Below are positions 1 through 64,000 of a stretch of DNA of 64,000 bases, in pieces (positions within the stretch are counted from its first letter, which is position 1; the number at the start of each line of letters is the position of its first letter). Both the position numbers and the translations under genes were made by a program. Origin of the DNA: Escherichia phage garuso. The notes beneath the pieces were generated by a model that was given only the letters and a program-made list of their open reading frames with translations, had not been told where the DNA came from and did no database searches. The stretch is taken from the sequence record MN850566.1; one strand, written 5' to 3'.

Positions 1-2057
1 ATGTTTGTGTTGATAAACAAACTCAAGAGTACTCAGATATGGCTGGACGACTGCTTTTGGGTATTATCTACAAAGAAGCCTTTGGAGGCTTTACTAAGGT
101 TCCTACGCTGGTTACCTTCGTTAAAAATATGGAGAGAGCAGGACTTTGGGAGAAGATGGATTATTCACAGGAAGAGCTTGAATACCTGCAAGGTTACATC
201 GTACACTCAAAAGATATCTCTTACGGTTATGCAGTCTTGAAACAGTTCAGAGACAAGTATGGTATCCGTGATATTAAAACAGGAAGACTTTTTGAGTCAC
301 CACAATTTATGTTTATGGGTATGGCTATGAAAGCCTTTGAGAAGCAACCAAAGCACCGTAGACTGCAAGATGTTATCAAGCTGTACACTTACCTATCTGA
401 CCTGAAGATTAATGCTCCTACGCCTTATTTAAATGGTTTAAGAGCTACTAAATCAGGTTATGCGTCATGCTGTTTGATTAAGGCGAATGATACTGCTGAA
501 TCTCTAGGTATTGCTGCAAAGGTTGCCTATGACATGACCACAAAGCAAGCTGGTATTGGGATGCTGATGGAGACTCGCACTATTGGTGATGGCATCCGTC
601 AAAATACTATTGAACACATGGGTAAGCTGCCTTATTATAAGCTTGTACGTTCATCTGTAGAGGCAAACAAACAGAAGAGTCGTGGTGGTTCAGCTAATAA
701 CTTCTACACTGCTCTAGACCCGCAGATTGAAGATTTACTGCGTTTGAAGCACCCTACAACGGTTCCTTCTAAACGTATTAATGAGATGGACTACTCATTC
801 GGCACAAACGATTATTTCTGGCAGTGTGTTCAGTATGATACAGATTGGTTGCTATTCTCTTACAAAGATGCACCAAAACTCTATGACATGTTCTACACAG
901 CATCTGCTGATGAGTTTGCTATGGCAGTTGGTCACGCAGTACATTCAGGAGTTAAGCACAGACGAGTAAAGGCTCGTGAAATTGCTAAGCTGTTTATTCA
1001 ACAGCGTTATGCTACAGGTCGTGTGTATCCATTCTTCACTAACAATGCAAACACGCATACACCATTTAAAGAGTCATTGAAGATGTCAAATCTTTGTATG
1101 GAAATTGTGTTGCCAGTGTATGGTTTTGAGAAAGAGACAGACCTTTACAGAGATGATGCTGTGAAAGAGGATGGTGAGGTGGCTCTTTGCTTCCTAGCTA
1201 GTTTGGTTGCAGGGAGAATTTCAGAAGATGAATACGCTGACGTTGCTTATTATGCTCTTGCAATGGTTGACTCCGTTATTGACCTTATGGATTATCCGTA
1301 TCCGTCGATGCGTAACCATGTTCAGAAGCGTCGTTCTGTTGGGATTGGCCTTACAAATGTGGCTCATTACCTTGCGAAGAACTACGTGAACTACTCTTCA
1401 CGAGCAGGTAAAACGAAGCTTCATGAGCTTGCTGAAATGCACTCTTACTATCTGCATGAAGCCTCTCTGAGACTTGCTAAAGAGCGTGGTGTTCCAGAGT
1501 ACATGAAGTTCACTAAGTATCCTGAAGGCTGGGTTCCTCCAAAGACAGCTAACAAGAAGATTGATGAAAAGCATGATGCAAAACTAAGATATGATTGGGA
1601 TGACTTAGCACAACGTATCAAAGAGAATGGTGGAATCCGAAACTCTGTATTAGAAGCTTACATGCCTAATGAGAGTTCTTCACTAGCAACTAATACGACA
1701 AATGGCTTGTACCCAATTCGTGACTTTATTTTAACTAAAAAATCTGCAACTGGTAACGTACTGTTTATTGTTCCAGATTATGAAGAGTTGAAGTATGTTT
1801 ATGAAATTGCTTGGGATATTGACACCTTTGATATGATTGATTGTTATGCAATTGTTCAAAAGTTCACTGGTCAAGCTATTTCTTCAGACTTCTATGTTGA
1901 CTATGCAAAGTCTAAGAAGGTATCATTGGCTCAAGCTTTGAAGTACATGATTTATGCCAACTCAGTTGGTATGAAAACCATGTACTACCTTAACAGTCGC
2001 ATTGGTGTAGGTAAATCTGCACTGCAAGATGCTTATTGCGAGGGTTGTGGTGTTTAG
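1..2057 (+). CDS. nrdA: Ribonucleotide reductase class I large (alpha) subunit, 5'-partial (runs off window start)
   Basis: Frame-3 ORF open from nt 3 with no stop before the first in-window ATG at 39; RNR-alpha active-site motif SNLCMEIVLP and C-terminal redox tail CEGCGV; followed by nrdB. Confidence 0.85.
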   Translation, partial: VCVDKQTQEYSDMAGRLLLGIIYKEAFGGFTKVPTLVTFVKNMERAGLWEKMDYSQEELEYLQGYIVHSKDISYGYAVLKQFRDKYGIRDIKTGRLFESPQFMFMGMAMKAFEKQPKHRRLQDVIKLYTYLSDLKINAPTPYLNGLRATKSGYASCCLIKANDTAESLGIAAKVAYDMTTKQAGIGMLMETRTIGDGIRQNTIEHMGKLPYYKLVRSSVEANKQKSRGGSANNFYTALDPQIEDLLRLKHPTTVPSKRINEMDYSFGTNDYFWQCVQYDTDWLLFSYKDAPKLYDMFYTASADEFAMAVGHAVHSGVKHRRVKAREIAKLFIQQRYATGRVYPFFTNNANTHTPFKESLKMSNLCMEIVLPVYGFEKETDLYRDDAVKEDGEVALCFLASLVAGRISEDEYADVAYYALAMVDSVIDLMDYPYPSMRNHVQKRRSVGIGLTNVAHYLAKNYVNYSSRAGKTKLHELAEMHSYYLHEASLRLAKERGVPEYMKFTKYPEGWVPPKTANKKIDEKHDAKLRYDWDDLAQRIKENGGIRNSVLEAYMPNESSSLATNTTNGLYPIRDFILTKKSATGNVLFIVPDYEELKYVYEIAWDIDTFDMIDCYAIVQKFTGQAISSDFYVDYAKSKKVSLAQALKYMIYANSVGMKTMYYLNSRIGVGKSALQDAYCEGCGV

Positions 2058-2112
2058 TTTTAATAACTATGAGGGTCGTAAAAGACCCTCTAAAAATAAC
2101 TTTGGAGAGACC

Positions 2113-2370
2113 ATGAAAGATTTAATAGAAAAACATGAGCGACCTATATACTTGCTCCACAAGCCTCGGAAAACGATGTACTATGTGAGTAGCACAGATA
2201 TGATGATAAAACAAAAGGATGACTCATGGGTTGCTGGTATCTCTTACATCTCCACAGTAGATGGTAAAATCTATGCAAGACCTTATGAGATGTTTAACAA
2301 AGAAAATTGGGAAGTTTTAGACAGAAAACAAGCCTCAGAAATGATAAAGAAAGGAGAAATCACACTATGA
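2113..2370 (+). CDS. Hypothetical protein (85 aa)
   Basis: In-frame ATG at 2113 inside track ORF 2029..2370, preceded by GGAGAG; stop overlaps nrdB start (ATGA). Confidence 0.45.
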   Translation: MKDLIEKHERPIYLLHKPRKTMYYVSSTDMMIKQKDDSWVAGISYISTVDGKIYARPYEMFNKENWEVLDRKQASEMIKKGEITL

Positions 2371-3440
2371 TTAACCAGCACCCAATCTTTTTAGGTGGTG
2401 AGAGAAAAACTTTTGACTCACTCAATAAGCACTACCCAAAAATCTTTGAACTTTATAAACAACAAAAAGCACAAGATTGGTCAGAAGATGAGTTCCCTTT
2501 TGAACAATCACGTCTTGATTTTGAGAGTGTCCCAGCATCAATGTCAGGTGTAATGCTTGAGATTCTTAAGTGGCAATGGGAAGCAGACACTCAAGTTGCT
2601 AAGAGCTTGGCATTTGCCTTTGCACCTTTTATCTCTGATGACATATATGCAACTGCAATTATGAAGCAGTCTGAGATTGAAAACCTACATGCTCTTACTT
2701 ACTCAGAGATTGTAAGGCAATGTATTAAAAACCCTGAAACAATCTTAGATGAGATTAACCAGAATGTTGCTGTGCAAGACCGATTAAAAACTGTGAATCG
2801 TGTTCTTGAAGAATTATTGGATGAAGGGATAAACTACCGACTGAGTTATGTACGTGATTCACTTCTGGACAAAGACCCTTTACACTTCCATAAAGTGATT
2901 CTAAAAGGTCTGTTTGCAGTGACTGCACTTGAAGGTATATCTTTTATGGCATCCTTTGCATGTACCTTTGCACTTGATGCTCAAGATAAATTTCAGGGTA
3001 TTGCTCAAGCTGTCCAGAAGATTATGCTTGACGAAATCCTTCACACTAAAATTGATATTGAAGTTTTAAAAGAAACTTTAAGAGATGATGAGTGGCAGAA
3101 AGCTTTTCAACAGATTCTTCCAGAGATTAAAGTAATCTTAGATGAAGTAGTTGAAAGTGAAGAGAAATGGTCGTATTATATCTTCTCCGAAGGACGTGCT
3201 GTAGTTGGCTTAAATACAAAGCTTCTTCATGAGTGGGTTTACTATAATGCTGCCCCACTGTATGATATGTTTGGCATTCCAAGAGATTTTGTAGCTCCCA
3301 AAGAACCACCTTTGAAGTACATGATTAAGAAGATGGAAATTGATAAAGAGCAGAATGCTAATCAGGAGCAACAGAACGGTGCGTACCTGTTGAATACTGT
3401 TGTAGATGATTTGAATAGTGGATTTTTAGAGGTTCCTTAA
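2367..3440 (+). CDS. nrdB: Ribonucleotide reductase class I small (beta) subunit
   Basis: Ferritin-like R2 features (…ALEGISFMASFACTFAL…, EILHTKIDIE); ATG 2367 preceded by AAAGGAG; track ORF starts upstream at 2307. Confidence 0.85.
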   Translation: MINQHPIFLGGERKTFDSLNKHYPKIFELYKQQKAQDWSEDEFPFEQSRLDFESVPASMSGVMLEILKWQWEADTQVAKSLAFAFAPFISDDIYATAIMKQSEIENLHALTYSEIVRQCIKNPETILDEINQNVAVQDRLKTVNRVLEELLDEGINYRLSYVRDSLLDKDPLHFHKVILKGLFAVTALEGISFMASFACTFALDAQDKFQGIAQAVQKIMLDEILHTKIDIEVLKETLRDDEWQKAFQQILPEIKVILDEVVESEEKWSYYIFSEGRAVVGLNTKLLHEWVYYNAAPLYDMFGIPRDFVAPKEPPLKYMIKKMEIDKEQNANQEQQNGAYLLNTVVDDLNSGFLEVP

Positions 3441-3682
3441 TGACTTATATAATTTACTCCAAAACTGGATGCCCTCAGTGTGAGACTGCAAAGAATTTTG
3501 CAAAAGCTCGTGGTATTGACCATGTTGTGAGAATGTTAGGGCAGGATTATGAACTGTCAGACCTGATGGATATTGCACAGATGCCAGTTCGTCAGATGCC
3601 ATTCATCATGAAAACCGATGGACAAAACCTAAAACCTGTTGGGACGCTACAGAATTTTATGGCAGAGGTGAATAATGCTTAA
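3440..3682 (+). CDS. Glutaredoxin/NrdH-like redoxin (CPQC active site)
   Basis: 80-aa ORF with N-terminal CPQC dithiol motif; start overlaps nrdB stop (TAATGA); sits between nrdB and nrdD. Confidence 0.7.
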   Translation: MTYIIYSKTGCPQCETAKNFAKARGIDHVVRMLGQDYELSDLMDIAQMPVRQMPFIMKTDGQNLKPVGTLQNFMAEVNNA

Positions 3683-3881
3683 ACGCATTTGGGAAGGTTT
3701 GGTTGTTGATGCACCAGCTATTGTGATTGGTATGCTTATTGTTAACCTATTTACTGACTTTGAACAAGGTTCATTGTTTGGAGCCATGTTACTATGGGTT
3801 ATCTTCGAAATATTAGAGATACAGCTAGGCATCACTGAAAAACTAAGAGAAATCTTTGCGAAGTTTTCTAAAAAGATTTAA
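3675..3881 (+). CDS. Small hydrophobic protein (68 aa)
   Basis: Track ORF with predicted membrane helix; followed by intrinsic terminator at about 3888-3910. Confidence 0.35.
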   Translation: MLKRIWEGLVVDAPAIVIGMLIVNLFTDFEQGSLFGAMLLWVIFEILEIQLGITEKLREIFAKFSKKI

Positions 3882-3887
3882 AATGAA

Positions 3888-3910
3888 AGGGTCTCTTCGG
3901 AGACCTTTTT
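3888..3910 (+). terminator. Intrinsic terminator
   Basis: GGTCTC-TTCG-GAGACC hairpin followed by TTTTT. Confidence 0.6.
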
Positions 3911-3929
3911 AGCATGTAAAGGGGCAATA

Positions 3930-6074
3930 ATGAACAAAGTACAGATTATTAAAAAGAATGGCTCACTTGAAGAACCTGATATCAAAAAAGTTTTAGCAGC
4001 AGTCACAAAGTCAGCTAACAGAGTTGGTTATAAAGAGCTTCCACCAGATGTTACTCAAGCTCTTGAGTCAGCATTTATGAGGATTCTGGTAAAGTCCACT
4101 AAGCAGAATAATTTGCTAATTTCGGTAAATGATATTCACAGTATTGTTGAGGGTGCTTTGGCAGAAGTCAATCACGAGATTTATGAGTCTTACTCAACAT
4201 ATAGAAATTACCGTAAAGAGGTTGCTCAAAATTGGGATGAGCTTTACCAAAAGACTAGAGATACACTCTTCTTAGGTGACCGTGAAAATGCTAACTTTGA
4301 CAGCAGTTTAATTTCTACAAAAGGCTCAATTATTCGTGGTTACTTGACTAAAGAAATCTTTAAACAGTACCATTTAACACCAGAGGAACTTGAAGCCATT
4401 GAAAAAGGGTTTATCTACATCCATGATTTAAGAGACCTAATTTTTGGTGGTATCAACTGTTGCCTGTTTGACATCGGTAAAGTACTGAAAGGTGGCTTTG
4501 AAATGTCTGGTATCGAATACTGTGAACCAAAGTCTGTGCTGTCAGCCTTACAGGTTATTGGCGATGTAGTTCTTTCAGCAACTGCACAGCAATTTGGTGG
4601 CTTTACTTTAGCAGAGATTGATAAGGTACTTGTACCGTATGCTAAAAAATCTTTAGTGTACCACTCAGAGAAAGCTGAAGAGTACGGAATACCTAAAGAG
4701 CAACACTATAATTACGTAATGGAGCAATTACAGAATGAGTTAACACAAGGTTTCCAATCTCTTGAAATGAAACTTAACACTGTTCCTTGCAGTCGCGGTG
4801 ATTTTGCATTTACTACTCTGACATTTGGCCTGTTGGAACCAGATATGCACAATGAAGATAACCGTCTTCAGTTTATGATTACCAATACAATCCTTAATGT
4901 AAGGATGAACGGGCAAGGAAAAAGCAAAAAACCTGTTGTGTTTCCTAAACTTGTGTATATCTATGAAGAGACAAGACATAAACTTGATGTATGCCAAGCA
5001 AGGTTGTTTGAAAAAGCTATTGAGTGTTGCTCTAAAGCGATGTATCCAGATTTCTTAAGTGTATCTGGTCATGGTGCTGTAGCAGATGCTTTTAAGCGTT
5101 CTGGTAAGGTGATTTCACCGATGGGTTGCAGAGCTTTCTTATCTCCATATCTTAACGAGAATGGAGAAGAGTTCTATGTTGGTCGTGCTAACATTGGTGC
5201 TGTATCTTTGAACTTGCCAATGATTTACCAGTATTCTAAAGAGAATGGTTTAGATTTCTGGAAAGAGCTTGATAAGTACCTAGAGATGATTCGCAGCTTC
5301 CACAAGAAACGCTACGAAATGATTGCTAACATGCCAGCAAGCTCTAACCCTCTTGCATTCACACAGGGTGGTCTGTACAAAGGGAATAAGAAACCTACTG
5401 ACAAGGTTGGCTGGGATATCGTGAAGTCCTTCACAGCTTCTTTTGGGGTTACTGCGCTTGATGAGCTATCTGTTCTTGCTGAAGGTAAACGACTCCATGA
5501 AGTTGGAAGCTGTAGTTTTGCATATGATGTTCTGGCATACATTAACATGAAAACTGAAGAGTTTAAGAACGAAGATGGCTTCTTGTATGCGGTATATGGC
5601 ACTCCAGCAGAATCACTTTGTGGAACTCAGTTAAAACAGTTCAGAGATATGTTTGGCGTTATTAAAGGTGTCTCTGACAAGGAATACTTTACAAACAGTT
5701 TCCATATGAATGTTGCAGCAGACATCTCACCATTTGAGAAGCAGGACTTAGAAGAGCCATTCTTCCATATCTGTAGAGGTGGTAGAATCCAGTATGTAAG
5801 GGTAGCTAACCCAGAAAACTTAACAGCACTTAAAAGTTGTATTACAAGAGGGATGTTGAAAGGTTTCTATCAGGGGCTTAACTTTGACTTAGCAATCTGT
5901 GAACATTGTGGTAACAGACCAAAGGCTGATGTTGAAGAATGTGAGGTTTGCCATTCACATGATATCTCTGTGATTAACAGGGTGTGCGGGTACTTGTCAT
6001 TCACAAAAATTAAAGGTCAGTCTCGAATGAATGACGCTAAGATGGCAGAAATTAAGGATAGGGTTTCTATGTAA
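3930..6074 (+). CDS. nrdD: Anaerobic ribonucleoside-triphosphate reductase (class III)
   Basis: 714-aa ORF; C-terminal glycyl-radical motif (…VINRVCGYLS…) preceded by Cys-rich Zn ribbon (CEHCGN…CEVCHS); GGGG RBS before ATG. Confidence 0.85.
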   Translation: MNKVQIIKKNGSLEEPDIKKVLAAVTKSANRVGYKELPPDVTQALESAFMRILVKSTKQNNLLISVNDIHSIVEGALAEVNHEIYESYSTYRNYRKEVAQNWDELYQKTRDTLFLGDRENANFDSSLISTKGSIIRGYLTKEIFKQYHLTPEELEAIEKGFIYIHDLRDLIFGGINCCLFDIGKVLKGGFEMSGIEYCEPKSVLSALQVIGDVVLSATAQQFGGFTLAEIDKVLVPYAKKSLVYHSEKAEEYGIPKEQHYNYVMEQLQNELTQGFQSLEMKLNTVPCSRGDFAFTTLTFGLLEPDMHNEDNRLQFMITNTILNVRMNGQGKSKKPVVFPKLVYIYEETRHKLDVCQARLFEKAIECCSKAMYPDFLSVSGHGAVADAFKRSGKVISPMGCRAFLSPYLNENGEEFYVGRANIGAVSLNLPMIYQYSKENGLDFWKELDKYLEMIRSFHKKRYEMIANMPASSNPLAFTQGGLYKGNKKPTDKVGWDIVKSFTASFGVTALDELSVLAEGKRLHEVGSCSFAYDVLAYINMKTEEFKNEDGFLYAVYGTPAESLCGTQLKQFRDMFGVIKGVSDKEYFTNSFHMNVAADISPFEKQDLEEPFFHICRGGRIQYVRVANPENLTALKSCITRGMLKGFYQGLNFDLAICEHCGNRPKADVEECEVCHSHDISVINRVCGYLSFTKIKGQSRMNDAKMAEIKDRVSM

Positions 6075-6136
6075 AACTTGACAAGGTGGTGTGGGTCTTG
6101 ATAGGCTTACATCACCTTTTTATTTGGAGTTACATT

Positions 6137-6472
6137 ATGGACTTGTGGCTTTATGTAGCAGTTTGTGGGATTGTATGTCTGATAATCTTATTTATTCTTG
6201 GAATAATGCGATTTAGAGACATCATACAGTCAGATTTTTTGCCTGAGTTTACCATGATAGTTGGAGTTATTACACTTTGTGTCTTGGCTGTGTTCTATTC
6301 ATACAAAACTGTGATATGGATGGAGGCAAACAATTGTGTAAAAACTCATCAGCATCGTGAGGTTACTCATTTTGTGAGTGTACTTAGTGGTAGCACCACT
6401 ATACTTGTCCCACAAACTTCTGTAGAGTATCTTTACACATGTGATAATGGTAAAACTATATGGTGGAATTAA
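6137..6472 (+). CDS. Membrane protein (111 aa)
   Basis: In-frame ATG at 6137 with GGAG RBS inside track ORF 6086..6472; strongly hydrophobic N-terminal half. Confidence 0.4.
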   Translation: MDLWLYVAVCGIVCLIILFILGIMRFRDIIQSDFLPEFTMIVGVITLCVLAVFYSYKTVIWMEANNCVKTHQHREVTHFVSVLSGSTTILVPQTSVEYLYTCDNGKTIWWN

Positions 6473-6675
6473 CAATGACAACACTCTTAAAAGTATTGAT
6501 ACCCATACTACATATAGCAGTCTTCTTTTTTGGTGTTAGTGTTATGGTATGGGGATTTTCAGACCCACAATGGAGTTTCTCATATCATGGTCAGATGGAT
6601 TTATGGTCATGCTTCAAACCATTTTTAGGGTTAGCTATAGCATTCAGTGCATTACCAACTAAGGTGAAATTATGA
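6460..6675 (+). CDS. Small membrane protein (71 aa)
   Basis: Track ORF; hydrophobic segment; overlaps neighbours by a few nt. Confidence 0.35.
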   Translation: MVELTMTTLLKVLIPILHIAVFFFGVSVMVWGFSDPQWSFSYHGQMDLWSCFKPFLGLAIAFSALPTKVKL

Positions 6676-7067
6676 TTAAGTTGAACCAAAAACAGTTAGA
6701 GTGGATTAAAGATTATGCCTCAGAGTGTGGCTCTTGTGAAAAGAATCACGTAAGGTACTCAACATTCCATACGAACTTCACATTGTATATTGGTGACAAT
6801 GTTCTAAGTGATTCTGTAGAAGATGGTGTAGTATTGCCTAATGAATTACTTGATAAACTAGCTGTAGTCTCTGGAACTTGGTCTGAAGAAGATGGTCACG
6901 AGCTGTCTGATGATGTTGTCTTCTACACCCTTGAAAACATCATGAACCCAGAGTACATTATGCTAATGACTTGCGCACAAGATTGTGTACCATTACAAAA
7001 CTTCATTAAAGAGCACTGTGAAGAATTTATTACTAAACAGGTTCCTTGTCAGGTGGTATTTGAATGA
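6672..7067 (+). CDS. Hypothetical protein (131 aa)
   Basis: Track ORF; start overlaps upstream stop; no recognised motif. Confidence 0.45.
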   Translation: MIKLNQKQLEWIKDYASECGSCEKNHVRYSTFHTNFTLYIGDNVLSDSVEDGVVLPNELLDKLAVVSGTWSEEDGHELSDDVVFYTLENIMNPEYIMLMTCAQDCVPLQNFIKEHCEEFITKQVPCQVVFE

Positions 7068-7363
7068 GTAAAACAATTCGAAGAAAAGGTTTAAAGAACG
7101 TTCATGGACTTTATGAGTGGAGAAATGAGGTACGTAACAGAGAAAATGCTTCAGAGGTCTACTACCACTCTGATATGATGTCTAGAAAAGGTGGCTCTTA
7201 CGACTTCACAAGCCAGCCTTGTAGAGAGATTAAGAAGGCTACTAAACGTCTTACAAGAACACAAATAAGGCAGCTTTCTAAGACATCCTACTTAGATGAA
7301 GACTTTGACATTGATAGCAAGTCTCCAAAGAAAGCTGCTCAGAGCACTTATATGTATTGGTGA
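7064..7363 (+). CDS. Hypothetical protein (99 aa)
   Basis: Track ORF; overlapping start/stop with neighbour. Confidence 0.45.
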   Translation: MSKTIRRKGLKNVHGLYEWRNEVRNRENASEVYYHSDMMSRKGGSYDFTSQPCREIKKATKRLTRTQIRQLSKTSYLDEDFDIDSKSPKKAAQSTYMYW

Positions 7364-7372
7364 GGTAACTAG

Positions 7373-7858
7373 ATGAATTACATGGAGATTCGACCATTTG
7401 ATACAGCTAATGGTGAAGGGGTTCGTGTAAGCCTCTTCGTAGCTGGCTGTAAACATCACTGTGAAGGCTGCTTTAACAGGGAGTCTTGGAAGTTTAATGC
7501 TGGTAAAGTGTTCACTTATGCAAACCTCTACGGCATCATTAAGTTAATGGATGATGATGCTGTCAGTGGGCTGTCAATACTTGGTGGAGAACCTCTGGAT
7601 GATAGAAATATTCAAGAGGTTACCAACATATGCAAACGTATTAAAACCGTTTACCCAGAAAAATCTATCTGGCTCTGGACAGGTTTTCAGTTACACGAAA
7701 AAATTCACCTAGATGTGATGAAATATGTTGACGTGGTGATTGATGGTAAGTATGATTCATCTAAACCAACAGTTAAACCATATCGTGGTTCTGATAACCA
7801 AAACCTCTGGAGAAAAGAGTATGGATGGCAAGGCGATTGTCAATGGCGAGCAGAGTGA
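7373..7858 (+). CDS. nrdG: Anaerobic RNR activating enzyme (radical SAM)
   Basis: 161-aa ORF with CxxxCxxC cluster (VAGCKHHCEGCFN) typical of glycyl-radical activases; downstream of nrdD. Confidence 0.8.
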   Translation: MNYMEIRPFDTANGEGVRVSLFVAGCKHHCEGCFNRESWKFNAGKVFTYANLYGIIKLMDDDAVSGLSILGGEPLDDRNIQEVTNICKRIKTVYPEKSIWLWTGFQLHEKIHLDVMKYVDVVIDGKYDSSKPTVKPYRGSDNQNLWRKEYGWQGDCQWRAE

Positions 7859-8096
7859 TTATTCTGGCAAATGGACTTACGACATCAACAAGTTAGATGC
7901 TTGGATGATTTATACGAGAGAAAAATTTGGTGCAAGTTCATTATGTGCTCTTGCAACGATGGTGAAGAACGTTACCTTTGACATTCATGACTCAGATAAG
8001 TTTGGAGACTTCTACAGGATTCAAAACATCAGAGAAGGCATGACTCCAATTGGTATCACTGAAGAAGAACTTCATAAGTTCTGTATTAAACTTTAA
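7821..8096 (+). CDS. Hypothetical protein (91 aa)
   Basis: In-frame ATG at 7821 inside track ORF 7740..8096 that overlaps the nrdG 3' end; AGAAAAGAG upstream. Confidence 0.4.
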   Translation: MDGKAIVNGEQSDYSGKWTYDINKLDAWMIYTREKFGASSLCALATMVKNVTFDIHDSDKFGDFYRIQNIREGMTPIGITEEELHKFCIKL

Positions 8097-8377
8097 TGAG
8101 AGAGACTAAAATGGGAATTTTAGGTAATATGAAAGCTGGCTTCTTGAAGGCACTGGCAAAAGCAGCAGCAATCATTTCTATGACTGGAAAGCAGGTTGGT
8201 GTAGATGCTTCAGCAGTTGCACAAGTTCTTACAAGCCAAATTGAACAGCAACCTTACATCTACGTAGGCCGTGGCAAAGGTGGTAAAAAACAAGCACATC
8301 GACCAACTGGTGCAGCAGCAATTAAACGTGCAGCTAAAAAAGCTCGTAACCGTAAACGTAATAAGAAGGCTAAATAA
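8096..8377 (+). CDS. Hypothetical protein with Lys/Arg-rich C-terminus (93 aa)
   Basis: Track ORF; C-terminal KRAAKKARNRKRNKKAK. Confidence 0.45.
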   Translation: MRETKMGILGNMKAGFLKALAKAAAIISMTGKQVGVDASAVAQVLTSQIEQQPYIYVGRGKGGKKQAHRPTGAAAIKRAAKKARNRKRNKKAK

Positions 8378-8379
8378 TC

Positions 8380-8700
8380 ATGAGCAAAGTTTATAACACT
8401 CGCAAATTACAGATTTTCGTACTGTGCCAGTTTATGGCTAAAGAATACAACTTCTACTATTGCGGCACAGGTTTTATTAGCGACGATGATGGTTCATACC
8501 TACCATTCAAAGAAGCTGTAAAACTCTTTAATGAAGAGAAAAGCTCTAAGAAAGATATTGAAAAGGTTAAGCTAACTTACAGTAAGAAAGATAAGAAGAT
8601 TATCTGCCTAGATAACTTTGTAAAAGTTACTGGAGAAGCAAAAGAGTTTATGGATGAGAGTGAGATTTCATTCACAAGCATCTTGAAAGTAGCTCAGTAA
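8380..8700 (+). CDS. Hypothetical protein (106 aa)
   Basis: Track ORF; followed by intrinsic terminator at about 8713-8741. Confidence 0.45.
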   Translation: MSKVYNTRKLQIFVLCQFMAKEYNFYYCGTGFISDDDGSYLPFKEAVKLFNEEKSSKKDIEKVKLTYSKKDKKIICLDNFVKVTGEAKEFMDESEISFTSILKVAQ

Positions 8701-8712
8701 ACAGATACTATA

Positions 8713-8741
8713 AGGGAACTGTAAAGGTTCCCTTTTTATTT
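8713..8741 (+). terminator. Intrinsic terminator
   Basis: GGGAAC-TGTAAAG-GTTCCC hairpin followed by TTTTTATTTT. Confidence 0.65.
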
Positions 8742-8751
8742 TGGAGATGAT

Positions 8752-9267
8752 ATGTATCTGTCAAACCTAAAACGTTCTGCTGCAATGTCAGTGCTAAGAC
8801 TCAGCTTTGAGGAACGTCAAGAGTTCATTGACTCCCACCAATACGACCCTTCTAACTCCAATCACATGATTCTCTGGAATCGTGGCAGTACTCGTGAAAG
8901 AGCACTATTCCGTTACTACCCGCATTACACCATAGATAACCTGTATGAATGTTTTGTTGTGAAGAACACCATTACAGTACTTAATAGACTTTGCAGATAC
9001 ACAGGTAGTCAATCCTTCACATTAGGCCACCACAAACCTGTTACAAAGGGTGGTGAGCATCACTGTGCGAACTGGTTTATCCAAACTAAAGCTGATAACC
9101 AGAAGCAAGGAGATAGACTCCTAAGCATCCCTAAGATGACCTATGAAGAGCAAGAGAAATATATCAAAAATAATATGCCAGATGTGCTTGACAACAACTA
9201 TACAGATTTGGCAATATCTCTCCTGTTGAAGTTCGAGACAGTTTATAGGGCAACTTACAATGGCTAA
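8752..9267 (+). CDS. HNH homing endonuclease-like protein
   Basis: 171-aa ORF with HNH-like motif (…GHHKPVTKGGEHHCANWFIQTKADNQKQGDR…); sits between nucleotide-metabolism genes. Confidence 0.55.
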   Translation: MYLSNLKRSAAMSVLRLSFEERQEFIDSHQYDPSNSNHMILWNRGSTRERALFRYYPHYTIDNLYECFVVKNTITVLNRLCRYTGSQSFTLGHHKPVTKGGEHHCANWFIQTKADNQKQGDRLLSIPKMTYEEQEKYIKNNMPDVLDNNYTDLAISLLLKFETVYRATYNG

Positions 9268-9538
9268 AGAGAAGTGGGAGATTTTACCATTAGTCAGTGA
9301 AGGCGGTAATGGTTGTGAAATGTACATGATACGTGGTCATGTTCCAGAACCAATTGCACTTGAGATGGTAAACAACTTTACAGATGGCTCTTACAAAGAC
9401 TTAGGGGAGCCAAATATAAAGCAGCAATGGGTAAAGCCTGTACCAGACAGCACAGGTAACTGTAGTGTACTTTATCACGTTGTAGACCCTGCAAAATGCA
9501 AATCTGCAATGGCAGTAACAAACGTAACTTTTGATTGA
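9260..9538 (+). CDS. Hypothetical protein (92 aa)
   Basis: Track ORF overlapping neighbours. Confidence 0.4.
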   Translation: MAKEKWEILPLVSEGGNGCEMYMIRGHVPEPIALEMVNNFTDGSYKDLGEPNIKQQWVKPVPDSTGNCSVLYHVVDPAKCKSAMAVTNVTFD

Positions 9539-9549
9539 GAGAGAAAACT

Positions 9550-10431
9550 ATGAAAACTGTTATTGAAGCCGTCGTCACCGCACAAGAGAAATTCTTCCAC
9601 ACAGAAAAATTTAATATCATTCAATTCCCATCTGGAGAAATTGGTGGAAACTTCTCTGAAGATTTTGTTAAGTTTACTGAGCGTAATGCTGGTAAGATTG
9701 ATAATGTTATAATTACTGTACAGGGATATGACAAAGATACACTGTTTGCATTAGCTTTGGCTAAGGATGCCGTTGACAGTCTTGTTCCCCAGAAATCAGC
9801 GATGAAAACCGTTGTTTTCGGGTTCTTACCAAATGCTCGATATGACCGCCACATGTTCAAAGGTGATGCAGCAGCACTGAAAGTCTTTGCCAACCTAGTT
9901 AATGCAATGGGTTTTGATGCAGTATGTGCTCTTGACCCTCACAGTAATGTTGCAGAAAACTTATTTAAGTGCTTTCAAAGCATGAAGCAAAAAGATGTGG
10001 CAGTACACTTTGCAAGTGACCCACGCATTGATTTCTTGGTAGCCCCAGATGCAGGTGCAGCTAAGAAGACTGAAGATACCGCTAAAGAGGTGGATAAACC
10101 GTATATCACAATGTCTAAGGTGCGCAATCTTAAGACTGGTGAAATTACTGGTATGCGAATCCTTGATGATGTTGATTTGACAGATAAAACTGTCATGATT
10201 CTGGATGATATTTGTGATGGAGGCCGAACCTTCGTAGAGGCAGCTAAACACCTACGTGAAGCAGGTGCAAAACGTGTGGAACTCTATGTAACTCATGGTA
10301 TTTTCTCTAAAGGTGTTGAAAACTTACTTGACAACGGTATTGACCATATCTACACTACAAACACTTTAGGTGAAGCTAAAGACCGTGGCTTAACACATTA
10401 CGCCCAAGTTACTGTAGCAACCATTGATTGA
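9550..10431 (+). CDS. Ribose-phosphate pyrophosphokinase (Prs)-like protein
   Basis: ATG 9550 inside track ORF 9535..10431; type-I phosphoribosyltransferase signature (VMILDDICDGGRTFVEAAKHLREAGAKRV); directly upstream of the NAMPT-like gene. Confidence 0.75.
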   Translation: MKTVIEAVVTAQEKFFHTEKFNIIQFPSGEIGGNFSEDFVKFTERNAGKIDNVIITVQGYDKDTLFALALAKDAVDSLVPQKSAMKTVVFGFLPNARYDRHMFKGDAAALKVFANLVNAMGFDAVCALDPHSNVAENLFKCFQSMKQKDVAVHFASDPRIDFLVAPDAGAAKKTEDTAKEVDKPYITMSKVRNLKTGEITGMRILDDVDLTDKTVMILDDICDGGRTFVEAAKHLREAGAKRVELYVTHGIFSKGVENLLDNGIDHIYTTNTLGEAKDRGLTHYAQVTVATID

Positions 10432-10476
10432 AACTTTATAGGGGCTTGAAAGCCCCACTTTGAGAGAGATTAAAAG

Positions 10477-12258
10477 ATGACTAAATCACTTTACGCAGTA
10501 CCAGCAGGTCTTAATGCAGATGCTTACAAGGCATCACATATATATCAGTATCCAGATGCTACGCAATATCTTATGTTGAACCTGACACCACGTAGTGATA
10601 AATGGTTTAACAGCCCTTTGGCAATTGACGGTGTAGTGGCTTTTGGTATTCAACGTTTCGTTAAAGATTACTTGATAGACCACTGGAACGCCACTTTCTT
10701 TGAACGTGATAAAAAAGAAGCCATTGATGAAATCTTAGAAATCATGAATGGTGTTCTGGGTAAAGATGCTATCGGTCGAGAGCACTGGGAAGCACTTCAC
10801 GACTTAGGTTATCTACCAGTTGAAGTATACGCTGTAGAAGAAGGTACAGTTGTCCCTATGCGCGTCCCAATGATTGTCTTCCAGAACACTGTTTCAGGCT
10901 TCCATTGGGTAGCGGGGTATCTGGAAGATGCTTTCTCTGCTGAGATTTGGAAGGCTTGTACCATTGCAACTATTGCATTGCACTACAAACGTATCTGTAA
11001 GAAGTGGGCTGACCTTACTTGTGACAACGACTTGCATTTGCCTTATCAGTGCCATGACTTTGCTATGCGTGGTATGTCCGGCTTTACTGATGACGCATTT
11101 AACGCTGTAGGCCACTTAACCAGCTTTAAAGGAACTGATAGCTTCCCTGCTGTGTATACGGCTAAACGAATCTATGGACAGTCCTACCCAATCTCTGATA
11201 TTGGTAGCTCTGTACCAGCCACTGAGCACTCTGTAATGTGTGCAAACATTGCTTGGGAAGGTGGTAATGAGTTGATTGAAGAAGAAAGACGCTTTAAAGG
11301 TGAGTTACAAACCTTCCGTCGTTTCTTAACAGAAACTTACCCAACTGGTATTGCAAGTGTTGTTTCAGACACTTATAACTTCTGGAGAACTGTGTCAGAA
11401 ATTTTACCAGCACTTCGTAAAGAAATTATGGAACGTGATGGCAAACTGGTAATTCGTCCTGACTCTGGAGACCCTGTACATATTGTCACAGGTTATAAAG
11501 CAATCCACTTAGAATGTGCTAAAAAGGCTTATTACGAGCACCTAAGCAAGCTGGAAGCCAGTGACACAATGTTGAATGCTGTTCTGAACATGAAGCTTGA
11601 AAATATCAACTATGGTATTGCTGGATGGCTACTGTCAGAAGGCTACGAAATGGTTGTTGACAGAGAAGACTTTGAAGTTGCTGATACAGTGATGTTGAAA
11701 AATGCTTATATGGTTGGTTCTGCAAACGTTGTAACACGTCCTGTAGCTGAGATTGATGGAGCTATTAAGACACTGTACAACATTTTTGGGGGAACTATTA
11801 ACTCTAAAGGGTTTAAGGTACTGGATGAGCATATCGGACTTATCTATGGTGACTCTATCACGCTGGAACGTGCAAACGAAATCCTGAAGCGTCTGTATGA
11901 AATGGGGTTTGCAAGCTCTAACGTGGTGTTTGGTGTAGGCTCTTACACTTACCAGTACATGACTCGTGACACCTTTGCATTTGCTGTCAAAGCAACTCTT
12001 GCAAGCATTGGTGGCAAAGAGATTATGCTTGCAAAAGACCCTAAAACAGATAGTGGTGTTAAGAAATCTGCCTTTGGTGGTGTAGCGCCTATGTGGGATG
12101 GTGATAAGTTGAAAGCTGTAGATGGCTATGGAATACAGAGTTTTGCAGATGCACTTGAACACCCAGCTTGTGCTTTACGTTTAGTCTTTAGCGACTCTGA
12201 GCAGTTCGGTTATACAACTCTTGGTGATATTCGAAATAATATTGACAAGCAGCTTTAA
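10477..12258 (+). CDS. Nicotinamide phosphoribosyltransferase (NAMPT/NadV)-like protein
   Basis: 593-aa ORF; N-terminal NAMPT-like motif (…DAYKASHIYQYP…); GAGAGAG RBS; terminator downstream at about 12273-12296. Confidence 0.75.
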   Translation: MTKSLYAVPAGLNADAYKASHIYQYPDATQYLMLNLTPRSDKWFNSPLAIDGVVAFGIQRFVKDYLIDHWNATFFERDKKEAIDEILEIMNGVLGKDAIGREHWEALHDLGYLPVEVYAVEEGTVVPMRVPMIVFQNTVSGFHWVAGYLEDAFSAEIWKACTIATIALHYKRICKKWADLTCDNDLHLPYQCHDFAMRGMSGFTDDAFNAVGHLTSFKGTDSFPAVYTAKRIYGQSYPISDIGSSVPATEHSVMCANIAWEGGNELIEEERRFKGELQTFRRFLTETYPTGIASVVSDTYNFWRTVSEILPALRKEIMERDGKLVIRPDSGDPVHIVTGYKAIHLECAKKAYYEHLSKLEASDTMLNAVLNMKLENINYGIAGWLLSEGYEMVVDREDFEVADTVMLKNAYMVGSANVVTRPVAEIDGAIKTLYNIFGGTINSKGFKVLDEHIGLIYGDSITLERANEILKRLYEMGFASSNVVFGVGSYTYQYMTRDTFAFAVKATLASIGGKEIMLAKDPKTDSGVKKSAFGGVAPMWDGDKLKAVDGYGIQSFADALEHPACALRLVFSDSEQFGYTTLGDIRNNIDKQL

Positions 12259-12272
12259 AAGTATATGATAAG

Positions 12273-12296
12273 AGGCTCCTACGGGAGCCTTTTTAA
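12273..12296 (+). terminator. Intrinsic terminator after the NAMPT-like gene
   Basis: GGCTCC-TACG-GGAGCC hairpin followed by TTTTTAATTT. Confidence 0.65.
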
Positions 12297-12311
12297 TTTC
12301 TGGAGAAAACT

Positions 12312-12647
12312 ATGAAAATCAAAGAGATGAACATCAACATTGTCTTAGAAGAACGTTGGGAGAACATTAAGAAACCTGAAGATGGTAAAAAGTTCCTTAA
12401 CAAAATTTTAGTAGCAGCTAAAGAAGAACTGACTGGCAAGATTGCAGCAGCAATCACAATAAAAATCTGTGTAAAAGGTCTTCCACAACATCACCAATTT
12501 GCACTTGACGAGTTTAAAGAAAGCTTCTACAATCCAAACAAACAGATGCTTGAAAGTAACTTTGCAGTGTCTACAAGTATCGTCCATGACAGAAGCTTTA
12601 TCCTTTACAAGAATATGAGAGGTGAGTCATGCAAGCATATTGGATAG
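12312..12647 (+). CDS. Hypothetical protein (111 aa)
   Basis: Track ORF; GGAGAAAA RBS. Confidence 0.45.
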   Translation: MKIKEMNINIVLEERWENIKKPEDGKKFLNKILVAAKEELTGKIAAAITIKICVKGLPQHHQFALDEFKESFYNPNKQMLESNFAVSTSIVHDRSFILYKNMRGESCKHIG

Positions 12648-12805
12648 AAATTTTACTGTCACTTGGTAGTGTAGCAGTATTTGTTTACCTTCTTTGCAAG
12701 TACTATGCAGAGCACAAGAAGTGTGATTACTGCAACGGGGAAGGGTACACAAGAGCAGGTTGTTGCCCTATTTGTGGTGGTTCTGGTAAAATGTTTAATA
12801 AGTAA
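12629..12805 (+). CDS. Small Cys-rich membrane protein (58 aa), absent from the ORF track (below length cut-off)
   Basis: ATG 12629 after AGGTGAG; translation MQAYWIEILLSLGSVAVFVYLLCKYYAEHKKCDYCNGEGYTRAGCCPICGGSGKMFNK with one helix and CxxC…CxxC. Confidence 0.3.
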   Translation: MQAYWIEILLSLGSVAVFVYLLCKYYAEHKKCDYCNGEGYTRAGCCPICGGSGKMFNK

Positions 12806-12833
12806 TTTAACAGTAAACTAAGAGGAAAGTATT

Positions 12834-15200
12834 ATGCGCATGGTAAACGACCACGCAGAAGTGATTAAGAGTTCAACTTCTTTGGAGACATCTCAAGCAC
12901 AGATTACAATGACACCTGAAATGTTCAGCCTTTTGAGTTCAGGTGTATACACATTCAAAGAAAGGGCAGTGATTCGTGAACTGTCATGTAACGCAGTAGA
13001 TGCTCAAAAAGAAGCTGGAAAAGAGAACATCCCATTCCATGTGCATTTACCTACTCGATTTGAGCCTTACTTTGAAGTCCGTGACTTTGGAACTGGTTTA
13101 ACCCATGACAAAGTAATGAGTTTGTATCTGAACTATGGGGCTTCTACGAAGAATGACTCCAATGATTACATTGGTGCAATGGGTATCGGCTCAAAATCCC
13201 CATTTGCAATTGCTCAGTCATTCACAGTATCTAGCTATGTTGATGGTGTTGTTAATAAGTACTCTGTTTACCTTGAGAATGGTATCCCTCAAGTAACTAA
13301 GCTTACTACCAACCCAACAAATGAACCCAATGGTTTAGCTGTACGTGTGGCAGTTGCTGACCATCGTATTTCAAAGTTCTTTGAAGAGGCTGGTCACGTA
13401 TACTCATACTTTGCTGTAAAACCAGAAAGTAACATTGTGTATGATGATGTATTAGCAGATATGAATGTCATTGCCCGTGAAGAGGGTGTTTATGATGCTA
13501 TGATTCATAAGCAAAGCTGGCGTTCTAGTGGCAACAGGACAGAGTTTAATGTGGTGATGGGTAATATTGCCTACCCAGTGAACATGGAAGCATTACTTGG
13601 TGATGATTTCTTCAAAGTCTTGCCAGAGTTTTTCCGTAGGAGCGTAGACCTTGTAAACATCTACATGCCTATTGGTTCAGTGGCTATTGCAGCTTCTCGT
13701 GAAGCATTGCAGATGAATGACACGACAAAAAATGTTATCATTGAGGCTACTAAAAAGATAACTGAAGCCATTACAAAGGATGTTATCAAGAAAGTTAACA
13801 ACCAACCTACACTCATGGATGCTGCACAGGCTTATGCTGAGTTACGTTTGAACTCACGAGAGATGTTTAATGCTGTGTGTCCAAAGCTAGAGTGGGGAGG
13901 CATTAAGCTTGATTCTCTGGAAGAAGAATTACTAAACATTCGTCGTGGGATTATCTACGCAGAAGACGGCTCAGTCATTTATGAACGTGACGGTAAAGGT
14001 AATATCAAGGTTGATAGGAACGGGAACAATATCCCTAAAGTGGATTATCTTTATAATCCAGTTGCTTATGTCAAGTTCAACTCTTTAGAGAGTAAGATTC
14101 GTGCAGCAGCACTTTCCTACACTCAAGAGGCAAGTATGTTCAATATCTTTGGTGCAATGCGTAAAAGCCAAATTGAACAGTTTTTGTTCGTGATTAATGA
14201 CCGTCGTAATAAAAATGGCACTGAGAAGACTGTAGGCCGCAATCAGATTCTGCGTGGTGCATGTCGAGACTACGCTAGCGAGTCAAGCCTGTTCCACAGA
14301 TACAATGGTATTGTGTTTGTATTCTCGACTGAAAAAGAGTTAGATGATTTAATCAATCTACACAAGCTTGATAAAAGTTTGTTAAAGATTGTGAAGATGT
14401 CTGATAAGGAACACCATTATCAGCGTAAAGAAGCTGTGAGGGGTGTTGTAAAACTCTGGAAAGCTGTTCCATCAGAAACTAAAGCTTCATACACAGAGGT
14501 GTCAGAAGACCTAGATACAATTGAAGAACCCCAGCTTTATATCAAGGCAGTAGGCGACACAGTTGATGGTGAATGTTTTTGCTCATCCCCAGAAGATGTA
14601 GCTAAAACAATTGCTAATGTTATAGGAAAAACAGTCTATGTTTTCCGAAAAGCAAATTGGAAAAAGATACCAGAAGACTGGATTGAAGTAGATGAGAAGC
14701 TATTGAATGACAGCTTAACTGATGTTCACTGGATTAATCATAACAGGTATATGACACGTATCTATATGAATGGTGTCCTTGACCTTACAAGTAGTTGGAT
14801 TATTGCCAGAAACTTTACGTTTAATAACAAGAAGATTTCTCGCGGGTATTGCTATTCACGAGATACAAACAAAACCATCTTCTTAGAAGGTAATGAGAAT
14901 GCTGTTGAGGCAATGTTTGGTAAGATTCAGTATGTGGCTGCACCGTTTGCATACACTTACACTATCAGTGTTCTTCAGGATTTGAAGTCATGCCTTGACA
15001 ATGATACAAAACTGTACAAAAAGATTAAGAAAGCGGGTGACCGCATGGTTATCAAACTGACAAACTATCTTTCAAAAAGAAAACAAGAAAACTTCTTGCT
15101 TTCTCATTTAGATTGGAATAAAGTGTCACCCATCGAAGTGAGTAAGTTCTTAGGTTTTGATGTGAAGTGTGTTCCAGAAGGAACTACAATTTACGATTAA
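12834..15200 (+). CDS. Hsp90/HtpG-like GHKL ATPase-domain protein (788 aa)
   Basis: N-terminus has Bergerat-fold boxes in Hsp90-like order: AVIRELSCNAVDA (N box), DFGTGLT (G1), GAMGIGSKSPF (G2); AGAGGA RBS; remaining ~600 aa unassigned. Confidence 0.55.
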   Translation: MRMVNDHAEVIKSSTSLETSQAQITMTPEMFSLLSSGVYTFKERAVIRELSCNAVDAQKEAGKENIPFHVHLPTRFEPYFEVRDFGTGLTHDKVMSLYLNYGASTKNDSNDYIGAMGIGSKSPFAIAQSFTVSSYVDGVVNKYSVYLENGIPQVTKLTTNPTNEPNGLAVRVAVADHRISKFFEEAGHVYSYFAVKPESNIVYDDVLADMNVIAREEGVYDAMIHKQSWRSSGNRTEFNVVMGNIAYPVNMEALLGDDFFKVLPEFFRRSVDLVNIYMPIGSVAIAASREALQMNDTTKNVIIEATKKITEAITKDVIKKVNNQPTLMDAAQAYAELRLNSREMFNAVCPKLEWGGIKLDSLEEELLNIRRGIIYAEDGSVIYERDGKGNIKVDRNGNNIPKVDYLYNPVAYVKFNSLESKIRAAALSYTQEASMFNIFGAMRKSQIEQFLFVINDRRNKNGTEKTVGRNQILRGACRDYASESSLFHRYNGIVFVFSTEKELDDLINLHKLDKSLLKIVKMSDKEHHYQRKEAVRGVVKLWKAVPSETKASYTEVSEDLDTIEEPQLYIKAVGDTVDGECFCSSPEDVAKTIANVIGKTVYVFRKANWKKIPEDWIEVDEKLLNDSLTDVHWINHNRYMTRIYMNGVLDLTSSWIIARNFTFNNKKISRGYCYSRDTNKTIFLEGNENAVEAMFGKIQYVAAPFAYTYTISVLQDLKSCLDNDTKLYKKIKKAGDRMVIKLTNYLSKRKQENFLLSHLDWNKVSPIEVSKFLGFDVKCVPEGTTIYD

Positions 15201-15279
15201 AGTGTTTGACAAGGGGCTTCGAAGCCCCTTAGAATAGCCTTACAAAATGATTTATTAACTAACAAGAGAGAGTAATAAG

Positions 15280-16389
15280 ATGACTACTAAAACTAAAGCA
15301 CAGATTGACGCAGAAATTTACGAACTGGTTAAAGAAGGTAAGCTGACTAAAACAGCTATTGCACAGAAGTTCAATACTTCAACCCGTTCAGTTGGTCGTG
15401 CTGTAGAGCGTCATGAAGCAACCTTAAAAGGTAAGAAAAAGGTAGCTTCTAAACCAGCTACGAAGACTTTGAAGCAAGTTGCTAAATCAGTTAAAAAGAA
15501 AGCTGACAAACCAGTTGAAAAGGTTGTTAAAGAGCCTGTACAGAAAGCTCCGGTAAATAAACTGCATGAAGCTATGCAGAATGGCAACCAGATTGAGTAC
15601 ATGATTACTGGCGACTCTGTTATCATGACTTTCGGTGCAGATTCTGAAATCGTTGAATCTACCCATCCGAACTACAAAGAAATCGTGATGGCTGTTGTAT
15701 CCGGTGAGTATAAGAAAGCTTTCGAACTGATGAACATTCGTAAGTCTATCGAAAACTTCACTCAGGGTGCTATCACCATCAAAGGTGACAAGTTATTCTA
15801 CGGTGCTGTTGAGATGCGTTCTACTCTGGTTGACCGTATTCTTCACATGATGAAGACTGGAGATAAGGGTTTTGAACGCCTTGTGATGTTCTTCGAAAAA
15901 CTGATGGAAAACCCATCTAAAGACTCTGTAGAACAACTTTGGGGATTCGTATCTCACCTTGATGTTGAAATTGATGAAGAAGGCTACATCATTGGTTGGA
16001 AGAAAGTCTCTACTCATGAAGGCAAGCTGGTTGACTCCCACACCTACAGAGTACCTAATGATTTGGGTAACATTGTAGAAATGCCACGTTGGATGGTTGA
16101 TAATAACCGTAACGTGACTTGCTCTCAGGGTCTTCACGTTGGTGCTTGGGATTATGTTCGTTGCTTCTCAGGTGATACAATCCTGAAGGTTCGTGTCCAT
16201 CCACGAGATGTTGTATCTGTTCCAACTGATTACAACGATATGAAGATGCGTTCGTCTCGTTATGAAGTTGCAGCAATCGTTGATAATCAACGTAAAGTGC
16301 TGAAAGAATGGGATGGCAAGACTGAAGCTTTGCATGTCATCGTTGGCACTGCTGGTGAACTAATCTCCCAACGTAAACGTGAAATCTAA
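15280..16389 (+). CDS. Hypothetical protein with possible N-terminal DNA-binding region (369 aa)
   Basis: Track ORF; own promoter-like TTGACA-N17/18-TAGAAT at about 15206-15237; terminator downstream at about 16405-16432. Confidence 0.5.
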   Translation: MTTKTKAQIDAEIYELVKEGKLTKTAIAQKFNTSTRSVGRAVERHEATLKGKKKVASKPATKTLKQVAKSVKKKADKPVEKVVKEPVQKAPVNKLHEAMQNGNQIEYMITGDSVIMTFGADSEIVESTHPNYKEIVMAVVSGEYKKAFELMNIRKSIENFTQGAITIKGDKLFYGAVEMRSTLVDRILHMMKTGDKGFERLVMFFEKLMENPSKDSVEQLWGFVSHLDVEIDEEGYIIGWKKVSTHEGKLVDSHTYRVPNDLGNIVEMPRWMVDNNRNVTCSQGLHVGAWDYVRCFSGDTILKVRVHPRDVVSVPTDYNDMKMRSSRYEVAAIVDNQRKVLKEWDGKTEALHVIVGTAGELISQRKREI

Positions 16390-16404
16390 TAAGTAATTTC
16401 TTAA

Positions 16405-16432
16405 AAGGCTGCTTCGGCGGCCTTTTTTATTT
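16405..16432 (+). terminator. Intrinsic terminator
   Basis: AGGCTGC-TTCG-GCGGCCT hairpin followed by TTTTTTATTT. Confidence 0.6.
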
Positions 16433-16489
16433 GTATTTTGTGCAGAGTGCTGTATAATTGTTGTCACGATAAACTAAACAGGAGAACCA

Positions 16490-17038
16490 ATGAAGAAATT
16501 GATTCTAGGTTTGTGCTTAATGTTTACAGCACACTTATCTTATGCAGTTGACTGCCCAGAGCTATCAATTAGCCAAAAAGTAAACATGTTAAAAGCTTAC
16601 CAGTATGGTGAGAATAACATGGGTAAAGGTTGGGGTATCACTCTAGCTGCTATAGCCTTACAAGAGTCAGAGTTAGGTCTGAAGGTAGAGAATAAAAAGA
16701 CACATGATTATGGTATCTTCCAGAATCACTTGAAGACTGTTGTAAAGCGTAACAAAATTAGTCCTAATGTGGCTAAAAAGAAACTCTTAAAAGACTTTGA
16801 CTATGCTGCGAAGGAAACTCACAAAGAGCTTGAGTTTTGGACAAAGGTGCATGGTCAGCCAAAGTCAAAGAAGACTTTACAAAAAGTTTTAGCATCATAT
16901 AATGCTGGGTATTCGTACAAAATCCCTAAAGCTAAGAAATATTCTCAAGATGTCTATAACAACATGAAAGTCATTGCTCAATGTGAATTTGCAATAAACA
17001 TTTCTAAGGTAAACCATGAAAAAATTAAAAAAGTCTGA
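16490..17038 (+). CDS. Secreted lytic transglycosylase-like protein (SLT domain)
   Basis: N-terminal signal peptide (MKKLILGLCLMFTAHLSYA) and SLT-like catalytic region (…LAAIALQESELG…). Confidence 0.55.
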   Translation: MKKLILGLCLMFTAHLSYAVDCPELSISQKVNMLKAYQYGENNMGKGWGITLAAIALQESELGLKVENKKTHDYGIFQNHLKTVVKRNKISPNVAKKKLLKDFDYAAKETHKELEFWTKVHGQPKSKKTLQKVLASYNAGYSYKIPKAKKYSQDVYNNMKVIAQCEFAINISKVNHEKIKKV

Positions 17039-17711
17039 TGAAGTACTGTGTCATGCTTACGACTTACATCCTCATGAGTTAGGTCTTGATTCCTGTGTAT
17101 GGACTCCAGAACAGTGTAGGGATTTTGAAGACACTGCAAGAGAAGTTGTATGTTCACTCGAAGAGTTCCACACATCAGAGCCAATTGTGAATGTTGTAGA
17201 TAAAGAGACTGGACAAACTATAGGTGTAAGTCGTGATAGCTTAGTCATAGTCAATAAAGACCTTGTAGAAAAAGGTAACCTCATCTTAGCAGATATTGAT
17301 GGTGTTCTTACAAATTTTAATCACGAAGATTGCTCAACGGAATTGACTGATGGGTCATTCTCACAGTACACTAATCTTCTTGACTCTGTAAGAGCAAAAC
17401 CAACGTATGTCTTTAGTATTATTGATGCAATTGCTAATCATGCTGCCGTTGGACTCTTGACAGCGAGAGGCGAATCTCAGAGAATACCTACTGAGATGTT
17501 TTTAAGGCATAACACAGAGCATGATTATATGCTTTTTATGCGTGGTTTTGGAACTAACTCTATAAGTGCAGAAAGTTTGAAAGTGAGGATGATTCAGTCT
17601 TGCATTCTGCCTTACTTTAATATAGTATGTTTTATAGAAGATACAGAGAAGAATGTGCAGAAGGTGAATAGAATCCTTCCACACATCAAAACCATGTTAG
17701 TTAAACATTGA
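17016..17711 (+). CDS. Hypothetical protein with possible HAD-like phosphatase motif
   Basis: Track ORF; motif ILADIDGVLTNF resembles HAD motif I (DxDGxL); weak. Confidence 0.4.
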   Translation: MKKLKKSDEVLCHAYDLHPHELGLDSCVWTPEQCRDFEDTAREVVCSLEEFHTSEPIVNVVDKETGQTIGVSRDSLVIVNKDLVEKGNLILADIDGVLTNFNHEDCSTELTDGSFSQYTNLLDSVRAKPTYVFSIIDAIANHAAVGLLTARGESQRIPTEMFLRHNTEHDYMLFMRGFGTNSISAESLKVRMIQSCILPYFNIVCFIEDTEKNVQKVNRILPHIKTMLVKH

Positions 17712-17721
17712 GAGAAAACTT

Positions 17722-18186
17722 ATGAACAATATCATTACGGTAGCACTGGACGTTACGGCAAACAAATCTGAAGTAGTTCGTAACATTATCAAGAACAACT
17801 TTGAGGGTAAAATCTTTCGTGCTGTCAACGTAAAAGCAGACGGTAACATCAGAGAGTATCGTGCTCTTTTGAATGTTAAGAAACACGTCAAAGGTGCTGG
17901 TTCAACGACTGCACACAAAGAAAACCTGATGACTATCTATGATATGGGTATGGCTTCAGAGTTAGGTGCTGAAGGTATCGTTAAAGAAGGTGCTCCGTAT
18001 CGCTCTTTCAATCTGGAAACTGCTCTCATGCTTTCCTTTACAAGTGGTTCTAAAACAACTACTTATCTCTTTACTGATGCTGCAACGGTATCTGCTATCA
18101 AGGATAACGCTATCAAAGCTGGGGTAGCTGCTGCTGCAAAAGCTTCTTCGATGGCTGCAAATGTCCTTGCTAAAGTCCTCGGTTAA
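17722..18186 (+). CDS. Hypothetical protein (154 aa)
   Basis: Track ORF with GAGAAAA RBS; Ala-rich C-terminus; terminator at about 18198-18223. Confidence 0.45.
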   Translation: MNNIITVALDVTANKSEVVRNIIKNNFEGKIFRAVNVKADGNIREYRALLNVKKHVKGAGSTTAHKENLMTIYDMGMASELGAEGIVKEGAPYRSFNLETALMLSFTSGSKTTTYLFTDAATVSAIKDNAIKAGVAAAAKASSMAANVLAKVLG

Positions 18187-18197
18187 GGTTAAGATAC

Positions 18198-18223
18198 AGG
18201 CTCCTTCGGGAGCCTTTTTCATT
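18198..18223 (+). terminator. Intrinsic terminator
   Basis: AGGCTCC-TTCG-GGAGCCT hairpin followed by TTTTTCATTT. Confidence 0.65.
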
Positions 18224-18238
18224 TCAGGAGATTGTTAA

Positions 18239-18586
18239 ATGACATTTAAAGAGTTCTGTCAAGCTACTTTCATAATTGTTTTCTTAGTTGGGGCAGGTGT
18301 CTGGGGAGGATACTCTTACAGAGACTATCAAGTTGCTGAAACTGAGCTAAACAATCAAAAGCTCATAAGTGTTGCTAAAGATGCTTATCAGGAAGGATTA
18401 GTAACATTGAGCACCAATTACAAAAATGATTTGAAGGATGTGCTTGCTAAGAATAAGCATACAAAAGAGGTACTAACATATGAAAAAACTAAGCCAGAGT
18501 TTTATAATGTTTGTGTTACTGATAACTATGTCAGGGTGTTCAACGAACAAAGTGAGCAGTACATTCAAAAACTCCCAAGTAAGTGA
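18239..18586 (+). CDS. i-spanin-like protein (Rz-like)
   Basis: N-terminal transmembrane helix (FIIVFLVGAGVWGGY) followed by a charged region; an o-spanin-like ORF is embedded in its 3' end in another frame. Confidence 0.5.
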   Translation: MTFKEFCQATFIIVFLVGAGVWGGYSYRDYQVAETELNNQKLISVAKDAYQEGLVTLSTNYKNDLKDVLAKNKHTKEVLTYEKTKPEFYNVCVTDNYVRVFNEQSEQYIQKLPSK

Positions 18587-18749
18587 GAGTGATAAGTACA
18601 CTCAAGAAGAATCACGGTATATCATCAAAGGCAACACAGGCAGTGATGTAGCAGCAGCCCTTGAGTTCTATCGTGACGGCTTTTACCAGTGCACAATCAA
18701 AGCTAACAACCTTATTGACATGATTTTATTAGGGAATAAGCAGCAATGA
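18480..18749 (+). CDS. o-spanin-like outer-membrane lipoprotein (Rz1-like)
   Basis: Lipoprotein signal with lipobox (…LLITMSGC…); overlaps the 3' end of the i-spanin-like ORF out of frame. Confidence 0.5.
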   Translation: MKKLSQSFIMFVLLITMSGCSTNKVSSTFKNSQVSESDKYTQEESRYIIKGNTGSDVAAALEFYRDGFYQCTIKANNLIDMILLGNKQQ

Positions 18750-19015
18750 CAGAGAATGAAGATACTTTCTATGTAGAAGGTTACTTACTGTTACCACGAC
18801 CAAAAGAAACTTATATGCGAATTGACTTCATACCAACCATTATGGATAATGTGATGTGTCATATCTTTATGCAAGGTGTCACAGCACAGCTTAAGCATGT
18901 CGGTAAAGACTGCAAAATAAAGGTTGACACTCATCCAGAAATCAAAGAGAATCACTACACATGGTTCTTACCAGACTCTAAAGAAATCTTAGCAGTTCTC
19001 AAAACGAGGAAGTAA
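18746..19015 (+). CDS. Hypothetical protein (89 aa)
   Basis: Track ORF; start overlaps upstream stop. Confidence 0.45.
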   Translation: MTENEDTFYVEGYLLLPRPKETYMRIDFIPTIMDNVMCHIFMQGVTAQLKHVGKDCKIKVDTHPEIKENHYTWFLPDSKEILAVLKTRK

Positions 19016-19017
19016 CT

Positions 19018-19344
19018 ATGCAGATTAATGGAAGAGACTTTGTAGCCGTTTACTACGAGAAAGGTAAAGAGGTTGGTGTAGCACAAGTAACTTATGGCAA
19101 TGGTAAGTGGCTGTATGGAACAATCGCAGTAGTAGGAACAAGAAGTGATACAAAAACTTTTAAAGATTGTGTTGACCTTCTTGAAGAATCCATCCACAAT
19201 CATTGGTGTCTGATATGGATGACTGACAATGAAGTGATGGAACGTTTCAAAAAGATTGATATCAACATAGACAGCATTGAGCATGTTGACTTGTATGAAC
19301 TGACTGAGAAGGTAAATTATGAAAGTAATTCTAGCCAGAGATAA
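19018..19344 (+). CDS. Hypothetical protein (108 aa)
   Basis: Track ORF. Confidence 0.45.
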   Translation: MQINGRDFVAVYYEKGKEVGVAQVTYGNGKWLYGTIAVVGTRSDTKTFKDCVDLLEESIHNHWCLIWMTDNEVMERFKKIDINIDSIEHVDLYELTEKVNYESNSSQR

Positions 19345-19546
19345 AAAGACACGGAAAATTATCCGGTCAGCAGTATTTATTGGAAGAAATGAAGTGATTC
19401 CTTTTACAGCAAATGATGTGATAGTCTACAGGAAAAAATTAGCATTCAGTTATTGCTTACGTGGCTTTATCTCCCAGCCATTAGAAGATTTTAAAAATCG
19501 TTGTGGTAAAGGCATCATCATTCAAGAGGCAATTATTCATGGCTGA
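19319..19546 (+). CDS. Hypothetical protein (75 aa)
   Basis: Track ORF overlapping neighbours. Confidence 0.35.
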   Translation: MKVILARDKKTRKIIRSAVFIGRNEVIPFTANDVIVYRKKLAFSYCLRGFISQPLEDFKNRCGKGIIIQEAIIHG

Positions 19547-19739
19547 CTTCTGCAAAGACTGTGCTATCGAGATGTTTGGACGTGATACAGGTGATTTAAA
19601 AGGTCTTATCACTGAAGATGACTTTAAAGCTGGCTATGCAATGCCAGTAATCTGTGAAGGTTGTGGGTGCATCTGGGTAGACCATGAGGGGCAACGTGTA
19701 AAACCTTCAGAAGATAAAGAATCTTGGGAGAGATGTTAA
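19539..19739 (+). CDS. Small Cys-rich protein (66 aa)
   Basis: In-frame ATG at 19539 inside track ORF 19503..19739; CxxC…CxGC pairs (CKDCAIEMFG…CEGCGC). Confidence 0.4.
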   Translation: MADFCKDCAIEMFGRDTGDLKGLITEDDFKAGYAMPVICEGCGCIWVDHEGQRVKPSEDKESWERC

Positions 19740-20525
19740 ATGGGTATTGTAAAAATCATCAATGGTGATATCTTTGCTGCATTTGATAAAGGTAAGTTTG
19801 ACATCATTGGTCATGGTTGTAACTGTATGAACCTAATGGGTGCAGGTATCGCTGATAAGATTTCTAAACTTTACCCAAAAGCATATGAGACCGATACAGA
19901 AGTTTATCTATATGCAGGCGGTATAGGCCACAAACCCTGTGAAAATTTACTAGGTAACTTCTCTGTAGCACGTTTAAAACAAGGCCGTATAGCTAACCTT
20001 TACACTCAGCTTAAGACTGGTAAAGATGCCCGATACAGTGCTTTAGAGTCATCTTTGAAACAGCTTAACAGATACTGTGAAGTCAATCAGTTGAAGAAAG
20101 TCGGGTTACCTATGATTGGTGCAGGTATCGGTGGGCTAGACGCTCAAGCCGTCACAGTTATCATTAATCAGGTGATGAAGAGTGTAGATGTGTATCTGTA
20201 TGTCTATGAAGGAGAGATGTACCACAAGTTACGCTCAGGTTGGAAGAACTACTGTGAACCAGAATACTTTGCAGGTGTAGTAACGTTCACAGACAATACA
20301 GTTACCCTCTTCAGACGAAGAAAAGGTAAGATACATCAAAGTAACCCTCCGGTTGAAAAGATGTCTCTAAGTAACGCTCTAGTTACCCACCTGTCGAAGA
20401 GCAATCACAGGATTGCAGTAACATTTGGTAGTGATGCAGACACTTATATCTATGCAAGAACTGATGAGGGTATCGAGACAGTTTTCTCTTCGCCAGAAGT
20501 TACCTTCTTAGACGCAAAGAACTAA
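19740..20525 (+). CDS. Macro-domain (ADP-ribose binding/processing) protein
   Basis: 261-aa ORF; N-terminal half has macro-like glycine-rich motifs (…IIGHGCNCMNLMGAGIADKI… and …GLPMIGAGIGGLD…). Confidence 0.55.
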   Translation: MGIVKIINGDIFAAFDKGKFDIIGHGCNCMNLMGAGIADKISKLYPKAYETDTEVYLYAGGIGHKPCENLLGNFSVARLKQGRIANLYTQLKTGKDARYSALESSLKQLNRYCEVNQLKKVGLPMIGAGIGGLDAQAVTVIINQVMKSVDVYLYVYEGEMYHKLRSGWKNYCEPEYFAGVVTFTDNTVTLFRRRKGKIHQSNPPVEKMSLSNALVTHLSKSNHRIAVTFGSDADTYIYARTDEGIETVFSSPEVTFLDAKN

Positions 20526-20595
20526 GAAACTCTGTAGAGTATTCACAATAAACTAAGCCTTTCTTATCTGGTAAATTTTTCAGGTAAGGAGGGCT

Positions 20596-20794
20596 TTTTC
20601 ATTTCAGAATTGTGCAGGTATATTTCTATAGAGAAATCTGTAGAGGAAATTTTGAACTCCAAAGAGAAAATTCATTTTCAAACTGTGCAGGTAATCTCCA
20701 AAGGGTTTTTTCATTTTCAAAACGTGCAGAGAAAAATCAGGTCGGGCAAGAAAAATCATTTTAGAATTGTGCAGGTAGGTGGGTGCAGGTGGGG
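20596..20794. repeat. Array of four to five direct repeats, consensus TTTTCATTT(T)CA(A/G)AA(C/T)TGTGCAGGTA
   Basis: Copies at about 20596-20620, 20668-20694, 20707-20730, 20753-20778 plus a partial GTGCAGGTGGGG at 20783-20794; lies between a terminator-like hairpin and the first early promoter. Confidence 0.6.
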
Positions 20795-20954
20795 ATGTCG
20801 CCATTTCTCACAAGGCTACCACATCTGGAAATAAAAGTCAACAGAAAAATTTGTAGCGGATTGAAAAATAATTCTTGATTGTAGTTCTGTTTTGTGGTAG
20901 TCGCGCGCACCCGTTTCATTACAATCTTTGCAAAAAATATTTTTAAAATTCCTA

Positions 20955-20983
20955 TTGACTCTTTGAGTATGGTTATCTAATAT
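20955..20983 (+). promoter_or_regulatory. Sigma70-like promoter at the start of the early-gene block
   Basis: TTGACT-N17-TAATAT with an AT-rich upstream tract. Confidence 0.5.
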
Positions 20984-21033
20984 TTGCATCAGACGGGCAA
21001 TCAAGCCCACTTCCTAAACTGGAGATTCAAAAA

Positions 21034-21222
21034 ATGGCATCAAGAAAGATTAAAGTTGGCGATGAGATTAACATCAAGCACGAACACTCTTACAAAATGC
21101 TAACTATACGCTCTTATAAGGTTTATCAGGTGGAAGCTATCCACAAAGATAACACTTTTTCCTTAAAAGGTTATAGCGAACGTTTCCCTGCTGAACTCTT
21201 TGAGAAATGGAGCGCGAAATAA
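21034..21222 (+). CDS. Small early-region protein (62 aa)
   Basis: Preceded by TTGACT-N17-TAATAT promoter (20955-20983) and …ctaaactggagattcaaaaaATG RBS. Confidence 0.5.
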   Translation: MASRKIKVGDEINIKHEHSYKMLTIRSYKVYQVEAIHKDNTFSLKGYSERFPAELFEKWSAK

Positions 21223-21428
21223 TGCTTTACAGTCGTAAATTGATGGTTACAACTAACGTTAACACAAAGGTAAAACGTTTTTACATGCAAATTTGTGGCG
21301 TATGGTCTAGAATATCAGAGGCTGACTATTGCAACTATGTAGAAACAGCTATAAACTCTAATTGCTACCTTACAAGAAATACTAAGAATTTTACAAGGCA
21401 AACAGTGATTTACTATTACGATAAATAA
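21222..21428 (+). CDS. Small early-region protein (68 aa)
   Basis: ATG 21222 overlapping upstream stop (TAATG); track ORF starts at 21207. Confidence 0.4.
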   Translation: MLYSRKLMVTTNVNTKVKRFYMQICGVWSRISEADYCNYVETAINSNCYLTRNTKNFTRQTVIYYYDK

Positions 21429-21429
21429 A

Positions 21430-21515
21430 AAGTACTTTACATGGGGCTTAAAAGTCTGTAGAGTAAGCCCCAGATAAAGAGCTTTACCAACAACCTTAAA
21501 CTAGGAGATTCAAAA
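21430..21515 (+). repeat. Family-1 promoter/hairpin/RBS cassette, copy 1
   Basis: aagtacTTTACA-[GGGGCTTA…TAAGCCCC hairpin spanning the spacer and -10]-cagataaagagctttacc…cctaaactaggagattcaaaaATG; reads as TTTACA-N17-TAGAGT. Confidence 0.6.
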
Positions 21516-21899
21516 ATGGCTTATCGTGCACCGAAATTCATCAACAAAGACAACTTTCGCAAAGTACTGGAGAAGTCACTTGATGAGAATTTTAAAGGCA
21601 ACATTATTGTTGTTCACTCGTTTAATTTCAAGTATGATATCAACGGGAATAAAATCAACCATTACACGGCGACAATGCTAGATGGTACTCTTTCAAGTGA
21701 AAAAGCCATTTTACATGCACTTGCTGGACGTGGTAAAAACCTGATAAAATGCGATAAGAGACGTTATCAGGGTGGCGCATATGGTTATGATGATGCTGTT
21801 TATCATCTTGAAAATATGGGCTATAAAGTAGAAAAAGCTGGGGTATCGCAAATCATCGGGAGCGATGGTTATGTAACAATCTTCAAAATTAACGAATAA
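21516..21899 (+). CDS. Small early-region protein (127 aa)
   Basis: Preceded by family-1 promoter/hairpin/RBS cassette. Confidence 0.5.
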   Translation: MAYRAPKFINKDNFRKVLEKSLDENFKGNIIVVHSFNFKYDINGNKINHYTATMLDGTLSSEKAILHALAGRGKNLIKCDKRRYQGGAYGYDDAVYHLENMGYKVEKAGVSQIIGSDGYVTIFKINE

Positions 21900-21985
21900 A
21901 GTACTTTACAAGGGGCTTATAGTTCGATAAAGTAAGCCCCAGATAAAGAGCTTTACCACTAAATCCTAAATTGGAGAACTTAAAA
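21899..21985 (+). repeat. Family-1 cassette, copy 2
   Basis: Same architecture; -10 TAAAGT. Confidence 0.6.
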
Positions 21986-22243
21986 ATGGCTATTATCAAA
22001 AACGTTGTAATTACCGCAAAGACTCGTGATGACGCTCGTATCATGGCTAAAAAGTTATGCGGAAAAGTGGTTGACAACGGAAAACAATCTGCTGTAAGGT
22101 GGGGCGTGAAGGTTGATAAACAGTTAACTTTAAAACGCAGTTCAAACAACCTTTTTAAAGGTGTAAAAACACTCGGTAAAGTGAACGTGTTCACTAAACA
22201 AGGTTACAAAATGCACTTATCTTTAACTGGCAATTTAATCTGA
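21986..22243 (+). CDS. Small early-region protein (85 aa)
   Basis: ATG 21986 placed by the conserved cassette RBS (…ttggagaacttaaaaATG); track ORF starts at 21971. Confidence 0.5.
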   Translation: MAIIKNVVITAKTRDDARIMAKKLCGKVVDNGKQSAVRWGVKVDKQLTLKRSSNNLFKGVKTLGKVNVFTKQGYKMHLSLTGNLI

Positions 22244-22244
22244 T

Positions 22245-22331
22245 AAAGTACTTTACATGGGGTTTAAAAGTTGATATCTTAAGCCCCAGATAAAGAGCTT
22301 TACCACTAAATCCTAAACTGGAGATTCAAAA
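22245..22331 (+). repeat. Family-1 cassette, copy 3
   Basis: Same architecture; -10 TATCTT. Confidence 0.6.
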
Positions 22332-22844
22332 ATGAAAACTGTAGACGCTACTTTTGAAGTTGTAAAAGAAAAATTCACCATTATCTATGAAGCGGTAAAT
22401 TGCTACGAAGCAAGCCATAACCTTGATAATTGGAAGTTTACAGATGACCATCAAGGCGGCGTGACTGTTAAAAATCCTAACTATCAGCATAATGCATTTA
22501 AATATGCAATCCCTTTGCATTACAGCCTTAAACAGCTTTCAAGTGACTATGCAAAACAAGGCCGGGAAAATCCATCAAAAGAGGCTTACATCAGCTTACA
22601 AAAAGAACTAGAAAGAGATTTAGAAGCTTCAGAGTATAACATTGCCGCGAAAGTTGTAGATGCAAACGGTAAAACGGTTTTAGACAGCTTTTATATTGGT
22701 TACGCTTTCGATTGGTGCTATAGTGACGGTGAGGATTTAGAAGATAGACTAAAAGAAGAGGTGAACAATTCAGACGCAGAAACTGAAGTATTAGAACGTT
22801 TGGAATCGTTGAAAGACTCAGTGATGAATATCTTTAAGAACTAA
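22332..22844 (+). CDS. Small early-region protein (170 aa)
   Basis: Preceded by family-1 cassette. Confidence 0.5.
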   Translation: MKTVDATFEVVKEKFTIIYEAVNCYEASHNLDNWKFTDDHQGGVTVKNPNYQHNAFKYAIPLHYSLKQLSSDYAKQGRENPSKEAYISLQKELERDLEASEYNIAAKVVDANGKTVLDSFYIGYAFDWCYSDGEDLEDRLKEEVNNSDAETEVLERLESLKDSVMNIFKN

Positions 22845-22846
22845 AT

Positions 22847-22936
22847 AGATTTCTTTACACGGGGTTATCAAGCTGGTAAGATAGCCCCAGATAAAGAGAT
22901 TTATCAAATAAAGCCCTTAAACTAGGAGATTCTAAA
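22847..22936 (+). repeat. Family-1 cassette, copy 4 (divergent)
   Basis: Same architecture with more substitutions. Confidence 0.5.
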
Positions 22937-23233
22937 ATGAAATTATCAAATCAAGTGCGTGAAAATCTGAGCAAATTACTCAACAAAATTGATTTTATCG
23001 AGACATCAAGAAATAATCATGATGTTATGGAATGGTTGCACGGCAAAATAAAAGGCCGTCGCGTAGTGATTTGCTTATGGAATAGTTGCAGGGAGTATAA
23101 AAAACCTGTATTGCAAGTAAATATTTATGATGATACTTTTAAAAGTCCAGTAAAGTCTAAAAGTGACTTATTAGAATCTTATGAGATAACTGTAAGTGGC
23201 AAAGTATCACGTAAAGAGGAAACACCATGTTAA
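22937..23233 (+). CDS. Small early-region protein (98 aa)
   Basis: Preceded by family-1 cassette variant. Confidence 0.5.
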   Translation: MKLSNQVRENLSKLLNKIDFIETSRNNHDVMEWLHGKIKGRRVVICLWNSCREYKKPVLQVNIYDDTFKSPVKSKSDLLESYEITVSGKVSRKEETPC

Positions 23234-23559
23234 TGACTGGTATCACTGCAATCATTGCCATTTTCGCGCTATATAAGGCATATAAAGCCTATAATCTAGC
23301 AAATAAGGCAATCACGCAACAGGTTAGCAATAACCTTGTAGAAAGCTTTCTAGGACGTCTCAGTGATGAGCAAATAAAGCGGCTAGAGATGAGCTTCAGA
23401 TATAAAGCCAAAACCTATCAGATAAGTGACATCTTCAAAGATGATTTTCAGTTAGTTGATGATTATAATTCTCTGATAAATGCTTTAAACATCAGTGACT
23501 TGAAAGACTATCATGCTGTAATTGTTCAAGAGTTGAGCAAACGAAAACAAAATTCTTGA
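23227..23559 (+). CDS. Small early-region protein (110 aa)
   Basis: Track ORF; AGAGGA RBS; overlaps upstream gene by 7 nt. Confidence 0.45.
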   Translation: MLMTGITAIIAIFALYKAYKAYNLANKAITQQVSNNLVESFLGRLSDEQIKRLEMSFRYKAKTYQISDIFKDDFQLVDDYNSLINALNISDLKDYHAVIVQELSKRKQNS

Positions 23560-23647
23560 CACTGGTTTTTAGATAGATTAAATTACACATCAACGGGGAG
23601 GGAATGACCTTCCCCACTAAATAAAGTCCTAAACTGGAGATTCTAAA
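23556..23647 (+). repeat. Family-2 promoter/leader-hairpin/RBS cassette, copy 1
   Basis: TTGACA-N17-TAAATT, then leader hairpin GGGGAGGG-AATGA-CCTTCCCC, then actaaataaagtcctaaactggagattctaaaATG. Confidence 0.6.
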
Positions 23648-23920
23648 ATGTATACTACTAACAACGGTCGCACTTTAAATGTCACACTACGTCACTATGT
23701 AGATGGTGTCATGCACTTTGAAGACTTACAAGCTGAACAACATATCTTAGATTGGCAAGTCGCAGGACTCCAAAAAACTGCTACCGGATACGGTAAAAAG
23801 ATTCCAACCAGTTGGAAAGTACACTATGAAGGCCGTTTGCGCAGAATTTATCAGGATGTGCAAAGCAATAGTGCATCGAGTTACATTATAGTAAAAGGTA
23901 AAAAACTGCATTTAGTGTAA
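23648..23920 (+). CDS. Small early-region protein (90 aa)
   Basis: Preceded by family-2 cassette (promoter, GGGGAGGGAATGACCTTCCCC hairpin, RBS). Confidence 0.5.
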   Translation: MYTTNNGRTLNVTLRHYVDGVMHFEDLQAEQHILDWQVAGLQKTATGYGKKIPTSWKVHYEGRLRRIYQDVQSNSASSYIIVKGKKLHLV

Positions 23921-24005
23921 AGTACTTTACAGGGGGCTTATAGTTCGATAAAGTAAGCCCCAGATAAAGAGCTTTACCACTCAATCCTAAATTGGAGATT
24001 CTAAA
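23919..24005 (+). repeat. Family-1 cassette, copy 5
   Basis: Same architecture; nearly identical to copy 2. Confidence 0.6.
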
Positions 24006-24410
24006 ATGGCTATTAATAACCGTGAATTATCAATCTTAAAAGCACGCTTGACCGTTAATCGAATCAATATCATGACGTCATCAGCGCCTGATGAAACATT
24101 GCACAACATTATCGGAAAGATTCAAAGCGTTATCTTAGACGTTGAAAACGTAAAAAGTTCATTGGCTGACGTTGCAGCAGGTATCACGCTAGACGGTGCG
24201 CAATATGAAATGGCTGACATGTTAGGCAAATCGAAGGTAATGAATAAAGAGCTTGATTTAAAAATGTTTCGATTTGCCGTGAAAGTATGGTTATCTGTCG
24301 AGTATGACGCTAATTTTGCAATCGCTGATTTCTTTGCCACTTGGTTACAACGTAATTTGACAAATCATGATTTTCGTGATGTCTGTGATGCAATTTATGC
24401 AGAACTCTAA
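24006..24410 (+). CDS. Small early-region protein (134 aa)
   Basis: Preceded by family-1 cassette. Confidence 0.5.
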   Translation: MAINNRELSILKARLTVNRINIMTSSAPDETLHNIIGKIQSVILDVENVKSSLADVAAGITLDGAQYEMADMLGKSKVMNKELDLKMFRFAVKVWLSVEYDANFAIADFFATWLQRNLTNHDFRDVCDAIYAEL

Positions 24411-24418
24411 AAATTTTG

Positions 24419-24511
24419 TTGACACTGGTTTTTAGATAGATTAAATTACACATCAACGGGGAGGGAATGACCTTCCCCACTAAATAAAGTCCTAAACTGG
24501 AGATTCTAAAA
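24419..24511 (+). repeat. Family-2 cassette, copy 2
   Basis: Near-identical to copy 1. Confidence 0.6.
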
Positions 24512-24715
24512 ATGGCTATTATTAACGGCTTAACCATTGAAACTACACACATCAAAGATATTAAAGTTGGTGATATAGTCCTTTCCCACGGCGTAGAAAA
24601 AACTGTCACTGCAAAGGATATCAAAGAGGATTCTTTCATGGGTAGGACTCTCTTCGGTGATTCTTATTGCTTAGGTTATCTTGCAGTTTTAAAAGTTGTC
24701 AAAAATAACAAATAA
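24512..24715 (+). CDS. Small early-region protein (67 aa)
   Basis: Preceded by family-2 cassette. Confidence 0.45.
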   Translation: MAIINGLTIETTHIKDIKVGDIVLSHGVEKTVTAKDIKEDSFMGRTLFGDSYCLGYLAVLKVVKNNK

Positions 24716-24801
24716 AGTACTTTACAGGGGGCTTGGAAGTTGATATCTTAAGCCCCAGATAAAGAGCTTTACCACTAAATCCTAAACTGGAGATTCAAAA
24801 A
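24714..24801 (+). repeat. Family-1 cassette, copy 6
   Basis: Same architecture. Confidence 0.6.
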
Positions 24802-25344
24802 ATGAAATGCTTTCACGGTACTACTCAAGAAAACTTTATCAACCTGATTAATAATGGTGATAAGCCATCAGGTGCATGGAATTGTTCGGATATGGATGGC
24901 AATTTTTACGTATACCCAGAAAATAAAATCTATGGTGACGATGAGGAAGAGATAGTATCCGAAGGTATTCAACAGGCGTTAGGAAATGCCACTATCACGG
25001 CAGCTTTCCAGATGAAAACCCAAAACATTGTTATCTTGGAACTTGATATTCCAGAGGACGAATTAAATGATGATTATTCTTGTGATAATATGTCTGGCGT
25101 AGCAAGTTTTACAGAATACTTCGATTTAAATTGGATTAAAAAGGTTTACGTAACCGAGTTTAATGCGATGTTTTCGCCTTTTTGTCTTCCTTCATTGGAT
25201 AACCCAAATTTAAACTATCTTGATGAGTCTCTGGAGCTTCTTGCTAAAAGCGTTCAACAGTCGGACAGTATTCAGGTTTTTTGTGACATCATGGATACAC
25301 TGGCAGGAAACATCGCAGAAGAGGATTTAAAGAGCTTTTTTTAA
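24802..25344 (+). CDS. Small early-region acidic protein (180 aa)
   Basis: Preceded by family-1 cassette. Confidence 0.5.
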   Translation: MKCFHGTTQENFINLINNGDKPSGAWNCSDMDGNFYVYPENKIYGDDEEEIVSEGIQQALGNATITAAFQMKTQNIVILELDIPEDELNDDYSCDNMSGVASFTEYFDLNWIKKVYVTEFNAMFSPFCLPSLDNPNLNYLDESLELLAKSVQQSDSIQVFCDIMDTLAGNIAEEDLKSFF

Positions 25345-25410
25345 AAACCTATGCAATCACCTTATAAACACTAATCAGCCCCTTGTAGGGGCTTTTAGGG
25401 GGCTTAAATC

Positions 25411-25644
25411 ATGCTTACAACCGTTTACCTCATCCTTTCCATCTGTAATGGTCATTCATGCGATTTTAAAGGGCTTGAAGAGTTTACAGGAAGTAAAGAA
25501 AATGCTATTCAAGTTTGCCAGATAGCACGGCAAGACTATCCCGCAAGTGATGATATACAATGCTACTTTAAGACAGAAGATAAAGACGGCATCTATTTTG
25601 ACAGCGTTGACGGTCAATATGAAATTATCATTGAAAAAGACTAG
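25411..25644 (+). CDS. Small early-region protein (77 aa)
   Basis: Track ORF; AGGGGG RBS-like sequence upstream. Confidence 0.4.
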   Translation: MLTTVYLILSICNGHSCDFKGLEEFTGSKENAIQVCQIARQDYPASDDIQCYFKTEDKDGIYFDSVDGQYEIIIEKD

Positions 25645-25734
25645 ACAAGCCTGATAAAAGTCTGTAAATTGTCAATCAACGGGGAGGGAATGACCTTCCC
25701 CACTAAATGAAGTCCTAAACTGGAGATTCTAAAA
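25641..25734 (+). repeat. Family-2 cassette, copy 3
   Basis: TAGACA-N17-TAAATT with the same leader hairpin and RBS. Confidence 0.55.
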
Positions 25735-26076
25735 ATGGCTTATGTAACCGTAATTACCGATAAAGCTGGCGCATCTTGGTCAACTCAGGTTAGTGATAAG
25801 ATGTCGCCTATGCAGTGCCTAAAATACTTTGAACAGTGGAACAAAGGCGAGGACACAAGCCCCTTTCACGTAATGCAGATTATTCATGTAGACAATGAAG
25901 GGAAGAAAACAACTCTGAATAGTGAGTACTACGCAAGCCGTTTTGAAACGAGAAGTAAAGCAATGAAGCTCTTACGTGAGGCCGGATATGGTCACATTGC
26001 CGCGATAATCTGGGATGACCTTCTAAAAAGTCAACGTATCAGCTATGTAAAGCCTGAAAAAATATTCATCAGTTAA
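25735..26076 (+). CDS. Small early-region protein (113 aa)
   Basis: Preceded by family-2 cassette. Confidence 0.5.
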   Translation: MAYVTVITDKAGASWSTQVSDKMSPMQCLKYFEQWNKGEDTSPFHVMQIIHVDNEGKKTTLNSEYYASRFETRSKAMKLLREAGYGHIAAIIWDDLLKSQRISYVKPEKIFIS

Positions 26077-26204
26077 TCAATAACTTACAAAAAACTTTTA
26101 AAAAAGTGTTGACAATACCCCTTGACATTGGTAACTTTGTTCGAGGGGGTTTATCTAAAAGGGATTCACTTAAAAGATTCTTTATAGATAAGCTTAAAAA
26201 TTGC

Positions 26205-26295
26205 TTGCAATCAGCTATCAAAACAAGTAAATTACTAATCAACGGGAGGGATGACCTTCCCCACTAAATAAAATCCTTAAACTAGGAGAGTCAAA
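26205..26295 (+). repeat. Family-2 cassette, copy 4 (divergent)
   Basis: TTGCAA-N17-TAAATT with shortened hairpin GGGAGGG…CCTTCCCC and RBS …ctaggagagtcaaaATG. Confidence 0.5.
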
Positions 26296-26826
26296 ATGAA
26301 CAAGTTTAAAGCTATCAACTTCATTCGTTCAAATGCTGTAATGTCAAAACCTGTAAAAGACACATACGAATTTCGCTGCAATGGGGTACACTTTGCAACC
26401 ATCACTAAGTCAGAAAACGGGGCTTATTACATTCATCGCCGTAATGTTTCTACTGTTGTAGTCTCTCACTTTATGCAAGCTGTAGCGGAATTATTACCGT
26501 TATTCTTAGAGATTTACTTAGATGAGTGCAAAAACGTTCGTAACCACGTTAAAAACCTTTTAAACGGTTATAAAATGGCTTATGAACGTTCTATCAAGTC
26601 CTTAAACAAGTTTTATAAAGCCCCTGTAAATACTGTTTCAATGGCTTACAGTGTAAGCGGTGAGTTGGTTAGTCTCTTCGAAGTGGAAGAAATCGAACTA
26701 TATAACTCACGTCCTAGCGGTTACTCTAAGACACTAGGAGAGGGCTTATCTTTCAATATCAAGAACTTAGAAAAAACTTTAAAAGATATTGAAAAAGATA
26801 TTGACGAGACAATCAAAAGTCTGTAA
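26296..26826 (+). CDS. Small early-region protein (176 aa)
   Basis: Preceded by family-2 cassette variant. Confidence 0.5.
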   Translation: MNKFKAINFIRSNAVMSKPVKDTYEFRCNGVHFATITKSENGAYYIHRRNVSTVVVSHFMQAVAELLPLFLEIYLDECKNVRNHVKNLLNGYKMAYERSIKSLNKFYKAPVNTVSMAYSVSGELVSLFEVEEIELYNSRPSGYSKTLGEGLSFNIKNLEKTLKDIEKDIDETIKSL

Positions 26827-26905
26827 ATTGTCAATCAACGGGGAGGGAATGACCTTCCCCACTAAATAAAACCCTTAATCAACTTCCTAAACTGGAGATT
26901 CTAAA
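26801..26905 (+). repeat. Family-2 cassette, copy 5
   Basis: TTGACG-N17-TAAATT with the same leader hairpin and RBS. Confidence 0.55.
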
Positions 26906-27154
26906 ATGGCTACTATCCGCGCAACTGTTAACGAATTCGGCTTCTACTCTCTGGACGTTAAATTTGACCTTGTAGGTACTGATAACACCTTTGAAATGGT
27001 GAAAGGCCTTATCAGCCAGACCATCAGTGACTACAACCCCTCTGATGAATTCTGGAAAGAAACAAAACAGGAAGTTCTCAAAGAGGGTTATACATACCAC
27101 TACTGGGGTGAAAAAATTGTCTCCCTGTACTACGACAAAAAAGGCACTAACTAA
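26906..27154 (+). CDS. Small early-region protein (82 aa)
   Basis: Preceded by family-2 cassette; last + strand gene before the noncoding region; terminator at about 27193-27219. Confidence 0.5.
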   Translation: MATIRATVNEFGFYSLDVKFDLVGTDNTFEMVKGLISQTISDYNPSDEFWKETKQEVLKEGYTYHYWGEKIVSLYYDKKGTN

Positions 27155-27192
27155 ACGCCGCAACGGGGCTAAATAGCCCCAGATACCTTTAC

Positions 27193-27219
27193 AGCCCCTT
27201 TCCCATAGGGGCTTTTTTA
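27193..27219 (+). terminator. Intrinsic terminator ending the + strand early-gene block
   Basis: AGCCCC-TTTCCCAT-AGGGGCT hairpin followed by TTTTTT; a second GC hairpin (GGGGCTAAATAGCCCC) lies just upstream. Confidence 0.6.
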
Positions 27220-27224
27220 CGTCT

Positions 27225-28790
27225 TATCAAATCCCTTATACAACCCTTTCCCTTTCCTTTCCAGAATCTTATCAGACCTTAAAAAGCAATAACTCTATAG
27301 TCTACTCTATAGCCTTTTATCAAATCAACTTAAATATAAGCCCATAACCCGAAAGGGAAGGGCAACCGTTTAAACGCTCTATAAAGCTCTATAACAGCCT
27401 TATCAACCTAACTTAAGGGATTGCATTAACTCACCCTAAAAAGCCCTTTATAAAGCTTCCCAGAGACTTAAAAGAATCTTATAAGGGTGTAAGCTTTATC
27501 ATCTCGTTAGCTATCTTGTGAACTACTAAACAAGCCCCTTGATAGTAACTGAAAAGTATGTTATAGGGGCTTTAAAGTTACTTTGAAGTAGCTTAAAAGT
27601 TACGTAAATGCTAGCCCCCTTAACATTTTCTTAACAATTTCTTAACAATCCCTACATAGTTATGCTTTTAAGACACTTGTTAGCAACTTGTTAGCCCCTT
27701 GTTAAATCTCTGTTAAGACCACGTAAAAGCCTTGTAAGAACCTTTGACATAGCCTTAAAAGCTCCTGTAAAGCCCTATAAAGAGCTATCTGTACAGTTGG
27801 GGGGTAAATACTAGGAAGAGACTTAAAAGGGGTTATACAGAGCTATACAGAGCTTTTAAGAGGTATGTTTAAAGAATCACTAAGAAAGGAAAGGGAACGA
27901 TAAGAAAAGAGTAGTGACCATGTTAATAGCTTGTTAAAAAGATTAAACACTTGTTAGAGACTTGTTAATTATCTTAACAAAATAACTCTTAACATTTAAC
28001 TACTTAGCTCTTGTTAGTCATCTGTTAAGATTCTGTAAAGCCTATTCAGCACTTGTTAAGAAACTGTTACACCCTTGTTAGTTCTGTTAAGAAACTGTTA
28101 AGACCTTTGAAGAGTTGTTAAGAAGATGTGAGAACTGTTAAGAGATTGTTAAGGATATTTTAAAATTTTGCAAAGTACTTGTAAGGGAGCTGTTAAGGGC
28201 TACCAAGCAGATATACATCCTAGACAGATATTTTTCAGTTCCTTCAAAGACCCTAAAAAATGACTTGATAGTCCTATTTTATAAAAATTTTAAAATTCTG
28301 AATAATTACCTATACAGTCTTTTAAAAATACAGGTAGAAACAGGCTTATAAGATACCTTGTTAGTACCGTGTTAGACCTTGTGAGATAAGGTCTGTAAAG
28401 ATATTCCTGTTAAGTTTGTTAAAACAGTCTATATAGAGGCTTAGTAATACCTAGTGAACACCTATAGAGGGTATCATAGCTAACCTAGAGATTAAGAGGT
28501 GTATAGGAGCTTCTAAGAGGGTATAGAGAGATGGTTAAGGTGATTGTATAGGTTGTTTAGAAGGCTTGTTAGAAGAGTGTTTAGAAGGGCTATACAGAGG
28601 GGCTATTAAGACCACTAGATAGTTACTAAGATACTATATAGTACTATATAACTATATAGAGAGTAAGATTAAGAAGGTTGTTAAGAAGGATGTTAAGAAG
28701 GATAGATATTTTATTCACATATGATGGTGACCCAGAGGTTGGGACAACCGATGAAATTTTATAAAAATTAAAAAGCCCCCAACTAAGGAG
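27225..28790. repeat. 1.6-kb ORF-free, repeat-dense region at a convergent junction
   Basis: No ORF of 60 aa or more on either strand; dozens of irregularly spaced copies of (C/T)TGTTA(A/G)(G/A) (CTTGTTAG, CTGTTAAG, GTTGTTAAGAAG), densest at 27650-28200 and 28350-28720, plus CTATATAG/ACTATATA clusters at 28620-28660. Confidence 0.6.
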
Positions 28791-28800
28791 GCTCTTAAGA
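28770..28800 (-). terminator. Intrinsic terminator ending the minus-strand block
   Basis: Minus-strand reading gives GAGCCTCC-TTAGTTG-GGGGCT hairpin followed by a T-rich run. Confidence 0.45.
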
Positions 28801-28804
28801 TATT

Positions 28805-29398
28805 TTAAATCAGTGTTTCCAGAACTGTCTTCAGTGATGACTTGGTTGTCTGATAAAAATGAGTAAATCCATTGTTGTTATCAAACACCTGCATCATGAT
28901 ATCATCTCCCTTGATTGGGTATACTCGGATATCATAGTGGAACCCATTAAAGACAGCAGAACCATTACAGAATGCACTAAAGTCATCCACTGAGATATAC
29001 TCTTCATGACCTGTGATTTTTATGCAAACACCTTTACTCGGTCTCTTAGGGTTGATATCCTCCATCACAGACATACTCTGTCCACCAAGAGATATCATAG
29101 TGACCACTTTACGGTTCTTCTGTCTAAAGTACATCTTAACTTTCTGTAAAGTGTCTTCATAGAACGGATAAGACTTCTCTACAAAGATGCCTTCTAATGG
29201 CTCTTTGCCGTTTACAATACCTCTGGTATGACGTACTGAGAAGATAAGTTGCTCTAGTATGTCAAGGCTTTCTTCGGAGAGTGCTTCCCGAATATCATTC
29301 CAGTCAAGGACTAGGTAGTTGCCTTCAACTTCTTTTAAGTTATCTTTTTTCATATCTATCACACCATTATCGTAAAACTTGGTAATCTGGGGCTGCAA
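28805..29398 (-). CDS. Hypothetical protein (197 aa)
   Basis: Track ORF; last gene of the minus-strand block, followed by a minus-strand hairpin plus T-run. Confidence 0.5.
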   Translation of the reverse strand: MQPQITKFYDNGVIDMKKDNLKEVEGNYLVLDWNDIREALSEESLDILEQLIFSVRHTRGIVNGKEPLEGIFVEKSYPFYEDTLQKVKMYFRQKNRKVVTMISLGGQSMSVMEDINPKRPSKGVCIKITGHEEYISVDDFSAFCNGSAVFNGFHYDIRVYPIKGDDIMMQVFDNNNGFTHFYQTTKSSLKTVLETLI

Positions 29399-29831
29399 AC
29401 TTGTTGTCTTTGTTTTTAATGAGGTCTTCTTTTGTTACAAAGAATGTAAGCCCACATAAGTGTGTATAGTGGCTACCATACTCAAATACTTTAAGTAAGT
29501 ATTCGCCATCATCATAAACATGCTCTACTACACCTTTTGCAACAATCTTCCCAGTCTTGAAGTCTTTAAGAGGGTATACGTTACCAACTTTAGGGACTGT
29601 TTTCATCTCAGGTTCTTTTAGTTTCTCACCAACTTCTACATCACCTAGTAAGTGAGAACTTTCAAAAGCTACATATTGCATATAAGCTTCTGAGCATTCC
29701 CAGATAAAGCAATGTACAAGAGCCTTAGCAGCATGTCTTGAACAATTCAACTTATCACAAATCTCTTTGTACATTTCATCTTTAGTTGAGTTGTCAAGCA
29801 TTGCTTTTTGAACAACTTCTTTAATTTTCAT
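29367..29831 (-). CDS. Hypothetical Cys-containing protein (154 aa)
   Basis: Track ORF, minus strand. Confidence 0.45.
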   Translation of the reverse strand: MKIKEVVQKAMLDNSTKDEMYKEICDKLNCSRHAAKALVHCFIWECSEAYMQYVAFESSHLLGDVEVGEKLKEPEMKTVPKVGNVYPLKDFKTGKIVAKGVVEHVYDDGEYLLKVFEYGSHYTHLCGLTFFVTKEDLIKNKDNKFAAPDYQVLR

Positions 29832-29884
29832 TTCGCTACCTTCTAAGTTTCTACAAAGGGGCTATCAAGTAGCCCCTCAAGTTA

Positions 29885-30109
29885 CTACTCAGACTTTTCA
29901 GTCTTCTTATCGGATTTCTTACTAGTCTTCTTCTCAGCTTTCTGTTCAGGTTCCTTCTCAGAAGTTGCCTTGATAACCATATCAAGAAGCTCTGATAAAT
30001 CACTCTTCAGCAAAGTAACAGGCTGCTCGTTGTAGAAGTTTTTGTCAAGATAAATTTTGAACTCTTCAATAGATGGAAATCCAAAAATTGGTACAGGTGT
30101 CTTAATCAT
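29885..30109 (-). CDS. Hypothetical protein with Lys/Glu-rich tail (74 aa)
   Basis: Track ORF, minus strand. Confidence 0.4.
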   Translation of the reverse strand: MIKTPVPIFGFPSIEEFKIYLDKNFYNEQPVTLLKSDLSELLDMVIKATSEKEPEQKAEKKTSKKSDKKTEKSE

Positions 30110-30185
30110 TACTTAGTCTCTCCATAGGCATCTTTTAAGATTGCCTTGTTAATCATTTCAGCGATTGCAAAACGAACACATACAG

Positions 30186-30719
30186 CTATAATTGTAGGTT
30201 GCATTCTTTACTTACCTCTTCAAGTTTAACCTCAGAGTCCTTAAGTCGTTTCTTATGAACTCTGAACCTTATTAGTGAGACGATAATACCAGCTAAAGGA
30301 ACAGCATACAAGTACCAGATATCATGTATCTTTGTAGTAATCTGTGTAATGGTCAAATCTTGAGCTATGCAGCTAATTGCTGATACTGCCAGTAGCATTG
30401 CTAAGAAGAACGCCAGTACCATAACAATACTTAGGCAACCTCTGGCATGGTGTTCATGCTTAATACACTTATTCTTTTCGTCAACAACTCTGTTGTAGTC
30501 ATTTGCAAAGTCTCTGTAGAAAGCTTTCAGGTATTCTTGAGTGTAGCCTTCAAAGCAACCTGTACCATACCAATAATCACCACCAAAATGTGCTATGATA
30601 CCAACCTCTCCATTTGGTTTCGTCACTCTTAAAGAAGTATGATGGCAAGTATCCTGAAAATCTATCTTGTATCTTTCTTCGTAAATCATTTTCCAACCCC
30701 TCTCAATCGTTTGTTCCAC
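30186..30719 (-). CDS. Membrane protein (177 aa)
   Basis: Track ORF with two hydrophobic helices. Confidence 0.45.
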   Translation of the reverse strand: MEQTIERGWKMIYEERYKIDFQDTCHHTSLRVTKPNGEVGIIAHFGGDYWYGTGCFEGYTQEYLKAFYRDFANDYNRVVDEKNKCIKHEHHARGCLSIVMVLAFFLAMLLAVSAISCIAQDLTITQITTKIHDIWYLYAVPLAGIIVSLIRFRVHKKRLKDSEVKLEEVSKECNLQL

Positions 30720-30904
30720 TCAAGGTCAACAAGTCTTTGCAGGACTTTCCCTCTAGGTGTTACGCCTTTTAAATCTGCATCATAGCAACGGTAAAAGTCA
30801 CCTTCAGCGTGCTTACCATAGCATTTTCTGATATTCTGGCTTCTACGATACTGTTCTAACAGGGAAAGTTTGTAGTAATCTTCAACTGTAGTTAACTTTT
30901 TCAT
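30686..30904 (-). CDS. Hypothetical protein (72 aa)
   Basis: Track ORF, minus strand. Confidence 0.35.
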   Translation of the reverse strand: MKKLTTVEDYYKLSLLEQYRRSQNIRKCYGKHAEGDFYRCYDADLKGVTPRGKVLQRLVDLEWNKRLRGVGK

Positions 30905-30987
30905 TCTTTTACCATGTCTCTTATCTAGAAACTAAAAAGGGAACTACCTCTCGATAGCTCCCATCATAATCAGTTTTGTATACTCGG

Positions 30988-31569
30988 TCAAGAGTATTTT
31001 TTAGGCAGTAATGCACTGCGCTTGTTACTCTCTTCACTCAATAGTGCGATAAAATCATCACTTTTACCTTTCCACGGGCTGAATGAAGGGATATGTTCAC
31101 GGATAGCCTCGATAACCGTCTTAAGTGCTGTGTTCTTCATCCACCAATCAGAATCTGCTGATGCTATCACGTAGTATCCACCGTCATCAGTTAAAATTGG
31201 CTCTGAAATACATGGTGAAATCAAAGTGGTGATGATTGAACCATTGTTCATGTAATATGTGCGCTTAATAACCTTTTCAAGAAGCTTGTGAAGGTCACCA
31301 AACAGTGTTACAAGTTCTTTGTGGTCGATGTCTTTTTCTAGGTTTGCTCGGTACTTCAATAGTGCAGCGTCAACCTCTCTGTCATTAAACTTGAAATATT
31401 GAACTTCATCAACAAGGCAAACACTGATGTTGTTAACATTCATAGTCAGCTTGCAAACTTTTGCAGGAGAGTTGATGCTTGGTTGAAAAAGTGCAACACA
31501 CCCTTCAATATTTCCAAAGTGTTGTACAAGTGTTACTTGTGGAATGATATCCTGTTGCTCTTCGGACAT
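30988..31569 (-). CDS. Hypothetical protein (193 aa)
   Basis: Track ORF, minus strand. Confidence 0.5.
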   Translation of the reverse strand: MSEEQQDIIPQVTLVQHFGNIEGCVALFQPSINSPAKVCKLTMNVNNISVCLVDEVQYFKFNDREVDAALLKYRANLEKDIDHKELVTLFGDLHKLLEKVIKRTYYMNNGSIITTLISPCISEPILTDDGGYYVIASADSDWWMKNTALKTVIEAIREHIPSFSPWKGKSDDFIALLSEESNKRSALLPKKYS

Positions 31570-31913
31570 TACAGTTTCCTCATTAAATACTTTTTAAGTT
31601 GTGTGTTAGGTTTCTCAAAAACTTCTATAGAAGATATCTTGACAGCTTCACCACGCATACCTGTATGTTTGAATATATAATACTCTAACATCCCTATGTA
31701 CTTTGCTGGTAAGTCATGTTTGACATACACCGTCACAGAATCTTCAAATTCAACGACCTTTGTACCATCTTTGTAGTTAAACTCTTTAGGATGGTTGTAG
31801 TTGTCTATGTCATACATTAAAAAGAGTCTTTTACGTTGTAAGTCAAGCTTATTTGTTAAAGACTCTTTGATATCTGAGAAGTTTTTGTACACTGTGACAT
31901 GGAGCTTACTCAT
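31569..31913 (-). CDS. Hypothetical protein (114 aa)
   Basis: Track ORF, minus strand. Confidence 0.45.
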   Translation of the reverse strand: MSKLHVTVYKNFSDIKESLTNKLDLQRKRLFLMYDIDNYNHPKEFNYKDGTKVVEFEDSVTVYVKHDLPAKYIGMLEYYIFKHTGMRGEAVKISSIEVFEKPNTQLKKYLMRKL

Positions 31914-32199
31914 CGTTAAACTCTCTGACGAAGAAATAGTTGACTTTGTTATTACCTACCATAAGGTCAAAGCAGGTATTCTCAAAAGGTTTGTTGTAGG
32001 CATCATATGAAACATATGGGTCAGCTACTTGCTTAGTGCTTAACTTCTTACTTGATGGGTTTAAGAGGCCACCATACAGCTTCTTGATAGACTCTTCTAC
32101 AACAGACCAGATGATTTCGTCAGTAATTTCTTCGTACAGGTCAAGTTCACGCTCTAGTGAGAAGTCACAAATAGGGAAAATAACCTGTACTTTACTCAT
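31906..32199 (-). CDS. Hypothetical protein (97 aa)
   Basis: Track ORF, minus strand. Confidence 0.45.
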   Translation of the reverse strand: MSKVQVIFPICDFSLERELDLYEEITDEIIWSVVEESIKKLYGGLLNPSSKKLSTKQVADPYVSYDAYNKPFENTCFDLMVGNNKVNYFFVREFNDE

Positions 32200-32594
32200 T
32201 AGCGAATGACCTGTGTTACCTGAATAGCTTCAGTTACTGACAAATCACCAACCGTTTCTTCTTTGACGAAGGTGAAGGTAAGTTCAACAGGCTCTTGTTC
32301 TTCCTGCTCAACCGGAATACCGTTAAGCTCATCAAAGATTGATTGAGTTGTCCAGTCTTCTCCACCATCTGGGTAGTGGATTGCGTAAAGTGGAAACTCT
32401 AAATTATACCAAGCAAAAACAGGGCAACCATCTGCATCATCTCGACATCTGTGGAGACATGTGTTTGTACCTTCAAAATGCAAATGGAGATTACCATTCT
32501 TCTCAAATAGAAGAGCATCTTGCAGGTCTAGTTCCTCATTTTCGCTGTAACGGCTGACATCAACCTTAACATGGATATGACTGTTATTATTCAT
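32199..32594 (-). CDS. Hypothetical acidic protein (131 aa)
   Basis: Track ORF, minus strand. Confidence 0.45.
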   Translation of the reverse strand: MNNNSHIHVKVDVSRYSENEELDLQDALLFEKNGNLHLHFEGTNTCLHRCRDDADGCPVFAWYNLEFPLYAIHYPDGGEDWTTQSIFDELNGIPVEQEEQEPVELTFTFVKEETVGDLSVTEAIQVTQVIR

Positions 32595-32985
32595 AAAAAC
32601 CTCTCTCTGCTTGTTCGATTTTTGCTCTTAAAATTTCGCAATGTTGTAAATGGTAGTTAGCTTCTTGTTCATGTGTTGCTAACTGCCTTTCAAGAACAGT
32701 TTTATAATAACCTGCAAGTTGCTCTTTTGTCAACGGGTGTTCTGAAATAATATCGAGTCCACTTTCGCCAAGAGGGTTGAATTGTCCATGCTCATTGACA
32801 TTGTAAGTCTCAAACTTGAACAGGCCATTGTTCACAGACTCAATAGGTGACAGTTCAACAAGCTCTACAGTAAACCGTGTATATACCTTGTCACCTCTTG
32901 AAACCACATTGTTCCCGACAATGCGTACAAGCGAGCCATTACGAGTGTACTTAAAAGTTCCAAAGTCGCTAGCCCAAAGCTTCAT
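32587..32985 (-). CDS. Hypothetical protein (132 aa)
   Basis: Track ORF, minus strand. Confidence 0.45.
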   Translation of the reverse strand: MKLWASDFGTFKYTRNGSLVRIVGNNVVSRGDKVYTRFTVELVELSPIESVNNGLFKFETYNVNEHGQFNPLGESGLDIISEHPLTKEQLAGYYKTVLERQLATHEQEANYHLQHCEILRAKIEQAERGFYE

Positions 32986-33003
32986 AGTTTTCTCCTTAGA
33001 AAA

Positions 33004-33030
33004 TAAAAAAGGCTCCCGAAGGAGCCTATG
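33004..33030 (-). terminator. Intrinsic terminator downstream of the endolysin gene
   Basis: Minus-strand reading gives GGCTCC-TTCG-GGAGCC followed by TTTTTTTATTTT. Confidence 0.6.
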
Positions 33031-33036
33031 AAGATA

Positions 33037-33501
33037 TTACTTTGGATATACACTGTCAAGATAAATGTCAGCTTCCATTCTACGTCTGTTTTTCAGGCCG
33101 TTTGAAGTGACCTTCTTACCTTTCACTGTAACCTTGTTCCACCACTGCATAGCTTCTGCACAACCTACCTTATTACCAGCATTGTGGCGCTTGATAAATG
33201 TAGAATCCTGCATAGCTGTGATGCCGATGTTGTATGTTTCACTTACAAGTGCATCAAACTCGTTCTGAGAAGTTGGAACCTTGATGGCTTTGTTCACTGC
33301 TGCAACGAACTTTTCAACATCTGCAAGAAGATACTGTTCAGCTTGTTCAGCGGTAATCTTCATACCCATCTTAACAGGCTTCCCACCAATACGAATTGTC
33401 CCATACCCGATTGTAGGGATTCCGGCAGAGTCTTCGTAAGCCTCTAACTTCAGACCTTCGAAGAACTTAATAGCATCTAAACCTTTTCTTGAGAGTTGCA
33501 T
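33037..33501 (-). CDS. Endolysin, T4-lysozyme-like (glycoside hydrolase family 24)
   Basis: 154-aa ORF with the phage-lysozyme N-terminal signature (…FFEGLKLEAYEDSAGIPTIGYGT…); minus-strand terminator hairpin plus T-run immediately after its 3' end. Confidence 0.8.
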   Translation of the reverse strand: MQLSRKGLDAIKFFEGLKLEAYEDSAGIPTIGYGTIRIGGKPVKMGMKITAEQAEQYLLADVEKFVAAVNKAIKVPTSQNEFDALVSETYNIGITAMQDSTFIKRHNAGNKVGCAEAMQWWNKVTVKGKKVTSNGLKNRRRMEADIYLDSVYPK

Positions 33502-34385
33502 TATGCCTCCCCTGCTGGATTAACTGTAACTGTTGCTGCATTAGATGTTACAGAGCCACCTGCGCCAGTAACTACACAGGTGTAGCTTCCTGAATCAGCA
33601 GCGGTTGCACCTTCTTTGGTGTAGGTTGCAGTAGTTGCATCGAGGATGTCTTCCTCATCTTTCTTCCACTGATAACCTGTTGCACCTGTTGCCACAACAT
33701 TCAACGTTAAGGTCTCACCTTCATTGATTTCTTGATTGGTTGGCTGTTGAGTGATGACAGGAAGTGCATTCACAGTCACTGTTGCTGCATCTGAGGTAAC
33801 ACTTGTTCCACCCTCTCCAGATACAACACAAGTGTATGAACCAGCATCAGAAGGTGCTACTGACTGTTTTGTGTAAGTTGCAGAATTGGCACTAGGGATG
33901 TCCTCACCATCCTTCTTCCACTGATATCCAGTGGCGTTAGTTGCTAGAATGCTTAGAGTAAGTGTGCCACCCTCATTGACTGTTTGACCTGTCGGTTGCT
34001 GAGTAATTGCTGGTGGCTTAATAGCATCCTTCAACTTAGCATTCAACATTGAGAACGGCTTAACTCTTGCCAACCATTCACAGTAAATTGTGTCAACATC
34101 TTTACCATTGATGATTGCATACTGCAAATCCATGAAGAAATCAGCAGTTCTCATCTGTGCACCAACACTGTAAAGCAATTCATCACTAAATGGAACTTTG
34201 TAGTCTGGTTTGTAGTCAAACTTCTCAACTTCTGCAATATCAGCTTCAGGCCAATATGAACTATAGGTAAGTGGTAAAATAGCCTCTTGATATGTTCTAA
34301 AATCATACCTCTTACCAGCCTTTACATTTGCAATGAAACCCTTCACAAACTCTTTGAAGTCTGGGTAAGTCTTTGCTTTAATCAT
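33501..34385 (-). CDS. Protein with two tandem Ig-like domains
   Basis: Two ~95-aa internal repeats (ITQQPT…NEG.TLTL…ATGYQWKKD.EDI…ATYTK…GSYTCVV.G.GG…SDAATVTVN); N-terminal domain is paralogous to the downstream 123-aa ORF. Confidence 0.55.
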   Translation of the reverse strand: MIKAKTYPDFKEFVKGFIANVKAGKRYDFRTYQEAILPLTYSSYWPEADIAEVEKFDYKPDYKVPFSDELLYSVGAQMRTADFFMDLQYAIINGKDVDTIYCEWLARVKPFSMLNAKLKDAIKPPAITQQPTGQTVNEGGTLTLSILATNATGYQWKKDGEDIPSANSATYTKQSVAPSDAGSYTCVVSGEGGTSVTSDAATVTVNALPVITQQPTNQEINEGETLTLNVVATGATGYQWKKDEEDILDATTATYTKEGATAADSGSYTCVVTGAGGSVTSNAATVTVNPAGEA

Positions 34386-34753
34386 TTCTTTTTAGCCTCT
34401 AAATGTGCGTTTAGTCTAAAATAACCTTTGTGATGCGGAGATACATCACCAACAACAATACCTTTAACCTTATAGCCTTTACCAATTACATACTGGATAT
34501 CCATAAGGAATCTTCCAAGTCCAACAATATGGAACATTGGATATAATAGGTTCTCAGAATCTGGAATATTGATTTCAGGTTTGTAGGTACGCTGTTCGAT
34601 TGTTGGTGTAATATCTTCTTCAGGCCATTTGCTGAGTCTCCATGTCAAAGGTGTTGGGATAACATCATTAAGGTTGTACCTTTCACCATTTTGCACGGAA
34701 TTGATATAGGATTGTAGGAAGCAATAAAAGTCTTTTGCACTCTTAGCTTTCAT
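34382..34753 (-). CDS. Hypothetical protein, paralogue of the N-terminal domain of the Ig-like protein
   Basis: Shared motifs with 33501..34385 (AK..DF..F…I..V..G.RY, WPE.DI, YKP….P.S..LLY, F.MD.QY.I). Confidence 0.5.
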   Translation of the reverse strand: MKAKSAKDFYCFLQSYINSVQNGERYNLNDVIPTPLTWRLSKWPEEDITPTIEQRTYKPEINIPDSENLLYPMFHIVGLGRFLMDIQYVIGKGYKVKGIVVGDVSPHHKGYFRLNAHLEAKKK

Positions 34754-34800
34754 TAAATATCCTTATAAATAGTTAAAGGGGCATCAGCCCCTATTCACAC

Positions 34801-35391
34801 TTAAGCTTTGGTCTTAAGTAGGTTCTTAAGTTTTTTAAGATTCATACTCTCATCAAACTTAAAACCAAATCCATTGACATAATCAATGAACTCGGATTTC
34901 TTACTGAGTGACAATGCGTAGCTCATATCAAAGTTCTTACTTGTTTCTGCGTCTGGGCTAGAGTTTACATCAAATGAAATTTCTGTAGGCTCTTGCTTAC
35001 TTTTTCTCATATTATCAATCAACAAACATGTATAGTTTGCTGGATAGAAGTTTACACTACCATCAACGTAGCTGTACTTATTATTATGGATAAGGTTGGA
35101 AAATACCTTAAGGAATGTTTCTGAGTCGTGGCAAACAAGTTTGAATTGGCTGCTCTCTCCAAGCGCAACTAATGAGTACGGACTTTCACTATCAAAGTCA
35201 TAATTTAGATTCGATGCCGTCACTGTTACACGCATCAAGTTATTAGCAATAGTCTTCTGTTTAAAAGAATTTTGAACATAGTGAAGACCTCTATCACACT
35301 GATTGACTAGCTCTTTAAGCAGGTCATTTGCATATGGCGAATTAATTGATACAGAGCCATCACTATTGTAATTAAAACTTACTGTTAACAT
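34801..35391 (-). CDS. Hypothetical protein (196 aa)
   Basis: Track ORF, minus strand. Confidence 0.5.
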   Translation of the reverse strand: MLTVSFNYNSDGSVSINSPYANDLLKELVNQCDRGLHYVQNSFKQKTIANNLMRVTVTASNLNYDFDSESPYSLVALGESSQFKLVCHDSETFLKVFSNLIHNNKYSYVDGSVNFYPANYTCLLIDNMRKSKQEPTEISFDVNSSPDAETSKNFDMSYALSLSKKSEFIDYVNGFGFKFDESMNLKKLKNLLKTKA

Positions 35392-35618
35392 TTTTCAGTT
35401 CTCCTGCGATTTATAATTTTGCTGCAATAGAGAAACGAAGTAAACTCACTGGAAGAAACCACTAAGTGTTGTTCACTAGATTGAGCCATTGCCCTGAAAT
35501 ACATTCCAGTCAAAGCATCATAGTGACTATTCTTTCCAATTGAGGTTATATAGCCATGACTCTTTGCAGTTTGATATAAATCTATAATATCTGCGATTTC
35601 TAATTGGGAACTACACAT
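35385..35618 (-). CDS. Hypothetical protein (77 aa)
   Basis: Track ORF, minus strand. Confidence 0.4.
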   Translation of the reverse strand: MCSSQLEIADIIDLYQTAKSHGYITSIGKNSHYDALTGMYFRAMAQSSEQHLVVSSSEFTSFLYCSKIINRRRTEKC

Positions 35619-35782
35619 AGATAATCCTCTTGTCTTCTGTAATTTTGAAAGAACAGGTACAGACCAATTTCAGAGGATGAATAGTAGATTAATTCTACCC
35701 TTTTTGATTCCTTACAGTGATTGGTATTCTTACCTTTCTTCGGTTTATTTGATTTTCTCATTAAGTCTCCTTTGTAGAACAA
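35600..35782 (-). CDS. Small basic protein (60 aa)
   Basis: Track ORF at the 5' end of the minus-strand block; at the length cut-off. Confidence 0.3.
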   Translation of the reverse strand: MFYKGDLMRKSNKPKKGKNTNHCKESKRVELIYYSSSEIGLYLFFQNYRRQEDYLCVVPN

Positions 35783-36010
35783 GGCAGACCTACAGCTTTA
35801 AGTAAGATGGTACAGTAATCCATACAACAAGTCAAGAACTATTGCAAGTTAAAAAAGTTGTTGACAAAGTACTTGACAAGGTGTAGGCTTATAAATACTT
35901 AGAAGATAACTTAAAAGGTTCCTCTAAAAAGGCTATTTAAACAGATATCTTTCTGGATATCTATCTTTTATCTTAAAAGCCTTTTAAGAGGTCTTATAAG
36001 AGGCATACCA
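35783..36010. promoter_or_regulatory. Divergent intergenic region
   Basis: 228-nt gap between the 5' ends of the minus-strand block and the + strand block; contains two overlapping TTGACA hexamers on the + strand. Confidence 0.35.
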
Positions 36011-36382
36011 ATGAAAAACAGAACAAACAAAGGCCAGTTTAAAAAAGGCCAATCTGGAAACCCATCTGGAAGACCAAAAGGCTCTCGTAACAAAAGCTCA
36101 CTTGTAAAAGCTCAACTGACCATTGATAATTCTGCTGAGTTTGCTGCAAAACTGTTTGAGGCGATTGTTACAAGGGACGCTGCTAAGCTTGCAGAGTTCG
36201 GGTTAAACACAGACGACGTAACCATCAAGAGTATGATTGAGGTCGGTAAAACCATCTTTACTCACTCAGCAGGTGAGATGAAAGCACTTGCAGCAGATAC
36301 TAAGAAAACCCCTGATAATGGTGGTCAGCCACAGACAGATAACAAACCAACGTTCTCTGCTGTAGCGACTCTCAAAAAATAA
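36011..36382 (+). CDS. Hypothetical protein with GNPSGRPKG motif (123 aa)
   Basis: Track ORF; first + strand gene after the divergent region; Gly/Pro/basic N-terminal motif. Confidence 0.5.
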   Translation: MKNRTNKGQFKKGQSGNPSGRPKGSRNKSSLVKAQLTIDNSAEFAAKLFEAIVTRDAAKLAEFGLNTDDVTIKSMIEVGKTIFTHSAGEMKALAADTKKTPDNGGQPQTDNKPTFSAVATLKK

Positions 36383-36463
36383 TTTTAAAAGGTGTTGACA
36401 GACTCTACAAAGTTGCTCTAAAGTCTGTCACATCAAACAACAAATGAGAGAAGAGAGTAAAAT

Positions 36464-42248: not shown

Positions 42249-42327
42249 GCTCCATTACTCCAATTGGCAGAGAGGCCAGACTTAAAATCTGTGTTATGTA
42301 TCGGTTCGAATCCGATATGGAGTACCA
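42249..42327 (+). tRNA. tRNA-Leu (anticodon TAA), short (7-nt) variable arm
   Basis: Acceptor GCTCCAT/ATGGAGT, A73, Leu-type D-arm (CTC-CAATTGGCAGA-GAG), loop CTTAAAA, T-arm ATCGG-TTCGAAT-CCGAT, CCA encoded. Confidence 0.55.
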
Positions 42328-42332
42328 AATTT

Positions 42333-42408
42333 AGCGGCATAGCATAACTGGCAATGCAGCAGTCTCTGAAGCTGTCTTATTAAGGTTCAAATCCTTATGC
42401 CGCTGCCA
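42333..42408 (+). tRNA. tRNA-Gln (anticodon CTG)
   Basis: Acceptor AGCGGCA/TGCCGCT, D-arm GCAT…ATGC, anticodon stem GCAGT/GCTGT with loop CTCTGAA, T-arm TAAGG-TTCAAAT-CCTTA, CCA encoded. Confidence 0.7.
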
Positions 42409-42439
42409 CTTCTAAGGATTCTTACGAGAGTCCTTAAAT

Positions 42440-42515
42440 GTGGCCTTATCATAAACGGTAATGACCCATGCTGTGAACATGGTCTATACGGGTTCAAATC
42501 CCGTAGGTCACCCCA
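42440..42515 (+). tRNA. tRNA-His (anticodon GTG)
   Basis: Acceptor GTGGCCT/AGGTCAC, D-arm TCAT…ATGA, anticodon stem CCATG/CATGG with loop CTGTGAA, T-arm ACGGG-TTCAAAT-CCCGT, CCA encoded. Confidence 0.7.
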
Positions 42516-42520
42516 ATTTA

Positions 42521-42597
42521 TAGTCCAAGTAGCTTATATGGTTAAAGCGCGTGTCTGAAAAACATGAGAAGAGGGTTCAAATCCCACTGGACTACCA
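42521..42597 (+). tRNA. tRNA-Phe (anticodon GAA)
   Basis: Anticodon stem CGTGT/ACATG with loop CTGAAAA, T-region GAGGGTTCAAATCCCAC; acceptor/discriminator assignment ambiguous; 3' end overlaps the GTG-initiated extension of the next track ORF. Confidence 0.6.
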
Positions 42598-42613
42598 ATT
42601 TCAAAGGTGCTTA

Positions 42614-43348
42614 ATGAAAGAGATGACAGAACAAGGTAAGGAGATTTTCAATCTCTTAAAAACTGGTAAAGGGTTTTCTAACCCCCTTATTACTGGTGCA
42701 GCAGTTCTCGGTGGAACCGTAGCTGCCTCCACATCACTTGTAAGCTCTATTAGTTCTGTATCAGACCCTACAGTAAAAGATAAGCTTGTTGCTGCTGGAC
42801 TTACAACAGTTCTGCTTAACAGCTTTACCACGAGTCTGACAAGCACTACATCAACTACCAAAACACTAACAGATTACGGTCAAAAATCCATTGATGAGTT
42901 TTCATCACGTATGCAGGTAGCAAAAGGTTATTCTAATGTTATGGGTGCAGCAGGTGAACAAGTTGGCTGTACACCATTTAGTGGTATTATGGGTGTTGCT
43001 ACAGAGTATGGTCAAAAAGCTATTGATACGATTAACAGTGCACTAGATAGTGTTAATGGTGTGTTAAGTGACTTACAAGATGCTATTGACAAAGGTCTTG
43101 ATACTATTTCTGATTTAGCTGAGCAAGCTGTTAGTAAGATTAATGAAGGTATTTCAAAAATTACAGCTTATGCAGATGAAGTTGTGCAGATGATTGAAGA
43201 AGAAGCTGCTCTTATTGCAGAGTACCTTAAAACGAATATCAATGGGTTCTTAGCAGGTATCTTACCAGACTGGTTTGATGATGCTTGTAAAACTGGTGTA
43301 ATTGACACTATTGCAACACCAGAAATGAAGAACGCATTACAGAAATAA
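42614..43348 (+). CDS. Hypothetical Ser/Thr-rich protein (244 aa) inside the tRNA cluster
   Basis: In-frame ATG at 42614 (AGGTG RBS) inside track ORF 42551..43348, whose GTG start would overlap tRNA-Phe; low-complexity S/T-rich N-terminal half. Confidence 0.5.
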   Translation: MKEMTEQGKEIFNLLKTGKGFSNPLITGAAVLGGTVAASTSLVSSISSVSDPTVKDKLVAAGLTTVLLNSFTTSLTSTTSTTKTLTDYGQKSIDEFSSRMQVAKGYSNVMGAAGEQVGCTPFSGIMGVATEYGQKAIDTINSALDSVNGVLSDLQDAIDKGLDTISDLAEQAVSKINEGISKITAYADEVVQMIEEEAALIAEYLKTNINGFLAGILPDWFDDACKTGVIDTIATPEMKNALQK

Positions 43349-43349
43349 T

Positions 43350-43442
43350 GGAAGATTAACCCTAAAAGGTAAGGGAGCAGTTTGCTAAACTGCCAGTAGC
43401 TGAGAAATCGGTGTACCAGTTCAAGTCTGGTATCTTCCTCCA
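43350..43442 (+). tRNA. tRNA-Ser (anticodon GCT), long variable arm
   Basis: Acceptor GGAAGAT/ATCTTCC, anticodon stem GCAGT/ACTGC with loop TTGCTAA, long variable arm, T-arm ACCAG-TTCAAGT-CTGGT, CCA encoded. Confidence 0.7.
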
Positions 43443-43446
43443 ATTT

Positions 43447-43522
43447 GAATCCGTGACAGAAATGGATATGTGCCTGTCTGCAAAACAGGTTTATAAGGGT
43501 TCGAGTCCCTTCGGATTCTCCA
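43447..43522 (+). tRNA. tRNA-Cys (anticodon GCA)
   Basis: Acceptor GAATCCG/CGGATTC, U73, anticodon stem CCTGT/ACAGG with loop CTGCAAA, T-arm AAGGG-TTCGAGT-CCCTT, CCA encoded. Confidence 0.7.
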
Positions 43523-43689
43523 AGTTATTTTACTCTCTCTCAATTAAAATAATAATAATGCCCTGCTATAAGTATTCTTCCTTTCGCTACCGAAGAGTAT
43601 TTTTAGACAGGGCTTTTTTACAGAGTTATACTTTATAAGAAGGCTTATACAGTATGTCTCTGACGTACATTGTGGTTTCTCCTTGACGG

Positions 43690-43716
43690 TCTCTGTGCCG
43701 TCTTTTTTAAGGAGAA
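43690..43716 (+). terminator. Intrinsic terminator after the tRNA cluster
   Basis: GACGG-TCTCTGTG-CCGTC followed by TTTTTT; a longer imperfect hairpin plus T6 lies upstream at about 43560-43622. Confidence 0.5.
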
Positions 43717-43744
43717 ACATGGTTAATTATTTGGAGAAAACATA

Positions 43745-43945
43745 ATGAGTGAGACCGTTTATAAAGAACTTTATGAAGCTAACAAAAAGCTAGAATTTAT
43801 GCAGAACACTATCATGGCAATTGCAGATAGATTATCTGTAGCAACAGGTATTGATATCAAAGAAGCCTCTATGGATGCACTTCTTGATGCTGTTGATGCA
43901 AAGTTCGAAGTTAAGAAAGAAGAGACTGCTACAGACTCTGAATAA
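43745..43945 (+). CDS. Small acidic protein (66 aa) upstream of terminase
   Basis: Track ORF with GGAGAAAA RBS; position suggests a packaging-associated protein. Confidence 0.4.
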   Translation: MSETVYKELYEANKKLEFMQNTIMAIADRLSVATGIDIKEASMDALLDAVDAKFEVKKEETATDSE

Positions 43946-43966
43946 TTCTATTTGCGGAGGTGCTTA

Positions 43967-45568
43967 ATGGACTTAAATGCTGTTAAGCAGAAGCGAGTGG
44001 AAGATGTTAGGAAAGTCCTAGCTGGAGAGTTGGGGCTTTCTGATGAAGTAAAAGAAATTATCAAATCATTCGGTAAAGACCCCTCTAAATTCCTTCCAAC
44101 TCAAATTCTGACTTTATTAAGATACACACCAGACCAAGTTCGCCTTATCTTTAAATTGATGACTGATAAGAACTATGTAGCCCCTCAGCCGGGTTCTCAA
44201 GAGGTCTTTTTAAATACTAATGCTGACTTGGTTCTCTATGGTGGTGCTGCTGGTGCTGGTAAGACTGCTGCATTGTTAATGGACTCTTTAAGATTTATTG
44301 AAGACCCTAACTATAATGCTGTGTATTTCCGTCGAAACACAACACAGTTACAAGGTGGTTTATGGCCTGCTGCAAAGAAACTATTTGGTAAGTTTGGTGG
44401 GGTTCCTCACGAGCAGAAAATGACTATTACATTCCCTTCTGGGGCGACTATCAAGTTTACCTATCTAGAACTTGAAAAGCACGCTGAAGGTCATCAGGGT
44501 ATTGAATACTCAGCTATTTACTTTGACGAAGGTACACACTTCTCTGCTTCACAGATTTCATACCTACAAACACGTCTTCGTTCTGGTGCTGAAGGTGATT
44601 CATACATGAAGATTTCCATGAACCCAGACAGAGACCACTTTATTTACGATTGGGTAGAGCCATTCTTAGATGAAGAAGGCTATCCAGACCCTGAAAAGTG
44701 TGGTCGTATTCGTTGGTATGTAATGAATGATGGTGTGATGGTTTCTGATTGGGAGAGAGACAAGATTCTTGAAATGTTTCCTCTTGAGATTCCTCAAACA
44801 TACACCTTTATCTCTGGTACGATTGATGATAACCCAATCCTTGACTTCTTAGAACCTAAGTACCGTGGTAAGTTGGAAAACAACACTCCTGTAAACGTTG
44901 CAAGACTTCGTTTCGGTAACTGGAAGGCTCGTGCAGAAGGTTCAAACTATTGGCAAAGACAATGGTGTGAAATTGTTGATTCACTCCCAGAAGATGTATT
45001 CGATGTTAGAGCATGGGACTTAGCAGCAACTTTACCATCTGAGGTTAACCCTAATCCAGACTGGACAGCAGGTGTTAAGATGGGTAAATCTAAAAAAGAC
45101 GGTTGCTATTATATCATTGATGTAGTAAGATTTAGAGATAGACCCTCTGGAGTCGAAACACAAATTAATTTGACTGCTGAAAGTGACGGTAAGCGAACTG
45201 GTATTTTTATCCCTCAAGACCCAGGCGCTGCTGGTAAATCCTACGCAACATCCCTCATCAGGAAACTTGCCGAGAAAGGCTATCGTGCAAGAGCTAAACC
45301 AACAAATAAAGATAAAGTTACCCGATTTGCGGGGTTTTCTGCTGCTTCTGAAGCTGGACTTGTAAAAGTTTTGAGAGGTAGTTGGAACGAAGCTTATTTC
45401 CAAGAGCTTGAAGGCTTTTGTGGTGATGGCAAAACTAAAGATGACCAAGTGGATGCTACCAGTGATGCTTTCAACAGTCTTAACGAAGTTAAATTATTCA
45501 AGCCACCATCAATGGGTGCTCACACAGACTTAGTGAGAGGAAACCCATATGAGGGGCTTAGACGTTGA
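43967..45568 (+). CDS. Terminase large subunit
   Basis: ATG 43967 with GGAGG RBS inside track ORF 43952..45568; Walker A (LYGGAAGAGKTAALL) and Walker B-like (IYFDEGTHF); followed by the portal gene. Confidence 0.7.
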   Translation: MDLNAVKQKRVEDVRKVLAGELGLSDEVKEIIKSFGKDPSKFLPTQILTLLRYTPDQVRLIFKLMTDKNYVAPQPGSQEVFLNTNADLVLYGGAAGAGKTAALLMDSLRFIEDPNYNAVYFRRNTTQLQGGLWPAAKKLFGKFGGVPHEQKMTITFPSGATIKFTYLELEKHAEGHQGIEYSAIYFDEGTHFSASQISYLQTRLRSGAEGDSYMKISMNPDRDHFIYDWVEPFLDEEGYPDPEKCGRIRWYVMNDGVMVSDWERDKILEMFPLEIPQTYTFISGTIDDNPILDFLEPKYRGKLENNTPVNVARLRFGNWKARAEGSNYWQRQWCEIVDSLPEDVFDVRAWDLAATLPSEVNPNPDWTAGVKMGKSKKDGCYYIIDVVRFRDRPSGVETQINLTAESDGKRTGIFIPQDPGAAGKSYATSLIRKLAEKGYRARAKPTNKDKVTRFAGFSAASEAGLVKVLRGSWNEAYFQELEGFCGDGKTKDDQVDATSDAFNSLNEVKLFKPPSMGAHTDLVRGNPYEGLRR

Positions 45569-45584
45569 TAGCTAGGTGAGAAGA

Positions 45585-47051
45585 ATGGCAGATATTACAG
45601 AAACACAAGAAAGCTTACCACCATTTAGAATGGGTGAAGTAGGTTCTTTGGGTCTGAAGGTTAAGAATGGAAGAATCTATGAAGAACCTCGTCAGGCACT
45701 AAGGTTCCCTGAAAGTATTAAAACTTTCCAATTAATGATGCGTGACCCTGCTGTAGCAGCATCTGTAAATATTATTAAGATGTTTGTCAGAAAAGTCAAC
45801 TGGAGATTCGTACCTCCAAAGGGAAAAGAGCAAGACCCTAAAATGCTTGAAAGAGCAGACTTCTTTAATTCTTTAATGGATGACATGGAGCATGATTGGG
45901 CAGATTTTATTAACTCTGTAATGTCATTCTGCACTTATGGGTTCTGTGTTAACGAGAAAGTTTATAAGAAGCGTCAGGGTAAAAAAGGAAAGTACCAGTC
46001 AAAATTTGATGATGGTCTAATTGGATGGGCTAAATTACCAATCAGAAACCAGTCAACACTTGATAAGTGGTATTTTGACGAAGACTTTAGAAAAGTTACT
46101 GGTGTCAGACAAAATCTGAGAAATGTTTCACATATTGCTGGAGCAATTAATCTTGGAGAGAGACCATTAACAAGAAAACTTCCACGAGCTAAATTCATGC
46201 TGTTTAAGTATGATGATGAATATGGAAACCCAGAAGGTCGTTCACCATTACTTAATGCCTATGTACCGTGGAAGTATAAAGTTCAGATTGAAGAGTACGA
46301 AGCTGTTGGTGTTTCAAGAGACTTGGTAGGTATGCCAAAAATTGGTTTACCACCAGATTATCTGGATGAAAATGCAGAACCTGAAAAGAAAGCTTTCGTA
46401 CAATACTGCAAAACTGTTGTTAACGATATGATTGCTAATGATAGAGCGGGTTTAATCTGGCCTAGATATATCGACCCAGATACTAAAGAGGATATTTTCG
46501 AGTTCTCATTAGTTTCTAGACAGGGTGCTAAAGCATACGATACAGGCTCTATTATTGACAGATATTCCAAGCAGATTATGATGGCATTTATGTCAGATGT
46601 TCTTGCTATGGGTCAGTCAAAATATGGTTCATTCTCTCTTGCGGATTCTAAGACAAGCTTACTAGCGATGTCGGTAGATATCCTGCTGAAGCAAATTAAG
46701 AACGTAATTAACCGTGATTTAGTTGCACAGACTTATGCTCTTAATATGTGGGACGATGAAGAACATGTACAAATCACTTATGATGATATCGAAACTCCAG
46801 ACCTTGAAGCAATTGGTTCTTATATCCAGAAGACTGTTGCAGTAGGTGCTTTGGAAGTTGACAAAGAGCTATCTAACAAGCTTAGAGAGCATATTGGTCT
46901 TCCTCCTGCTGATGAGTCTCAGCCAGTATCTGAAAAGCTTTCTCCAAATAGCCAAAGCCGTTCAGGAGATGGTTATAAGACCGCTGGAGAAGGTACTGCA
47001 AAGACACCTTCAGCGAAAGACCCAAGCACAGCAAATAAGGCAAATAAATAA
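45585..47051 (+). CDS. Portal protein (putative)
   Basis: 489-aa product from ATG 45585 inside track ORF 45576..47051; sits between terminase and protease/scaffold. Confidence 0.55.
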   Translation: MADITETQESLPPFRMGEVGSLGLKVKNGRIYEEPRQALRFPESIKTFQLMMRDPAVAASVNIIKMFVRKVNWRFVPPKGKEQDPKMLERADFFNSLMDDMEHDWADFINSVMSFCTYGFCVNEKVYKKRQGKKGKYQSKFDDGLIGWAKLPIRNQSTLDKWYFDEDFRKVTGVRQNLRNVSHIAGAINLGERPLTRKLPRAKFMLFKYDDEYGNPEGRSPLLNAYVPWKYKVQIEEYEAVGVSRDLVGMPKIGLPPDYLDENAEPEKKAFVQYCKTVVNDMIANDRAGLIWPRYIDPDTKEDIFEFSLVSRQGAKAYDTGSIIDRYSKQIMMAFMSDVLAMGQSKYGSFSLADSKTSLLAMSVDILLKQIKNVINRDLVAQTYALNMWDDEEHVQITYDDIETPDLEAIGSYIQKTVAVGALEVDKELSNKLREHIGLPPADESQPVSEKLSPNSQSRSGDGYKTAGEGTAKTPSAKDPSTANKANK

Positions 47052-47551
47052 TGGCTGAAGTTATCTCTATTTCAAATGCTACACGAGTGCATTCGTATAG
47101 AGGTGTTCTTATCGTTACTGACAAGTTATCTGTAGAGGCTGGCTCAAGGGTCAGCCTTTCAGGTTATGTAAGTGATGGTGGAACCTCTGACGTTTTCACT
47201 ATTTGCAGGTTACTTGATGCTCCAATGAGTGGAAAACCGTTTATTTCAGGAAATTGTAGTGAAATTGTTAAAATTCCATTTGACAGTTCATGCCTTTTGG
47301 GTGTAAAGTTATATAACTGCGAGAATAAACGTATCAATGTTAATAGCATTGAAGCCGCTTTCATTACCCTCGACACCGCATTTCAATCTCCAATGGCAGT
47401 TAATAAAGAAACAAACAGACTTGAGTACATTTTTTCACAAAATGATTACAAAGTACTTGTCAAAGGTAAAGTATATGATATGATTGTAAATGTGGTAGAT
47501 GAATCTGGTAACCATTCAACAGTCCTTAAACAAAAAGTAAGGTTTAATTAA
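47051..47551 (+). CDS. Hypothetical head-module protein (166 aa)
   Basis: Track ORF; start overlaps portal stop. Confidence 0.45.
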   Translation: MAEVISISNATRVHSYRGVLIVTDKLSVEAGSRVSLSGYVSDGGTSDVFTICRLLDAPMSGKPFISGNCSEIVKIPFDSSCLLGVKLYNCENKRINVNSIEAAFITLDTAFQSPMAVNKETNRLEYIFSQNDYKVLVKGKVYDMIVNVVDESGNHSTVLKQKVRFN

Positions 47552-47883
47552 TGGGAACATTAACTATTGATGGTAAGAATAAAATCCTCGCCACGCTAAC
47601 CCCAACGACTATTATTTTACACAATGTAGACCCAACGGCAGACCCTACAGCAAATAAGGTTACTCAGCCAGTGGCTATTTATTTTTCTGAACCGGATAAT
47701 GGCTTAATTGCCTCAGAAGATACAGTTAATATTACTGTTCCAGCTTCTGCAACGGTCTCACACTATAGCTTGTGGGATGCTAACGATAAATGCGTGGCAA
47801 CTGGTGCTCTTAGCAAACCTCAATTCTTCGCTGAAGAAGGTATCTATGTTATCTCTTCAGTCTCTGTAGATTTAAACAAATAG
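47551..47883 (+). CDS. Hypothetical head-module protein (110 aa)
   Basis: Track ORF; overlapping start/stop. Confidence 0.45.
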   Translation: MGTLTIDGKNKILATLTPTTIILHNVDPTADPTANKVTQPVAIYFSEPDNGLIASEDTVNITVPASATVSHYSLWDANDKCVATGALSKPQFFAEEGIYVISSVSVDLNK

Positions 47884-47894
47884 GGTGAGTAAAA

Positions 47895-49241
47895 ATGAGT
47901 TCGAATATCTTCAGACTTGCTGATAGATTATTCAACCAACCTTTACTAGCCACTGAATCATTAGCTCACTCAGCAGCAACTTATGTGAATAACAGATTGC
48001 TGGGTGATGTCCAAGCAGCAGTAAACTTTGATAAACCCAAAGGTGAAGCAAGAAGTCTTTTAAAAGTGAAAGATGACATTGCTATTATCCCTATTATGGG
48101 TGGTTTAACCCATCGTATGACATTCATTGATGCAATGTGTACAGGTGGATTAAGCTCTTATGAAGGTTTGCGTAGAGGCTTTGACGAAGCTTTAGCAGAT
48201 GAGTCAATCAAGACTATTGTTCTGCACATCGATTCTGGTGGTGGTGAAGCTTCAGGTTGCTTTGAATTAGCACGTCACATTATGGCTTCAAGAGGCCAAA
48301 AGAAAATTATTGCTTATGTAGATGAGTTCGCTTGTTCCGCTGCATACGCTCTTGCATCTTCTGCTGAAGAAATTATTGCATCACCAGATGCAGATGTTGG
48401 TTCTATTGGTGTAATCATGGTTCATCAGGAATTAACTAAGGCATTTGAAAAGAATGGCGTAACAATTAACGTCATCAAAGCTGGTGAGTTTAAAGGTATG
48501 GGTTCACCATTCCAAGCACTCTCAGAAGAAAGCAAAGAAAGACTTCAAAAGAGAATTAATGATACCTACGCAACCTTTACAGGTTTTGTAGCCGAATCCC
48601 GTAATCTCTCTGAAGAAGCTGTAAAGAATACTGAGGCGAATGTTTATTCTGCTCAGGAAGCTCTTGAACTTGGTTTAATTAACTCAATCATGTCTCAAGA
48701 TGATTTCTTAAATTACTTACAAGGTTCTGAAGAGGCTCCTGTAAGTTTAAACGTTAACAATTCAGGTGAAGAAATGACTGAACAAGAAAAGCAAGAACTA
48801 GAAGCTTTGCGTCTTCAGGTTGCTCAAATGAAAGCTAAAGAACAGGAAGCTGCTTTGTCAGATTTGACTAATAAGATTTCTGCTTCTGCTGAAGCTTTTG
48901 GATTTGATGCAAAAGAAGCTGCAACGACTATTTTAGGTGCTGGTCTTGATAACCCTCTGAGTGTTCTGTTTATGAATGCTATGGAAGGTGCTAACCAGAA
49001 ACTTAATGAAACTATCGCGTCCCATGCTTCTGCAATGGAAGAAAAAGAATCAGAAATTACCAAGCTGAAAGAAACTGCTGGTGCTGTTCTTGAACATTCT
49101 AATGCTATGGAAGAAATGGGTAATGACGGCGAAGCTGATTTGGTTGAAGAAGAAAAAGAACCAGCTAAGAATGCTTCCGAAGACACCGCTGAACAACGCA
49201 AACTGGCTCTCCAGAATGCTCTAAAATCTCTTATCAAATAA
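47895..49241 (+). CDS. Prohead protease (S49/ClpP-like) with C-terminal scaffold-like region
   Basis: 448-aa ORF; N-terminal peptidase-like region (…IVLHIDSGGGEASGCFELARHIMASRGQKKIIAYVDEFACSAAYALAS…); C-terminal Ala/Glu-rich coiled-coil-like tail. Confidence 0.6.
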   Translation: MSSNIFRLADRLFNQPLLATESLAHSAATYVNNRLLGDVQAAVNFDKPKGEARSLLKVKDDIAIIPIMGGLTHRMTFIDAMCTGGLSSYEGLRRGFDEALADESIKTIVLHIDSGGGEASGCFELARHIMASRGQKKIIAYVDEFACSAAYALASSAEEIIASPDADVGSIGVIMVHQELTKAFEKNGVTINVIKAGEFKGMGSPFQALSEESKERLQKRINDTYATFTGFVAESRNLSEEAVKNTEANVYSAQEALELGLINSIMSQDDFLNYLQGSEEAPVSLNVNNSGEEMTEQEKQELEALRLQVAQMKAKEQEAALSDLTNKISASAEAFGFDAKEAATTILGAGLDNPLSVLFMNAMEGANQKLNETIASHASAMEEKESEITKLKETAGAVLEHSNAMEEMGNDGEADLVEEEKEPAKNASEDTAEQRKLALQNALKSLIK

Positions 49242-49252
49242 GGAACACAATA

Positions 49253-49630
49253 ATGGCATATCAAGGTTTTACTAAGTTAGGTAACAGAGAACCTCTGAAT
49301 GATATCATTCTTTGGGAACAGATTACCCCAACAGGCCACTCTCGTAAAGAGTACACTCCAGTTGCTTCAACAGAATACCGCGTAGGTGAAGTTCTGAAAG
49401 CAGATGGTACTAAGGTACAAGCTGGAGAAGAAGCCCAAGCAGACTCTGTATGTATCGTTAATTTCTACGCAGACCTGCAACTGTCTTATCATGGTCAGTT
49501 GAAAGTGGTAGGTATCTACCGTGATGCAGAACTAAAAGACATGCTTACTCTTGAAGCGAGCGTTGATGCTGCTGCCGTCAAGACAGCTCTGGCTGCTAAA
49601 GGTATTGATTTCGTACCAACTGGCCTGTAA
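49253..49630 (+). CDS. Hypothetical head protein (125 aa)
   Basis: Track ORF between protease and major capsid genes. Confidence 0.5.
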   Translation: MAYQGFTKLGNREPLNDIILWEQITPTGHSRKEYTPVASTEYRVGEVLKADGTKVQAGEEAQADSVCIVNFYADLQLSYHGQLKVVGIYRDAELKDMLTLEASVDAAAVKTALAAKGIDFVPTGL

Positions 49631-49663
49631 TAACAATAATAAGACATTCTGGAGAATTTTACA

Positions 49664-50770
49664 ATGTTGACTAATTCTGAAAAAAGCAGATTTTTCCTTG
49701 CTGACCTGACTGGTGAAGTCCAGTCTATCCCAAATACTTATGGGTATATTTCCAACTTAGGTCTGTTCCGTTCAGCACCAATCACCCAAACTACTTTCCT
49801 TATGGACTTGACTGATTGGGATGTTAGCTTGCTTGATGCGGTAGACCGTGATAGCCGTAAAGCAGAGACTAGCGCACCTGAGCGTGTTCGTCAAATCAGC
49901 TTCCCAATGATGTACTTCAAAGAAGTTGAAAGCATTACTCCTGATGAGATTCAGGGTGTACGTCAGCCAGGCACTGCAAACGAACTGACTACTGAAGCTG
50001 TAGTACGTGCTAAGAAGCTGATGAAGATTCGTACCAAGTTCGATATTACTCGTGAGTTCCTGTTTATGCAAGCTCTGAAGGGTAAAGTTGTTGATGCTCG
50101 TGGTACTCTGTACGCTGACCTGTACAAACAGTTCGACGTTGAGAAGAAGACTATTTACTTCGACCTTGACAACCCTAATGCTGACATCGACGCTTCTATT
50201 GAAGAACTGCGTATGCACATGGAAGACGAAGCTAAGACTGGCACTGTAATCAACGGTGAAGAAATTCACGTAGTTGTTGACCGTGTATTCTTCAGCAAAC
50301 TGACTAAGCACCCTAAGATTCGTGACGCCTATCTTGCACAGCAGACTCCACTGGCTTGGCAACAGATTACTGGTTCTCTGAGAACTGGTGGTACTGACGG
50401 CGTTCAGGCTCATATGAACACCTTCTACTACGGTGGTGTTAAGTTTGTCCAGTACAACGGTAAGTTCAAAGACAAGCGTGGTAAGGTTCACACTCTGGTG
50501 AGCATTGATAGTGTAGCAGACACTGTTGGTGTTGGTCATGCTTTCCCTAACGTATCTATGCTTGGTGAAGCTAACAACATCTTCGAAGTTGCATACGGTC
50601 CATGTCCTAAGATGGGTTACGCAAATACACTTGGTCAGGAACTGTATGTATTCGAATACGAAAAAGACCGTGACGAAGGTATTGACTTCGAAGCTCACTC
50701 TTACATGCTGCCATACTGTACTCGTCCTCAGTTGCTGGTAGATGTTCGCGCTGATGCTGAAGGCGAATAA
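49664..50770 (+). CDS. Major capsid protein (putative)
   Basis: 368-aa ORF immediately after protease/scaffold; strongly biased codon usage; several long antisense ORFs in the track overlap it and are treated as spurious. Confidence 0.6.
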   Translation: MLTNSEKSRFFLADLTGEVQSIPNTYGYISNLGLFRSAPITQTTFLMDLTDWDVSLLDAVDRDSRKAETSAPERVRQISFPMMYFKEVESITPDEIQGVRQPGTANELTTEAVVRAKKLMKIRTKFDITREFLFMQALKGKVVDARGTLYADLYKQFDVEKKTIYFDLDNPNADIDASIEELRMHMEDEAKTGTVINGEEIHVVVDRVFFSKLTKHPKIRDAYLAQQTPLAWQQITGSLRTGGTDGVQAHMNTFYYGGVKFVQYNGKFKDKRGKVHTLVSIDSVADTVGVGHAFPNVSMLGEANNIFEVAYGPCPKMGYANTLGQELYVFEYEKDRDEGIDFEAHSYMLPYCTRPQLLVDVRADAEGE

Positions 50771-50791
50771 TATTCTTAAGGAGGGTTATGA

Positions 50792-51241
50792 ATGTGTTAT
50801 ACAGGCGACCCAGCCAATAACCCTCTTGATAGAGTAAGAATCCTCTGCACAGACACCAATAATGATGAAATTCTTATTGAGCAGTCTGTGCTAGAGTGGT
50901 TCTATCTAGAATCTGGAAAGGATGAAAAGAAAGCAGCCATCAAAGCTCTTAAATATTTACTCTTTCAAGTAGCCAAGATGGGAGATGAGAAGGTTGGTGG
51001 TGTTTATTTACGTAACTCTTCCAGATTCAAGTCTCTGAAAGCTGTTTATGACGACCTTGTTAAAAGCTCTGTTTCAGGACTACCCTATGCAGGTGGTATT
51101 AATCAGTGTGATATTGACATGCGTCGTCAGAATCCTTGCTCTGTCAAGAAATACACAGAATATGGTGATGCTGCCAGATACGAAGGCAGAGATTACTGCA
51201 ACCGTGTTAATGGCGTATTTATTATCGAGCGAGATGAATAA
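50792..51241 (+). CDS. Hypothetical head/neck protein (149 aa)
   Basis: Track ORF with GGAGGG RBS. Confidence 0.45.
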   Translation: MCYTGDPANNPLDRVRILCTDTNNDEILIEQSVLEWFYLESGKDEKKAAIKALKYLLFQVAKMGDEKVGGVYLRNSSRFKSLKAVYDDLVKSSVSGLPYAGGINQCDIDMRRQNPCSVKKYTEYGDAARYEGRDYCNRVNGVFIIERDE

Positions 51242-51723
51242 TGGTTAAAAGGGTTATTCACCCCGCTAGAGCAAAATTAGTCGGGGCTATGAAGAACTTG
51301 CAAACGGCTAATGCTCAAGTTGGGTATTTTCAAGAACAAGGTCAACATAGCTCTGGTTTTTCTTATCCTGCTTTAATGTATTTACAAGAAGTTATTGGGG
51401 TTCCTTCAGCTTCTGGTAAAGTATATCGTAGGTTGTTTGAAATCACTATGATGCTAAACAAACAGACCTTGTTAGAGCAGACTAAGAAGAATCTATATAA
51501 GCAACTTAGCAGTCTCAACACAGACCCTTCGAATACCTTAGAAGCATTTGCAAAAAATGCTCAAAAGGCAATTAAAAGAGGCTTTGGTAATTCTGCTATC
51601 CTCCCTCCTAACGCACCTTCCACAGTCAAGAAAAAAGGCTTTAATGCACCTCTTGTTGAGACAGGTGACTTAAGAGATAACCTTGCTTATAAAATTTCTA
51701 CTAAGAAGGGTATTAAGAAATGA
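51241..51723 (+). CDS. Hypothetical head-tail joining protein (160 aa)
   Basis: Track ORF; overlapping start. Confidence 0.45.
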   Translation: MVKRVIHPARAKLVGAMKNLQTANAQVGYFQEQGQHSSGFSYPALMYLQEVIGVPSASGKVYRRLFEITMMLNKQTLLEQTKKNLYKQLSSLNTDPSNTLEAFAKNAQKAIKRGFGNSAILPPNAPSTVKKKGFNAPLVETGDLRDNLAYKISTKKGIKK

Positions 51724-52121
51724 GACTCTTAAACAGACACAGCTTTGTAGTAAAGCGTAAAGTCTCTGAAGACGGTTATTATAACGATGATGGTGATTGG
51801 GTAGCTTCACAAGATATTGTAGAGGTTAACTGTAAAGGTAATATCCAGCCATATATCAAAGGTTCTGTAAAGAACGGTACACAGATTGCTTTACCGGAAG
51901 GTATTAGACTTACCGATACAAGAATCCTGTATACCACATATAAGCTTAGAACTTCAGATGATGTAGAGTGGAATGAGTCTGATATTGTTATGATTGATGG
52001 TCATGAGTATGAAGTATTTATGACTATGGATTGGTCACAGCAATTAGCCCATACGTCCCATTATGAATATATCATTATTAGAAGGGATAAAATGAATGCA
52101 GTTAGAAACAGCAGAACTTGA
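51720..52121 (+). CDS. Hypothetical head-tail joining protein (133 aa)
   Basis: Track ORF; overlapping start. Confidence 0.45.
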   Translation: MRLLNRHSFVVKRKVSEDGYYNDDGDWVASQDIVEVNCKGNIQPYIKGSVKNGTQIALPEGIRLTDTRILYTTYKLRTSDDVEWNESDIVMIDGHEYEVFMTMDWSQQLAHTSHYEYIIIRRDKMNAVRNSRT

Positions 52122-52695
52122 AAAAGGTCTAGTTAGAACCTTAGTGGATGTTATTGGTCACAGATTAGCTCGTGATAAAAATAATAGGCCAAACGTAATT
52201 AGGGCTTACCCTTCTGATAACTCAAATGACAAAGGTTTAAAACCTGACCAGCCATTTATCACCGTATATTGTCAAGATGCTGCAACACCTTATGGTTGGG
52301 TTCTTGATAAGTTTGTTGAGGATGATGTAGTTTGCTACAGAATTGCTTTTCAGATTCCTGTATTGATTACGGTAAATGGTAAAGGTGCTCACAGTATTAT
52401 GCTTGAGCTTAAACAACGATTAGAGATGAGTTCAGTCAGAGATTTAATCCTTGAAGAAACAGGAGCTACAGTACTAGACACTGGAGCTATCCCGAATGAC
52501 TATACTTATCTCAATACAGATTTCGAAAATTCTGCGCCTCTTGTTGTAACTCTTGTAAAAAACTCAGTCCTGAAAGATGAACGCGGAAGTATTATTGAGT
52601 GTGTCATTGTTGATGGTGAGTTGGTTTATGAAGAAGGACAAGAGCCACCAGAATATACTATCCATCTAGATGTAGACTCCAAAGGGGTAAAATAA
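52096..52695 (+). CDS. Hypothetical tail-completion protein (199 aa)
   Basis: Track ORF. Confidence 0.45.
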   Translation: MQLETAELEKGLVRTLVDVIGHRLARDKNNRPNVIRAYPSDNSNDKGLKPDQPFITVYCQDAATPYGWVLDKFVEDDVVCYRIAFQIPVLITVNGKGAHSIMLELKQRLEMSSVRDLILEETGATVLDTGAIPNDYTYLNTDFENSAPLVVTLVKNSVLKDERGSIIECVIVDGELVYEEGQEPPEYTIHLDVDSKGVK

Positions 52696-54048
52696 ATGTG
52701 GAATCCAATTGTTAATGTAGATATTACATTGAACACCGCAGGAACTACAAGAGAAGGTTTTGGTTTGCCACTATTCTTAGCTTCAACAGATAACTTTGAA
52801 GAAAGAGTACGTGGTTACACTTCCTTAACTGAAGTTGCTGAAGATTTCGATGAAAACTCTGCTGCATATAAGGCTGCTAAACAACTTTGGAGTCAGACTC
52901 CTAAAGTAACTCAGCTTTATATTGGTAGACGTGCTATGCAGTACACTGTATCAATTCCTGATGCCGTTACCGAAAGTACAGACTACTCAATTACTGTAGC
53001 TGTTGGCGGTGGAATTTCTCAACCATACCAGTACACAGCACAAGATTCAGACACTGCTGAGGTAGTGTTGCAACAGTTTAAAACACAGATTGAAGCTGAC
53101 CCAACAATCAAAGATAAGGTTTCTGTGAATGTAACTGGTAGCAATGGCTCTGCCACAATGATTATTACCAAAGCTGGTGATAATGACTTTGTGAAAGTAA
53201 CAACCACAGCACAGACTGTATATATTGCAAGTACAACTGCCGATACAGCAGCAACTGCTCTGGCAGCTATCGAAGCTTATTCTACCGACTGGTATTTCAT
53301 TGCAGCAGAAGACAGAACTCAACAGTTTGTCTTAGCAATGGCTTCTGAGATTCAGGCTCGCAAGAAAATCTTCTTTACAGCTAACTCGGATGTAACAGCA
53401 CTGCAAGGCACAGAACTAGCCAGTGCAAATGATGTTCCAGCACAGCTTGCTAAGAATATGTACACTCGTACAGTTTGCTTGTGGCATCACGCAGCAGCAG
53501 AAGATTACCCAGAGATGGCATACATTGCTTATGGTGCTCCATATGATGCAGGTTCAATTGCTTGGGGTAATGCTCAACTAACTGGTGTAGCAGCTTCTCT
53601 ACAACCATCTAATCAGAGACCTCTGACAAGTATTCAGAAGTCTGCTTTAGATGTACGTCACTGTAACTTTATTGACCTTGATGGTGGTGTTCCAGTGGTT
53701 CGTAGAGGGATTACTTCTGGTGGGGAATGGATTGATATCGTCCGTGGTGTTGACTGGTTAGAATCAGACCTGAAAACTTCTCTGAGAGACTTGCTAATTA
53801 ACCAGAAGGGTGGTAAGATTACTTATGATGATACTGGTATTACCCGTATTCGTCAAGTCATTGAAACCTCTCTGCAAAGAGCAGTCAACAGAAACTTCCT
53901 GTCATCTTACACAGTTAATGTTCCTAAAGCCTCTCAAGTTGCTTTAGCAGACAAGAAAGCGCGTATCCTAAAAGATGTTACCTTCGCAGGTATCTTAGCA
54001 GGGGCTATCTTGGATGTTGACTTGAAAGGTACAGTGGCTTACGAATAA
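52696..54048 (+). CDS. Tail sheath protein (putative)
   Basis: 450-aa ORF followed by a ~150-aa ORF (tube candidate) and a strong terminator; call is positional. Confidence 0.45.
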   Translation: MWNPIVNVDITLNTAGTTREGFGLPLFLASTDNFEERVRGYTSLTEVAEDFDENSAAYKAAKQLWSQTPKVTQLYIGRRAMQYTVSIPDAVTESTDYSITVAVGGGISQPYQYTAQDSDTAEVVLQQFKTQIEADPTIKDKVSVNVTGSNGSATMIITKAGDNDFVKVTTTAQTVYIASTTADTAATALAAIEAYSTDWYFIAAEDRTQQFVLAMASEIQARKKIFFTANSDVTALQGTELASANDVPAQLAKNMYTRTVCLWHHAAAEDYPEMAYIAYGAPYDAGSIAWGNAQLTGVAASLQPSNQRPLTSIQKSALDVRHCNFIDLDGGVPVVRRGITSGGEWIDIVRGVDWLESDLKTSLRDLLINQKGGKITYDDTGITRIRQVIETSLQRAVNRNFLSSYTVNVPKASQVALADKKARILKDVTFAGILAGAILDVDLKGTVAYE

Positions 54049-54063
54049 TAGAGGTAAATTGGA

Positions 54064-54510
54064 ATGGCTATGTATCAGCAATATTCCCCTAAAGACGTTG
54101 TATGTAGCTGGAACGGCATTGCTATTGAAGGCTTTGCTCCAGACTCATTCTTGCGTCTACAGAGAACATCACCACTTGTGACACCAGTTGTTGGTGCAGG
54201 TGGTCAGGTTGCTCTGACAAGAAATGCAGACAAGACAGGCACTATTGAGATTGAGTTAATGCAGACTTCTCTCTCTAACCAGATGCTTTCTGCAATTCAA
54301 GCTAAACAAGACAATATGGAACTTGAAGAAGATATCTCTTCTAACTTCGTAATCTACGACCCATCAGGCTCTGTTCTGGCAACTGGTATTAACGCTTGGT
54401 TGCAGGAGTTACCACAGATTGAACTTGGTCGTGACCAGAACTCTAAAACTTGGATTTTTGGTTGTGAGAAGTTAGACTACACTTCTACAATTCCAGCGTC
54501 AAGTGTTTAA
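54064..54510 (+). CDS. Tail tube protein (putative)
   Basis: 148-aa ORF after the sheath candidate; strong terminator at about 54522-54556. Confidence 0.45.
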   Translation: MAMYQQYSPKDVVCSWNGIAIEGFAPDSFLRLQRTSPLVTPVVGAGGQVALTRNADKTGTIEIELMQTSLSNQMLSAIQAKQDNMELEEDISSNFVIYDPSGSVLATGINAWLQELPQIELGRDQNSKTWIFGCEKLDYTSTIPASSV

Positions 54511-54521
54511 TAAATCCTATA

Positions 54522-54556
54522 AGGGGGAGACTTTAAAAGGTCTTCCCCTTTTTTGT
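54522..54556 (+). terminator. Intrinsic terminator after the tail tube candidate
   Basis: GGGGGAGAC-TTTAAAAG-GTCTTCCCC followed by TTTTTTGTTTCTTTT. Confidence 0.65.
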
Positions 54557-54583
54557 TTCTTTTAAAAGTATTAAGGAATCACA

Positions 54584-54982
54584 ATGAAAACAGAATCTAG
54601 AGTAATTAATGGTAAGAAAGTAAATATCGTTCTGCTTGGGGCAAGAGATGGTATTAAGATGTCTATGAAGTTGGGTAAAATTGTTGTTCCAACCTTTGCA
54701 CAGATGCTATCAAGTCTGACTGACAAGGATAAGAAAGAAGCTCCAATGGTTCCATTTAAAGAACTTGTTGAAGCTTGTTTTGACAGAATTGAAGAAATTA
54801 ACCTTGAAGAGATGGCAACCCTGTTATTTCAAGGGGCAACTGTTGATGACTTCCCACTTAATATTGATACGTACTTCCAAGCAAACTACGGTGAATTTAT
54901 TGATTACTTAGCATTTGCGCTGGAGGCAAACTTCGGAAGTTTTTTCGAAGCAAGCATTTTCAAAAGCCTAACTTCTCAGTAA
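54584..54982 (+). CDS. Tail assembly chaperone (putative)
   Basis: 132-aa ORF upstream of the tape-measure gene. Confidence 0.45.
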   Translation: MKTESRVINGKKVNIVLLGARDGIKMSMKLGKIVVPTFAQMLSSLTDKDKKEAPMVPFKELVEACFDRIEEINLEEMATLLFQGATVDDFPLNIDTYFQANYGEFIDYLAFALEANFGSFFEASIFKSLTSQ

Positions 54983-54984
54983 AC

Positions 54985-55223
54985 ATGGGTAATACTCTAC
55001 AGACACCACTGACTGATGCTGCTGTAGAGGCAACCTATGAAGAAGCAGACGAGATGAAATTTGTGCTTGCTATTTATGGTATGGAAGGGTGTAAAGAAAC
55101 ACTTGACCAACTCTTTGCTATGACATTCTCTGATTTATTATCATTGAGACAATTTCTTGAGATTCAGAGGTCGTATAAAGAGGAAATTGCTTACAACGAA
55201 CTTAGAAGAGCAGGAAAAATGTA

Positions 55224-55224
<1 letters not shown>
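54985..55224 (+). CDS. Tail assembly protein (putative, 79 aa)
   Basis: Track ORF directly upstream of and overlapping the tape-measure start. Confidence 0.4.
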
Positions 55225-63222
<7,998 letters not shown>

Positions 63223-63224
63223 TA

Positions 63225-64000
63225 ATGGCAGTAGGTGAAATTCAAATTAGTGCCTTGCCTCAAGCAGCCTTACCAATTGACCTTAGTGATATCTTCCATC
63301 TTAAACAGGGTATCGAGGATAAGAGATGCACTCTTGAGCAATTACTTGCTCCACACTCAAGCCTAAGAAATAACCCTCATGGTGTTACTAAGACACAAAT
63401 TGGTTTAGATAACGTTATTAATGCTCTCCAGTTAGTTGCTGAAAATAACTTATCAGACATTGTTAATGTAGCTGAGGCAAGAGCAAATCTACAGATTATG
63501 TCTTCAGAAGAGGTTAATAATCTTATTCAACAACATATTGATGATAAGAGCAACCCACACAATACCACTAAGGCACAGGTTGGATTAAGTAATGTTCAGA
63601 ACTGGGTGACATCTAACCTTTATAATGAGGATGCAGATAAGTATGCTACAGCAAGAGCAGTAAATAACTTGTACAAGGCTGTTCAGGCTTCTTATCCAGT
63701 AGGTACTATCCATCTCTCTATGAATCCTGCAAACCCTTCTACATATTTAATTTGTGGAGGTACTTGGGAGTTAGTTTCAAAAGGAAGAGCACTTGTAGGT
63801 TATGATAGTGCTTCTAGGCCAGTTGGTTCAACGTTTGGTTCGCAGACTACTGCACTGACAGTTAACAACATTCCTGCACATACTCACTCAGTATACGTCA
63901 CTGGTGGTGGTCACACACATGGTGCAACGGCCTCTATCAGTGCTTTTGACTACGGTACTAAAGGGACTACAACGTTTGACTATGGAACAAAGACTGTATC
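63225..64000 (+). CDS. Tail fibre protein, 3'-partial (runs off window end)
   Basis: ATG 63225 opens a frame with no stop to the window end (so absent from the track); tail-fibre-like repeats (…NPHGVTKTQIGLDNV… / …NPHNTTKAQVGLSNV…) and His-rich HxH segment (…HTHSVYVTGGGHTHGA…). Confidence 0.55.
   Translation, partial: MAVGEIQISALPQAALPIDLSDIFHLKQGIEDKRCTLEQLLAPHSSLRNNPHGVTKTQIGLDNVINALQLVAENNLSDIVNVAEARANLQIMSSEEVNNLIQQHIDDKSNPHNTTKAQVGLSNVQNWVTSNLYNEDADKYATARAVNNLYKAVQASYPVGTIHLSMNPANPSTYLICGGTWELVSKGRALVGYDSASRPVGSTFGSQTTALTVNNIPAHTHSVYVTGGGHTHGATASISAFDYGTKGTTTFDYGTKTV

Follow-up and report, generated by a model that had tools for sequence, protein, structure and literature searches.

An nrdABDG gene block of Felix O1 type in Escherichia phage garuso

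Genes and features of the block

The window analysed comprised 64,000 nt of Escherichia phage garuso (MN850566.1). At its left end we found nrdA, nrdB, a glutaredoxin gene, nrdD and nrdG in this order, all on the plus strand, with six small conserved ORFs and two terminator-like hairpins interleaved among them. The nrdG stop codon falls exactly at nt 7858, the end coordinate of a block (1-7858) that a preliminary description had taken for complete aerobic and anaerobic reductase sets with a CPQC redoxin. Through homology searches (Pfam and NCBIfam), the families of NrdA, NrdB, NrdD and NrdG were all confirmed by matches far beyond chance; the word "complete" does not apply to nrdA, the first 178 nt of which fall to the left of the window. 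A cluster of 25 tRNA genes, along with phage genes, is located elsewhere in the 64 kb.

nrdA (1..2057, +), 5'-truncated by the window edge, encodes the large subunit of a class Ia ribonucleotide reductase (RNR), as identified by Pfam lgN and lgC, TIGR02506 and E. coli R1. The fragment covers residues 61-744 of a 744-aa protein, with nt 3 as the start of the first full codon. Its frame is open up to nt 1, and nrdA of Escherichia phage bumzen begins 178 nt upstream of this position; residues 1-59 plus the initial base of codon 60, including most of an N-terminal ATP-cone-like region, are thus outside the window. The protein matched Ribonuc_red_lgC with E=1e-90, TIGR02506 with 579.7 bits (cut-off 341) and E. 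coli R1 with E=5e-121 in an alignment without insertions. Equivalents of E. coli C225, N437, C439, E441, C462, Y730 and Y731 are kept. The C-terminus carries a CEGC pair, a CxxC spacing, whereas the pair of E. coli NrdA (C754/C759) is CxxxxC. When the N-terminus was taken from bumzen, the ATP-cone of the full-length protein stayed below the Pfam threshold (20.5 vs 25.8), so that dATP feedback regulation may differ from that of E. coli.

nrdB (2367-3440, +) encodes the class Ia small subunit of 357 aa, with a predicted di-iron site and tyrosyl radical. PF00268 was matched above the Pfam cut-off (E=2e-34, 119.7 bits), and E. coli R2 was aligned without insertions (E=2.5e-27); all equivalents checked (W48, D84, E115, H118, Y122, E204, E238, H241 and Y356) are kept. 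With a score of 131.6 it did not reach the strict NCBIfam equivalog cut-off of 346, which marks NrdB as a diverged beta subunit of class Ia.

The redoxin gene (3440-3682, +), the start of which overlaps the nrdB stop, encodes a glutaredoxin-fold protein of 80 aa, in agreement with the earlier claim; it scored 29.4 bits on PF00462 (cut-off 22.9) and matched phrog_22, "thioredoxin domain". Its active site is C11-P-Q-C14, and P54 stands where the conserved cis-proline is expected. CPQC is kept in 12 of the 13 aligned homologues, with CPMC in the remaining one. The AlphaFold2 model (pLDDT 91) has the order βαβαββα, and its best folds in the PDB were Grx1, Grx3 and NrdH (TM 0.68-0.76). Against the specific NCBIfam glutaredoxin and NrdH models the protein was far below every cut-off, and neither of the T4 redoxins, NrdC and NrdH, was significantly similar to it. 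By sequence, the redoxin may be of the glutathione-dependent or of the thioredoxin-reductase-dependent type.

NrdH redoxins are characterized by the motif C(V/M)QC and the signature WSGFRP. It is possible, though we hold it rather unlikely, that the CPQC protein is such an NrdH-type redoxin, reduced by host thioredoxin reductase instead of glutathione, and not a true glutaredoxin. Gln at position 3 of CxxC is shared with the NrdH motif, but the Pro at motif position 2 is typical for glutaredoxins (CPYC) and WSGFRP is not in the sequence. TIGR02194 (NrdH) was the second-best NCBIfam match (E=4e-5), yet the NrdH models scored far under their cut-offs (23.6 vs 85.75 and 19.4 vs 131); likewise, E. 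coli NrdH (1h75) was among the fold matches (TMq 0.68), whereas Grx1 and Grx3 were the best ones. No classical GG/CDD motif for glutathione binding can be made out in the alignment of the family, which would suit NrdH, although the usual partner of NrdH is class Ib NrdEF rather than class Ia.

nrdD (3930..6074, +) is an uninterrupted gene for the 714-aa catalytic subunit of a class III (anaerobic) RNR, identified by Pfam, TIGR02487 and T4 NrdD. It matched PF13597 (E=1e-114), the ATP-cone and Gly_radical families, and TIGR02487 with 490.6 bits (cut-off 326). The protein consists of an ATP-cone, the core, a Zn ribbon (C657, C660, C671 and C674) and the glycyl-radical motif RVCG687Y, the same architecture as in E. 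coli NrdD. T4 NrdD was aligned without insertions (E=2e-77, 264 bits), with C177, C400 and N421 as equivalents of T4 C79, C290 and N311. nrdG (7373-7858, +) encodes the radical-SAM activase of NrdD (161 aa; PF13353 E=7e-43, 146.7 bits; TIGR02491 195.1 bits, cut-off 126), with the cluster motif C26-x3-C30-x2-C33.

Between nrdA and nrdB there are a GC-rich hairpin, GAGGGTC-GTAAAA-GACCCTC (2071..2090), with no T-tract on the plus strand, and orf85 (2113..2370, +; phrog_2652 E=3e-38), a conserved phage ORF the stop codon of which overlaps the nrdB start (ATGA). orf85 has no Pfam family (DUF1653 was sub-threshold, E=0.12) and no similarity to T4 nrdB.1. A hydrophobic 68-aa ORF (3675..3881, +; phrog_4532 E=1e-41) overlaps the end of the glutaredoxin gene; it is probably a membrane protein, as the annotations of bumzen and Felix O1 have it, and showed no similarity to T4 55.8. 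Downstream of nrdD are orf111 (6137..6472, +; phrog_8826; no Pfam family), a hydrophobic protein the start of which we set, as in phage Tribble, at the ATG that follows the terminator; a 71-aa membrane protein (6460..6675, +; phrog_11929 "membrane protein", E=2e-44); the conserved orf131 (6672..7067, +; phrog_4382 E=1e-63), to which Felix O1 ORF120 is 96.9% identical; and the 99-aa DUF5499-like orf99 (7064..7363, +; phrog_1774 E=4e-28; PF17603 22.4 bits, below the cut-off of 27).

One terminator-like hairpin (GGGTCTC-TTCG-GAGACC followed by TTTTT; 3889..3911, +) separates the group from nrdA to the 68-aa ORF from nrdD, and a terminator is annotated at this site in Tribble. A strong one, with a 16-bp stem followed by TTTTTATTT, lies directly 3' of nrdD (6083..6127, +). 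Because of these two hairpins, the layout suggests three transcription units: nrdA to the 68-aa ORF, nrdD alone, and orf111 to nrdG.

Relationship to Felix O1, E. coli and T4

The closest genome compared was that of bumzen (MN850635, Felixounavirus), with 99.5% nucleotide identity to the window over 8 kb, identical gene order and orientation, and proteins 96.5-100% identical. In total, 261 records matched this 8-kb DNA, and their names are nearly all Escherichia, Salmonella, Shigella, Citrobacter or Felixounavirus. Salmonella phage FelixO1 (NC_005282) shares the gene order and orientation except for orf99, which is present between orf131 and nrdG in the window, bumzen and Tribble; Felix O1 has just a 59-nt gap there. 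Felix O1 also has an HNH endonuclease gene, located between prs and nadV, that is absent from the window; beyond these two points, we saw no notable difference. The Felix O1 proteins are 90.7-100% identical to those of the window (NrdA 99.9%, NrdB 100%, glutaredoxin 97.5%, NrdD 94% and NrdG 90.7%).

Considering these comparisons, positions 1-7858 are very probably the module with which a virulent Felixounavirus, one of the Felix O1-like myoviruses of E. coli and Salmonella, supplies itself with deoxynucleotides; no observation here speaks against this reading. Judged by its sequence, the block is an already known, ordinary gene set of Felix O1 type. The Felix O1 genome paper of 2010 (Whichard et al., PMC3185647) described a cluster of nrdABDG and an 80-aa glutaredoxin, and no introns, so the block was rightly called expected for large virulent phages. 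Class I and class III enzymes are both present in about 27% of RNR-encoding phage genomes (PMC3653736).

The domain architecture of E. coli NrdAB and NrdDG matches that of the window, and all mechanistic residues checked are conserved. Among solved structures, NrdA, NrdB and NrdD were closest to enterobacterial-type enzymes. Host or prophage DNA with bacterial nrd operons might look like this; however, identity to the E. coli proteins is only distant, and the E. coli-type NCBIfam equivalog cut-offs were missed by NrdA (PRK09103, 478 vs 813) and NrdD (PRK09263, 442 vs 657). A further point for bacterial origin is the ATP-cone of NrdD, a domain that is not known from the 605-aa NrdD of T4; the best-scoring stretch of the T4 protein begins at window NrdD residue 118, past the Pfam ATP-cone (residues 5-97). 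Against it, the flanking genes and interleaved small ORFs belong to phage-specific PHROG families, and the tRNA cluster and phage genes elsewhere in the window also speak for a phage. The 99.5% match to a lytic Felixounavirus genome effectively refutes a host or prophage origin, for which we see almost no chance.

T4 has the same two RNR classes and catalytic residues as the window, with 31% identity in NrdA and 46% in NrdG. Its nrd genes are scattered across two distant regions, unlike the window block, and it has group I introns in nrdB and nrdD, and mobE between nrdA and nrdB. The nrd regions of T4 and of Felixounavirus type are both interspersed with small ORFs and homing endonuclease genes.

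The nrdD intron site and constraint on the reductase genes

The absence of intron-like interruptions in nrdA, nrdB and nrdD, described earlier in contrast to some T4-type phages, was borne out. No group I intron was found in 1-8200 by Rfam, even at E ≤ 1. NrdA, NrdB and NrdD were aligned without insertions with E. coli R1, E. coli R2 and spliced T4 NrdD, and each is as long as its Felix O1 counterpart. The genus, not T4, is the most relevant comparison, as a group I intron interrupts nrdD in many Felixounaviruses. Of about 261 records of Felixounavirus type, at least 96 have this intron, with a size of about 742 nt when it contains an HNH endonuclease gene and 315 nt when it does not; a "split nrdD" has been reported in other Felixounaviruses (PMC4837284).

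Through alignment with the intron-containing Tribble, we located the empty insertion site at 5126..5127 (GATGGGT/TGC, +), just 5' of the codon for the catalytic Cys400 (TGC, 5127-5129). The T4 nrdD intron lies at a different position, after E179 (about window nt 4766). The intron-containing phages Tribble, pinkbiff, UAB_Phi87 and REP6 have the same gene and flanks, with 93-97% nucleotide identity to the window. The REP6 intron, which lacks the endonuclease gene, scored 53.6 bits on RF00028 (gathering score 50), and the window shows no such signal. The window nrdD is thus the intron-less allele of a site polymorphic in the genus, and Felix O1 is likewise empty, as is bumzen. Within the 60 nt of exon that follow the intron, the intron-containing alleles have 12 clustered substitutions, vs 3 in the intron-less Felix O1.

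Strong purifying selection on the nrd genes is evident from the comparison with Felix O1: nucleotide and amino acid changes number 47 and 1 in nrdA, 22 and 0 in nrdB, 203 and 43 in nrdD, and 54 and 15 in nrdG. The nucleotide identities of nrdD and nrdG (90.5% and 88.9%) are lower than those of nrdA and nrdB (97.7% and 98.0%), they have 43 and 15 aa changes against 1 and 0, and nrdD is the target of a mobile intron within the genus. We might speculate that nrdD and nrdG are under relaxed constraint and heading to loss, with only NrdAB important to the phage. This is highly improbable, for both frames are full-length and intact, every catalytic Cys, Gly, Zn and Fe-S residue checked is conserved, and only about 21-28% of the nt changes alter an amino acid. 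In nearly all Felixounavirus records listed, the match also extends over both genes, and for an intron to sit at the catalytic codon, the gene has to remain functional once spliced.

Proposed working of the module

With NrdAB and NrdDG as putatively active enzymes, the module would let the phage make dNTPs with or without oxygen in the infected cell. In the aerobic route, deduced from residue conservation and from the mechanism of the E. coli class Ia enzyme, NrdB would hold a di-iron centre and a tyrosyl radical on Y112 (E. coli Y122). The radical would pass through NrdB W38 and Y340 to NrdA Y722 and Y721 and then to C425, which would initiate NDP reduction. The C216-C456 disulfide of NrdA, once formed, would be reduced via the C-terminal C739/C742 pair, and this pair is probably re-reduced by the CPQC protein, the gene of which appears to be co-transcribed and translationally coupled.

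In the anaerobic route, modelled on T4 and E. coli class III, the [4Fe-4S] cluster of NrdG (C26, C30 and C33) with SAM would generate a glycyl radical at NrdD G687. This radical would form a thiyl radical at C400, leading to NTP reduction, and the reductant is most likely formate by analogy with the T4 and E. coli enzymes.

Organization of the ribonucleotide reductase genes

All the genes in window 1-7858 are located on the + strand. The block opens with nrdA, which extends to nt 2057 and has its 5' end beyond the window edge, followed by orf85 (2113-2370), the stop of which overlaps the start of nrdB (2367-3440). Next are a gene for a CPQC redoxin (3440-3682), a 68-aa hydrophobic ORF for a putative membrane protein (3675-3881) that overlaps the end of this redoxin gene, nrdD (3930-6074), the hydrophobic orf111 (6137-6472), a 71-aa membrane ORF (6460-6675), orf131 (6672-7067), orf99 (7064-7363) and finally nrdG (7373-7858). 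Many adjacent genes overlap by 1-13 nt, suggesting translational coupling. Two terminators were predicted: a hairpin followed by T5 at about 3889-3911, which is annotated as a terminator in the related phage Tribble, and a 16-bp hairpin with a T-rich tail at 6083-6127. The promoter scan was uninformative: it returned 31 sites, where 24 would be expected by chance alone. Between nrdA and orf85 (2071-2090) is a further GC-rich hairpin, with a perfect 7-bp stem and without a T-tract on the coding strand, which may be an element for RNA processing or stability, or may have arisen by chance.

The preliminary description had proposed that both the aerobic (NrdAB) and the anaerobic (NrdDG) reductase sets are complete. 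This holds for nrdB, nrdD and nrdG, and does not hold for nrdA: the NrdA-like frame is open from nt 3 back to the left edge, so the gene is cut by the window and its 5' end lies outside. In the nearest relative, phage bumzen (MN850635), nrdA encodes a protein of 744 aa and starts 178 nt to the left of window nt 1, so that the window covers residues 61-744. The N-terminal ATP-cone, the overall activity site, is therefore mostly outside the window, and in the 100% identical bumzen protein it scored below threshold (20.5 against 25.8 bits).

NrdA matched the Pfam families for the all-alpha and ten-stranded barrel domains, PF00317 (Ribonuc_red_lgN, 53.7 bits) and PF02867 (Ribonuc_red_lgC, 305.2 bits, E=1e-90), the NCBIfam model TIGR02506 (NrdE_NrdA, 579.7 bits against a cut-off of 341) and the E. 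coli R1 structure (E=5e-121). In the alignment with 4r1r_A, E. coli C225, N437, C439, E441, C462 and Y730/Y731 were all kept, the equivalents here being the active site residues C216, N423, C425, E427 and C456 and the radical-transfer pair Y721/Y722; the C-terminal cysteine pair is C739/C742. NrdB matched the ferritin-like family PF00268 (Ribonuc_red_sm, 119.7 bits against a cut-off of 33.6, E=2e-34) and the E. coli R2 structure (E=2.5e-27), and all nine R2 positions compared (the di-iron ligands D84, E115, H118, E204, E238 and H241, the radical Y122, and W48 and Y356 of the radical pathway) were conserved, the window residues being W38, D74, E105, H108, Y112, E189, E223, H226 and Y340. Since NrdB fell below the strict equivalog PRK09101 (131.6 against a cut-off of 346), it is a diverged member of the class Ia beta subunits. 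From these family matches, structure alignments and catalytic residues, NrdA and NrdB belong to the class Ia alpha and beta subunit families, in agreement with the aerobic assignment first made.

The anaerobic assignment was borne out in the same way. NrdD matched PF13597 (NRDD, 384.7 bits, E=1e-114) together with the ATP-cone and Gly_radical families, TIGR02487 (490.6 bits against a cut-off of 326) and the T4 NrdD structure 1h78 (E=2e-77). Its C177, C400 and N421 correspond to T4 C79, the catalytic C290 and N311; the Zn ribbon is formed by C657/C660/C671/C674, and the glycyl-radical motif RVCGY contains G687. NrdG matched Fer4_12 and Radical_SAM in Pfam and TIGR02491 in NCBIfam (195.1 bits against a cut-off of 126.1), with the [4Fe-4S] CX3CX2C motif near the N-terminus (C26-KHH-C30-EG-C33). 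NrdD accordingly belongs to the class III reductases and NrdG to their radical SAM activases, and from the conserved residues we infer that the two enzymes would follow the standard class Ia and class III chemistry.

CPQC redoxin and small ORFs

The redoxin gene encodes an 80-aa protein, and its CPQC motif, already recognized before the database searches, is coded at nt 3470-3481. The product matched Glutaredoxin PF00462 above the cut-off (29.4 against 22.9 bits). CPQC was kept in 12 of the 13 aligned homologues, the remaining one having CPMC, and C11, P12, C14 and P54 were invariant across the family alignment. The AlphaFold2 model (pLDDT 91) has the βαβαββα order of glutaredoxin secondary structure, and its top Foldseek matches were Grx1, the Grx domain of a hybrid peroxiredoxin, Grx3 and Grx2, with NrdH matching more weakly. 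The model and alignment together show the structural hallmarks of a glutaredoxin: the fold itself, a CxxC near the N-terminus where helix 1 begins, and the conserved cis-Pro that precedes strand 3. The classical glutathione-binding GG/CDD motif was not evident in the family alignment.

NrdH-redoxins are marked by a C(V/M)QC active site plus a WSGFRP motif. Here the active site is CPQC and WSGFRP is absent, and the scores were 23.6 against 85.75 for TIGR02194 and 19.4 against 131 for PRK10329, which argues against an NrdH assignment. No specific Grx or NrdH equivalog cut-off was reached in NCBIfam, and there was no significant similarity to T4 NrdH or NrdC. A word-seeded search returned only 26 clusters, all at 72-96% identity, and did not help the classification; the few named clusters were from Mooglevirus phages, phiSUSP1, E. 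coli and Shigella. With a match to the glutaredoxin fold, yet no Grx or NrdH equivalog and no significant similarity to the T4 proteins, the protein is a glutaredoxin-fold dithiol redoxin. In the genome paper of phage Felix O1, an 80-aa glutaredoxin-like protein was proposed as the likely reductant (PMC3185647).

All six small ORFs amid the nrd genes belonged to phage-only PHROG families, one labelled "membrane protein" and five of unknown function, and none reached a Pfam threshold. Three candidate relationships were not supported: orf85 as a member of DUF1653 (only 13.1 bits, E=0.12), orf85 as a homologue of T4 nrdB.1 (no similarity), and the 68-aa membrane ORF as a homologue of T4 55.8, the neighbour of T4 nrdH (no similarity). 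It seems very improbable that the small coupled ORFs are phage-specific accessory factors of the reductases and not fillers; this reading comes solely from their conserved position, the stop/start overlaps and the absence of any known family. The candidates are orf85, the 68-aa membrane protein and the two hydrophobic ORFs after nrdD, with possible roles in tethering or organizing a dNTP-synthesising complex at the membrane or in passing electrons to the unusual CPQC redoxin. As a separate observation, orf99 (phrog_1774, with a sub-threshold match to DUF5499), between orf131 and nrdG, is present in bumzen and Tribble, whereas Felix O1 has a 59-nt gap in its place, indicating a gene-sized indel within the nrd block.

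Intron polymorphism in nrdD

As initially proposed, nrdA, nrdB and nrdD are uninterrupted. Their frames are continuous and aligned without insertions to uninterrupted or spliced references, and Rfam gave no match of any kind in window 1-8200 at the permissive threshold of E <= 1. When the whole window was searched with Rfam at the gathering threshold, tRNAs were the only matches, and there was no sign of a concealed or degraded intron or of any further RNA element. The intron in nrdD of the related phage REP6, used as a positive control, was detected at 53.6 bits against the gathering score of 50.

For many relatives the match to the 8-kb region was broken in two, and their nrdD is annotated as a pair of CDSs flanking an HNH endonuclease gene; split nrdD alleles are already on record for this genus (PMC4837284). 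In the alignment with Tribble, an insert of about 742 nt (6127-6868 of its record, L002) falls exactly between window nt 5126 and 5127 (…CCGATGGGT / TGCAGAGC…), directly 5' of the catalytic Cys400 codon; removing it from Tribble nrdD restored …SPMG/CRAFL…. The last nucleotide is T in the exon 5' of the insert and G in the insert itself. Inspection of the sequences showed that the GATGGGT of the exon can base-pair with intron positions 15-21 (GCTCATC), which would place a U·G pair at the splice site. The insert has a 3' core that contains GAAGAUAUAGUCU and matched Rfam Intron_gpI at 33.1 bits (E=2e-6), which is below the gathering score, and the 3' part of the insert is about 71% identical to the td / I-TevI-annotated region of T4-like genomes. 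Two intron forms were found: that of about 742 nt, which encodes the HNH endonuclease, and one of 315 nt in REP6 (401-715 of its record, L006), which has no endonuclease ORF.

The nrdD intron was present at >=90% identity in at least 96 records, 61 of these full length; at least 96 of about 261 records is an estimate from BLAST summaries. At least about one in three related genomes has the intron directly before the codon for the catalytic Cys, and the site is empty in Felix O1, heid, bumzen and the window. The T4 nrdD intron is not at the same site, since T4 exon 1 ends after E179 (about window nt 4766), about 120 codons upstream, and comparison within the genus is more relevant than comparison with T4. 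Across the 60 exon nucleotides 3' of the site, intron-containing Tribble had 12 substitutions, against 3 in intron-less Felix O1, and this patch in the intron-containing alleles changes three residues (P, L and N to S, H and Y). The patch is consistent with co-conversion during homing. A mildly useful point is that the group I intron is polymorphic and the window nrdD has the empty-site allele; an intron-less phage of this kind would be a natural recipient for tests of intron homing in mixed infections.

Relatives and neighbouring genes

The 8-kb region matched 261 records, with 99.5% identity to bumzen and 93-97% to many other Felixounavirus genomes. At the protein level, identity to Felix O1 was 99.9% for NrdA, 100% for NrdB, 97.5% for the glutaredoxin, 94.0% for NrdD and 90.7% for NrdG; T4 is distant, with identities of 31% for NrdA and 46% for NrdG. 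Alignment to the T4 and Felix O1 proteins, together with the Pfam and NCBIfam matches, confirmed the families. Relative to Felix O1, nucleotide and amino acid changes numbered 47 and 1 in nrdA, 22 and 0 in nrdB, 203 and 43 in nrdD, and 54 and 15 in nrdG, and these counts indicate strong purifying selection on the nrd genes. Taken by enzyme, nrdA and nrdB (window 3-3440) differ by 69 nt and 1 aa, and nrdD and nrdG by 257 nt and 58 aa; judged from these counts, the aerobic enzyme is either under much tighter constraint or the product of more recent exchange.

The reading of the block as expected context is supported by earlier work: the nrdABDG cluster without introns was described in the Felix O1 genome paper (PMC3185647), and class I and class III enzymes occur together in about 27% of phage genomes that encode a ribonucleotide reductase (PMC3653736). 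The block is already known and ordinary, and is of little importance beyond marking the window as a Felixounavirus genome with its dNTP-supply module intact.

Several genes outside the block were also noted. In bumzen (L001, 1-643), HNH and GIY-YIG homing endonuclease genes lie about 2 kb upstream of nrdA, with a gene for a MazG-like pyrophosphohydrolase between them and nrdA, a stretch beyond the left edge of the window. Downstream of nrdG, an ORF at 8380-8700 matched DUF7390 and carries the annotation "putative HNH homing endonuclease" in both bumzen and Tribble, and another at 8752-9267 contains the HNH-like string HHKPVTKGGEHHCANW with no significant Pfam match. In window 9550-12258, prs (ribose-phosphate pyrophosphokinase) is followed directly by a 593-aa ORF where bumzen has nadV (nicotinamide phosphoribosyltransferase); in Felix O1 an HNH endonuclease gene separates prs from nadV, and the window has none there. 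A tRNA cluster at 38045-43522 on the + strand contains 25 genes by ARAGORN and 24 by Rfam, including two tRNA-Met, three tRNA-Leu, two tRNA-Lys, two tRNA-Gln and two tRNA-Ser; 22 tRNA genes were reported for Felix O1 (PMC3185647).

Follow-up and report, generated by a model that had tools for sequence, protein, structure and literature searches.

The adps–namat gene pair of Escherichia phage garuso is very likely a NARP1 counter-defence operon

Results

Organization of the locus

The window analyzed here is a 64,000-nucleotide stretch of Escherichia phage garuso (MN850566.1). It belongs to the genus Felixounavirus and shares nucleotide identity of 98.9% with tootiki and 96.4% with JohannRWettstein (Bas63). 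Two genes of the same strand, adps and namat, are directly adjacent and separated by a 45-nt spacer (Table 1). They match gp79 and gp80 of Bas63, the operon on which NARP1 (Adps and Namat) was discovered and defined (Osterman et al., bioRxiv 10.1101/2024.02.11.579819). The initial annotation had described a Prs-like gene followed by a NAMPT-like gene; both open reading frames lie on the plus strand where it had placed them, and the peptides that it quoted, VMILDDICDGGRT and DAYKASHIYQYP, are present. Its family assignments are borne out by Pfam and PHROG matches far beyond chance.

The pair is located within a nucleotide-metabolism region and adjoins RNR and NrdD/NrdG. The neighbors are common to garuso, Bas63 and tootiki, with NrdD/NrdG upstream and rIIA/rIIB downstream. 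The hairpin upstream of the gp77-like gene is probably the 5′ boundary of a block that comprises the gp77-like, gp78-like, adps and namat genes, and the hairpin 12 nt past the namat stop probably marks the 3′ end of the transcription unit. We infer that the block between these two terminators is a single transcript. The small hairpin in the adps–namat spacer has no T-run after its stem and was not called by the terminator scan; it may act in transcript stability or attenuation. A sigma-70 scan is uninformative, since 15 sites were found versus 9.9 ± 3.1 expected, and no promoter was assigned to the operon. The gp77-like and gp78-like genes are outside the NARP1 chemistry, and a Pfam search of their proteins gave no significant match. 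Bas63 gp77 reportedly counters retron Ec67.

Table 1. Coordinates of the adps–namat block, the Namat insertions and the distal Macro-domain gene in the window.
Feature	Position	Strand	Details
Terminator-like hairpin	8712..8734	+	9-bp stem and T-run; upstream of gp77-like gene
gp77 ortholog, 171 aa	8752-9267	+	Synteny with Bas63
gp78 ortholog, 92 aa	9260-9538	+	Synteny with Bas63
adps, PRPS-like ADP-ribose pyrophosphate synthetase, 293 aa	9550..10431	+	Bas63 gp79 match, PHROG 619
Small GC hairpin GGGGCT-TGAA-AGCCCC	10441..10456	+	Read from sequence, within adps–namat spacer
namat, NAMPT-like nicotinamide ADP-ribose transferase, 593 aa	10477..12258	+	Bas63 gp80 match, PHROG 448
Small Namat insertion, residues 259-275 (WEGGNELIEEERRFKGE)	11251..11301	+	17 residues vs 4 in short-form relatives
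Large Namat insertion, residues 340-427	11494..11757	+	88 residues vs 16 in short-form relatives
Intrinsic-terminator-like hairpin	12270..12293	+	10-bp stem, 5 GC pairs, then T-run
Macro-domain protein, Adpp/Tk.4 family, 261 aa	19740..20525	+	Pfam Macro PF01661, 31.8 bits vs cut-off 22

Adps

The mechanically called open reading frame of adps begins with TTG at 9535 and overlaps the stop codon of the upstream gene. The ATG at 9550 has GAGAGAGA just before it, and the same start is used in all annotated relatives. The protein is 100% identical to that of phage momo and differs from Bas63 gp79 by 2 substitutions (291/293 identical, 99.3%). It matches PF00156 (7e-12) and PF14572 (2e-10) and is assigned to PHROG 619 (2e-99). 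Within NCBIfam the only model passed is that of the broad subfamily TIGR01251, with 139 bits vs a cut-off of 113. All Prs equivalog models are failed (49–114 bits vs cut-offs of 296–536), the best score being 114 bits vs 296. Garuso Adps thus falls in the Adps clade and is not a housekeeping Prs. A search with it of a PDB copy that lacks the ICP1 Adps structures returned only canonical PRPS entries, the best with E of 1e-18.

Residues were mapped by alignment of garuso Adps to Adps of the Vibrio phage ICP1, using the residues given in PMC13586617. The two proteins are 32% identical, and the catalytic lysine, the DDICDG loop and the acceptor residues are kept. The catalytic lysine K185 of ICP1 (K162 of SpbetaL1), which is located on a beta-hairpin, corresponds to K190 of garuso, and F18, R87, H121, and D161 correspond to F16, R97, H131, and D167. 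The PP-loop motif DDICDG is identical in both, with D212-D213-I214-C215-D216 of ICP1 found as D219–D223 in garuso. However, A218-A219-S220 of the ICP1 PP-loop is G-R-T in garuso. F92 of ICP1, which contacts the adenine, aligns with M102, and F103 is adjacent to it. In alignment the C-terminus of Adps is ~25–30 residues shorter than that of PRPS: garuso Adps ends at residue 293, and, at the sequence level only, the alignments with human PRPS1 reach no further than residue 289 of a chain of 318–326. This would fit the lack of the PRPS C-terminal alpha11-alpha12 module that characterizes Adps.

Namat

Garuso Namat differs from Bas63 gp80 by 15 substitutions (578/593 identical, 97.5%). It matches PF04095 (7e-35) and PF18127, is assigned to PHROG 448 (6e-202) and passes the NCBIfam model NF006629 with 471 bits vs a cut-off of 405. 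Its best PDB sequence matches are crystal structures of Namat, 9w5w and 9w5x (E of 1e-128), ahead of NadV and human NAMPT. The same entries are the best fold matches of the AF2 model (pLDDT 93.9), with TM of 0.95 normalized to the target. They represent SpbetaL1 Namat (PMC12774641), which has the fold, the catalytic core and the adenine-clamp logic in common with garuso Namat at ~38% identity; it is, however, only ~490 aa long and has neither of the two insertions.

The ligand contacts of SpbetaL1 Namat, taken from PMC12774641, map to D15, Y17, K42/W43, F195, R198, D221, A248, R327, and D329 of garuso, with further equivalents at G458-D459 and G488-S-Y-T-Y-Q-Y-M-T-R-D498. Among them, the catalytic core F189, R192, D215, R306, and D308 corresponds to F195, R198, D221, R327, and D329, and the catalytic histidine is H251. 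The adenine-clamp motif, which is absent from NAMPT, is present in garuso Namat. The SCH signature of Namat is GS-X-phi-X-phi-X-phi-TRD with aromatic X, and the garuso sequence reads GSYTYQYMTRD; all three X are Tyr, and phi3 is Met instead of the usual Asn or Val. The SCL signature combines Arg, Lys or Tyr at the third position with a stacking residue. Here K42 aligns with R40 of SpbetaL1 and has W43 as its next residue, as reported for Bas63; garuso uses K42-W43 where the stacking residue of SpbetaL1 is R40.

Insertions in Namat

The initial annotation had noted that the NAMPT-like protein is about 100 aa longer than canonical NadV and had proposed an extra domain. Both points stand: the protein has 593 aa vs ~495 aa in short-form relatives (long-form relatives have ~580–610 aa), and the excess comes as two insertions, one of them a folded module of ~88 residues. 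Both interrupt the NAMPT fold. The small one sits just after the catalytic His251; P0028 and garuso are otherwise close relatives but show a swap of its sequence. The large insertion is predicted with confidence as a compact α/β module. It evolves faster than the Namat core and is kept at 68–94 residues across long-form relatives. Fold comparison of this insertion gave no match to any known fold, and the Pfam search nothing significant, the sole match being DUF4528 with E of 0.06. In the NARP1 literature that we searched, no discussion of a Namat insertion was found. The large insertion, with its predicted α/β fold, is a lineage-specific module. It could serve as a functional add-on, for example as a regulatory, partner-binding or inhibitor-evading surface.

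Discussion

Identity of the operon

Hence, we suggest that adps and namat form a NARP1 counter-defence operon of a Felixounavirus, with a probability of about 0.93. All mappable published catalytic and specificity residues are present, except for conservative changes, which supports the NARP1 interpretation and the identity with an already known system. In the study of Osterman et al. a NARP1 locus has a Namat homologue within 10 genes of adps; in garuso the two genes are direct neighbors. The Bas63 operon (bas63_0079, bas63_0080) is similar to that of garuso in the genus, gene order, spacer, protein lengths of 293 and 593 aa, and both Namat insertions. However, Bas63 carries a further ORF of 345 nt, bas63_0081, immediately past the namat terminator; garuso does not have it. 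NARP1 in garuso is therefore not new: it is a published, experimentally characterized system, found here in a very close relative of its type phage. The pair of an ADPR-pyrophosphate synthetase and a nicotinamide ADPR-transferase for NAD+ reconstitution, proposed in the initial annotation, is thus supported by the identity of 99.3% and 97.5% to Bas63 NARP1. The literature to which that proposal referred exists and describes such phage pairs (10.1101/2024.02.11.579819; independently 10.1101/2024.10.10.617714).

The function of the Bas63 operon has been studied directly. Bas63 without genes 79–80 does not infect SIR2-HerA cells and causes a worse NAD+ loss; the rescue of NAD+ by the operon is partial, and ADPR-PP appears in infected cells only if the phage carries the operon (10.1101/2024.02.11.579819). 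Loss of either g79 or g80 alone lowers the plating on Sir2-HerA by 1e4–1e6, and plating is restored by complementation (10.1101/2024.10.10.617714). The protection of Bas63 from NAD+-depleting defence has thus been shown by two laboratories (10.1101/2024.02.11.579819, 10.1101/2024.10.10.617714). The biochemistry of NARP1 was established on the SpbetaL1 homologue. The conversion of ADPR and ATP to ADPR-PP and that of ADPR-PP and nicotinamide to NAD+ were obtained with purified SpbetaL1, ICP1, Paenibacillus foliorum and DyoEdafos enzymes, and the homologues used in vitro are ~32–38% identical to the Felixounavirus proteins. We infer that the garuso proteins themselves catalyze these reactions.

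Proposed mechanism

[quoted passage not shown] Adps would then convert ADPR and ATP to ADPR-PP. In Namat, a NAMPT-like dimer, nicotinamide would displace the pyrophosphate of ADPR-PP and yield NAD+ directly, with the adenine-binding clamp making ADPR-PP preferred over PRPP. With NAD+ regenerated, phage replication could continue. The folds and the type of chemistry are those of the canonical Prs and NAMPT/NadV pair, namely pyrophosphoryl transfer to the ribose C1 hydroxyl followed by the displacement with nicotinamide. However, the acceptor is ADPR in Adps and ribose-5-phosphate in Prs, and the donor is ADPR-PP in Namat and PRPP in NAMPT/NadV. In vitro, Namat homologues still form NMN from PRPP as a residual activity (10.1101/2024.02.11.579819, PMC12774641), so some PRPP-dependent flux is possible.

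Alternative readings

The same NMN formation from PRPP would be expected if the locus encoded canonical salvage, in which a true PRPP synthetase and a true NadV/NAMPT make NMN for conversion to NAD+ by the host NadR or PncC. The domain names fit this scheme (PF00156/PF14572 and PF04095), as does the pass of NF006629, and GenBank annotations of all relatives carry names of the Prs/NAMPT type. Nevertheless, we consider it improbable. SpbetaL1 Namat given both substrates produces NAD+ only, and ADPR-PP builds up in infected cells (10.1101/2024.02.11.579819). For Bas63 canonical salvage is already largely refuted; in garuso itself, it is opposed by the clamp motif of Namat and by the failure of Adps with every Prs equivalog model. 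The names of the databases (Prs, nicotinate or nicotinamide phosphoribosyltransferase) are thus misleading for NARP1 genes. Of the best 25 phage matches 20 are annotated, and every one of these records keeps such names; the counter-defence system was recognized correctly from sequence alone despite them.

The nucleotide-metabolism surroundings by RNR and NrdD/NrdG would suit a pair that raises the NAD+ or nucleotide supply for replication, with or without a defence. This is very unlikely in our view, as PhageMaP assigns pyrophosphokinase genes to genome segments that are nonessential and, on hosts that carry a defence, identified g79/g80 as conditional counter-defence genes (10.1101/2024.10.10.617714), and as ADPR and nicotinamide are made in quantity only after NAD+ cleavage. 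The least probable reading, with hardly any chance of being correct, is a NARP2-type system, that is NAMPT with a phage NMN adenylyltransferase (Nmnat), as in the Vibrio phage KVP40. The second garuso enzyme and KVP40 Nampt do belong to the same superfamily, but its partner gene in garuso is Adps and not Nmnat, and the annotation of tootiki (98.9% identical) shows no Nmnat in the 20 kb on either side of the operon. The Namat-specific SCH motif is also present in garuso, and the published tree places the Adps-associated Namat in a clade apart from the NARP2 Nampt (10.1101/2024.02.11.579819). Membership in NARP2, defined by a PRPP-preferring Nampt and Nmnat without Adps, is rejected because of the adjacent Adps and the clamp motif of Namat.

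The distal Macro-domain protein

A Macro-domain gene lies 7.5 kb downstream of the operon and is unlinked to it. Its protein is assigned to PHROG 335 (8e-112), which is common to Adpp of the Vibrio phage Gary and Tk.4 of T4, and is 27% identical to Gary Adpp over the whole Adpp (pairwise E of 1e-13). An anti-DarT role was considered; the score with the NCBIfam DarG model is 48 bits vs a cut-off of 250. In the NARP1-AP operon of Gary (Adps-Adpp-Namat; bioRxiv 10.64898/2026.01.28.702374) the Macro gene is placed between adps and namat, unlike in garuso. NARP1-AP is defined by a neighborhood of ±2 genes, and the garuso Macro gene is outside it; the two ORFs on either side of the garuso operon carry no Macro domain. 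Assignment of the locus to NARP1-AP was therefore rejected.

We note that, on the grounds of sequence, the Macro protein is a possible NARP1 accessory. It could act in trans in a split NARP1-AP as an ADPR-1''-phosphate phosphatase like Adpp. Tentatively, NARP1 of Felixounavirus may thus exceed the two-enzyme core, with the Namat module as a functional add-on and the Macro protein in trans, although we regard this as rather unlikely. Plain NARP1 is defeated by aRES-type defences. If the split arrangement is true, these phages would also rebuild NAD+ after aRES-type cleavage, and if ADPR is released from ADPR-1''-phosphate by the Macro protein in trans, the estimate of 15% given in the literature for NARP1 phages with aRES protection would be too low. 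Compared with Gary Adpp, the garuso protein has an extra C-terminal region of ~100 aa.

Adjacent adps and namat genes

In the ORF list of the window, adps and namat are two plus-strand genes in succession. Adps matches PF00156 and PF14572 of Pfam and PHROG 619 “ribose-phosphate pyrophosphokinase” (2e-99), and Namat matches PF04095 and PF18127 and PHROG 448 “nicotinamide phosphoribosyl transferase” (6e-202). The adjacent Prs-like and NAMPT-like genes reported in the initial annotation are thus confirmed far beyond chance, and both peptides quoted there are found in the window ORFs. The mechanical call of the adps ORF runs from a TTG at 9535, which overlaps the upstream gene's stop codon, to 10431. 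The proposed start at 9550 agrees with annotated relatives, where this ATG is used, yielding the 293-aa product; a GAGAGAGA Shine-Dalgarno-like run lies in front of it. The adps–namat spacer contains a second GAGAGAGA run and a small GC hairpin, which might tune the expression levels of adps versus namat.

Features of the adps–namat region and related loci in the window
Feature	Position	Strand	Remarks
Terminator-like hairpin, upstream	8712-8734		terminator scan
Bas63 gp77 ortholog	8752-9267	+	first of four genes between hairpins
Bas63 gp78 ortholog	9260-9538	+	second of four genes, followed by adps and namat
adps	9550-10431	+	293 aa
Spacer hairpin	10441-10456	+	GGGGCT-TGAA-AGCCCC, GC-rich, without T-run
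namat	10477-12258	+	593 aa, 45-nt spacer after adps
Sigma-70-like match	12242-12269	+	TTGACA-16-TATGAT, 11/12
Insertion hot spot	12259-12311		L001 5960-6362
Terminator-like hairpin, downstream	12270-12293		terminator scan
rIIA ortholog	12834-15200	+	
rIIB ortholog	15280-16389	+	
Macro-domain protein	19740-20525	+	261 aa, “putative phosphatase” in relatives’ annotation
tRNA cluster	38045-43522	+	25 genes

Relation to the NARP1 operon of Bas63

A megablast search of window 9300-12500 against 50,697 phage records gave 257 matching records, nearly all of them Escherichia, Salmonella, Shigella and Citrobacter phages of the genus Felixounavirus (Ounavirinae), with phage tootiki at the top (98.9%). 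The neighbours are genus-typical, with RNR and NrdD/NrdG upstream and rIIA/rIIB downstream. The tRNA cluster is also Felixounavirus-typical.

Among the matching records is Escherichia phage JohannRWettstein, the BASEL phage Bas63. Window Adps is identical to bas63_0079 at 291/293 positions and Namat to bas63_0080 at 578/593, both gap-free. Exactly these two genes served for the discovery of NARP1 by Osterman et al.: Bas63 without genes 79-80 no longer infected cells with the NAD+-depleting SIR2-HerA defence, with a deeper loss of NAD+, and pyrophosphorylated ADP-ribose (ADPR-PP), a new metabolite, was seen only when the Bas63 operon was present (10.1101/2024.02.11.579819). In the same work, purified Adps of the Bacillus phage SpbetaL1 pyrophosphorylated ADP-ribose (ADPR) with ATP, and purified SpbetaL1 Namat formed NAD+ from ADPR-PP and nicotinamide, favouring ADPR-PP over PRPP. 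Independently, PhageMaP found that single deletion of Bas63 g79 or g80 cuts plating on Sir2-HerA by 1e4-1e6, and complementation brings it back (10.1101/2024.10.10.617714).

Within Felixounavirus, Adps falls into two allele groups, one sharing about 95-100% identity with window Adps and the other about 78-80%, a pattern that suggests lineages have exchanged alleles of the operon. Short-form Namat homologues of 496 aa with the clamp motif GS[YF]TYQYNTRD are chromosomal in Klebsiella, Cronobacter, Kosakonia and Phytobacter (P0068, P0073, P0087 and P0088 among them), which agrees with PMC12774641, where NARP1 homologues of bacteria are reported. Two records with Felixounavirus gene matches, GU169904 (Staphylococcus phage SA1; NARP1 region, 95% DNA identity) and MG065668 (Campylobacter phage A126; Macro-domain protein, 87% protein identity), are probably chimeric or mislabelled.

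Conserved residues and fold

Sequence criteria for both enzymes were taken from two 2026 structural papers (PMC13586617, PMC12774641). Adps of the Vibrio phage ICP1, with residues from PMC13586617, was aligned to window Adps. The catalytic Lys K185 corresponds to window K190, R87, H121 and D161 to R97, H131 and D167, and F18 to F16. The PP loop D212-D213-I-C-D216 is identical (D219-D223), whereas the adenine contact F92 aligns with M102, adjoined by F103.

Namat was mapped by HMMER alignment to PDB 9w5x, whose numbering equals that of PMC12774641 at 20/20 named positions. The nicotinamide and ribose-phosphate core is conserved (F195, R198, D221, A248, R327, D329, G458-D459), and the catalytic His is H251. 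For the Namat-specific motif of the selectivity-clamp helix, GS-X-phi-X-phi-X-phi-TRD, window Namat has GSYTYQYMTRD (488-498), and 3/3 X positions are aromatic. The clamp loop is of the Lys-then-stacker type described for Bas63 Namat (PMC12774641), here K42-W43. The AlphaFold2 model (69-sequence alignment, pLDDT 93.9, pTM 0.92) finds its best fold match in Namat crystal structures (target-normalised TM 0.95), ahead of HdNadV and human NAMPT. Of the NCBIfam models, Adps passes only the broad subfamily TIGR01251 and fails all Prs equivalogs, and Namat scores above the cut-off of NF006629, the “nicotinate phosphoribosyltransferase” equivalog; hence the misleading GenBank names.

Proposed function of the pair

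In the proposed mechanism, the defence NADase would cleave NAD+ to ADPR and nicotinamide. Adps would then convert ADPR and ATP to ADPR-PP, and on Namat nicotinamide would take the place of the pyrophosphate, restoring NAD+. The window sequence itself establishes the identity of the two genes, their side-by-side position and the conservation of residues. The counter-defence phenotype was shown for the Bas63 proteins, 97-99% identical to those of the window, and the reaction chemistry for homologues with 32-38% identity. By transfer, we infer with very high confidence that window Adps and Namat carry the NARP1 function. Bas63 identity, published phenotype and conserved residues all bear out the initial interpretation as an NAD+ reconstitution pair, which is NARP1. 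The system is already published, here in a very close relative of its discovery phage, and the modest leads beyond it are the uncharacterised Namat insertion and an unlinked Adpp-family Macro protein.

Insertions in Namat

The extra domain suspected from the length of Namat is borne out by alignments. The PDB alignment is broken between residues 342 and 428, and comparison of long and short relatives places a large insertion at positions 340-427 (88 residues versus 16 in ~495-aa forms) and a small one at 259-275, directly after the catalytic His (17 versus 4). Across Felixounavirus, phiSUSP1-like and Silverhawkium-like phages, Yersinia phage P778, Pectobacterium phage Arno162 and Salmonella phage SB18, Namat occurs in a long form of about 580-610 aa, with identity going down to 46%.

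For the large insertion, the prediction is a compact unit of three helices and a small sheet, made with confidence both within the full-length model (pLDDT 93-97) and when folded alone (pLDDT 85.9, pTM 0.75). It follows the helix that comes next after the R327/D329 strand, and from this topology we infer a location away from the active-site face. Its divergence outpaces that of the core (41-50% versus 84-88% identity). Homologue P0028 combines a window-type large insertion with a different small one, a sign of module swapping. The P0094 and P0098 lineages carry unrelated ~91-residue insertions at the large-insertion site, which is thus a hot spot that tolerates insertions. Bas63 Namat is aligned in the paper on the Namat structure, which nowhere mentions an insertion (PMC12774641).

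A Macro-domain protein encoded apart from the operon

NARP1-AP, the variant with the ADPR-1''-phosphate phosphatase Adpp, is defined by a Macro gene within ±2 genes. None of the two genes on each side of adps–namat encodes a Macro domain, so the locus is plain NARP1 and NARP1-AP is ruled out by this rule. The window Macro gene lies 7.5 kb from NARP1. Its product, with a Macro domain at the N-terminus (PF01661, 31.8 bits versus a cut-off of 22), belongs to PHROG 335 (E 8e-112), together with T4 Tk.4 and Adpp of Vibrio phage Gary, the experimentally shown phosphatase of NARP1-AP. It is 27% identical to Gary Adpp over the full length of the latter (pairwise E 1e-13). A split NARP1-AP, made of this protein and adps–namat, is at this point hypothetical. 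T4, which has a PHROG 335 protein, is not known to have adps or namat, and on this ground the family would extend beyond NARP1 phages. The PDB sequence search ranks TARG1/OARD1 best, with weak Poa1p hits, and weak similarity to DarG-macro (NCBIfam) makes other roles possible. The C-terminal ~100 residues form an extra region without a match in the family search.

Surroundings of the operon

Four genes lie between the terminator-like hairpins, and we suggest that they form a single transcription unit. With 15 sites versus 9.9 ± 3.1 expected, the sigma-70 promoter scan is uninformative. The region's top sigma-70-like match overlaps namat at its end, abuts the terminator stem and may drive the downstream genes.

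Bas63 gp77 counters retron Ec67 and is described as GIY-YIG, according to a preprint. The window ortholog has an HNH-like stretch by eye (GHHKPVTKGGEHHCANW...NQKQGD), and its Pfam search gave nothing significant. Its presence in the same terminator-bounded block as adps and namat suggests a small counter-defence cassette.

An insertion hot spot follows directly on the namat terminator. Bas63 has an extra 345-nt ORF there (bas63_0081), and within the same 3.2-kb match an HNH homing endonuclease is present in LinBro, ekra and ECML-1, their alignment being split by a ~470-bp insertion of approximate position. Neither element occurs in the window. Further downstream are the rIIA and rIIB orthologs, whose Bas63 counterparts g84 and g85 are reported to counter the QatABCD defence.

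Follow-up and report, generated by a model that had tools for sequence, protein, structure and literature searches.

The rIIA-rIIB gene pair of Escherichia phage garuso and the Hsp90-like GHKL ATPase head predicted in RIIA

We analyzed a stretch of 64,000 nucleotides from Escherichia phage garuso (MN850566.1), referred to as the window, and concentrated on an open reading frame of 788 codons that starts with ATG, stops with TAA and has a GAGG ribosome-binding site 8 nt 5' of its start. The other frames across it contain no rival open reading frame of at least 60 aa. This gene and the gene that follows it are called rIIA and rIIB here, for reasons given below. The features of the locus are listed in Table 1.

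Table 1. Genes, protein domains, motifs and candidate signals at the rIIA-rIIB locus (nucleotide positions refer to the window)
Feature	Residues	Nucleotides	Strand	Remarks
Terminator-like site		12270-12293		ends preceding NAMPT gene
rIIA CDS	788 aa plus stop	12834..15200	+	
Predicted Bergerat-fold (GHKL) ATP-binding domain, Hsp90 type	aa 26-195	12909..13418	+	rIIA
N box ELSCNAVD	E49, N53, D56	12978-13001	+	rIIA
G1 DFGTG	D84, G86, G88	13083-13097	+	rIIA
G2/lid GAMGIGSK	G114, G117, G119, K121	13173-13196	+	rIIA
Transducer-like second domain	aa 196-330	13419..13823	+	rIIA
Loop I-A-A-S-R289-E290-A-L-Q	R289, E290	13686-13712	+	within transducer-like domain of rIIA
rIIA-specific C-terminal region	aa 331-788	13824..15197	+	rIIA
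Putative sigma-70-like promoter TTGACA-18-TAGAAT		15206..15235	+	between rIIA and rIIB; consensus scan, 11/12 matches
rIIB CDS	369 aa	15280..16389	+	HTH-like N-terminal segment, Lys-rich linker, conserved C-terminal domain
Intrinsic-terminator-like hairpin and T run		16403..16426	+	14 nt past rIIB stop codon
SLT-like lysin		16490..17038		just downstream of rII pair
Spanins		18239..18749		downstream of rII pair

The two terminator-like sites bracket the rIIA-rIIB unit, because the first closes the NAMPT gene and the second follows rIIB. The spacer of the putative promoter between the two genes contains a 7-bp GC hairpin (-11.6 kcal/mol). A search of positions 12000-17000 against Rfam gave no match. 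The gene immediately upstream of rIIA differs from that of T4: where T4 has rIIA.1, there is here an open reading frame of 58 aa that encodes a Cys-rich membrane protein. We compared the two as possible counterparts and found them to be unrelated. The sole A6 run in rIIA lies at 13727. It was considered as a contingency locus like that of T4, but such a run is no more than chance would be expected to produce, and the idea was dropped.

The identity of the first gene follows from several comparisons. Its protein matches PHROG 612, 'RIIA lysis inhibitor', with an E-value of 4.9e-189, such that aa 1-770 align to positions 1-716 of a profile of 725, and the protein encoded by the second gene matches PHROG 609, 'RIIB' (E 3e-88). 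Over the 4.1-kb stretch with both genes, the DNA identity to Escherichia phage warpig (Felixounavirus, Ounavirinae) reaches 99.2%; in warpig the genes are labeled rIIA and rIIB, and its RIIA protein is 99.5% identical. At least 80% of this stretch is present in 209 phage records. Given the PHROG and warpig matches, together with the comparison to T4 described next, the pair is rIIA-rIIB rather than an orphan GHKL protein and its neighbor. Indeed, the gene is already known, since hundreds of near-identical GenBank records carry the rIIA and rIIB annotation, and rIIB is annotated in warpig, Bas63 and SUSP1. By contrast, Pfam provides nothing useful for the RIIA protein, where its only match is DotY at 0.063, and our PDB searches found no solved structure of RIIA or RIIB.

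The rII locus is among the most famous in genetics, as the subject of Benzer's fine-structure map and of the work on the triplet code. T4 RIIA (AAD42647) has 725 aa, so the protein studied here is 63 aa longer. BLASTP aligns the two proteins over aa 24-317 with 32% identity (E 2e-37), and beyond this region the identity drops to about 20%. Comparison of profiles extends the similarity, in that hhalign aligns the family profile with T4 RIIA at a probability of 100% (E 1.2e-54) over 556 columns, pairing aa 1-628 with 1-593. T4 RIIA also has the same invariant ATPase motifs and the ASRE loop, and our model can be aligned over roughly 800 columns with structures predicted for RIIA proteins of the T4 type (KVP40, 44RR2.8t and others). 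In T4, rIIB likewise adjoins rIIA, and its product is 35% identical to RIIB here over 331 aa (E 5e-61).

Closer relatives are found in two other members of the subfamily Ounavirinae, phage JohannRWettstein (Bas63) and SUSP1, which share with the window the order PRPP synthetase, NAMPT, small open reading frames, rIIA, rIIB, lysin and PNK. The RIIA protein is 98.2% identical to bas63_0084 (gp84) and 62.5% identical to SUSP1 RIIA. For RIIB, the identity is 88% to the Bas63 copy (gp85), with only 34% in the final 29 aa, and 82% to the SUSP1 copy. The preprint on Bas63 gives the relation to the T4 proteins as '>80% homology' (PMC11482910), whereas the identities that we measured to T4 are those given above, 32% and 35%.

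The Bas63 and SUSP1 copies are the ones that have been tested by experiment, against Qat and Rex, respectively, whereas the pair in the window is known from its sequence. Deletion of g84 or g85 in Bas63 reduced plating 10^4-10^5-fold on cells with qatABCD, and complementation restored it (preprint, PMC11482910). Knockdown of RIIA or RIIB in SUSP1, T4, N4, MM02 and EdH4 was harmless on naive E. coli, and lowered plating in the presence of lambda RexAB (PMC11879866). Similarly, transposon insertions in T4 rIIA and rIIB were depleted only when RexAB was present (bioRxiv 10.1101/2025.11.20.689424). In addition, a bacterial gasdermin/CARD system senses RIIB as a trigger (PMC10312443). Recent screens show that the rII pair acts as a broad counter-defense module, effective on both RexAB and QatABCD, and that it also triggers bacterial gasdermin. 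A conditional role in counter-defense has been shown in the orthologs, and would apply to the present pair by homology. We therefore consider it very probable that the pair is the rIIA and rIIB of a Felixounavirus, i.e., a FelixO1-like myovirus of E. coli or Salmonella, and that it forms an rII counter-defense module that is dispensable on naive hosts and required where hosts carry certain abortive-infection systems.

An earlier note on this sequence had described the first gene as encoding a protein with an Hsp90-like GHKL ATPase N-terminus, and had suggested that it could be a phage chaperone or an ATPase of unknown function. The Hsp90-like ATPase stands, as we explain below, while the proposed functions do not: the gene is rIIA, so its function is no longer a blank, given the counter-defense phenotypes of its orthologs (PMC11482910, PMC11879866), and a chaperone is unlikely for a gene that is dispensable in the absence of a defense system. 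The two-gene unit suspected in that note is also borne out, namely as rIIA-rIIB.

We also looked for this unit in other phages. Among 50,697 phage records, 2925 contain an rIIA homolog and 2907 an rIIB homolog, and the two counts remain close within host genera: 931 and 925 for Escherichia, 378 and 379 for Klebsiella, 288 and 288 for Salmonella and 93 and 93 for Streptomyces. Phage RB43 encodes a natural RIIA-RIIB fusion of 1049 aa, and PHROG 609 covers both RIIA and RIIB proteins. The near-equal counts, the fusion and the span of this PHROG suggest that RIIA and RIIB act together. As to what RIIB might contribute, its aa 10-45 give helix-turn-helix matches, all of which are sub-threshold. Neither protein contains a hydrophobic segment (the maximum KD19 values are 1.29 for RIIA and 0.78 for RIIB). 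The T4 rII proteins have been reported to be membrane-associated, and the lack of such a segment in both proteins here offers no explanation for a link to the membrane.

To characterize the N-terminal part of RIIA, we used an alignment of 40 homologs that are 21-68% identical to the query. The N box (E..N..D), G1 (DxGxG) and G2 (GxxGxG) motifs of the Bergerat fold occur in the order typical of GHKL proteins, as the earlier note had recognized, and residues E49, N53, D56, D84, G86, G88, G114, G117, G119, K121, R289 and E290 are invariant across the alignment. The Thr of GHKL motif IV (G-T-x-[IV]) is replaced, with G167-L168 (NGLAVRV) at this position and G-I in T4. An AlphaFold2 model of the protein (mean pLDDT 83.7) has the alpha/beta sandwich of the GHKL type, so structure prediction agrees with the motifs as to the Bergerat fold. 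Confidence is low for aa 1-24 and aa 102-118, which is expected because GHL ATPases have a mobile N-terminal strap and an ATP lid at these places.

Within the GHKL superfamily, the similarity points to Hsp90. A search of all PDB sequences with the family profile returned only Hsp90-family chains (TRAP1, at E 1.4e-4, and HtpG), and no MutL, GyrB, Topo VI, MORC or histidine kinase. The family profile is needed for this result, since the single RIIA sequence matched nothing in the PDB. T4 RIIA on its own likewise matches only Hsp90 N-terminal domains. Against NCBIfam, sub-threshold matches were obtained to 'HSP90 family protein' (2.9e-11, aa 30-134; 42.5 bits, where the cut-off is 455) and to the sacsin ATP-binding domain. 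Pfam GHKL models are detected in just 15 of the 40 homologs. With hhalign, the probability of similarity to HtpG is 94.6% for a single template and rises to 98.1% (E 7.5e-14) with nine diverse plasmid-derived members of the HtpG family. Of the templates used singly, a Listeria paralog, 'HSP90 family protein', scored best (E 4.7e-12). In a Foldseek search of the PDB with the model, each of the top 50 matches belongs to the Hsp90 family (best E 8.6e-16). Fold and motifs, as judged from sequence profiles and the predicted structure, thus support the assignment of the RIIA N-terminus as an Hsp90-like GHKL ATPase.

This likeness to Hsp90 proteins is partial. The Bergerat domain is as in HtpG, TRAP1, GRP94 and the bacterial paralog NF010683, and the N-terminal helix typical of Hsp90, LYS.KE..RELISNA.DA, corresponds to VYTFKERAVIRELSCNAVDA in RIIA. 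However, RIIA has no match to the remaining middle domain or to the C-terminal dimerization domain of Hsp90, and the biological role differs. In agreement with this, Pfam PF00183, which models the Hsp90 middle and C-terminal domains, matches none of the 40 homologs, and hhalign assigns a probability of 0.1% to an alignment of aa 331-788 with Hsp90.

The ATPase module appears to consist of two domains in the model, covering about aa 26-330: the Bergerat fold and a transducer-like domain. The fold comparison gave the following pairs of values: TRAP1, 15.3 and 299; Topo VI-B, 14.9 and 297; MORC2, 14.8 and 260; MORC3, 14.5 and 254; SMCHD1, 14.2 and 260; T6 topo II ATPase, 13.4 and 246; ParE, 13.0 and 250; and MutL, 13.0 and 238. 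Based on these values, aa ~196-330 resemble the transducer domain common to the gyrase/Hsp90/MutL branch. RIIA therefore has the combination of GHKL and transducer domains that is also present in the ATPase subunits of type II and IIB topoisomerases. It is important to consider that fold alone groups RIIA with no single branch, and the near-equal score of Topo VI-B is therefore not evidence for a topoisomerase subunit.

The second domain contains the loop (I/V)-x-(A/T)-A-S-R-E-x-L, in which the Arg and Glu are present in 40/40 homologs. Hsp90 proteins have a catalytic-arginine loop, N-(V/L)-S-R-E-x-L-Q, whose Arg is R336 of HtpG and R380 of yeast Hsp90. A Viterbi alignment of aa 1-340 reaches HtpG position 376 and places R289 on R336, and an isolated profile of aa 190-340 yields the same register (E 5.7e-4). 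The register recurs in 7/9 single templates, each of which is non-significant alone, and MAC posterior realignment of RIIA with Hsp90 is confident for aa 27-175 only. The ASRE loop thus matches the Hsp90 loop weakly but consistently, which we regard as suggestive that R289 is the counterpart of the catalytic arginine.

In the model, the C-terminal ~450 aa of RIIA are folded with high confidence (pLDDT 85-95 for the most part), and they match no solved structure. Identity to SUSP1 RIIA is 51-54% in this region, as compared to 86% in the head, so the C-terminal region evolves faster than the head. These rates agree with a paper that portrays RIIA as having a GHKL head followed by a C-terminal part that varies (PMC7824862). 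This paper is the only one to mention GHKL in the literature that we found on rIIA together with Hsp90, Bergerat, MORC or HATPase. The mechanism of rII has been termed unclear (PMC10312443, PMC11879866), and the literature searched contains no RIIA with demonstrated ATPase activity, dimerization or direct target.

These features can be assembled into a possible mechanism, in which RIIA would be an ATP-driven, dimerizing clamp of the Hsp90/GHL type. E49 would serve as the general base (the catalytic Glu), N53 would bind Mg and D84 would bind adenine, next to an apparently intact glycine lid, and R289 of the ASRE loop could reach the gamma-phosphate as a sensor, as R336 of HtpG does. Binding of ATP might then lead to closure of the lid, swapping of the N-terminal strap (the disordered aa 1-24) and dimerization of the heads, resulting in a clamp timed by ATP. 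Recognition of the target would come from the fast-evolving C-terminal ~450 aa and from RIIB, with its HTH segment and conserved C-terminal domain. The RIIA-RIIB complex may block either the triggering of a defense system or its membrane-depolarizing output, and candidate targets are a defense sensor or protein, the DNA-protein trigger that it detects, or a membrane component. Our tentative proposal, which we put forward as a possibility rather than an expectation, is that RIIA is more than a GHKL protein and belongs to the Hsp90 lineage itself, as a phage offshoot that kept the head and the SRE loop, exchanged the client-binding and C-terminal parts for a fast-evolving phage-specific module, and together with RIIB forms an ATP-timed clamp that holds a defense sensor or trigger inactive.

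We considered several other readings. The clamp could instead act on DNA: RIIA would then be an ATP-gated clamp like those of MORC or Topo VI-B that is loaded with the HTH protein RIIB, and it would hide or remodel phage DNA-protein intermediates sensed by RexA or Qat. We regard this as unlikely. While a helix-turn-helix in RIIB would be helpful to such a mechanism, partner domains of the DNA-binding, Toprim, CW and coiled-coil types were not detected in RIIA, nor were any of those that accompany the MORC, SMCHD1, Topo VI-B and MutL modules. Moreover, PDB sequence profiles select Hsp90 and none of MORC, MutL, GyrB or Topo VI, and the putative sensor is an Arg in an Hsp90-like SRE loop, as opposed to the Lys of these modules, topoisomerases and MutL among them. 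This alternative changes the mechanism and leaves the identity of the gene as it is. A further step away is a type II topoisomerase ATPase subunit, which is effectively ruled out. The similarity in question is to a generic GHKL-plus-transducer module that is also found in Hsp90, MutL and MORC. Searches for Toprim, DNA_gyraseB, MutL_C and HisKA domains found none of them, there is no cleavage subunit, and its ortholog T4 RIIA comes from a phage that encodes topo II separately (gp39/gp52/gp60). The absence of a topoisomerase II, MutL or histidine-kinase partner had been noticed previously from the sequence, and is upheld.

Another conceivable role is that of a general phage chaperone, in which RIIA would mature phage proteins as a foldase similar to Hsp90. 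The N-domain is indeed Hsp90-like, and one database entry for part of this protein bears the name 'Molecular chaperone, HSP90 family [phage EC6]'. Yet we judge this role highly unlikely. The Hsp90 parts beyond the head are missing, as judged by PF00183, by the comparison of aa 331-788 and by an NCBIfam score far below its cut-off, and knockdowns or insertions are harmless without a defense system in T4, SUSP1, N4, MM02 and EdH4 (PMC11879866; bioRxiv 10.1101/2025.11.20.689424). Normal plating on a permissive host implies that phage proteins fold and assemble normally. The names in PHROG and GenBank ('RIIA lysis inhibitor') suggest instead a regulator of lysis timing that directly inhibits a holin or endolysin, and the pair does lie just upstream of an SLT-like lysin and spanins. 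Such a role is scarcely credible, however: the rapid-lysis phenotype of T4 rII varies with the host and its prophages, the wording of the T4 record is 'protector from prophage-induced early lysis', the demonstrated phenotypes depend on defense systems, and no transmembrane or holin-like feature was found.

The practical outcome for the window is a correct annotation, with rIIA and rIIB located within a run of counter-defense genes. The only forward-looking product of the analysis is a residue-level hypothesis of the ATPase cycle, for which the E49/N53/D84 pocket and the R289 loop are precise sites for point mutants. If RIIA is in fact a clamp of the Hsp90 lineage, the 70-year-old rII problem would gain a concrete and mutable catalytic mechanism (E49, D84, R289). 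As a side observation, Bas63, with its 98% identical RIIA, is genetically tractable.

The rIIA and rIIB genes (together, rIIAB) are enclosed by a run of counter-defence genes, because an NAD+ reconstitution pair lies upstream of them and a Macro-domain gene downstream. The upstream genes, which encode a PRPP-synthetase-like protein and a nicotinamide phosphoribosyltransferase, correspond to g79/g80 of phage Bas63, an NAD+ reconstitution pair that counters Sir2-HerA and retron Ec86.

Features in and around rIIAB
Feature	Position	Strand	Remark
PRPP-synthetase-like and nicotinamide phosphoribosyltransferase genes	9535..12258	+	just 5' of rII
58-aa ORF	12629..12805	+	immediately upstream of rIIA
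TmtA-matching part of rIIA ATPase head	12834..13235	+	aa 20-134
Promoter-like TTGACA-18-TAGAAT	15206..15235	+	within 79-nt rIIA-rIIB gap
rIIB tail	16300..16389	+	last 29 aa
SLT-like lysin	16490..17038	+	Pfam SLT 0.0012, sub-threshold
i-spanin and o-spanin genes	18239..18749	+	overlapping
Macro-domain protein gene	19740..20525	+	3' of rII

TmtA, a PADLOC profile of 1302 positions that models a candidate defence-system protein, matches the Hsp90-like ATPase head of rIIA (E 1.1e-8). Therefore, such a head may be common to the counter-defence proteins of phages and the defence proteins of their hosts. The lysin and spanin genes all lie within 2 kb after rIIB, and it is possible that their nearness has reinforced the misleading database label "lysis inhibitor". 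In a PhageMaP preprint, ">80% homology" was claimed between Bas63 g84/g85, the copies of rIIA and rIIB, and T4 RIIA/B (PMC11482910). In our measurements, rIIA is 32% identical to its T4 counterpart over 306 aa, and rIIB is 35% identical.

The 58-aa ORF, which shares 19 nt with the 3' end of the gene before it, encodes a hydrophobic N-terminal helix and, after this, two CxxCxGxG motifs like those of DnaJ zinc fingers. Its match to PHROG 3931 (function unknown) has an E-value of 1.8e-33, that to Pfam DnaJ_CXXCXGXG one of only 0.025. While this position carries no annotation in phage warpig, a Felixounavirus, in Bas63 it is annotated as bas63_0083, a "putative membrane protein" identical at 57 of 58 residues. 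Relatives of the rIIA ATPase have been reported to be membrane-associated. The adjacency of a predicted membrane-anchored DnaJ-like finger to an Hsp90-like ATPase with such relatives is suggestive.

Between garuso and Bas63, the rIIB tail is only 34% identical, whereas the remainder is 84-100% identical. Between Felixounavirus and SUSP1, a more distant relative within Ounavirinae, rIIA is far more divergent (62.5% identity) than rIIB (82%). Together, the divergence of the rIIB tail and that of rIIA look like a mosaic or arms-race pattern. In the rIIA-rIIB gap, the promoter-like site is the sole exact match of its kind within the window, and its spacer holds a perfect 7-bp GC hairpin (GGGGCTT-CGAA-AAGCCCC, -11.6 kcal/mol).

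Follow-up and report, generated by a model that had tools for sequence, protein, structure and literature searches.

A Poa1p-like macro domain fused to an orphan domain in a Felixounavirus: a candidate counter-defence hydrolase

The window analysed here, a 64,000-nucleotide stretch of Escherichia phage garuso (record MN850566.1), encodes a protein in which a macro domain is joined to a C-terminal domain found only in this fusion. By analogy with characterised relatives, we infer a hydrolase with a role in counter-defence, one that releases ADP-ribose (ADPR) from a 1''-substituent. We lean slightly towards conversion of ADPR-1''-phosphate to ADPR, in the manner of the phage enzyme Adpp, which would feed the NAD+-making system NARP1 of the same genome (probability about 0.4), over an action on ADP-ribosylated DNA in the manner of the phage protein AdfM. 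Sequence cannot separate the two, and both may hold.

In phage T4, a transposon screen and a clean knockout found tk.4 to be needed for growth on DarTG2, and Tk.4 was named AdfM, with DNA de-ADP-ribosylation deduced from its DarG-like structure (HIDEN-SEQ, 10.1101/2025.11.20.689424). In the portions of that report on which we draw, the anti-DarTG2 evidence is genetic and the text holds no in vitro assay. The AdfM of a chimallivirus, PhiKZ gp104, is a DarG-like macro protein that retains N23/K78, strips thymidine-linked ADPr off DNA in vitro and protects against DarTG2. NARP1 consists of Adps followed by Namat, which rebuild NAD+ from ADPR and nicotinamide and thereby consume free ADPR. The defence protein aRES, which has been cloned from E. 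coli, Klebsiella and Enterobacter, splits NAD+ into nicotinamide and ADPR-1''-phosphate, a compound of no use to NARP1; Adpp, a Poa1p-like macro protein, dephosphorylates this compound to ADPR and restores NAD+ synthesis (Osterman et al., 10.64898/2026.01.28.702374). According to the same study, macro genes of the Adpp type occur in 15% of NARP1 operons, and the substitutions H24A and N27A each abolish the anti-aRES activity of Adpp (10.64898/2026.01.28.702374). Among such proteins, KNV71_gp137 of Vibrio phage Gary is the one whose activity has been assayed.

The macro gene and its genomic setting

An earlier note on this DNA, made from the letters alone, had placed a phage macro-domain protein at 19740-20525, and the frame there runs exactly from ATG to stop on the + strand. 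The features used below are:

19740..20525, + strand: two-domain macro protein, complete coding sequence (ORF list; 261 aa plus stop, ATG start)
19740..20210, + strand: macro domain, Poa1p-like, residues 1-157 (Pfam, profile and Foldseek matches)
19812-19814, 19821-19823 and 20007-20009, + strand: macro-domain codons for H25, N28 and Q90, respectively
20211..20522, + strand: C-terminal orphan domain, residues 158-261, beta-rich and known only fused to the macro domain
19539..19739, + strand: small upstream ORF of 66 aa with CxxC...CxxC, phrog_2210 (E=1e-40)
20555..20596, + strand: terminator-like hairpin with a T-run (consensus scan, 17-pair stem)
9550..10431, + strand: Adps, ADPR-pyrophosphate synthetase, PRPP-synthetase-like (Pfam Pribosyltran and Pribosyl_synth; phrog_619)
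10477..12258, + strand: Namat, nicotinamide ADPR-transferase, NAMPT-like (Pfam NAPRTase and NAMPT_N; phrog_448)

The full-length protein is encoded in about 257 phage records (tblastn), so this is no chance ORF. The macro domain alone (matching residues 3-160) is encoded in about 2,500, among them T4-like phages, in which tk.4, a neighbour of vs, gives the match. In public records the orthologue goes under 'hypothetical protein', 'phosphatase' or 'O-acetyl-ADP-ribose deacetylase', all of them names based on similarity. The window belongs to a Felixounavirus, and the region shares 90-95% DNA identity with about 200 Felixounavirus genomes. Members of this genus are Felix O1-like myoviruses infecting E. 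coli, Salmonella and Shigella.

The genes around the macro ORF are small phage ORFs, with no adjacent darT. A Shine-Dalgarno-like GGGAG run lies 5' of the macro ORF, and the stop codon of the 66-aa ORF adjoins the macro start codon (TAAATG); the two genes are probably co-transcribed and translationally coupled. The hairpin, which starts 30 nt past the macro stop codon, is a candidate end of the transcription unit, to be read as a consensus match only, of which shuffled sequence equally yields one. The 66-aa ORF is 98% identical in a related locus, L005, where the macro gene is replaced, and has no homology in the more distant loci L003 and L004. We therefore rejected it as a conserved partner, its conservation being limited to Felixounavirus.

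The earlier note had also pointed to an NAD+ salvage pair. An NAD+-making pair is indeed present, but it is not classical salvage. The product of 9550-10431 agrees at 45/45 residues with the N-terminus that the NARP catalogue quotes for Felix O1 Adps, and that of 10477-12258 at 23/25 residues with the one quoted for the Felix O1 'Adps-associated' Namat, which identifies the pair as NARP1. NARP1 has been deleted experimentally in Felixounavirus Bas63. Downstream of NARP1 and on the same strand, the macro gene follows after 7,482 nt and about a dozen genes, among them rIIA, rIIB and the lysis genes. NARP1-AP is defined by a macro gene within two genes of Adps/Namat, and Table S1 of the study that defines it holds no Escherichia or Salmonella phages (Osterman et al., 10.64898/2026.01.28.702374); at its distance, the present macro gene falls outside this definition. 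All three distant two-domain homologues (33-42% identity, on metagenomic contigs) sit in the same Adps/Namat-rIIA-rIIB-...-macro block, which may reflect functional linkage or just the conserved genome order of the Ounavirinae. Adps is a possible downstream consumer of ADPR released by the macro protein.

Fold, relatives and active site of the macro domain

The N-terminal region had been read as a macro domain from its glycine-rich motifs, a reading that structure prediction could have overturned. These motifs are real: MGAGIA (33-38) and PxIGAGIGGLD (124-134), the latter containing the second glycine loop of the macro domain at residues 127-132, are invariant in 19 homologues. Pfam Macro (PF01661) matches residues 25-141 with 31.8 bits (E=1.5e-7), above its gathering cut-off of 22. 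Against solved structures, a profile built from the 19 full-length two-domain homologues reached 1e-11 with TARG1/OARD1 and, among DarG macrodomains, 4e-9 with 5M3I and 6e-7 with 5M31. An AlphaFold2 model of the full-length protein, built on the alignment of the same homologues, reached a pLDDT of 84.3 and a pTM of 0.85. It has the three-layer alpha/beta fold of macro domains, and in Foldseek searches of the PDB it superposed on TARG1 (TM 0.80-0.83, all values on target length), on DarG of T. aquaticus and M. tuberculosis (0.73-0.76) and on yeast Poa1p (0.73), each with a probability of 1.00.

By sequence, the macro domain is assigned to a phage Poa1p-like clade, phrog_335 ('phosphatase'), which matches residues 1-260 at E=8e-112 and also takes in T4 Tk.4 (1.3e-65), the PaP1 macro protein (9e-61) and Gary Adpp (1.3e-49). 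Pairwise BLAST scores of the window macro domain were 83 bits with T4 Tk.4, 77 with the PaP1 macro, 68 with the phiAbaA1 macro, 53 with Gary Adpp (27% identity), 47 with TARG1 and 36-45 with DarG. Tk.4 itself is equally near the NARP1-associated macros (84 and 77 bits) and the window protein. A neighbour-joining tree set DarG and TARG1 apart from the phage Poa1p-like clade (74% bootstrap) and recovered the two-domain family as monophyletic (68%), while its grouping with the T4 proteins drew 1% bootstrap; the deep branches favoured neither AdfM nor Adpp. Corrected distances from three two-domain proteins (the window protein, P0009 from L005, and P0012) were 1.13-1.36 to the NARP1-associated macro of PaP1 and 1.30-1.47 to Tk.4. 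By these distances, two-domain members are at least as near to the NARP1-associated macros as to Tk.4.

In the predicted active site, H25 and N28, in the motif HGCNC, are invariant in 19/19 two-domain homologues and correspond to H24 and N27 of Adpp. The segment N86-Q90 (NLYTQ, an instance of the N-x-Y-[TG]-Q motif) is likewise invariant in the 19 proteins, as are D52, Q90 and D134. N28 aligns with the active-site Asn of T. aquaticus DarG (N22). In alignments with the DarG macrodomain sequences of the PDB, Gln90 occupies the position of DarG K80, which is also that of TARG1 K84, and the same Gln stands there in T4 Tk.4 (NLYTQ) and in Adpp-type proteins (N-x-Y-G/T-Q). HMMER and MAFFT alignments place Q90 at TARG1 K84 and G131 at D125, the two residues of the catalytic dyad of TARG1. 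The best PDB match of the N-terminal third is yeast Poa1p, through the segment H-x-C-N-C...G-x-G-I-A...YPKA. Together, the residue alignment and the Poa1p segment match suggest that the protein works as a Poa1p-type hydrolase rather than as a lysine-dependent enzyme of the DarG/TARG1 type.

The likeness to Poa1p (PDB 6LFQ/6LFR), an ADP-ribose-1''-phosphate phosphatase, comprises that segment (HxCNC...GxGIA...YPKA) and the fold; sequence similarity is detectable over only about 40-60 residues, and Poa1p, which cells use in tRNA splicing, lacks an extra domain. With DarG, PhiKZ gp104 and TARG1 the protein shares the macro fold (TM 0.73-0.83), matches of DarG HMMs in their macro half, and the Asn at N28. 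It differs from them at the catalytic Lys (K80, K78 and K84, respectively), which is Gln90, and at TARG1 D125, which is Gly131. The NCBIfam DarG model NF048014 gave 48.4 bits (8e-13, model positions 4-153 of 338) against a cut-off of 250 bits, and the PADLOC DarG HMM matched over model positions 18-146 of 329 (3.5e-13). Because the catalytic Lys is a Gln and the score lies below the DarG family cut-off, we rejected the possibility that the protein is a DarG or TARG1 orthologue.

The orphan domain and the two alleles

Modelled alone, the C-terminal domain of about 104 residues reached a pLDDT of 81.3 and a pTM of 0.74, with about six beta-strands and one or two helices. Judging by the high pTM of the full-length model, it may lie packed on the macro domain. 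The earlier note had recognised no motif in this region. That view was correct and can be extended to detectable homologues and folds: an exhaustive single-sequence phmmer search and a Foldseek search of BFVD each returned the protein's own family only. A profile made from 15 divergent members brought up just one 54-aa fragment, but as known members of the family escaped it, this result carries no weight. Both DarG HMMs (NCBIfam and PADLOC) leave the domain unaligned, and it does not resemble aRad1, an inhibitor of aRES, of which the whole window likewise yielded no homologue. Conservation of the domain is confined to proteins that join it to this macro domain.

Within the family, the net charge of the domain is not conserved (pI 4.8-9.5), so DNA mimicry or DNA binding is not suggested. 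The only invariant residues are P174 and G179, which fits a structural or binding module better than a second active site. Since Tk.4 and Adpp function without such a domain, we regard it as accessory, and by comparison with these relatives it would be a lineage-specific add-on that catalysis does not need. It probably binds a partner or a variable host protein.

Upstream of the macro gene, L005 matches the window at 94% identity for 9.5 kb (window 9825-19325); in the stretch made up of the small ORF and the first ~48 macro codons, identity is 86%. No nucleotide similarity remains from 19883 to about 20577, and similarity returns downstream. P0009, the L005 protein, shares 42% identity with its window counterpart and keeps both domains and all motifs. 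Its allele, carried for example by phage finno, occurs at an identity of at least 95% in 13 sequenced Felixounavirus records, and the next-best matches drop to about 42%, with no intermediates. Thus, two discrete alleles, 42% identical in protein, occupy one locus in genomes that are otherwise about 94% identical. Such a dimorphism is what diversifying, host-driven selection on a gene would be expected to produce.

Candidate substrates and targets

We propose that the macro gene is expressed early and that its product, an enzyme of the phage Poa1p-like clade, serves in counter-defence. Its macro domain would grip the ADP-ribose moiety through the two glycine-rich loops, and the His25/Asn28 pair, with no lysine of the DarG/TARG1 type, would remove the C1'' substituent of the distal ribose to leave free ADP-ribose. 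The main substrate would be the ADPR-1''-phosphate that RES-type NAD+ phosphorylases, aRES among them, produce. The freed ADPR would then enter the phage Adps/Namat pathway to become NAD+, an Adpp-like role performed in trans from 7.5 kb away. The same chemistry could strip DarT2's thymidine-linked ADP-ribose from phage ssDNA, making a dual role plausible. The suggestions of the earlier note, among them that the phage reverses ADP-ribosylation by host toxins, agree with the roles of the phrog_335 homologues AdfM and Adpp.

Several lines of evidence favour an Adpp-like phosphatase. The family phrog_335 is common to the proven Gary Adpp and NARP1-adjacent macros, and the window protein resembles Gary Adpp in its Poa1p-like fold, in the His and Asn that are essential there and in the motifs N-x-Y-[TG]-Q and P-x-IG-x-G. 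The residues essential for catalysis are invariant, and Poa1p is the best PDB segment match. Adps and Namat are present in both genomes, and aRES defeats NARP1 alone, which a macro phosphatase rescues. The distant homologues lie in the same block, and the distances to the PaP1 macro point the same way. On the other side, the identity to Gary Adpp is modest (27%, 53 bits), the gene stands outside the NARP1 operon, and the top-scoring characterised relative is Tk.4/AdfM. Furthermore, the 104-aa C-terminal domain is absent from all listed Adpp-type proteins, and an invariant small-molecule substrate does not obviously call for an extra domain or for wholesale allele replacement.

These last points bear on a reading that we place a close second, short of even odds, and regard as compatible with the phosphatase: an orphan mimic of the antitoxin, whose macro domain removes the ADP-ribose placed by DarT2 on ssDNA thymidines and so restores replication and packaging. 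T4 Tk.4 tops the characterised homologues (window residues 3-157, 34% identity, E=2e-24). The two proteins share phrog_335, the motifs HGCNC, EAD, NLYTQ and IGAGIG and the Gln at the DarG-Lys position, and both are encoded by early-region phage genes. T4 lacks NARP1, and deletion of tk.4 sensitises it to DarTG2, a genetic line of evidence. The macro half of the DarG HMMs matches the window protein more strongly than Tk.4 (3.5e-13 vs 1.3e-9 for PADLOC, 8e-13 vs 2.5e-7 for NCBIfam), and the nearest solved folds belong to TARG1 and DarG, each of which hydrolyses ADPr-DNA linked through thymidine. The order of a macro domain and then a second domain is that of DarG, whose second domain binds DarT, and the replacement of one discrete allele by another is in keeping with an arms race against a host protein that varies. 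However, the lysine with which DarG (K80), TARG1 (K84) and chimallivirus AdfM (K78) catalyse is Gln here. The C-terminal domain is unrelated to the C-terminal half of DarG, does not align with it and has no conserved acidic, DNA-mimic character; no DarT gene is adjacent, and the DarG model scores 48 vs 250 bits. Tk.4 is a 155-aa single domain and not a sister of the two-domain family in the tree (1% bootstrap). In the searchable literature we found no report on Felixounavirus sensitivity to DarTG, nor any paper that connects macro domains or DarTG with phages of the Felix O1 type.

The Adpp-like and anti-DarT2 activities could also be combined in one two-pronged factor, a broad 1''-ADP-ribosyl hydrolase that serves NARP1 and erases DarT2 marks while the C-terminal domain, as a new protein-binding module, directly engages a variable host defence protein (DarT, aRES or another), driving allele replacement. 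We consider this unlikely as a whole. The C-terminal domain would then be analogous but unrelated to the toxin-occluding domain of DarG.

Similarly improbable, in our estimate, is a different substrate altogether, such as ADP-ribosylated protein or RNA (e.g. from CmdTAC-type mRNA ADP-ribosyltransferases), O-acetyl-ADPR or ADPR-derived immune signals. Macro domains are versatile on 1''- and 2''-linked substrates, several such activities are found in TARG1/OARD1, the human protein closest in fold, some records call the orthologue an O-acetyl-ADP-ribose deacetylase, and Aravind and colleagues argue that phage macros chiefly target small ADPR derivatives. Against this, these roles are known for no phrog_335 homologue, the deacetylase annotation was transferred by similarity only, and the Lys/Asp dyad of TARG1 is absent (Q90, G131).

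Two further readings we hold to be very improbable. A Poa1p-like clean-up of ADPR-1''-phosphate left by Tpt1/KptA-type removal of 2'-phosphates during RNA repair, together with a polynucleotide-kinase-like protein, would suit the Poa1p-like motifs, the 25 tRNA genes of the phage and a phrog_3970 'polynucleotide kinase'/HAD-like gene at 17016-17711, 2 kb upstream and syntenic in distant relatives, but Tpt1/KptA, 2H phosphoesterase and RNA ligase are unannotated in a complete relative, where many genes are 'hypothetical' and a phage-encoded ADP-ribosyltransferase partner is likewise unannotated. A non-catalytic binder or sponge for ADP-ribose, or a reader with the C-terminal domain as effector, would accord with macro domains that only bind ADPR, with the one record that names the orthologue 'high-affinity ADP-ribose binding module' and with the missing DarG/TARG1 lysine, but the Adpp-essential His and Asn are invariant, as are D52, Q90 and D134, and relatives with the same residues are active enzymes.

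With an Adpp-like phosphatase as the preferred reading, the kind of enzyme is already known and annotated. What is new is the two-domain architecture with its orphan-domain fusion, the allele dimorphism and the in-trans relation to NARP1, none of which we found described in the searchable literature. Macro is the commonest ADP-ribose-processing domain in phages and had no demonstrated role before 2025-26; one phage macro clade now has two, against DarTG2 and, through NARP1, against aRES. The window protein stands between these roles, with the catalytic residues of the phosphatase, an anti-DarT factor as its top characterised relative and a genome that bears NARP1. This position makes it a natural test of whether one enzyme serves against both defences, and also of whether NARP1-AP systems are under-counted, as would follow if phages can carry the phosphatase gene in trans. 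Both the fused orphan domain and the occurrence of two discrete alleles in near-identical genomes point to an unrecognised interaction at the protein level. Felixounaviruses such as Felix O1 and Bas63 are genetically tractable and are used in the biocontrol of Salmonella and E. coli, so consequences for host range would be of practical as well as mechanistic interest.

Two alleles at the macro-domain locus

Three features lie in this region:

19539-19739: 66-aa ORF with a CxxC...CxxC pattern (zinc-ribbon-like), family phrog_2210
19740-20525, + strand: macro gene (261 aa)
19883-20577: allele replacement, relative to 10144-10837 of L005, a related Felixounavirus locus

Sequence comparison showed that, in Felixounavirus genomes that are otherwise ~94% identical, a 42%-identical allele substitutes for everything in the macro gene beyond about codon 48. 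This alternative allele was found in 13 phage records, whose carriers include BPS17L1, Si3, finno, ECML-1 and phiWec172/174/177. The alleles fall into two discrete classes with no intermediates. VpaE1 (KM657822/NC_027337) has the window-type allele, whereas LR699048, recorded under the name VpaE1_ev035, has the alternative allele (95.7% to P0009, the macro protein of L005). This difference between VpaE1 and VpaE1_ev035 hints that related phages may have recombined at the macro locus.

The small phrog_2210 ORF runs right up to the start codon of the macro gene and is not annotated in PP948675, the genome record of a relative. Its L005 counterpart is 98% conserved, and in more distant relatives the counterpart is missing or unrelated. 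PDB entry 7OMU is a 406-aa "Macro domain-containing protein"; its C-terminal macro domain resembles DarG (E=4e-20 against Mtb DarG) and retains the FPTK motif.

Intergenic cassettes and other window genes

The window also contains the following:

17016-17711: 231-aa protein, phrog_3970 ("polynucleotide kinase")
21012-26929: array of repeated intergenic cassettes, ahead of many small early genes
33501-34385, - strand: protein of 294 aa that carries two or three immunoglobulin-like domains (Ig_3, Ig_2, I-set)
36464-37879: 471-aa DUF2828/DUF7788 protein; its annotation in a relative is "RNA-binding protein"
38045-43522, + strand: 25 tRNA genes with small ORFs in between

The cassette array begins shortly downstream of the macro gene. 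Each cassette runs from a GGGCTTA...TAAGCCCC hairpin through AGATAAAGAGCTTTACCA to the conserved leader TCCTAAACTGGAGATTC(A/T)AAAATG, with five to seven copies of each family, and these units are probably terminator/promoter/leader modules. The phrog_3970 gene, which overlaps the lysin gene at the latter's end, keeps its synteny in all relatives examined; its counterparts in distant loci gave weak HAD_PNKP matches. The gene for the immunoglobulin-like protein belongs to a - strand cluster, and the DUF2828/DUF7788 gene adjoins the tRNA block on its upstream side.

NAD+ genes

Two loci are relevant here:

9550-12258: Adps and Namat, which make up the NARP1 pathway
PP948675.1 56841-58342 (6841-8342 of L007, a stretch of that record): small "NAD synthetase" and MazG-like "phosphoribosyl-ATP pyrophosphohydrolase", as annotated in the relative

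The earlier note read the first locus as an "NAD+ salvage pair". These genes form NARP1 rather than a classical NAMPT/NMNAT salvage pair, and they match catalogued Felix O1 genes. This pathway converts ADPR and nicotinamide into NAD+, and its experimental deletion has been made in Bas63. The second pair lies directly before the ribonucleotide reductase genes in PP948675.1; the counterpart position is upstream of the window's nrd genes, outside the window. These annotated genes may represent additional nucleotide- or NAD-related functions of the genus.

Follow-up and report, generated by a model that had tools for sequence, protein, structure and literature searches.

The replication origin of phage lambda is built on four 19-bp iterons, and phage phi29 directs RNA polymerase from one temporal class of genes to another by way of four p4 protein sites, located between its early and late promoters. 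The injection stop signal (iss) of phage T5 (NC_005859, positions 9140 to 10149) contains four to five oriented repeats of 23 to 25 nt at a spacing of 35 to 81 nt. Its core feature is a set of paired DnaA and DnaA* boxes arranged in inverted-repeat modules (10.1101/866236).

In the Felix O1 genome paper, the mechanism of temporal transcription regulation is stated as not known (PMC3185647). Our search of the literature on Felix O1-type phages, which are diagnostic and therapeutic workhorses, found no replication origin and no cis-acting control site. We analyzed a window of 64,000 nucleotides from Escherichia phage garuso (MN850566.1), in which an earlier note made from the sequence alone had pointed out an array of direct repeats upstream of the early genes. 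The Felix O1 genome paper lists the long direct repeats of that genome without this array (PMC3185647), and we found no paper describing it in the literature searched. The element thus appears to be undescribed. It belongs to a familiar kind, the oriented multi-site cis-element in a phage control region.

Results

Four direct repeats between a terminator and the early promoters

The array lies in a 508-nt intergenic gap between a macro-domain gene (positions 19740 to 20525) and the first small downstream gene (21034 to 21222). The macro-domain gene ("phosphatase / O-acetyl-ADP-ribose deacetylase") is 99.6% identical to its counterpart in Escherichia phage warpig, and the region is 90 to 94% identical to many genomes of Felixounavirus (Ounavirinae, Felix O1-like myoviruses). 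Four copies of the bipartite motif W5-TCATTT-N7-GTGCAG, all in the same direction, start at 20593, 20666, 20705, and 20750. We scored them with a weight matrix (PWM) built from 145 units. Copy 1 (GCTTTTTCATTTCAGAATTGTGCAGGTA; 20593 to 20620, plus strand) reached 41.5 bits. Copy 2 (GAAAATTCATTTTCAAACTGTGCAGGTA; 20666 to 20693, plus strand), preceded by the unit leader CTCCAAAGAG, reached 41.8 bits, and copy 4 (GAAAAATCATTTTAGAATTGTGCAGGTA; 20750 to 20777, plus strand), preceded by the leader TCAGGTCGGGCAAG, reached 39.8 bits. Copy 3 (GTTTTTTCATTTTCAAAACGTGCAGAGA; 20705 to 20732, plus strand; leader CTCCAAAGGG) has a variant 3' end and scored 33.0 bits. The invariant part consists of two blocks, TCATTT-N7-GTGCA, at a fixed 13-nt offset. 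On the 5' side of this core stand five A/T positions and, further upstream in the unit profile, conserved TC and G positions. The conserved contacts of a unit are TC-N6-G-W5-TCATTT-N7-GTGCAG, and about 38 bp of each unit are constrained; the units are therefore nearly contiguous.

The start-to-start spacing is 73, 39, and 45 nt, with gaps of 45, 11, and 17 nt between the 28-mers; the 30 to 50 nt proposed in the earlier note was not borne out. That note had also counted four to five repeats of 24 to 26 nt. The array is real and has four copies, as 28-mers, but the fifth was not recovered: a segment at 20616 to 20643 with 64% identity to the repeat family scored below 10 bits, and a second GTGCAGGT at 20781 to 20788 is a local, 10-nt duplicate that involves the 3' block alone and is absent from phage VpaE1. 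As a test against chance, we counted positions in the 508-nt intergenic region with a non-overlapping 24-mer partner at four or fewer mismatches. There were 24 such positions, and none of 300 dinucleotide shuffles of the region contained any such partner. Tandem Repeats Finder reported nothing on the array because the copies are not head-to-tail; this null result, together with spacers that are too short, led us to reject a tandem repeat or a CRISPR-like array.

Copy 1 starts within the T-run of an intrinsic terminator hairpin of the upstream operon (20555 to 20596, plus strand; a 17-pair stem followed by the T-run), and this T-run is also the 5' W5 tract of copy 1. A rho-independent terminator is annotated at the equivalent place in wV8, XTG1, and AYO145A. 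After copy 4, a filler of about 58 nt (20778 to 20835) separates the array from a promoter block. The filler is a G-rich allele (allele A) in the garuso window and a C-rich polypyrimidine allele of equal length (allele B) in most other lineages. A possible leftward promoter, TTGACT-17-TAGCCT, was read from the sequence of allele A at 20841 to 20813.

The conserved promoter-like block that follows (20836 to 20903, plus strand) is composed of AAAAGTCAA, an A/T-rich stretch, and TTGATT (20875 to 20880)-17-TAGTCG (20898 to 20903). It is kept in Felixounavirus and Mooglevirus, and the usual final T of the -10 hexamer is missing (TAGTCG). We regard the block as a candidate promoter and infer promoter action from its sequence only. 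Its TTGAYT hexamer is found 119 nt from copy 4 in 27 of 29 Felixounavirus sequences, across both filler alleles. The promoter scan placed the first strong early promoter, a sigma70-like TTGACT-17-TAATAT, at 20955 to 20983 (plus strand), 199 nt from copy 4 in garuso and with an upstream element of 84 to 88% A+T at 20915 to 20950. In wV8, the equivalent sequence is annotated as repeat DR_6. Promoter distances vary by genus, from 113 to 119 nt; in Kolesnikvirus, the first strong promoter is about 223 nt away. In agreement with the earlier note, the promoter and terminator scan located the array between the terminator hairpin and the first early promoter.

The array stands at the head of the early-gene cassette block, with the rII-lysis-macro operon on its upstream side. 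Downstream, about 15 to 17 small early genes of unknown function extend up to the right genome end, most of them with their own promoter/stem-loop cassette and a common start region, CCTAAACTGGAGATTCWAAAATG. A 581-bp direct terminal repeat is annotated in Pr103Blw (PhageTerm; PMC8303462), and a 608-bp terminal repeat was demonstrated experimentally in UAB_Phi87 (PMC4837284). The Pr103Blw repeat, about 590 bp here, maps to 27614 to 28204 of the window, 6.8 to 7 kb downstream of the array. The array is not the genome terminus or packaging site, because it lies 7.4 to 7.6 kb (an estimated 8.5% of the genome) from the right physical end; the terminal repeat, about 7 kb away, has a dense repeat system of its own.

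The array occurs once per genome and is conserved in three genera

With the weight matrix, the four copies scored 33 to 42 bits and everything else less than 10 bits, both in the 64-kb window and in the complete genome of SLAM_phiST56 (87,026 bp). A look-alike at 16427 also scored below 10 bits. Since the matrix revealed no further genomic copy of the motif, we rejected a general class of phage promoter or operator; the motif cannot be a general early-gene operator because it is absent at the other approximately 15 early promoters. A motif scan of IMG/VR returned Ounavirinae arrays and single chance matches, nothing more. A search of 5,426 complete E. coli genomes gave no match and one of plasmids gave chance-level matches only, on which grounds a host origin of the motif and homology to plasmid iterons were both rejected.

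Copy number, orientation, and the 13-nt block offset are kept in more than 60 loci of Felixounavirus, Mooglevirus, and Kolesnikvirus, a range that runs from Salmonella and E. coli phages to Erwinia phages. Among the loci that we fetched, the spacing was 73/39/45 in 41 (Felixounavirus), 75/41/45 in 8 (Mooglevirus), and 37/37/39 in 3 (Kolesnikvirus), with 77/39/45 and 73/39/43 as minor variants. Helical phasing between copies differs among the genera (37/37/39 versus 73/39/45). Three copies (75/45) are present in ECML-1, finno, and pSJ21, which are viable phages. Their macro-gene allele is only 41% identical and their terminator is different, and copy 1 still follows directly after the T-run.

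When the intergenic region was used as a blastn query, the Erwinia phages were reached through the array alone. The cores are about 90 to 100% identical, while the flanking genes fall to about 41 to 65% protein identity. Between genera, the core changes from GTGCAGGTA to GTGCATAG, the latter being the end of the Kolesnikvirus core. Each genus has homogenized its unit subtypes, as expected if the sites are functionally equivalent; in Moogle, for instance, copies 2 and 4 are alike. The earlier note had named loss of the array from close relatives as an observation that would count against it; the comparison gave the opposite result, strong conservation. Its proposal of a regulator- or replication-protein binding array gains from the presence of a single locus per genome in three genera. 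The argument from iteron-like spacing is weak, as units of 28 to about 38 bp recur at intervals of 37 to 77 bp.

Several other sequence-level explanations were rejected. Only copy 1 is plausible as a sigma70 promoter: the promoter scan reads it as TTTTCA-17-TATATT, with TAGAGT in most relatives, and this putative -10 is not conserved in Mooglevirus and in ECML-1-type phages. A cluster of sigma70 promoters was discarded because the -10 positions are not conserved in copies 2 to 4 and across genera. Phased A-tract curvature was dismissed for want of a 10- to 11-bp AA/TT periodicity, and a G-quadruplex beside the array is not applicable to the garuso filler allele. The sequence TCTGTAGAG is over-represented, but its copies lie mostly within genes and share no context, which led us to drop it as a common promoter element.

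The array is non-coding and lies in a transcribed region

ORFs of 50 to 83 amino acids are annotated over the array in several records, and they disagree in strand and frame. The earlier note had taken the two ORFs in the window, 20604 to 20804 (minus strand) and 20610 to 20834 (plus strand), for by-products of the repeats, and our analysis leads to the same view. No frame is kept between lineages or across genera: allele B, wV8, and Moogle have other frames and start codons, and in phiEa21-4 every frame over the array is closed. Variable columns are spread across the codon positions as 12/11/12, with no third-position excess. On this evidence, we rejected protein-coding ORFs on either strand. 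A minus-strand ORF of 66 amino acids is intact in all 12 allele-A sequences that were translated, of 14.

Folding of the array gave no signal (z = +0.19 for the plus strand and +0.94 for the minus strand), and Rfam searches over it at E ≤ 10 returned chance-level hits and no type III antitoxin family. A known RNA family or a structured RNA was rejected on these two results.

Transcription of the region can be read from published data on Felix O1. The "ORF14" annotated in the genome paper (8042 to 8254, 70 amino acids; PMC3185647) overlies the equivalents of copies 2 to 4 and of the filler; its RT-PCR amplified a segment with copy 4 and the C-rich filler between the primers CGCTCAGGTCGGGCAAGAAAA and AGGGGGAGTAAGAGGGGGAGA. 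The ORF14 product was maximal at 25 min postinfection, and those of ORF13 and ORF16, on either side of it, at 5 min (PMC3185647). Several genes of the upstream operon likewise peak at 25 min (PMC3185647). RNA therefore crosses at least copy 4, with kinetics unlike those of its neighbors, as seen by an assay that is not strand-specific and in which a dedicated transcript and read-through from the upstream operon are inseparable.

Bases 20757 to 20768 of copy 4 form an 11- to 12-nt perfect antisense match, start codon included, to the common start region as found in four early genes (22937, 23648, 24006, and 26906). Measured against the early start regions, which are not independent of one another, the longest antisense run averaged 7.75, versus 6.07 ± 0.42 in shuffles; the run was not significant in Mooglevirus (6.5 versus 6.1 ± 0.44). 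The match falls in the variable N7 part, and because it is non-significant in Mooglevirus we consider it lineage-specific.

Search for a binding factor

Pfam assigned no DNA-binding domain to the ten downstream proteins or to several others, and the PHROG families to which they belong all lack a known function. Among the 20 proteins scanned, there was no Rep/O/DnaA-like or helix-turn-helix domain; many of the small ORFs are uncharacterized. The primase-helicase combines Toprim and DnaB_C domains and is of the T7 gp4 type.

Known host factors fitted poorly. No copy came within one mismatch of the IHF consensus WATCAANNNNTTR, which led us to reject IHF sites; IHF-like sites cluster in the terminal repeat instead. 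CRP half-sites, read from the sequence, do not fit the array either. On the minus strand, the Kolesnikvirus copies read CTATGCACA or TTATGCACG, an 8/9 match to the DnaA box TTWTNCACA, and in Felixounavirus and Mooglevirus the match is 6/9. Since the likeness holds in Kolesnikvirus (Erwinia phages) only, DnaA boxes were rejected as a general explanation.

Discussion

A putative control array at the entrance to the early genes

The array is real, unique in the genome, conserved, non-coding, and transcribed at least across copy 4, and it is positioned as mapped here. The data make it an oriented element under strong selection, and we take it to be, almost certainly, a functional docking array for one sequence-specific nucleic-acid-binding factor. 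Tentatively, we favor a control array that is bound by a phage-specific protein and placed at the entry to the right-terminal early-gene block. The array would act as DNA rather than as RNA, its binder would be phage encoded, and its output would be transcriptional control. As host genomes lack the motif and phage genera have slightly different versions of it, a phage-made DNA-binding protein is the most likely binder.

In this model, several copies of the protein would load side by side on the nearly contiguous units of about 38 bp. The bound units would form one nucleoprotein complex at the point where the rII-lysis-macro operon ends and the early block of about 17 genes starts, and this complex would control the traffic of RNA polymerase into the early block. 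Its targets could be two elements further downstream, the promoter-like block at 119 nt and the strong promoter at 199 nt. Alternatively, it could serve as a barrier or gate to read-through from the upstream operon at middle times. A role in polymerase traffic is the best supported because the array is fused to a terminator, stands at a near-constant 119 nt from the promoter-like block, and has a timing of its own. The ORF14 RT-PCR peak at 25 min, compared to 5 min for its neighbors, shows a separate temporal behavior at the block boundary.

Some observations weigh against the control array. Common descent, and not a spacing constraint, may be the reason that the two filler alleles are equally long, and transcription of the region fits a role at the RNA level equally well. 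Further points on the same side are that no binder was found among the proteins scanned, that promoter distances vary between genera, that phasing is not conserved, and that the three-copy phages are viable.

Alternative explanations

The repeats could instead be the iterons of a replication origin, bound by a phage initiator or, in the Erwinia phages, by host DnaA, with the promoters giving activation or a primer. Iteron origins are classically recognized by what is seen here: four repeats in one orientation, at one place in each genome, with the copy number kept. Promoters on both sides, transcription through the region at middle times, and the 8/9 match of the Kolesnikvirus copies to the DnaA box would also suit an origin. 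The dimensions do not: the units are 28 to 38 bp at intervals of 37 to 77 bp, not 17 to 22 bp every 22 bp or so. An adjacent AT-rich unwinding element is missing, as only 32 to 52% A+T follows copy 4, and the nearest stretch of 84 to 88% A+T, 140 bp away, serves as UP element to a type of early promoter that recurs through the block. The likeness to the DnaA box is lost in Felixounavirus and Mooglevirus (6/9), and GC skew shows no inflection at the array. No Rep/O-type initiator appeared among the scanned proteins, and the replisome is T7 gp4-like, T7 itself using promoter-type origins. The divergent DNA polymerase/primase-helicase region and the repeat-dense terminal repeat are equal or better candidates, and we regard an origin at the array as possible but doubtful.

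An RNA-level element, in which a non-coding RNA of the middle phase is made from the array, seems to us similarly improbable without being far-fetched. Three roles can be pictured for such an RNA: it might titrate a nuclease or an RNA-binding protein, shut off early mRNAs by pairing with their shared starts, or load a processive antiterminator so that the many terminators of the early block are read through. The positive copy-4 RT-PCR in Felix O1, with its maximum at 25 min against 5 min for the neighbors, is consistent with it, but that assay is not strand-specific and may simply reflect terminator read-through. All copies point with the surrounding genes, copy 1 is promoter-like, and allele A holds the possible leftward promoter at 20841 to 20813. 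The antisense of copy 4 to four early gene starts (11 to 12 nt; 7.75 versus 6.07 ± 0.42) would fit a shut-off role; it lies, however, in the variable N7, is non-significant in Mooglevirus, and was counted over start regions that are not independent, and the pairing breaks down where the conserved GTGCAG block faces the Shine-Dalgarno sequence. Neither strand has a fold signal, no Rfam family matches at E ≤ 10, and the period varies, unlike that of processed tandem RNA units.

The position of the array brings a DNA-entry checkpoint to mind. As the inner border of a first-entering segment of about 7.5 kb, the array would pause transfer as the iss of T5 does. This would have the right-hand 7.5 kb or so, with about 17 small genes, enter first, transfer pause at the four-site array, and the rest of the genome follow once early proteins are made. 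The suggestion comes from geometry and from the similar build of the T5 iss: the array is 7.4 to 7.6 kb from the right physical end, an estimated 8.5% of the genome, and the T5 iss stands 7.9% from the first-entering end, after a terminator, and is built of oriented repeat arrays. The small genes of the adjoining terminal block have strong promoters of host type, and the layout is the same in phiEa21-4. Felix O1 and a T5-like phage share 29 non-receptor Salmonella host-factor genes, including himA and himD, but the authors of that study largely ascribe the shared factors to RpoS effects (PMC8744999). Whereas the T5 iss is part of the terminal repeat, the array lies outside it; its motif similarity to the iss is limited to TGTGCA, and the paired DnaA boxes of the iss core are absent in Felixounavirus and Mooglevirus. 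The searched literature contains no report of two-step transfer in Ounavirinae. We consider this explanation very unlikely; if true, it would mean two-step DNA delivery in a contractile-tailed phage family unrelated to T5, a prospect of the same slight probability.

Equally slim is the chance that the phage has recruited sites for a host protein such as DnaA, IHF, CRP, or another nucleoid factor. Salmonella himA/himD and crp/cyaA mutants resist Felix O1 (PMC8744999), and the Kolesnikvirus copies resemble the DnaA box (8/9). Yet no copy fits WATCAANNNNTTR at one mismatch or fewer while IHF-like sites gather in the terminal repeat, the DnaA match drops to 6/9 in Felixounavirus and Mooglevirus, CRP half-sites do not match, and the motif is missing from the 5,426 E. 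coli genomes.

We give the least weight to reading the array as a genuine small protein gene (Felix O1 ORF14, wV8 gp13, or, on the minus strand, the ORFs of Moogle and Z31) or as a relic that tandem duplication has left without a function. The annotated ORFs of 50 to 83 amino acids conflict in strand and frame, vary as 12/11/12 over codon positions, and have no open counterpart in phiEa21-4, despite the intact minus-strand 66-amino-acid frame in the 12 translated allele-A sequences (of 14). A relic, although the units clearly arose by duplication of terminator tail plus core, would not hold four cores at about 90 to 100% identity while flanking genes drop to about 41 to 65% protein identity.

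Implications for Felix O1-type phages

Unique in the genome, present in three genera, and placed at the switch point between two transcription blocks, the array is the clearest candidate for a cis-acting element in these phages. Its status as a site and not a gene corrects the annotations of Felix O1 ORF14, wV8 gp13, the Moogle and Z31 ORFs, and SLAM_phiST56_091. The array also offers a short, defined probe for pulling down the binding factor. Genome engineers should neither disrupt it nor use it for a "neutral" insertion without prior testing.

Comparison with known systems

The type III antitoxin RNA arrays (ToxI) and their phage mimics, pseudo-ToxI (PMC3475682), resemble the array in being intergenic direct repeats with a period of about 40 nt, in a lytic myovirus; they are transcribed, as the array is at least across copy 4 by an RT-PCR that is not strand-specific. 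ToxI units are exact, head-to-tail, and of constant length (about 34 to 49 nt), with a promoter before and a terminator after them. In the array, by contrast, only about 26 of every 39 to 73 nt are repeated, the period is variable, the repeats follow a terminator, and there is no match to an Rfam type III antitoxin.

The T5 iss (NC_005859, 9140 to 10149) is likewise untranslated, follows a terminator, lies about 8% from a genome end, and borders a gene block, in T5 one of host-takeover genes, and its repeat region is more conserved than the adjoining ORFs. Unlike the garuso array, the T5 element is inside a 10-kb terminal repeat, is about 1 kb long, and contains palindromes. It has eight paired DnaA boxes, whereas neither the garuso nor the Moogle array has a box at one mismatch or fewer, and the DnaA-like copies of Kolesnikvirus (8/9) are not paired. 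The T5 iss is tied to a demonstrated two-step DNA transfer; the array is likened to it from position and repeat build alone.

With the iterons of lambda and of plasmid theta origins, the array shares asymmetric sites in the same direction at one locus per genome, in four copies whose number and order are conserved. It differs in its longer units (28 to 38 bp) and irregular spacing of 37 to 77 bp, and the plasmid iterons have no sequence similarity to it. It also differs in having no neighboring AT-rich unwinding region, no initiator domain among the scanned proteins, and a T7-type replisome.

The p4 sites of phi29 are inverted repeats that overlap their promoters, while the array consists of direct repeats 100 to 350 nt upstream of promoters. 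By analogy, the two are nonetheless alike in placing four sites in a promoter-containing intergenic region, which in phi29 are served by one small phage protein, p4.

The filler next to copy 4 exists as two divergent alleles

Immediately downstream of copy 4, the last copy of the array's motif, lies a filler (20778-20835 in the window) that we found as two strongly divergent alleles of the same length when the equivalent site was compared in the loci of related phages L005, L009 and L013. The window carries allele A, which is G-rich. Allele B, which is found in Mooglevirus and Kolesnikvirus too, is a C-rich polypyrimidine tract (CCCCTCTCCCCCTCTTACTCCCCCTCTCCCC). As plus-strand RNA, the latter would be well suited to loading Rho, in the manner of a rut site. 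On its minus strand, G occurs in four runs, each four to five bases long, which makes this allele capable of forming a G-quadruplex.

A candidate leftward promoter is located on the minus strand at 20841-20802. It is composed of TTGACT (20841-20836), a 17-nt spacer and TG-n-TAGCCT (20818-20813). Transcription from it would start about 2 nt ahead of the start codon (ATG, 20804) at which the minus-strand ORF over the array begins, and the product would be a leaderless transcript across the array. In allele B and in phage Moogle, the -10 element of this promoter is poor (TAAGAG).

Four metagenomic Felixounavirus contigs (L021, L022, L025 and L030), all from IMG/VR sample 3300045988, stop or turn chimeric within the intergenic region of the array. 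L022 has Nextera adaptor sequence at its end. In L025 the phage sequence breaks off between the third and fourth copies and is replaced by unrelated, GC-rich DNA. These ends and chimeras probably reflect breaks in the assembly graph, where the conserved array meets alternative filler and gene alleles in a mixed-strain sample. A public record named "Campylobacter phage A132" (MG065664.1) and another labelled as "Staphylococcus" include stretches with about 96% identity to the Felixounavirus array intergenic region; both are probably contaminated or mislabelled deposits.

Motifs outside the array and in the terminal repeat

A lone look-alike of the array motif was detected at 16427-16444 (TTATTTGTATTTTGTGCAGAG), directly after the terminator of the upstream gene and within the promoter TTGTAT-16-TATAAT. 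It retains the 13-nt block offset and scores below 10 bits on the array weight matrix. The 9-mer TCTGTAGAG, allowing up to one mismatch, occurs 45 times in the whole window versus 18.9 +/- 4.8 times in shuffles. Three copies (20531, 20625 and 20637) fall in the terminator-array region, and the others are mostly intragenic, without a common context.

By projecting the 581-bp repeat annotated in phage Pr103Blw onto the window, we placed the direct terminal repeat at 27614-28204. This repeat is crowded with about 20 copies of the motif YTGTTAAG / CTTGTTAG, with periodicities of 10 to 11 bp and 31 bp, and its two edges bear inverted copies of the same motif (left, CCCTTAACA...; right, ...TGTTAAGGG). 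Several copies are one mismatch away from the IHF consensus. In Salmonella, mutation of himA/himD confers resistance to Felix O1 (PMC8744999). The terminal repeat is likely a terminase/IHF packaging site or an end-replication site.

Early genes have a common start region that copy 4 matches in antisense

At least 11 small early genes in 21000-27200 have a near-identical start region, CCTAAACTGGAGATTC(A/T)AAAATG (starts at 21034, 21516, 22332, 22937, 23648, 24006, 24512, 24802, 25735, 26296 and 26906). Given this uniformity, a single dedicated translational repressor or nuclease would suffice for early shut-off. Bases 20757-20768 of copy 4 (TCATTTTAGAAT) are the exact reverse complement of 11 to 12 nt of this region, start codon included, with partners at 22929-22940, 23640-23650, 23998-24008 and 26898-26908. 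Such matches exceeded those in shuffles in the window's phage; no excess was found in phage Moogle.

Promoter/stem-loop cassettes upstream of the early genes recur as well, examples being the inverted repeat at 21429-21485 and the 57-bp repeats recorded in the Felix O1 paper. T4-type phages have mobile promoter-stem-loop cassettes, which this arrangement in the window resembles.
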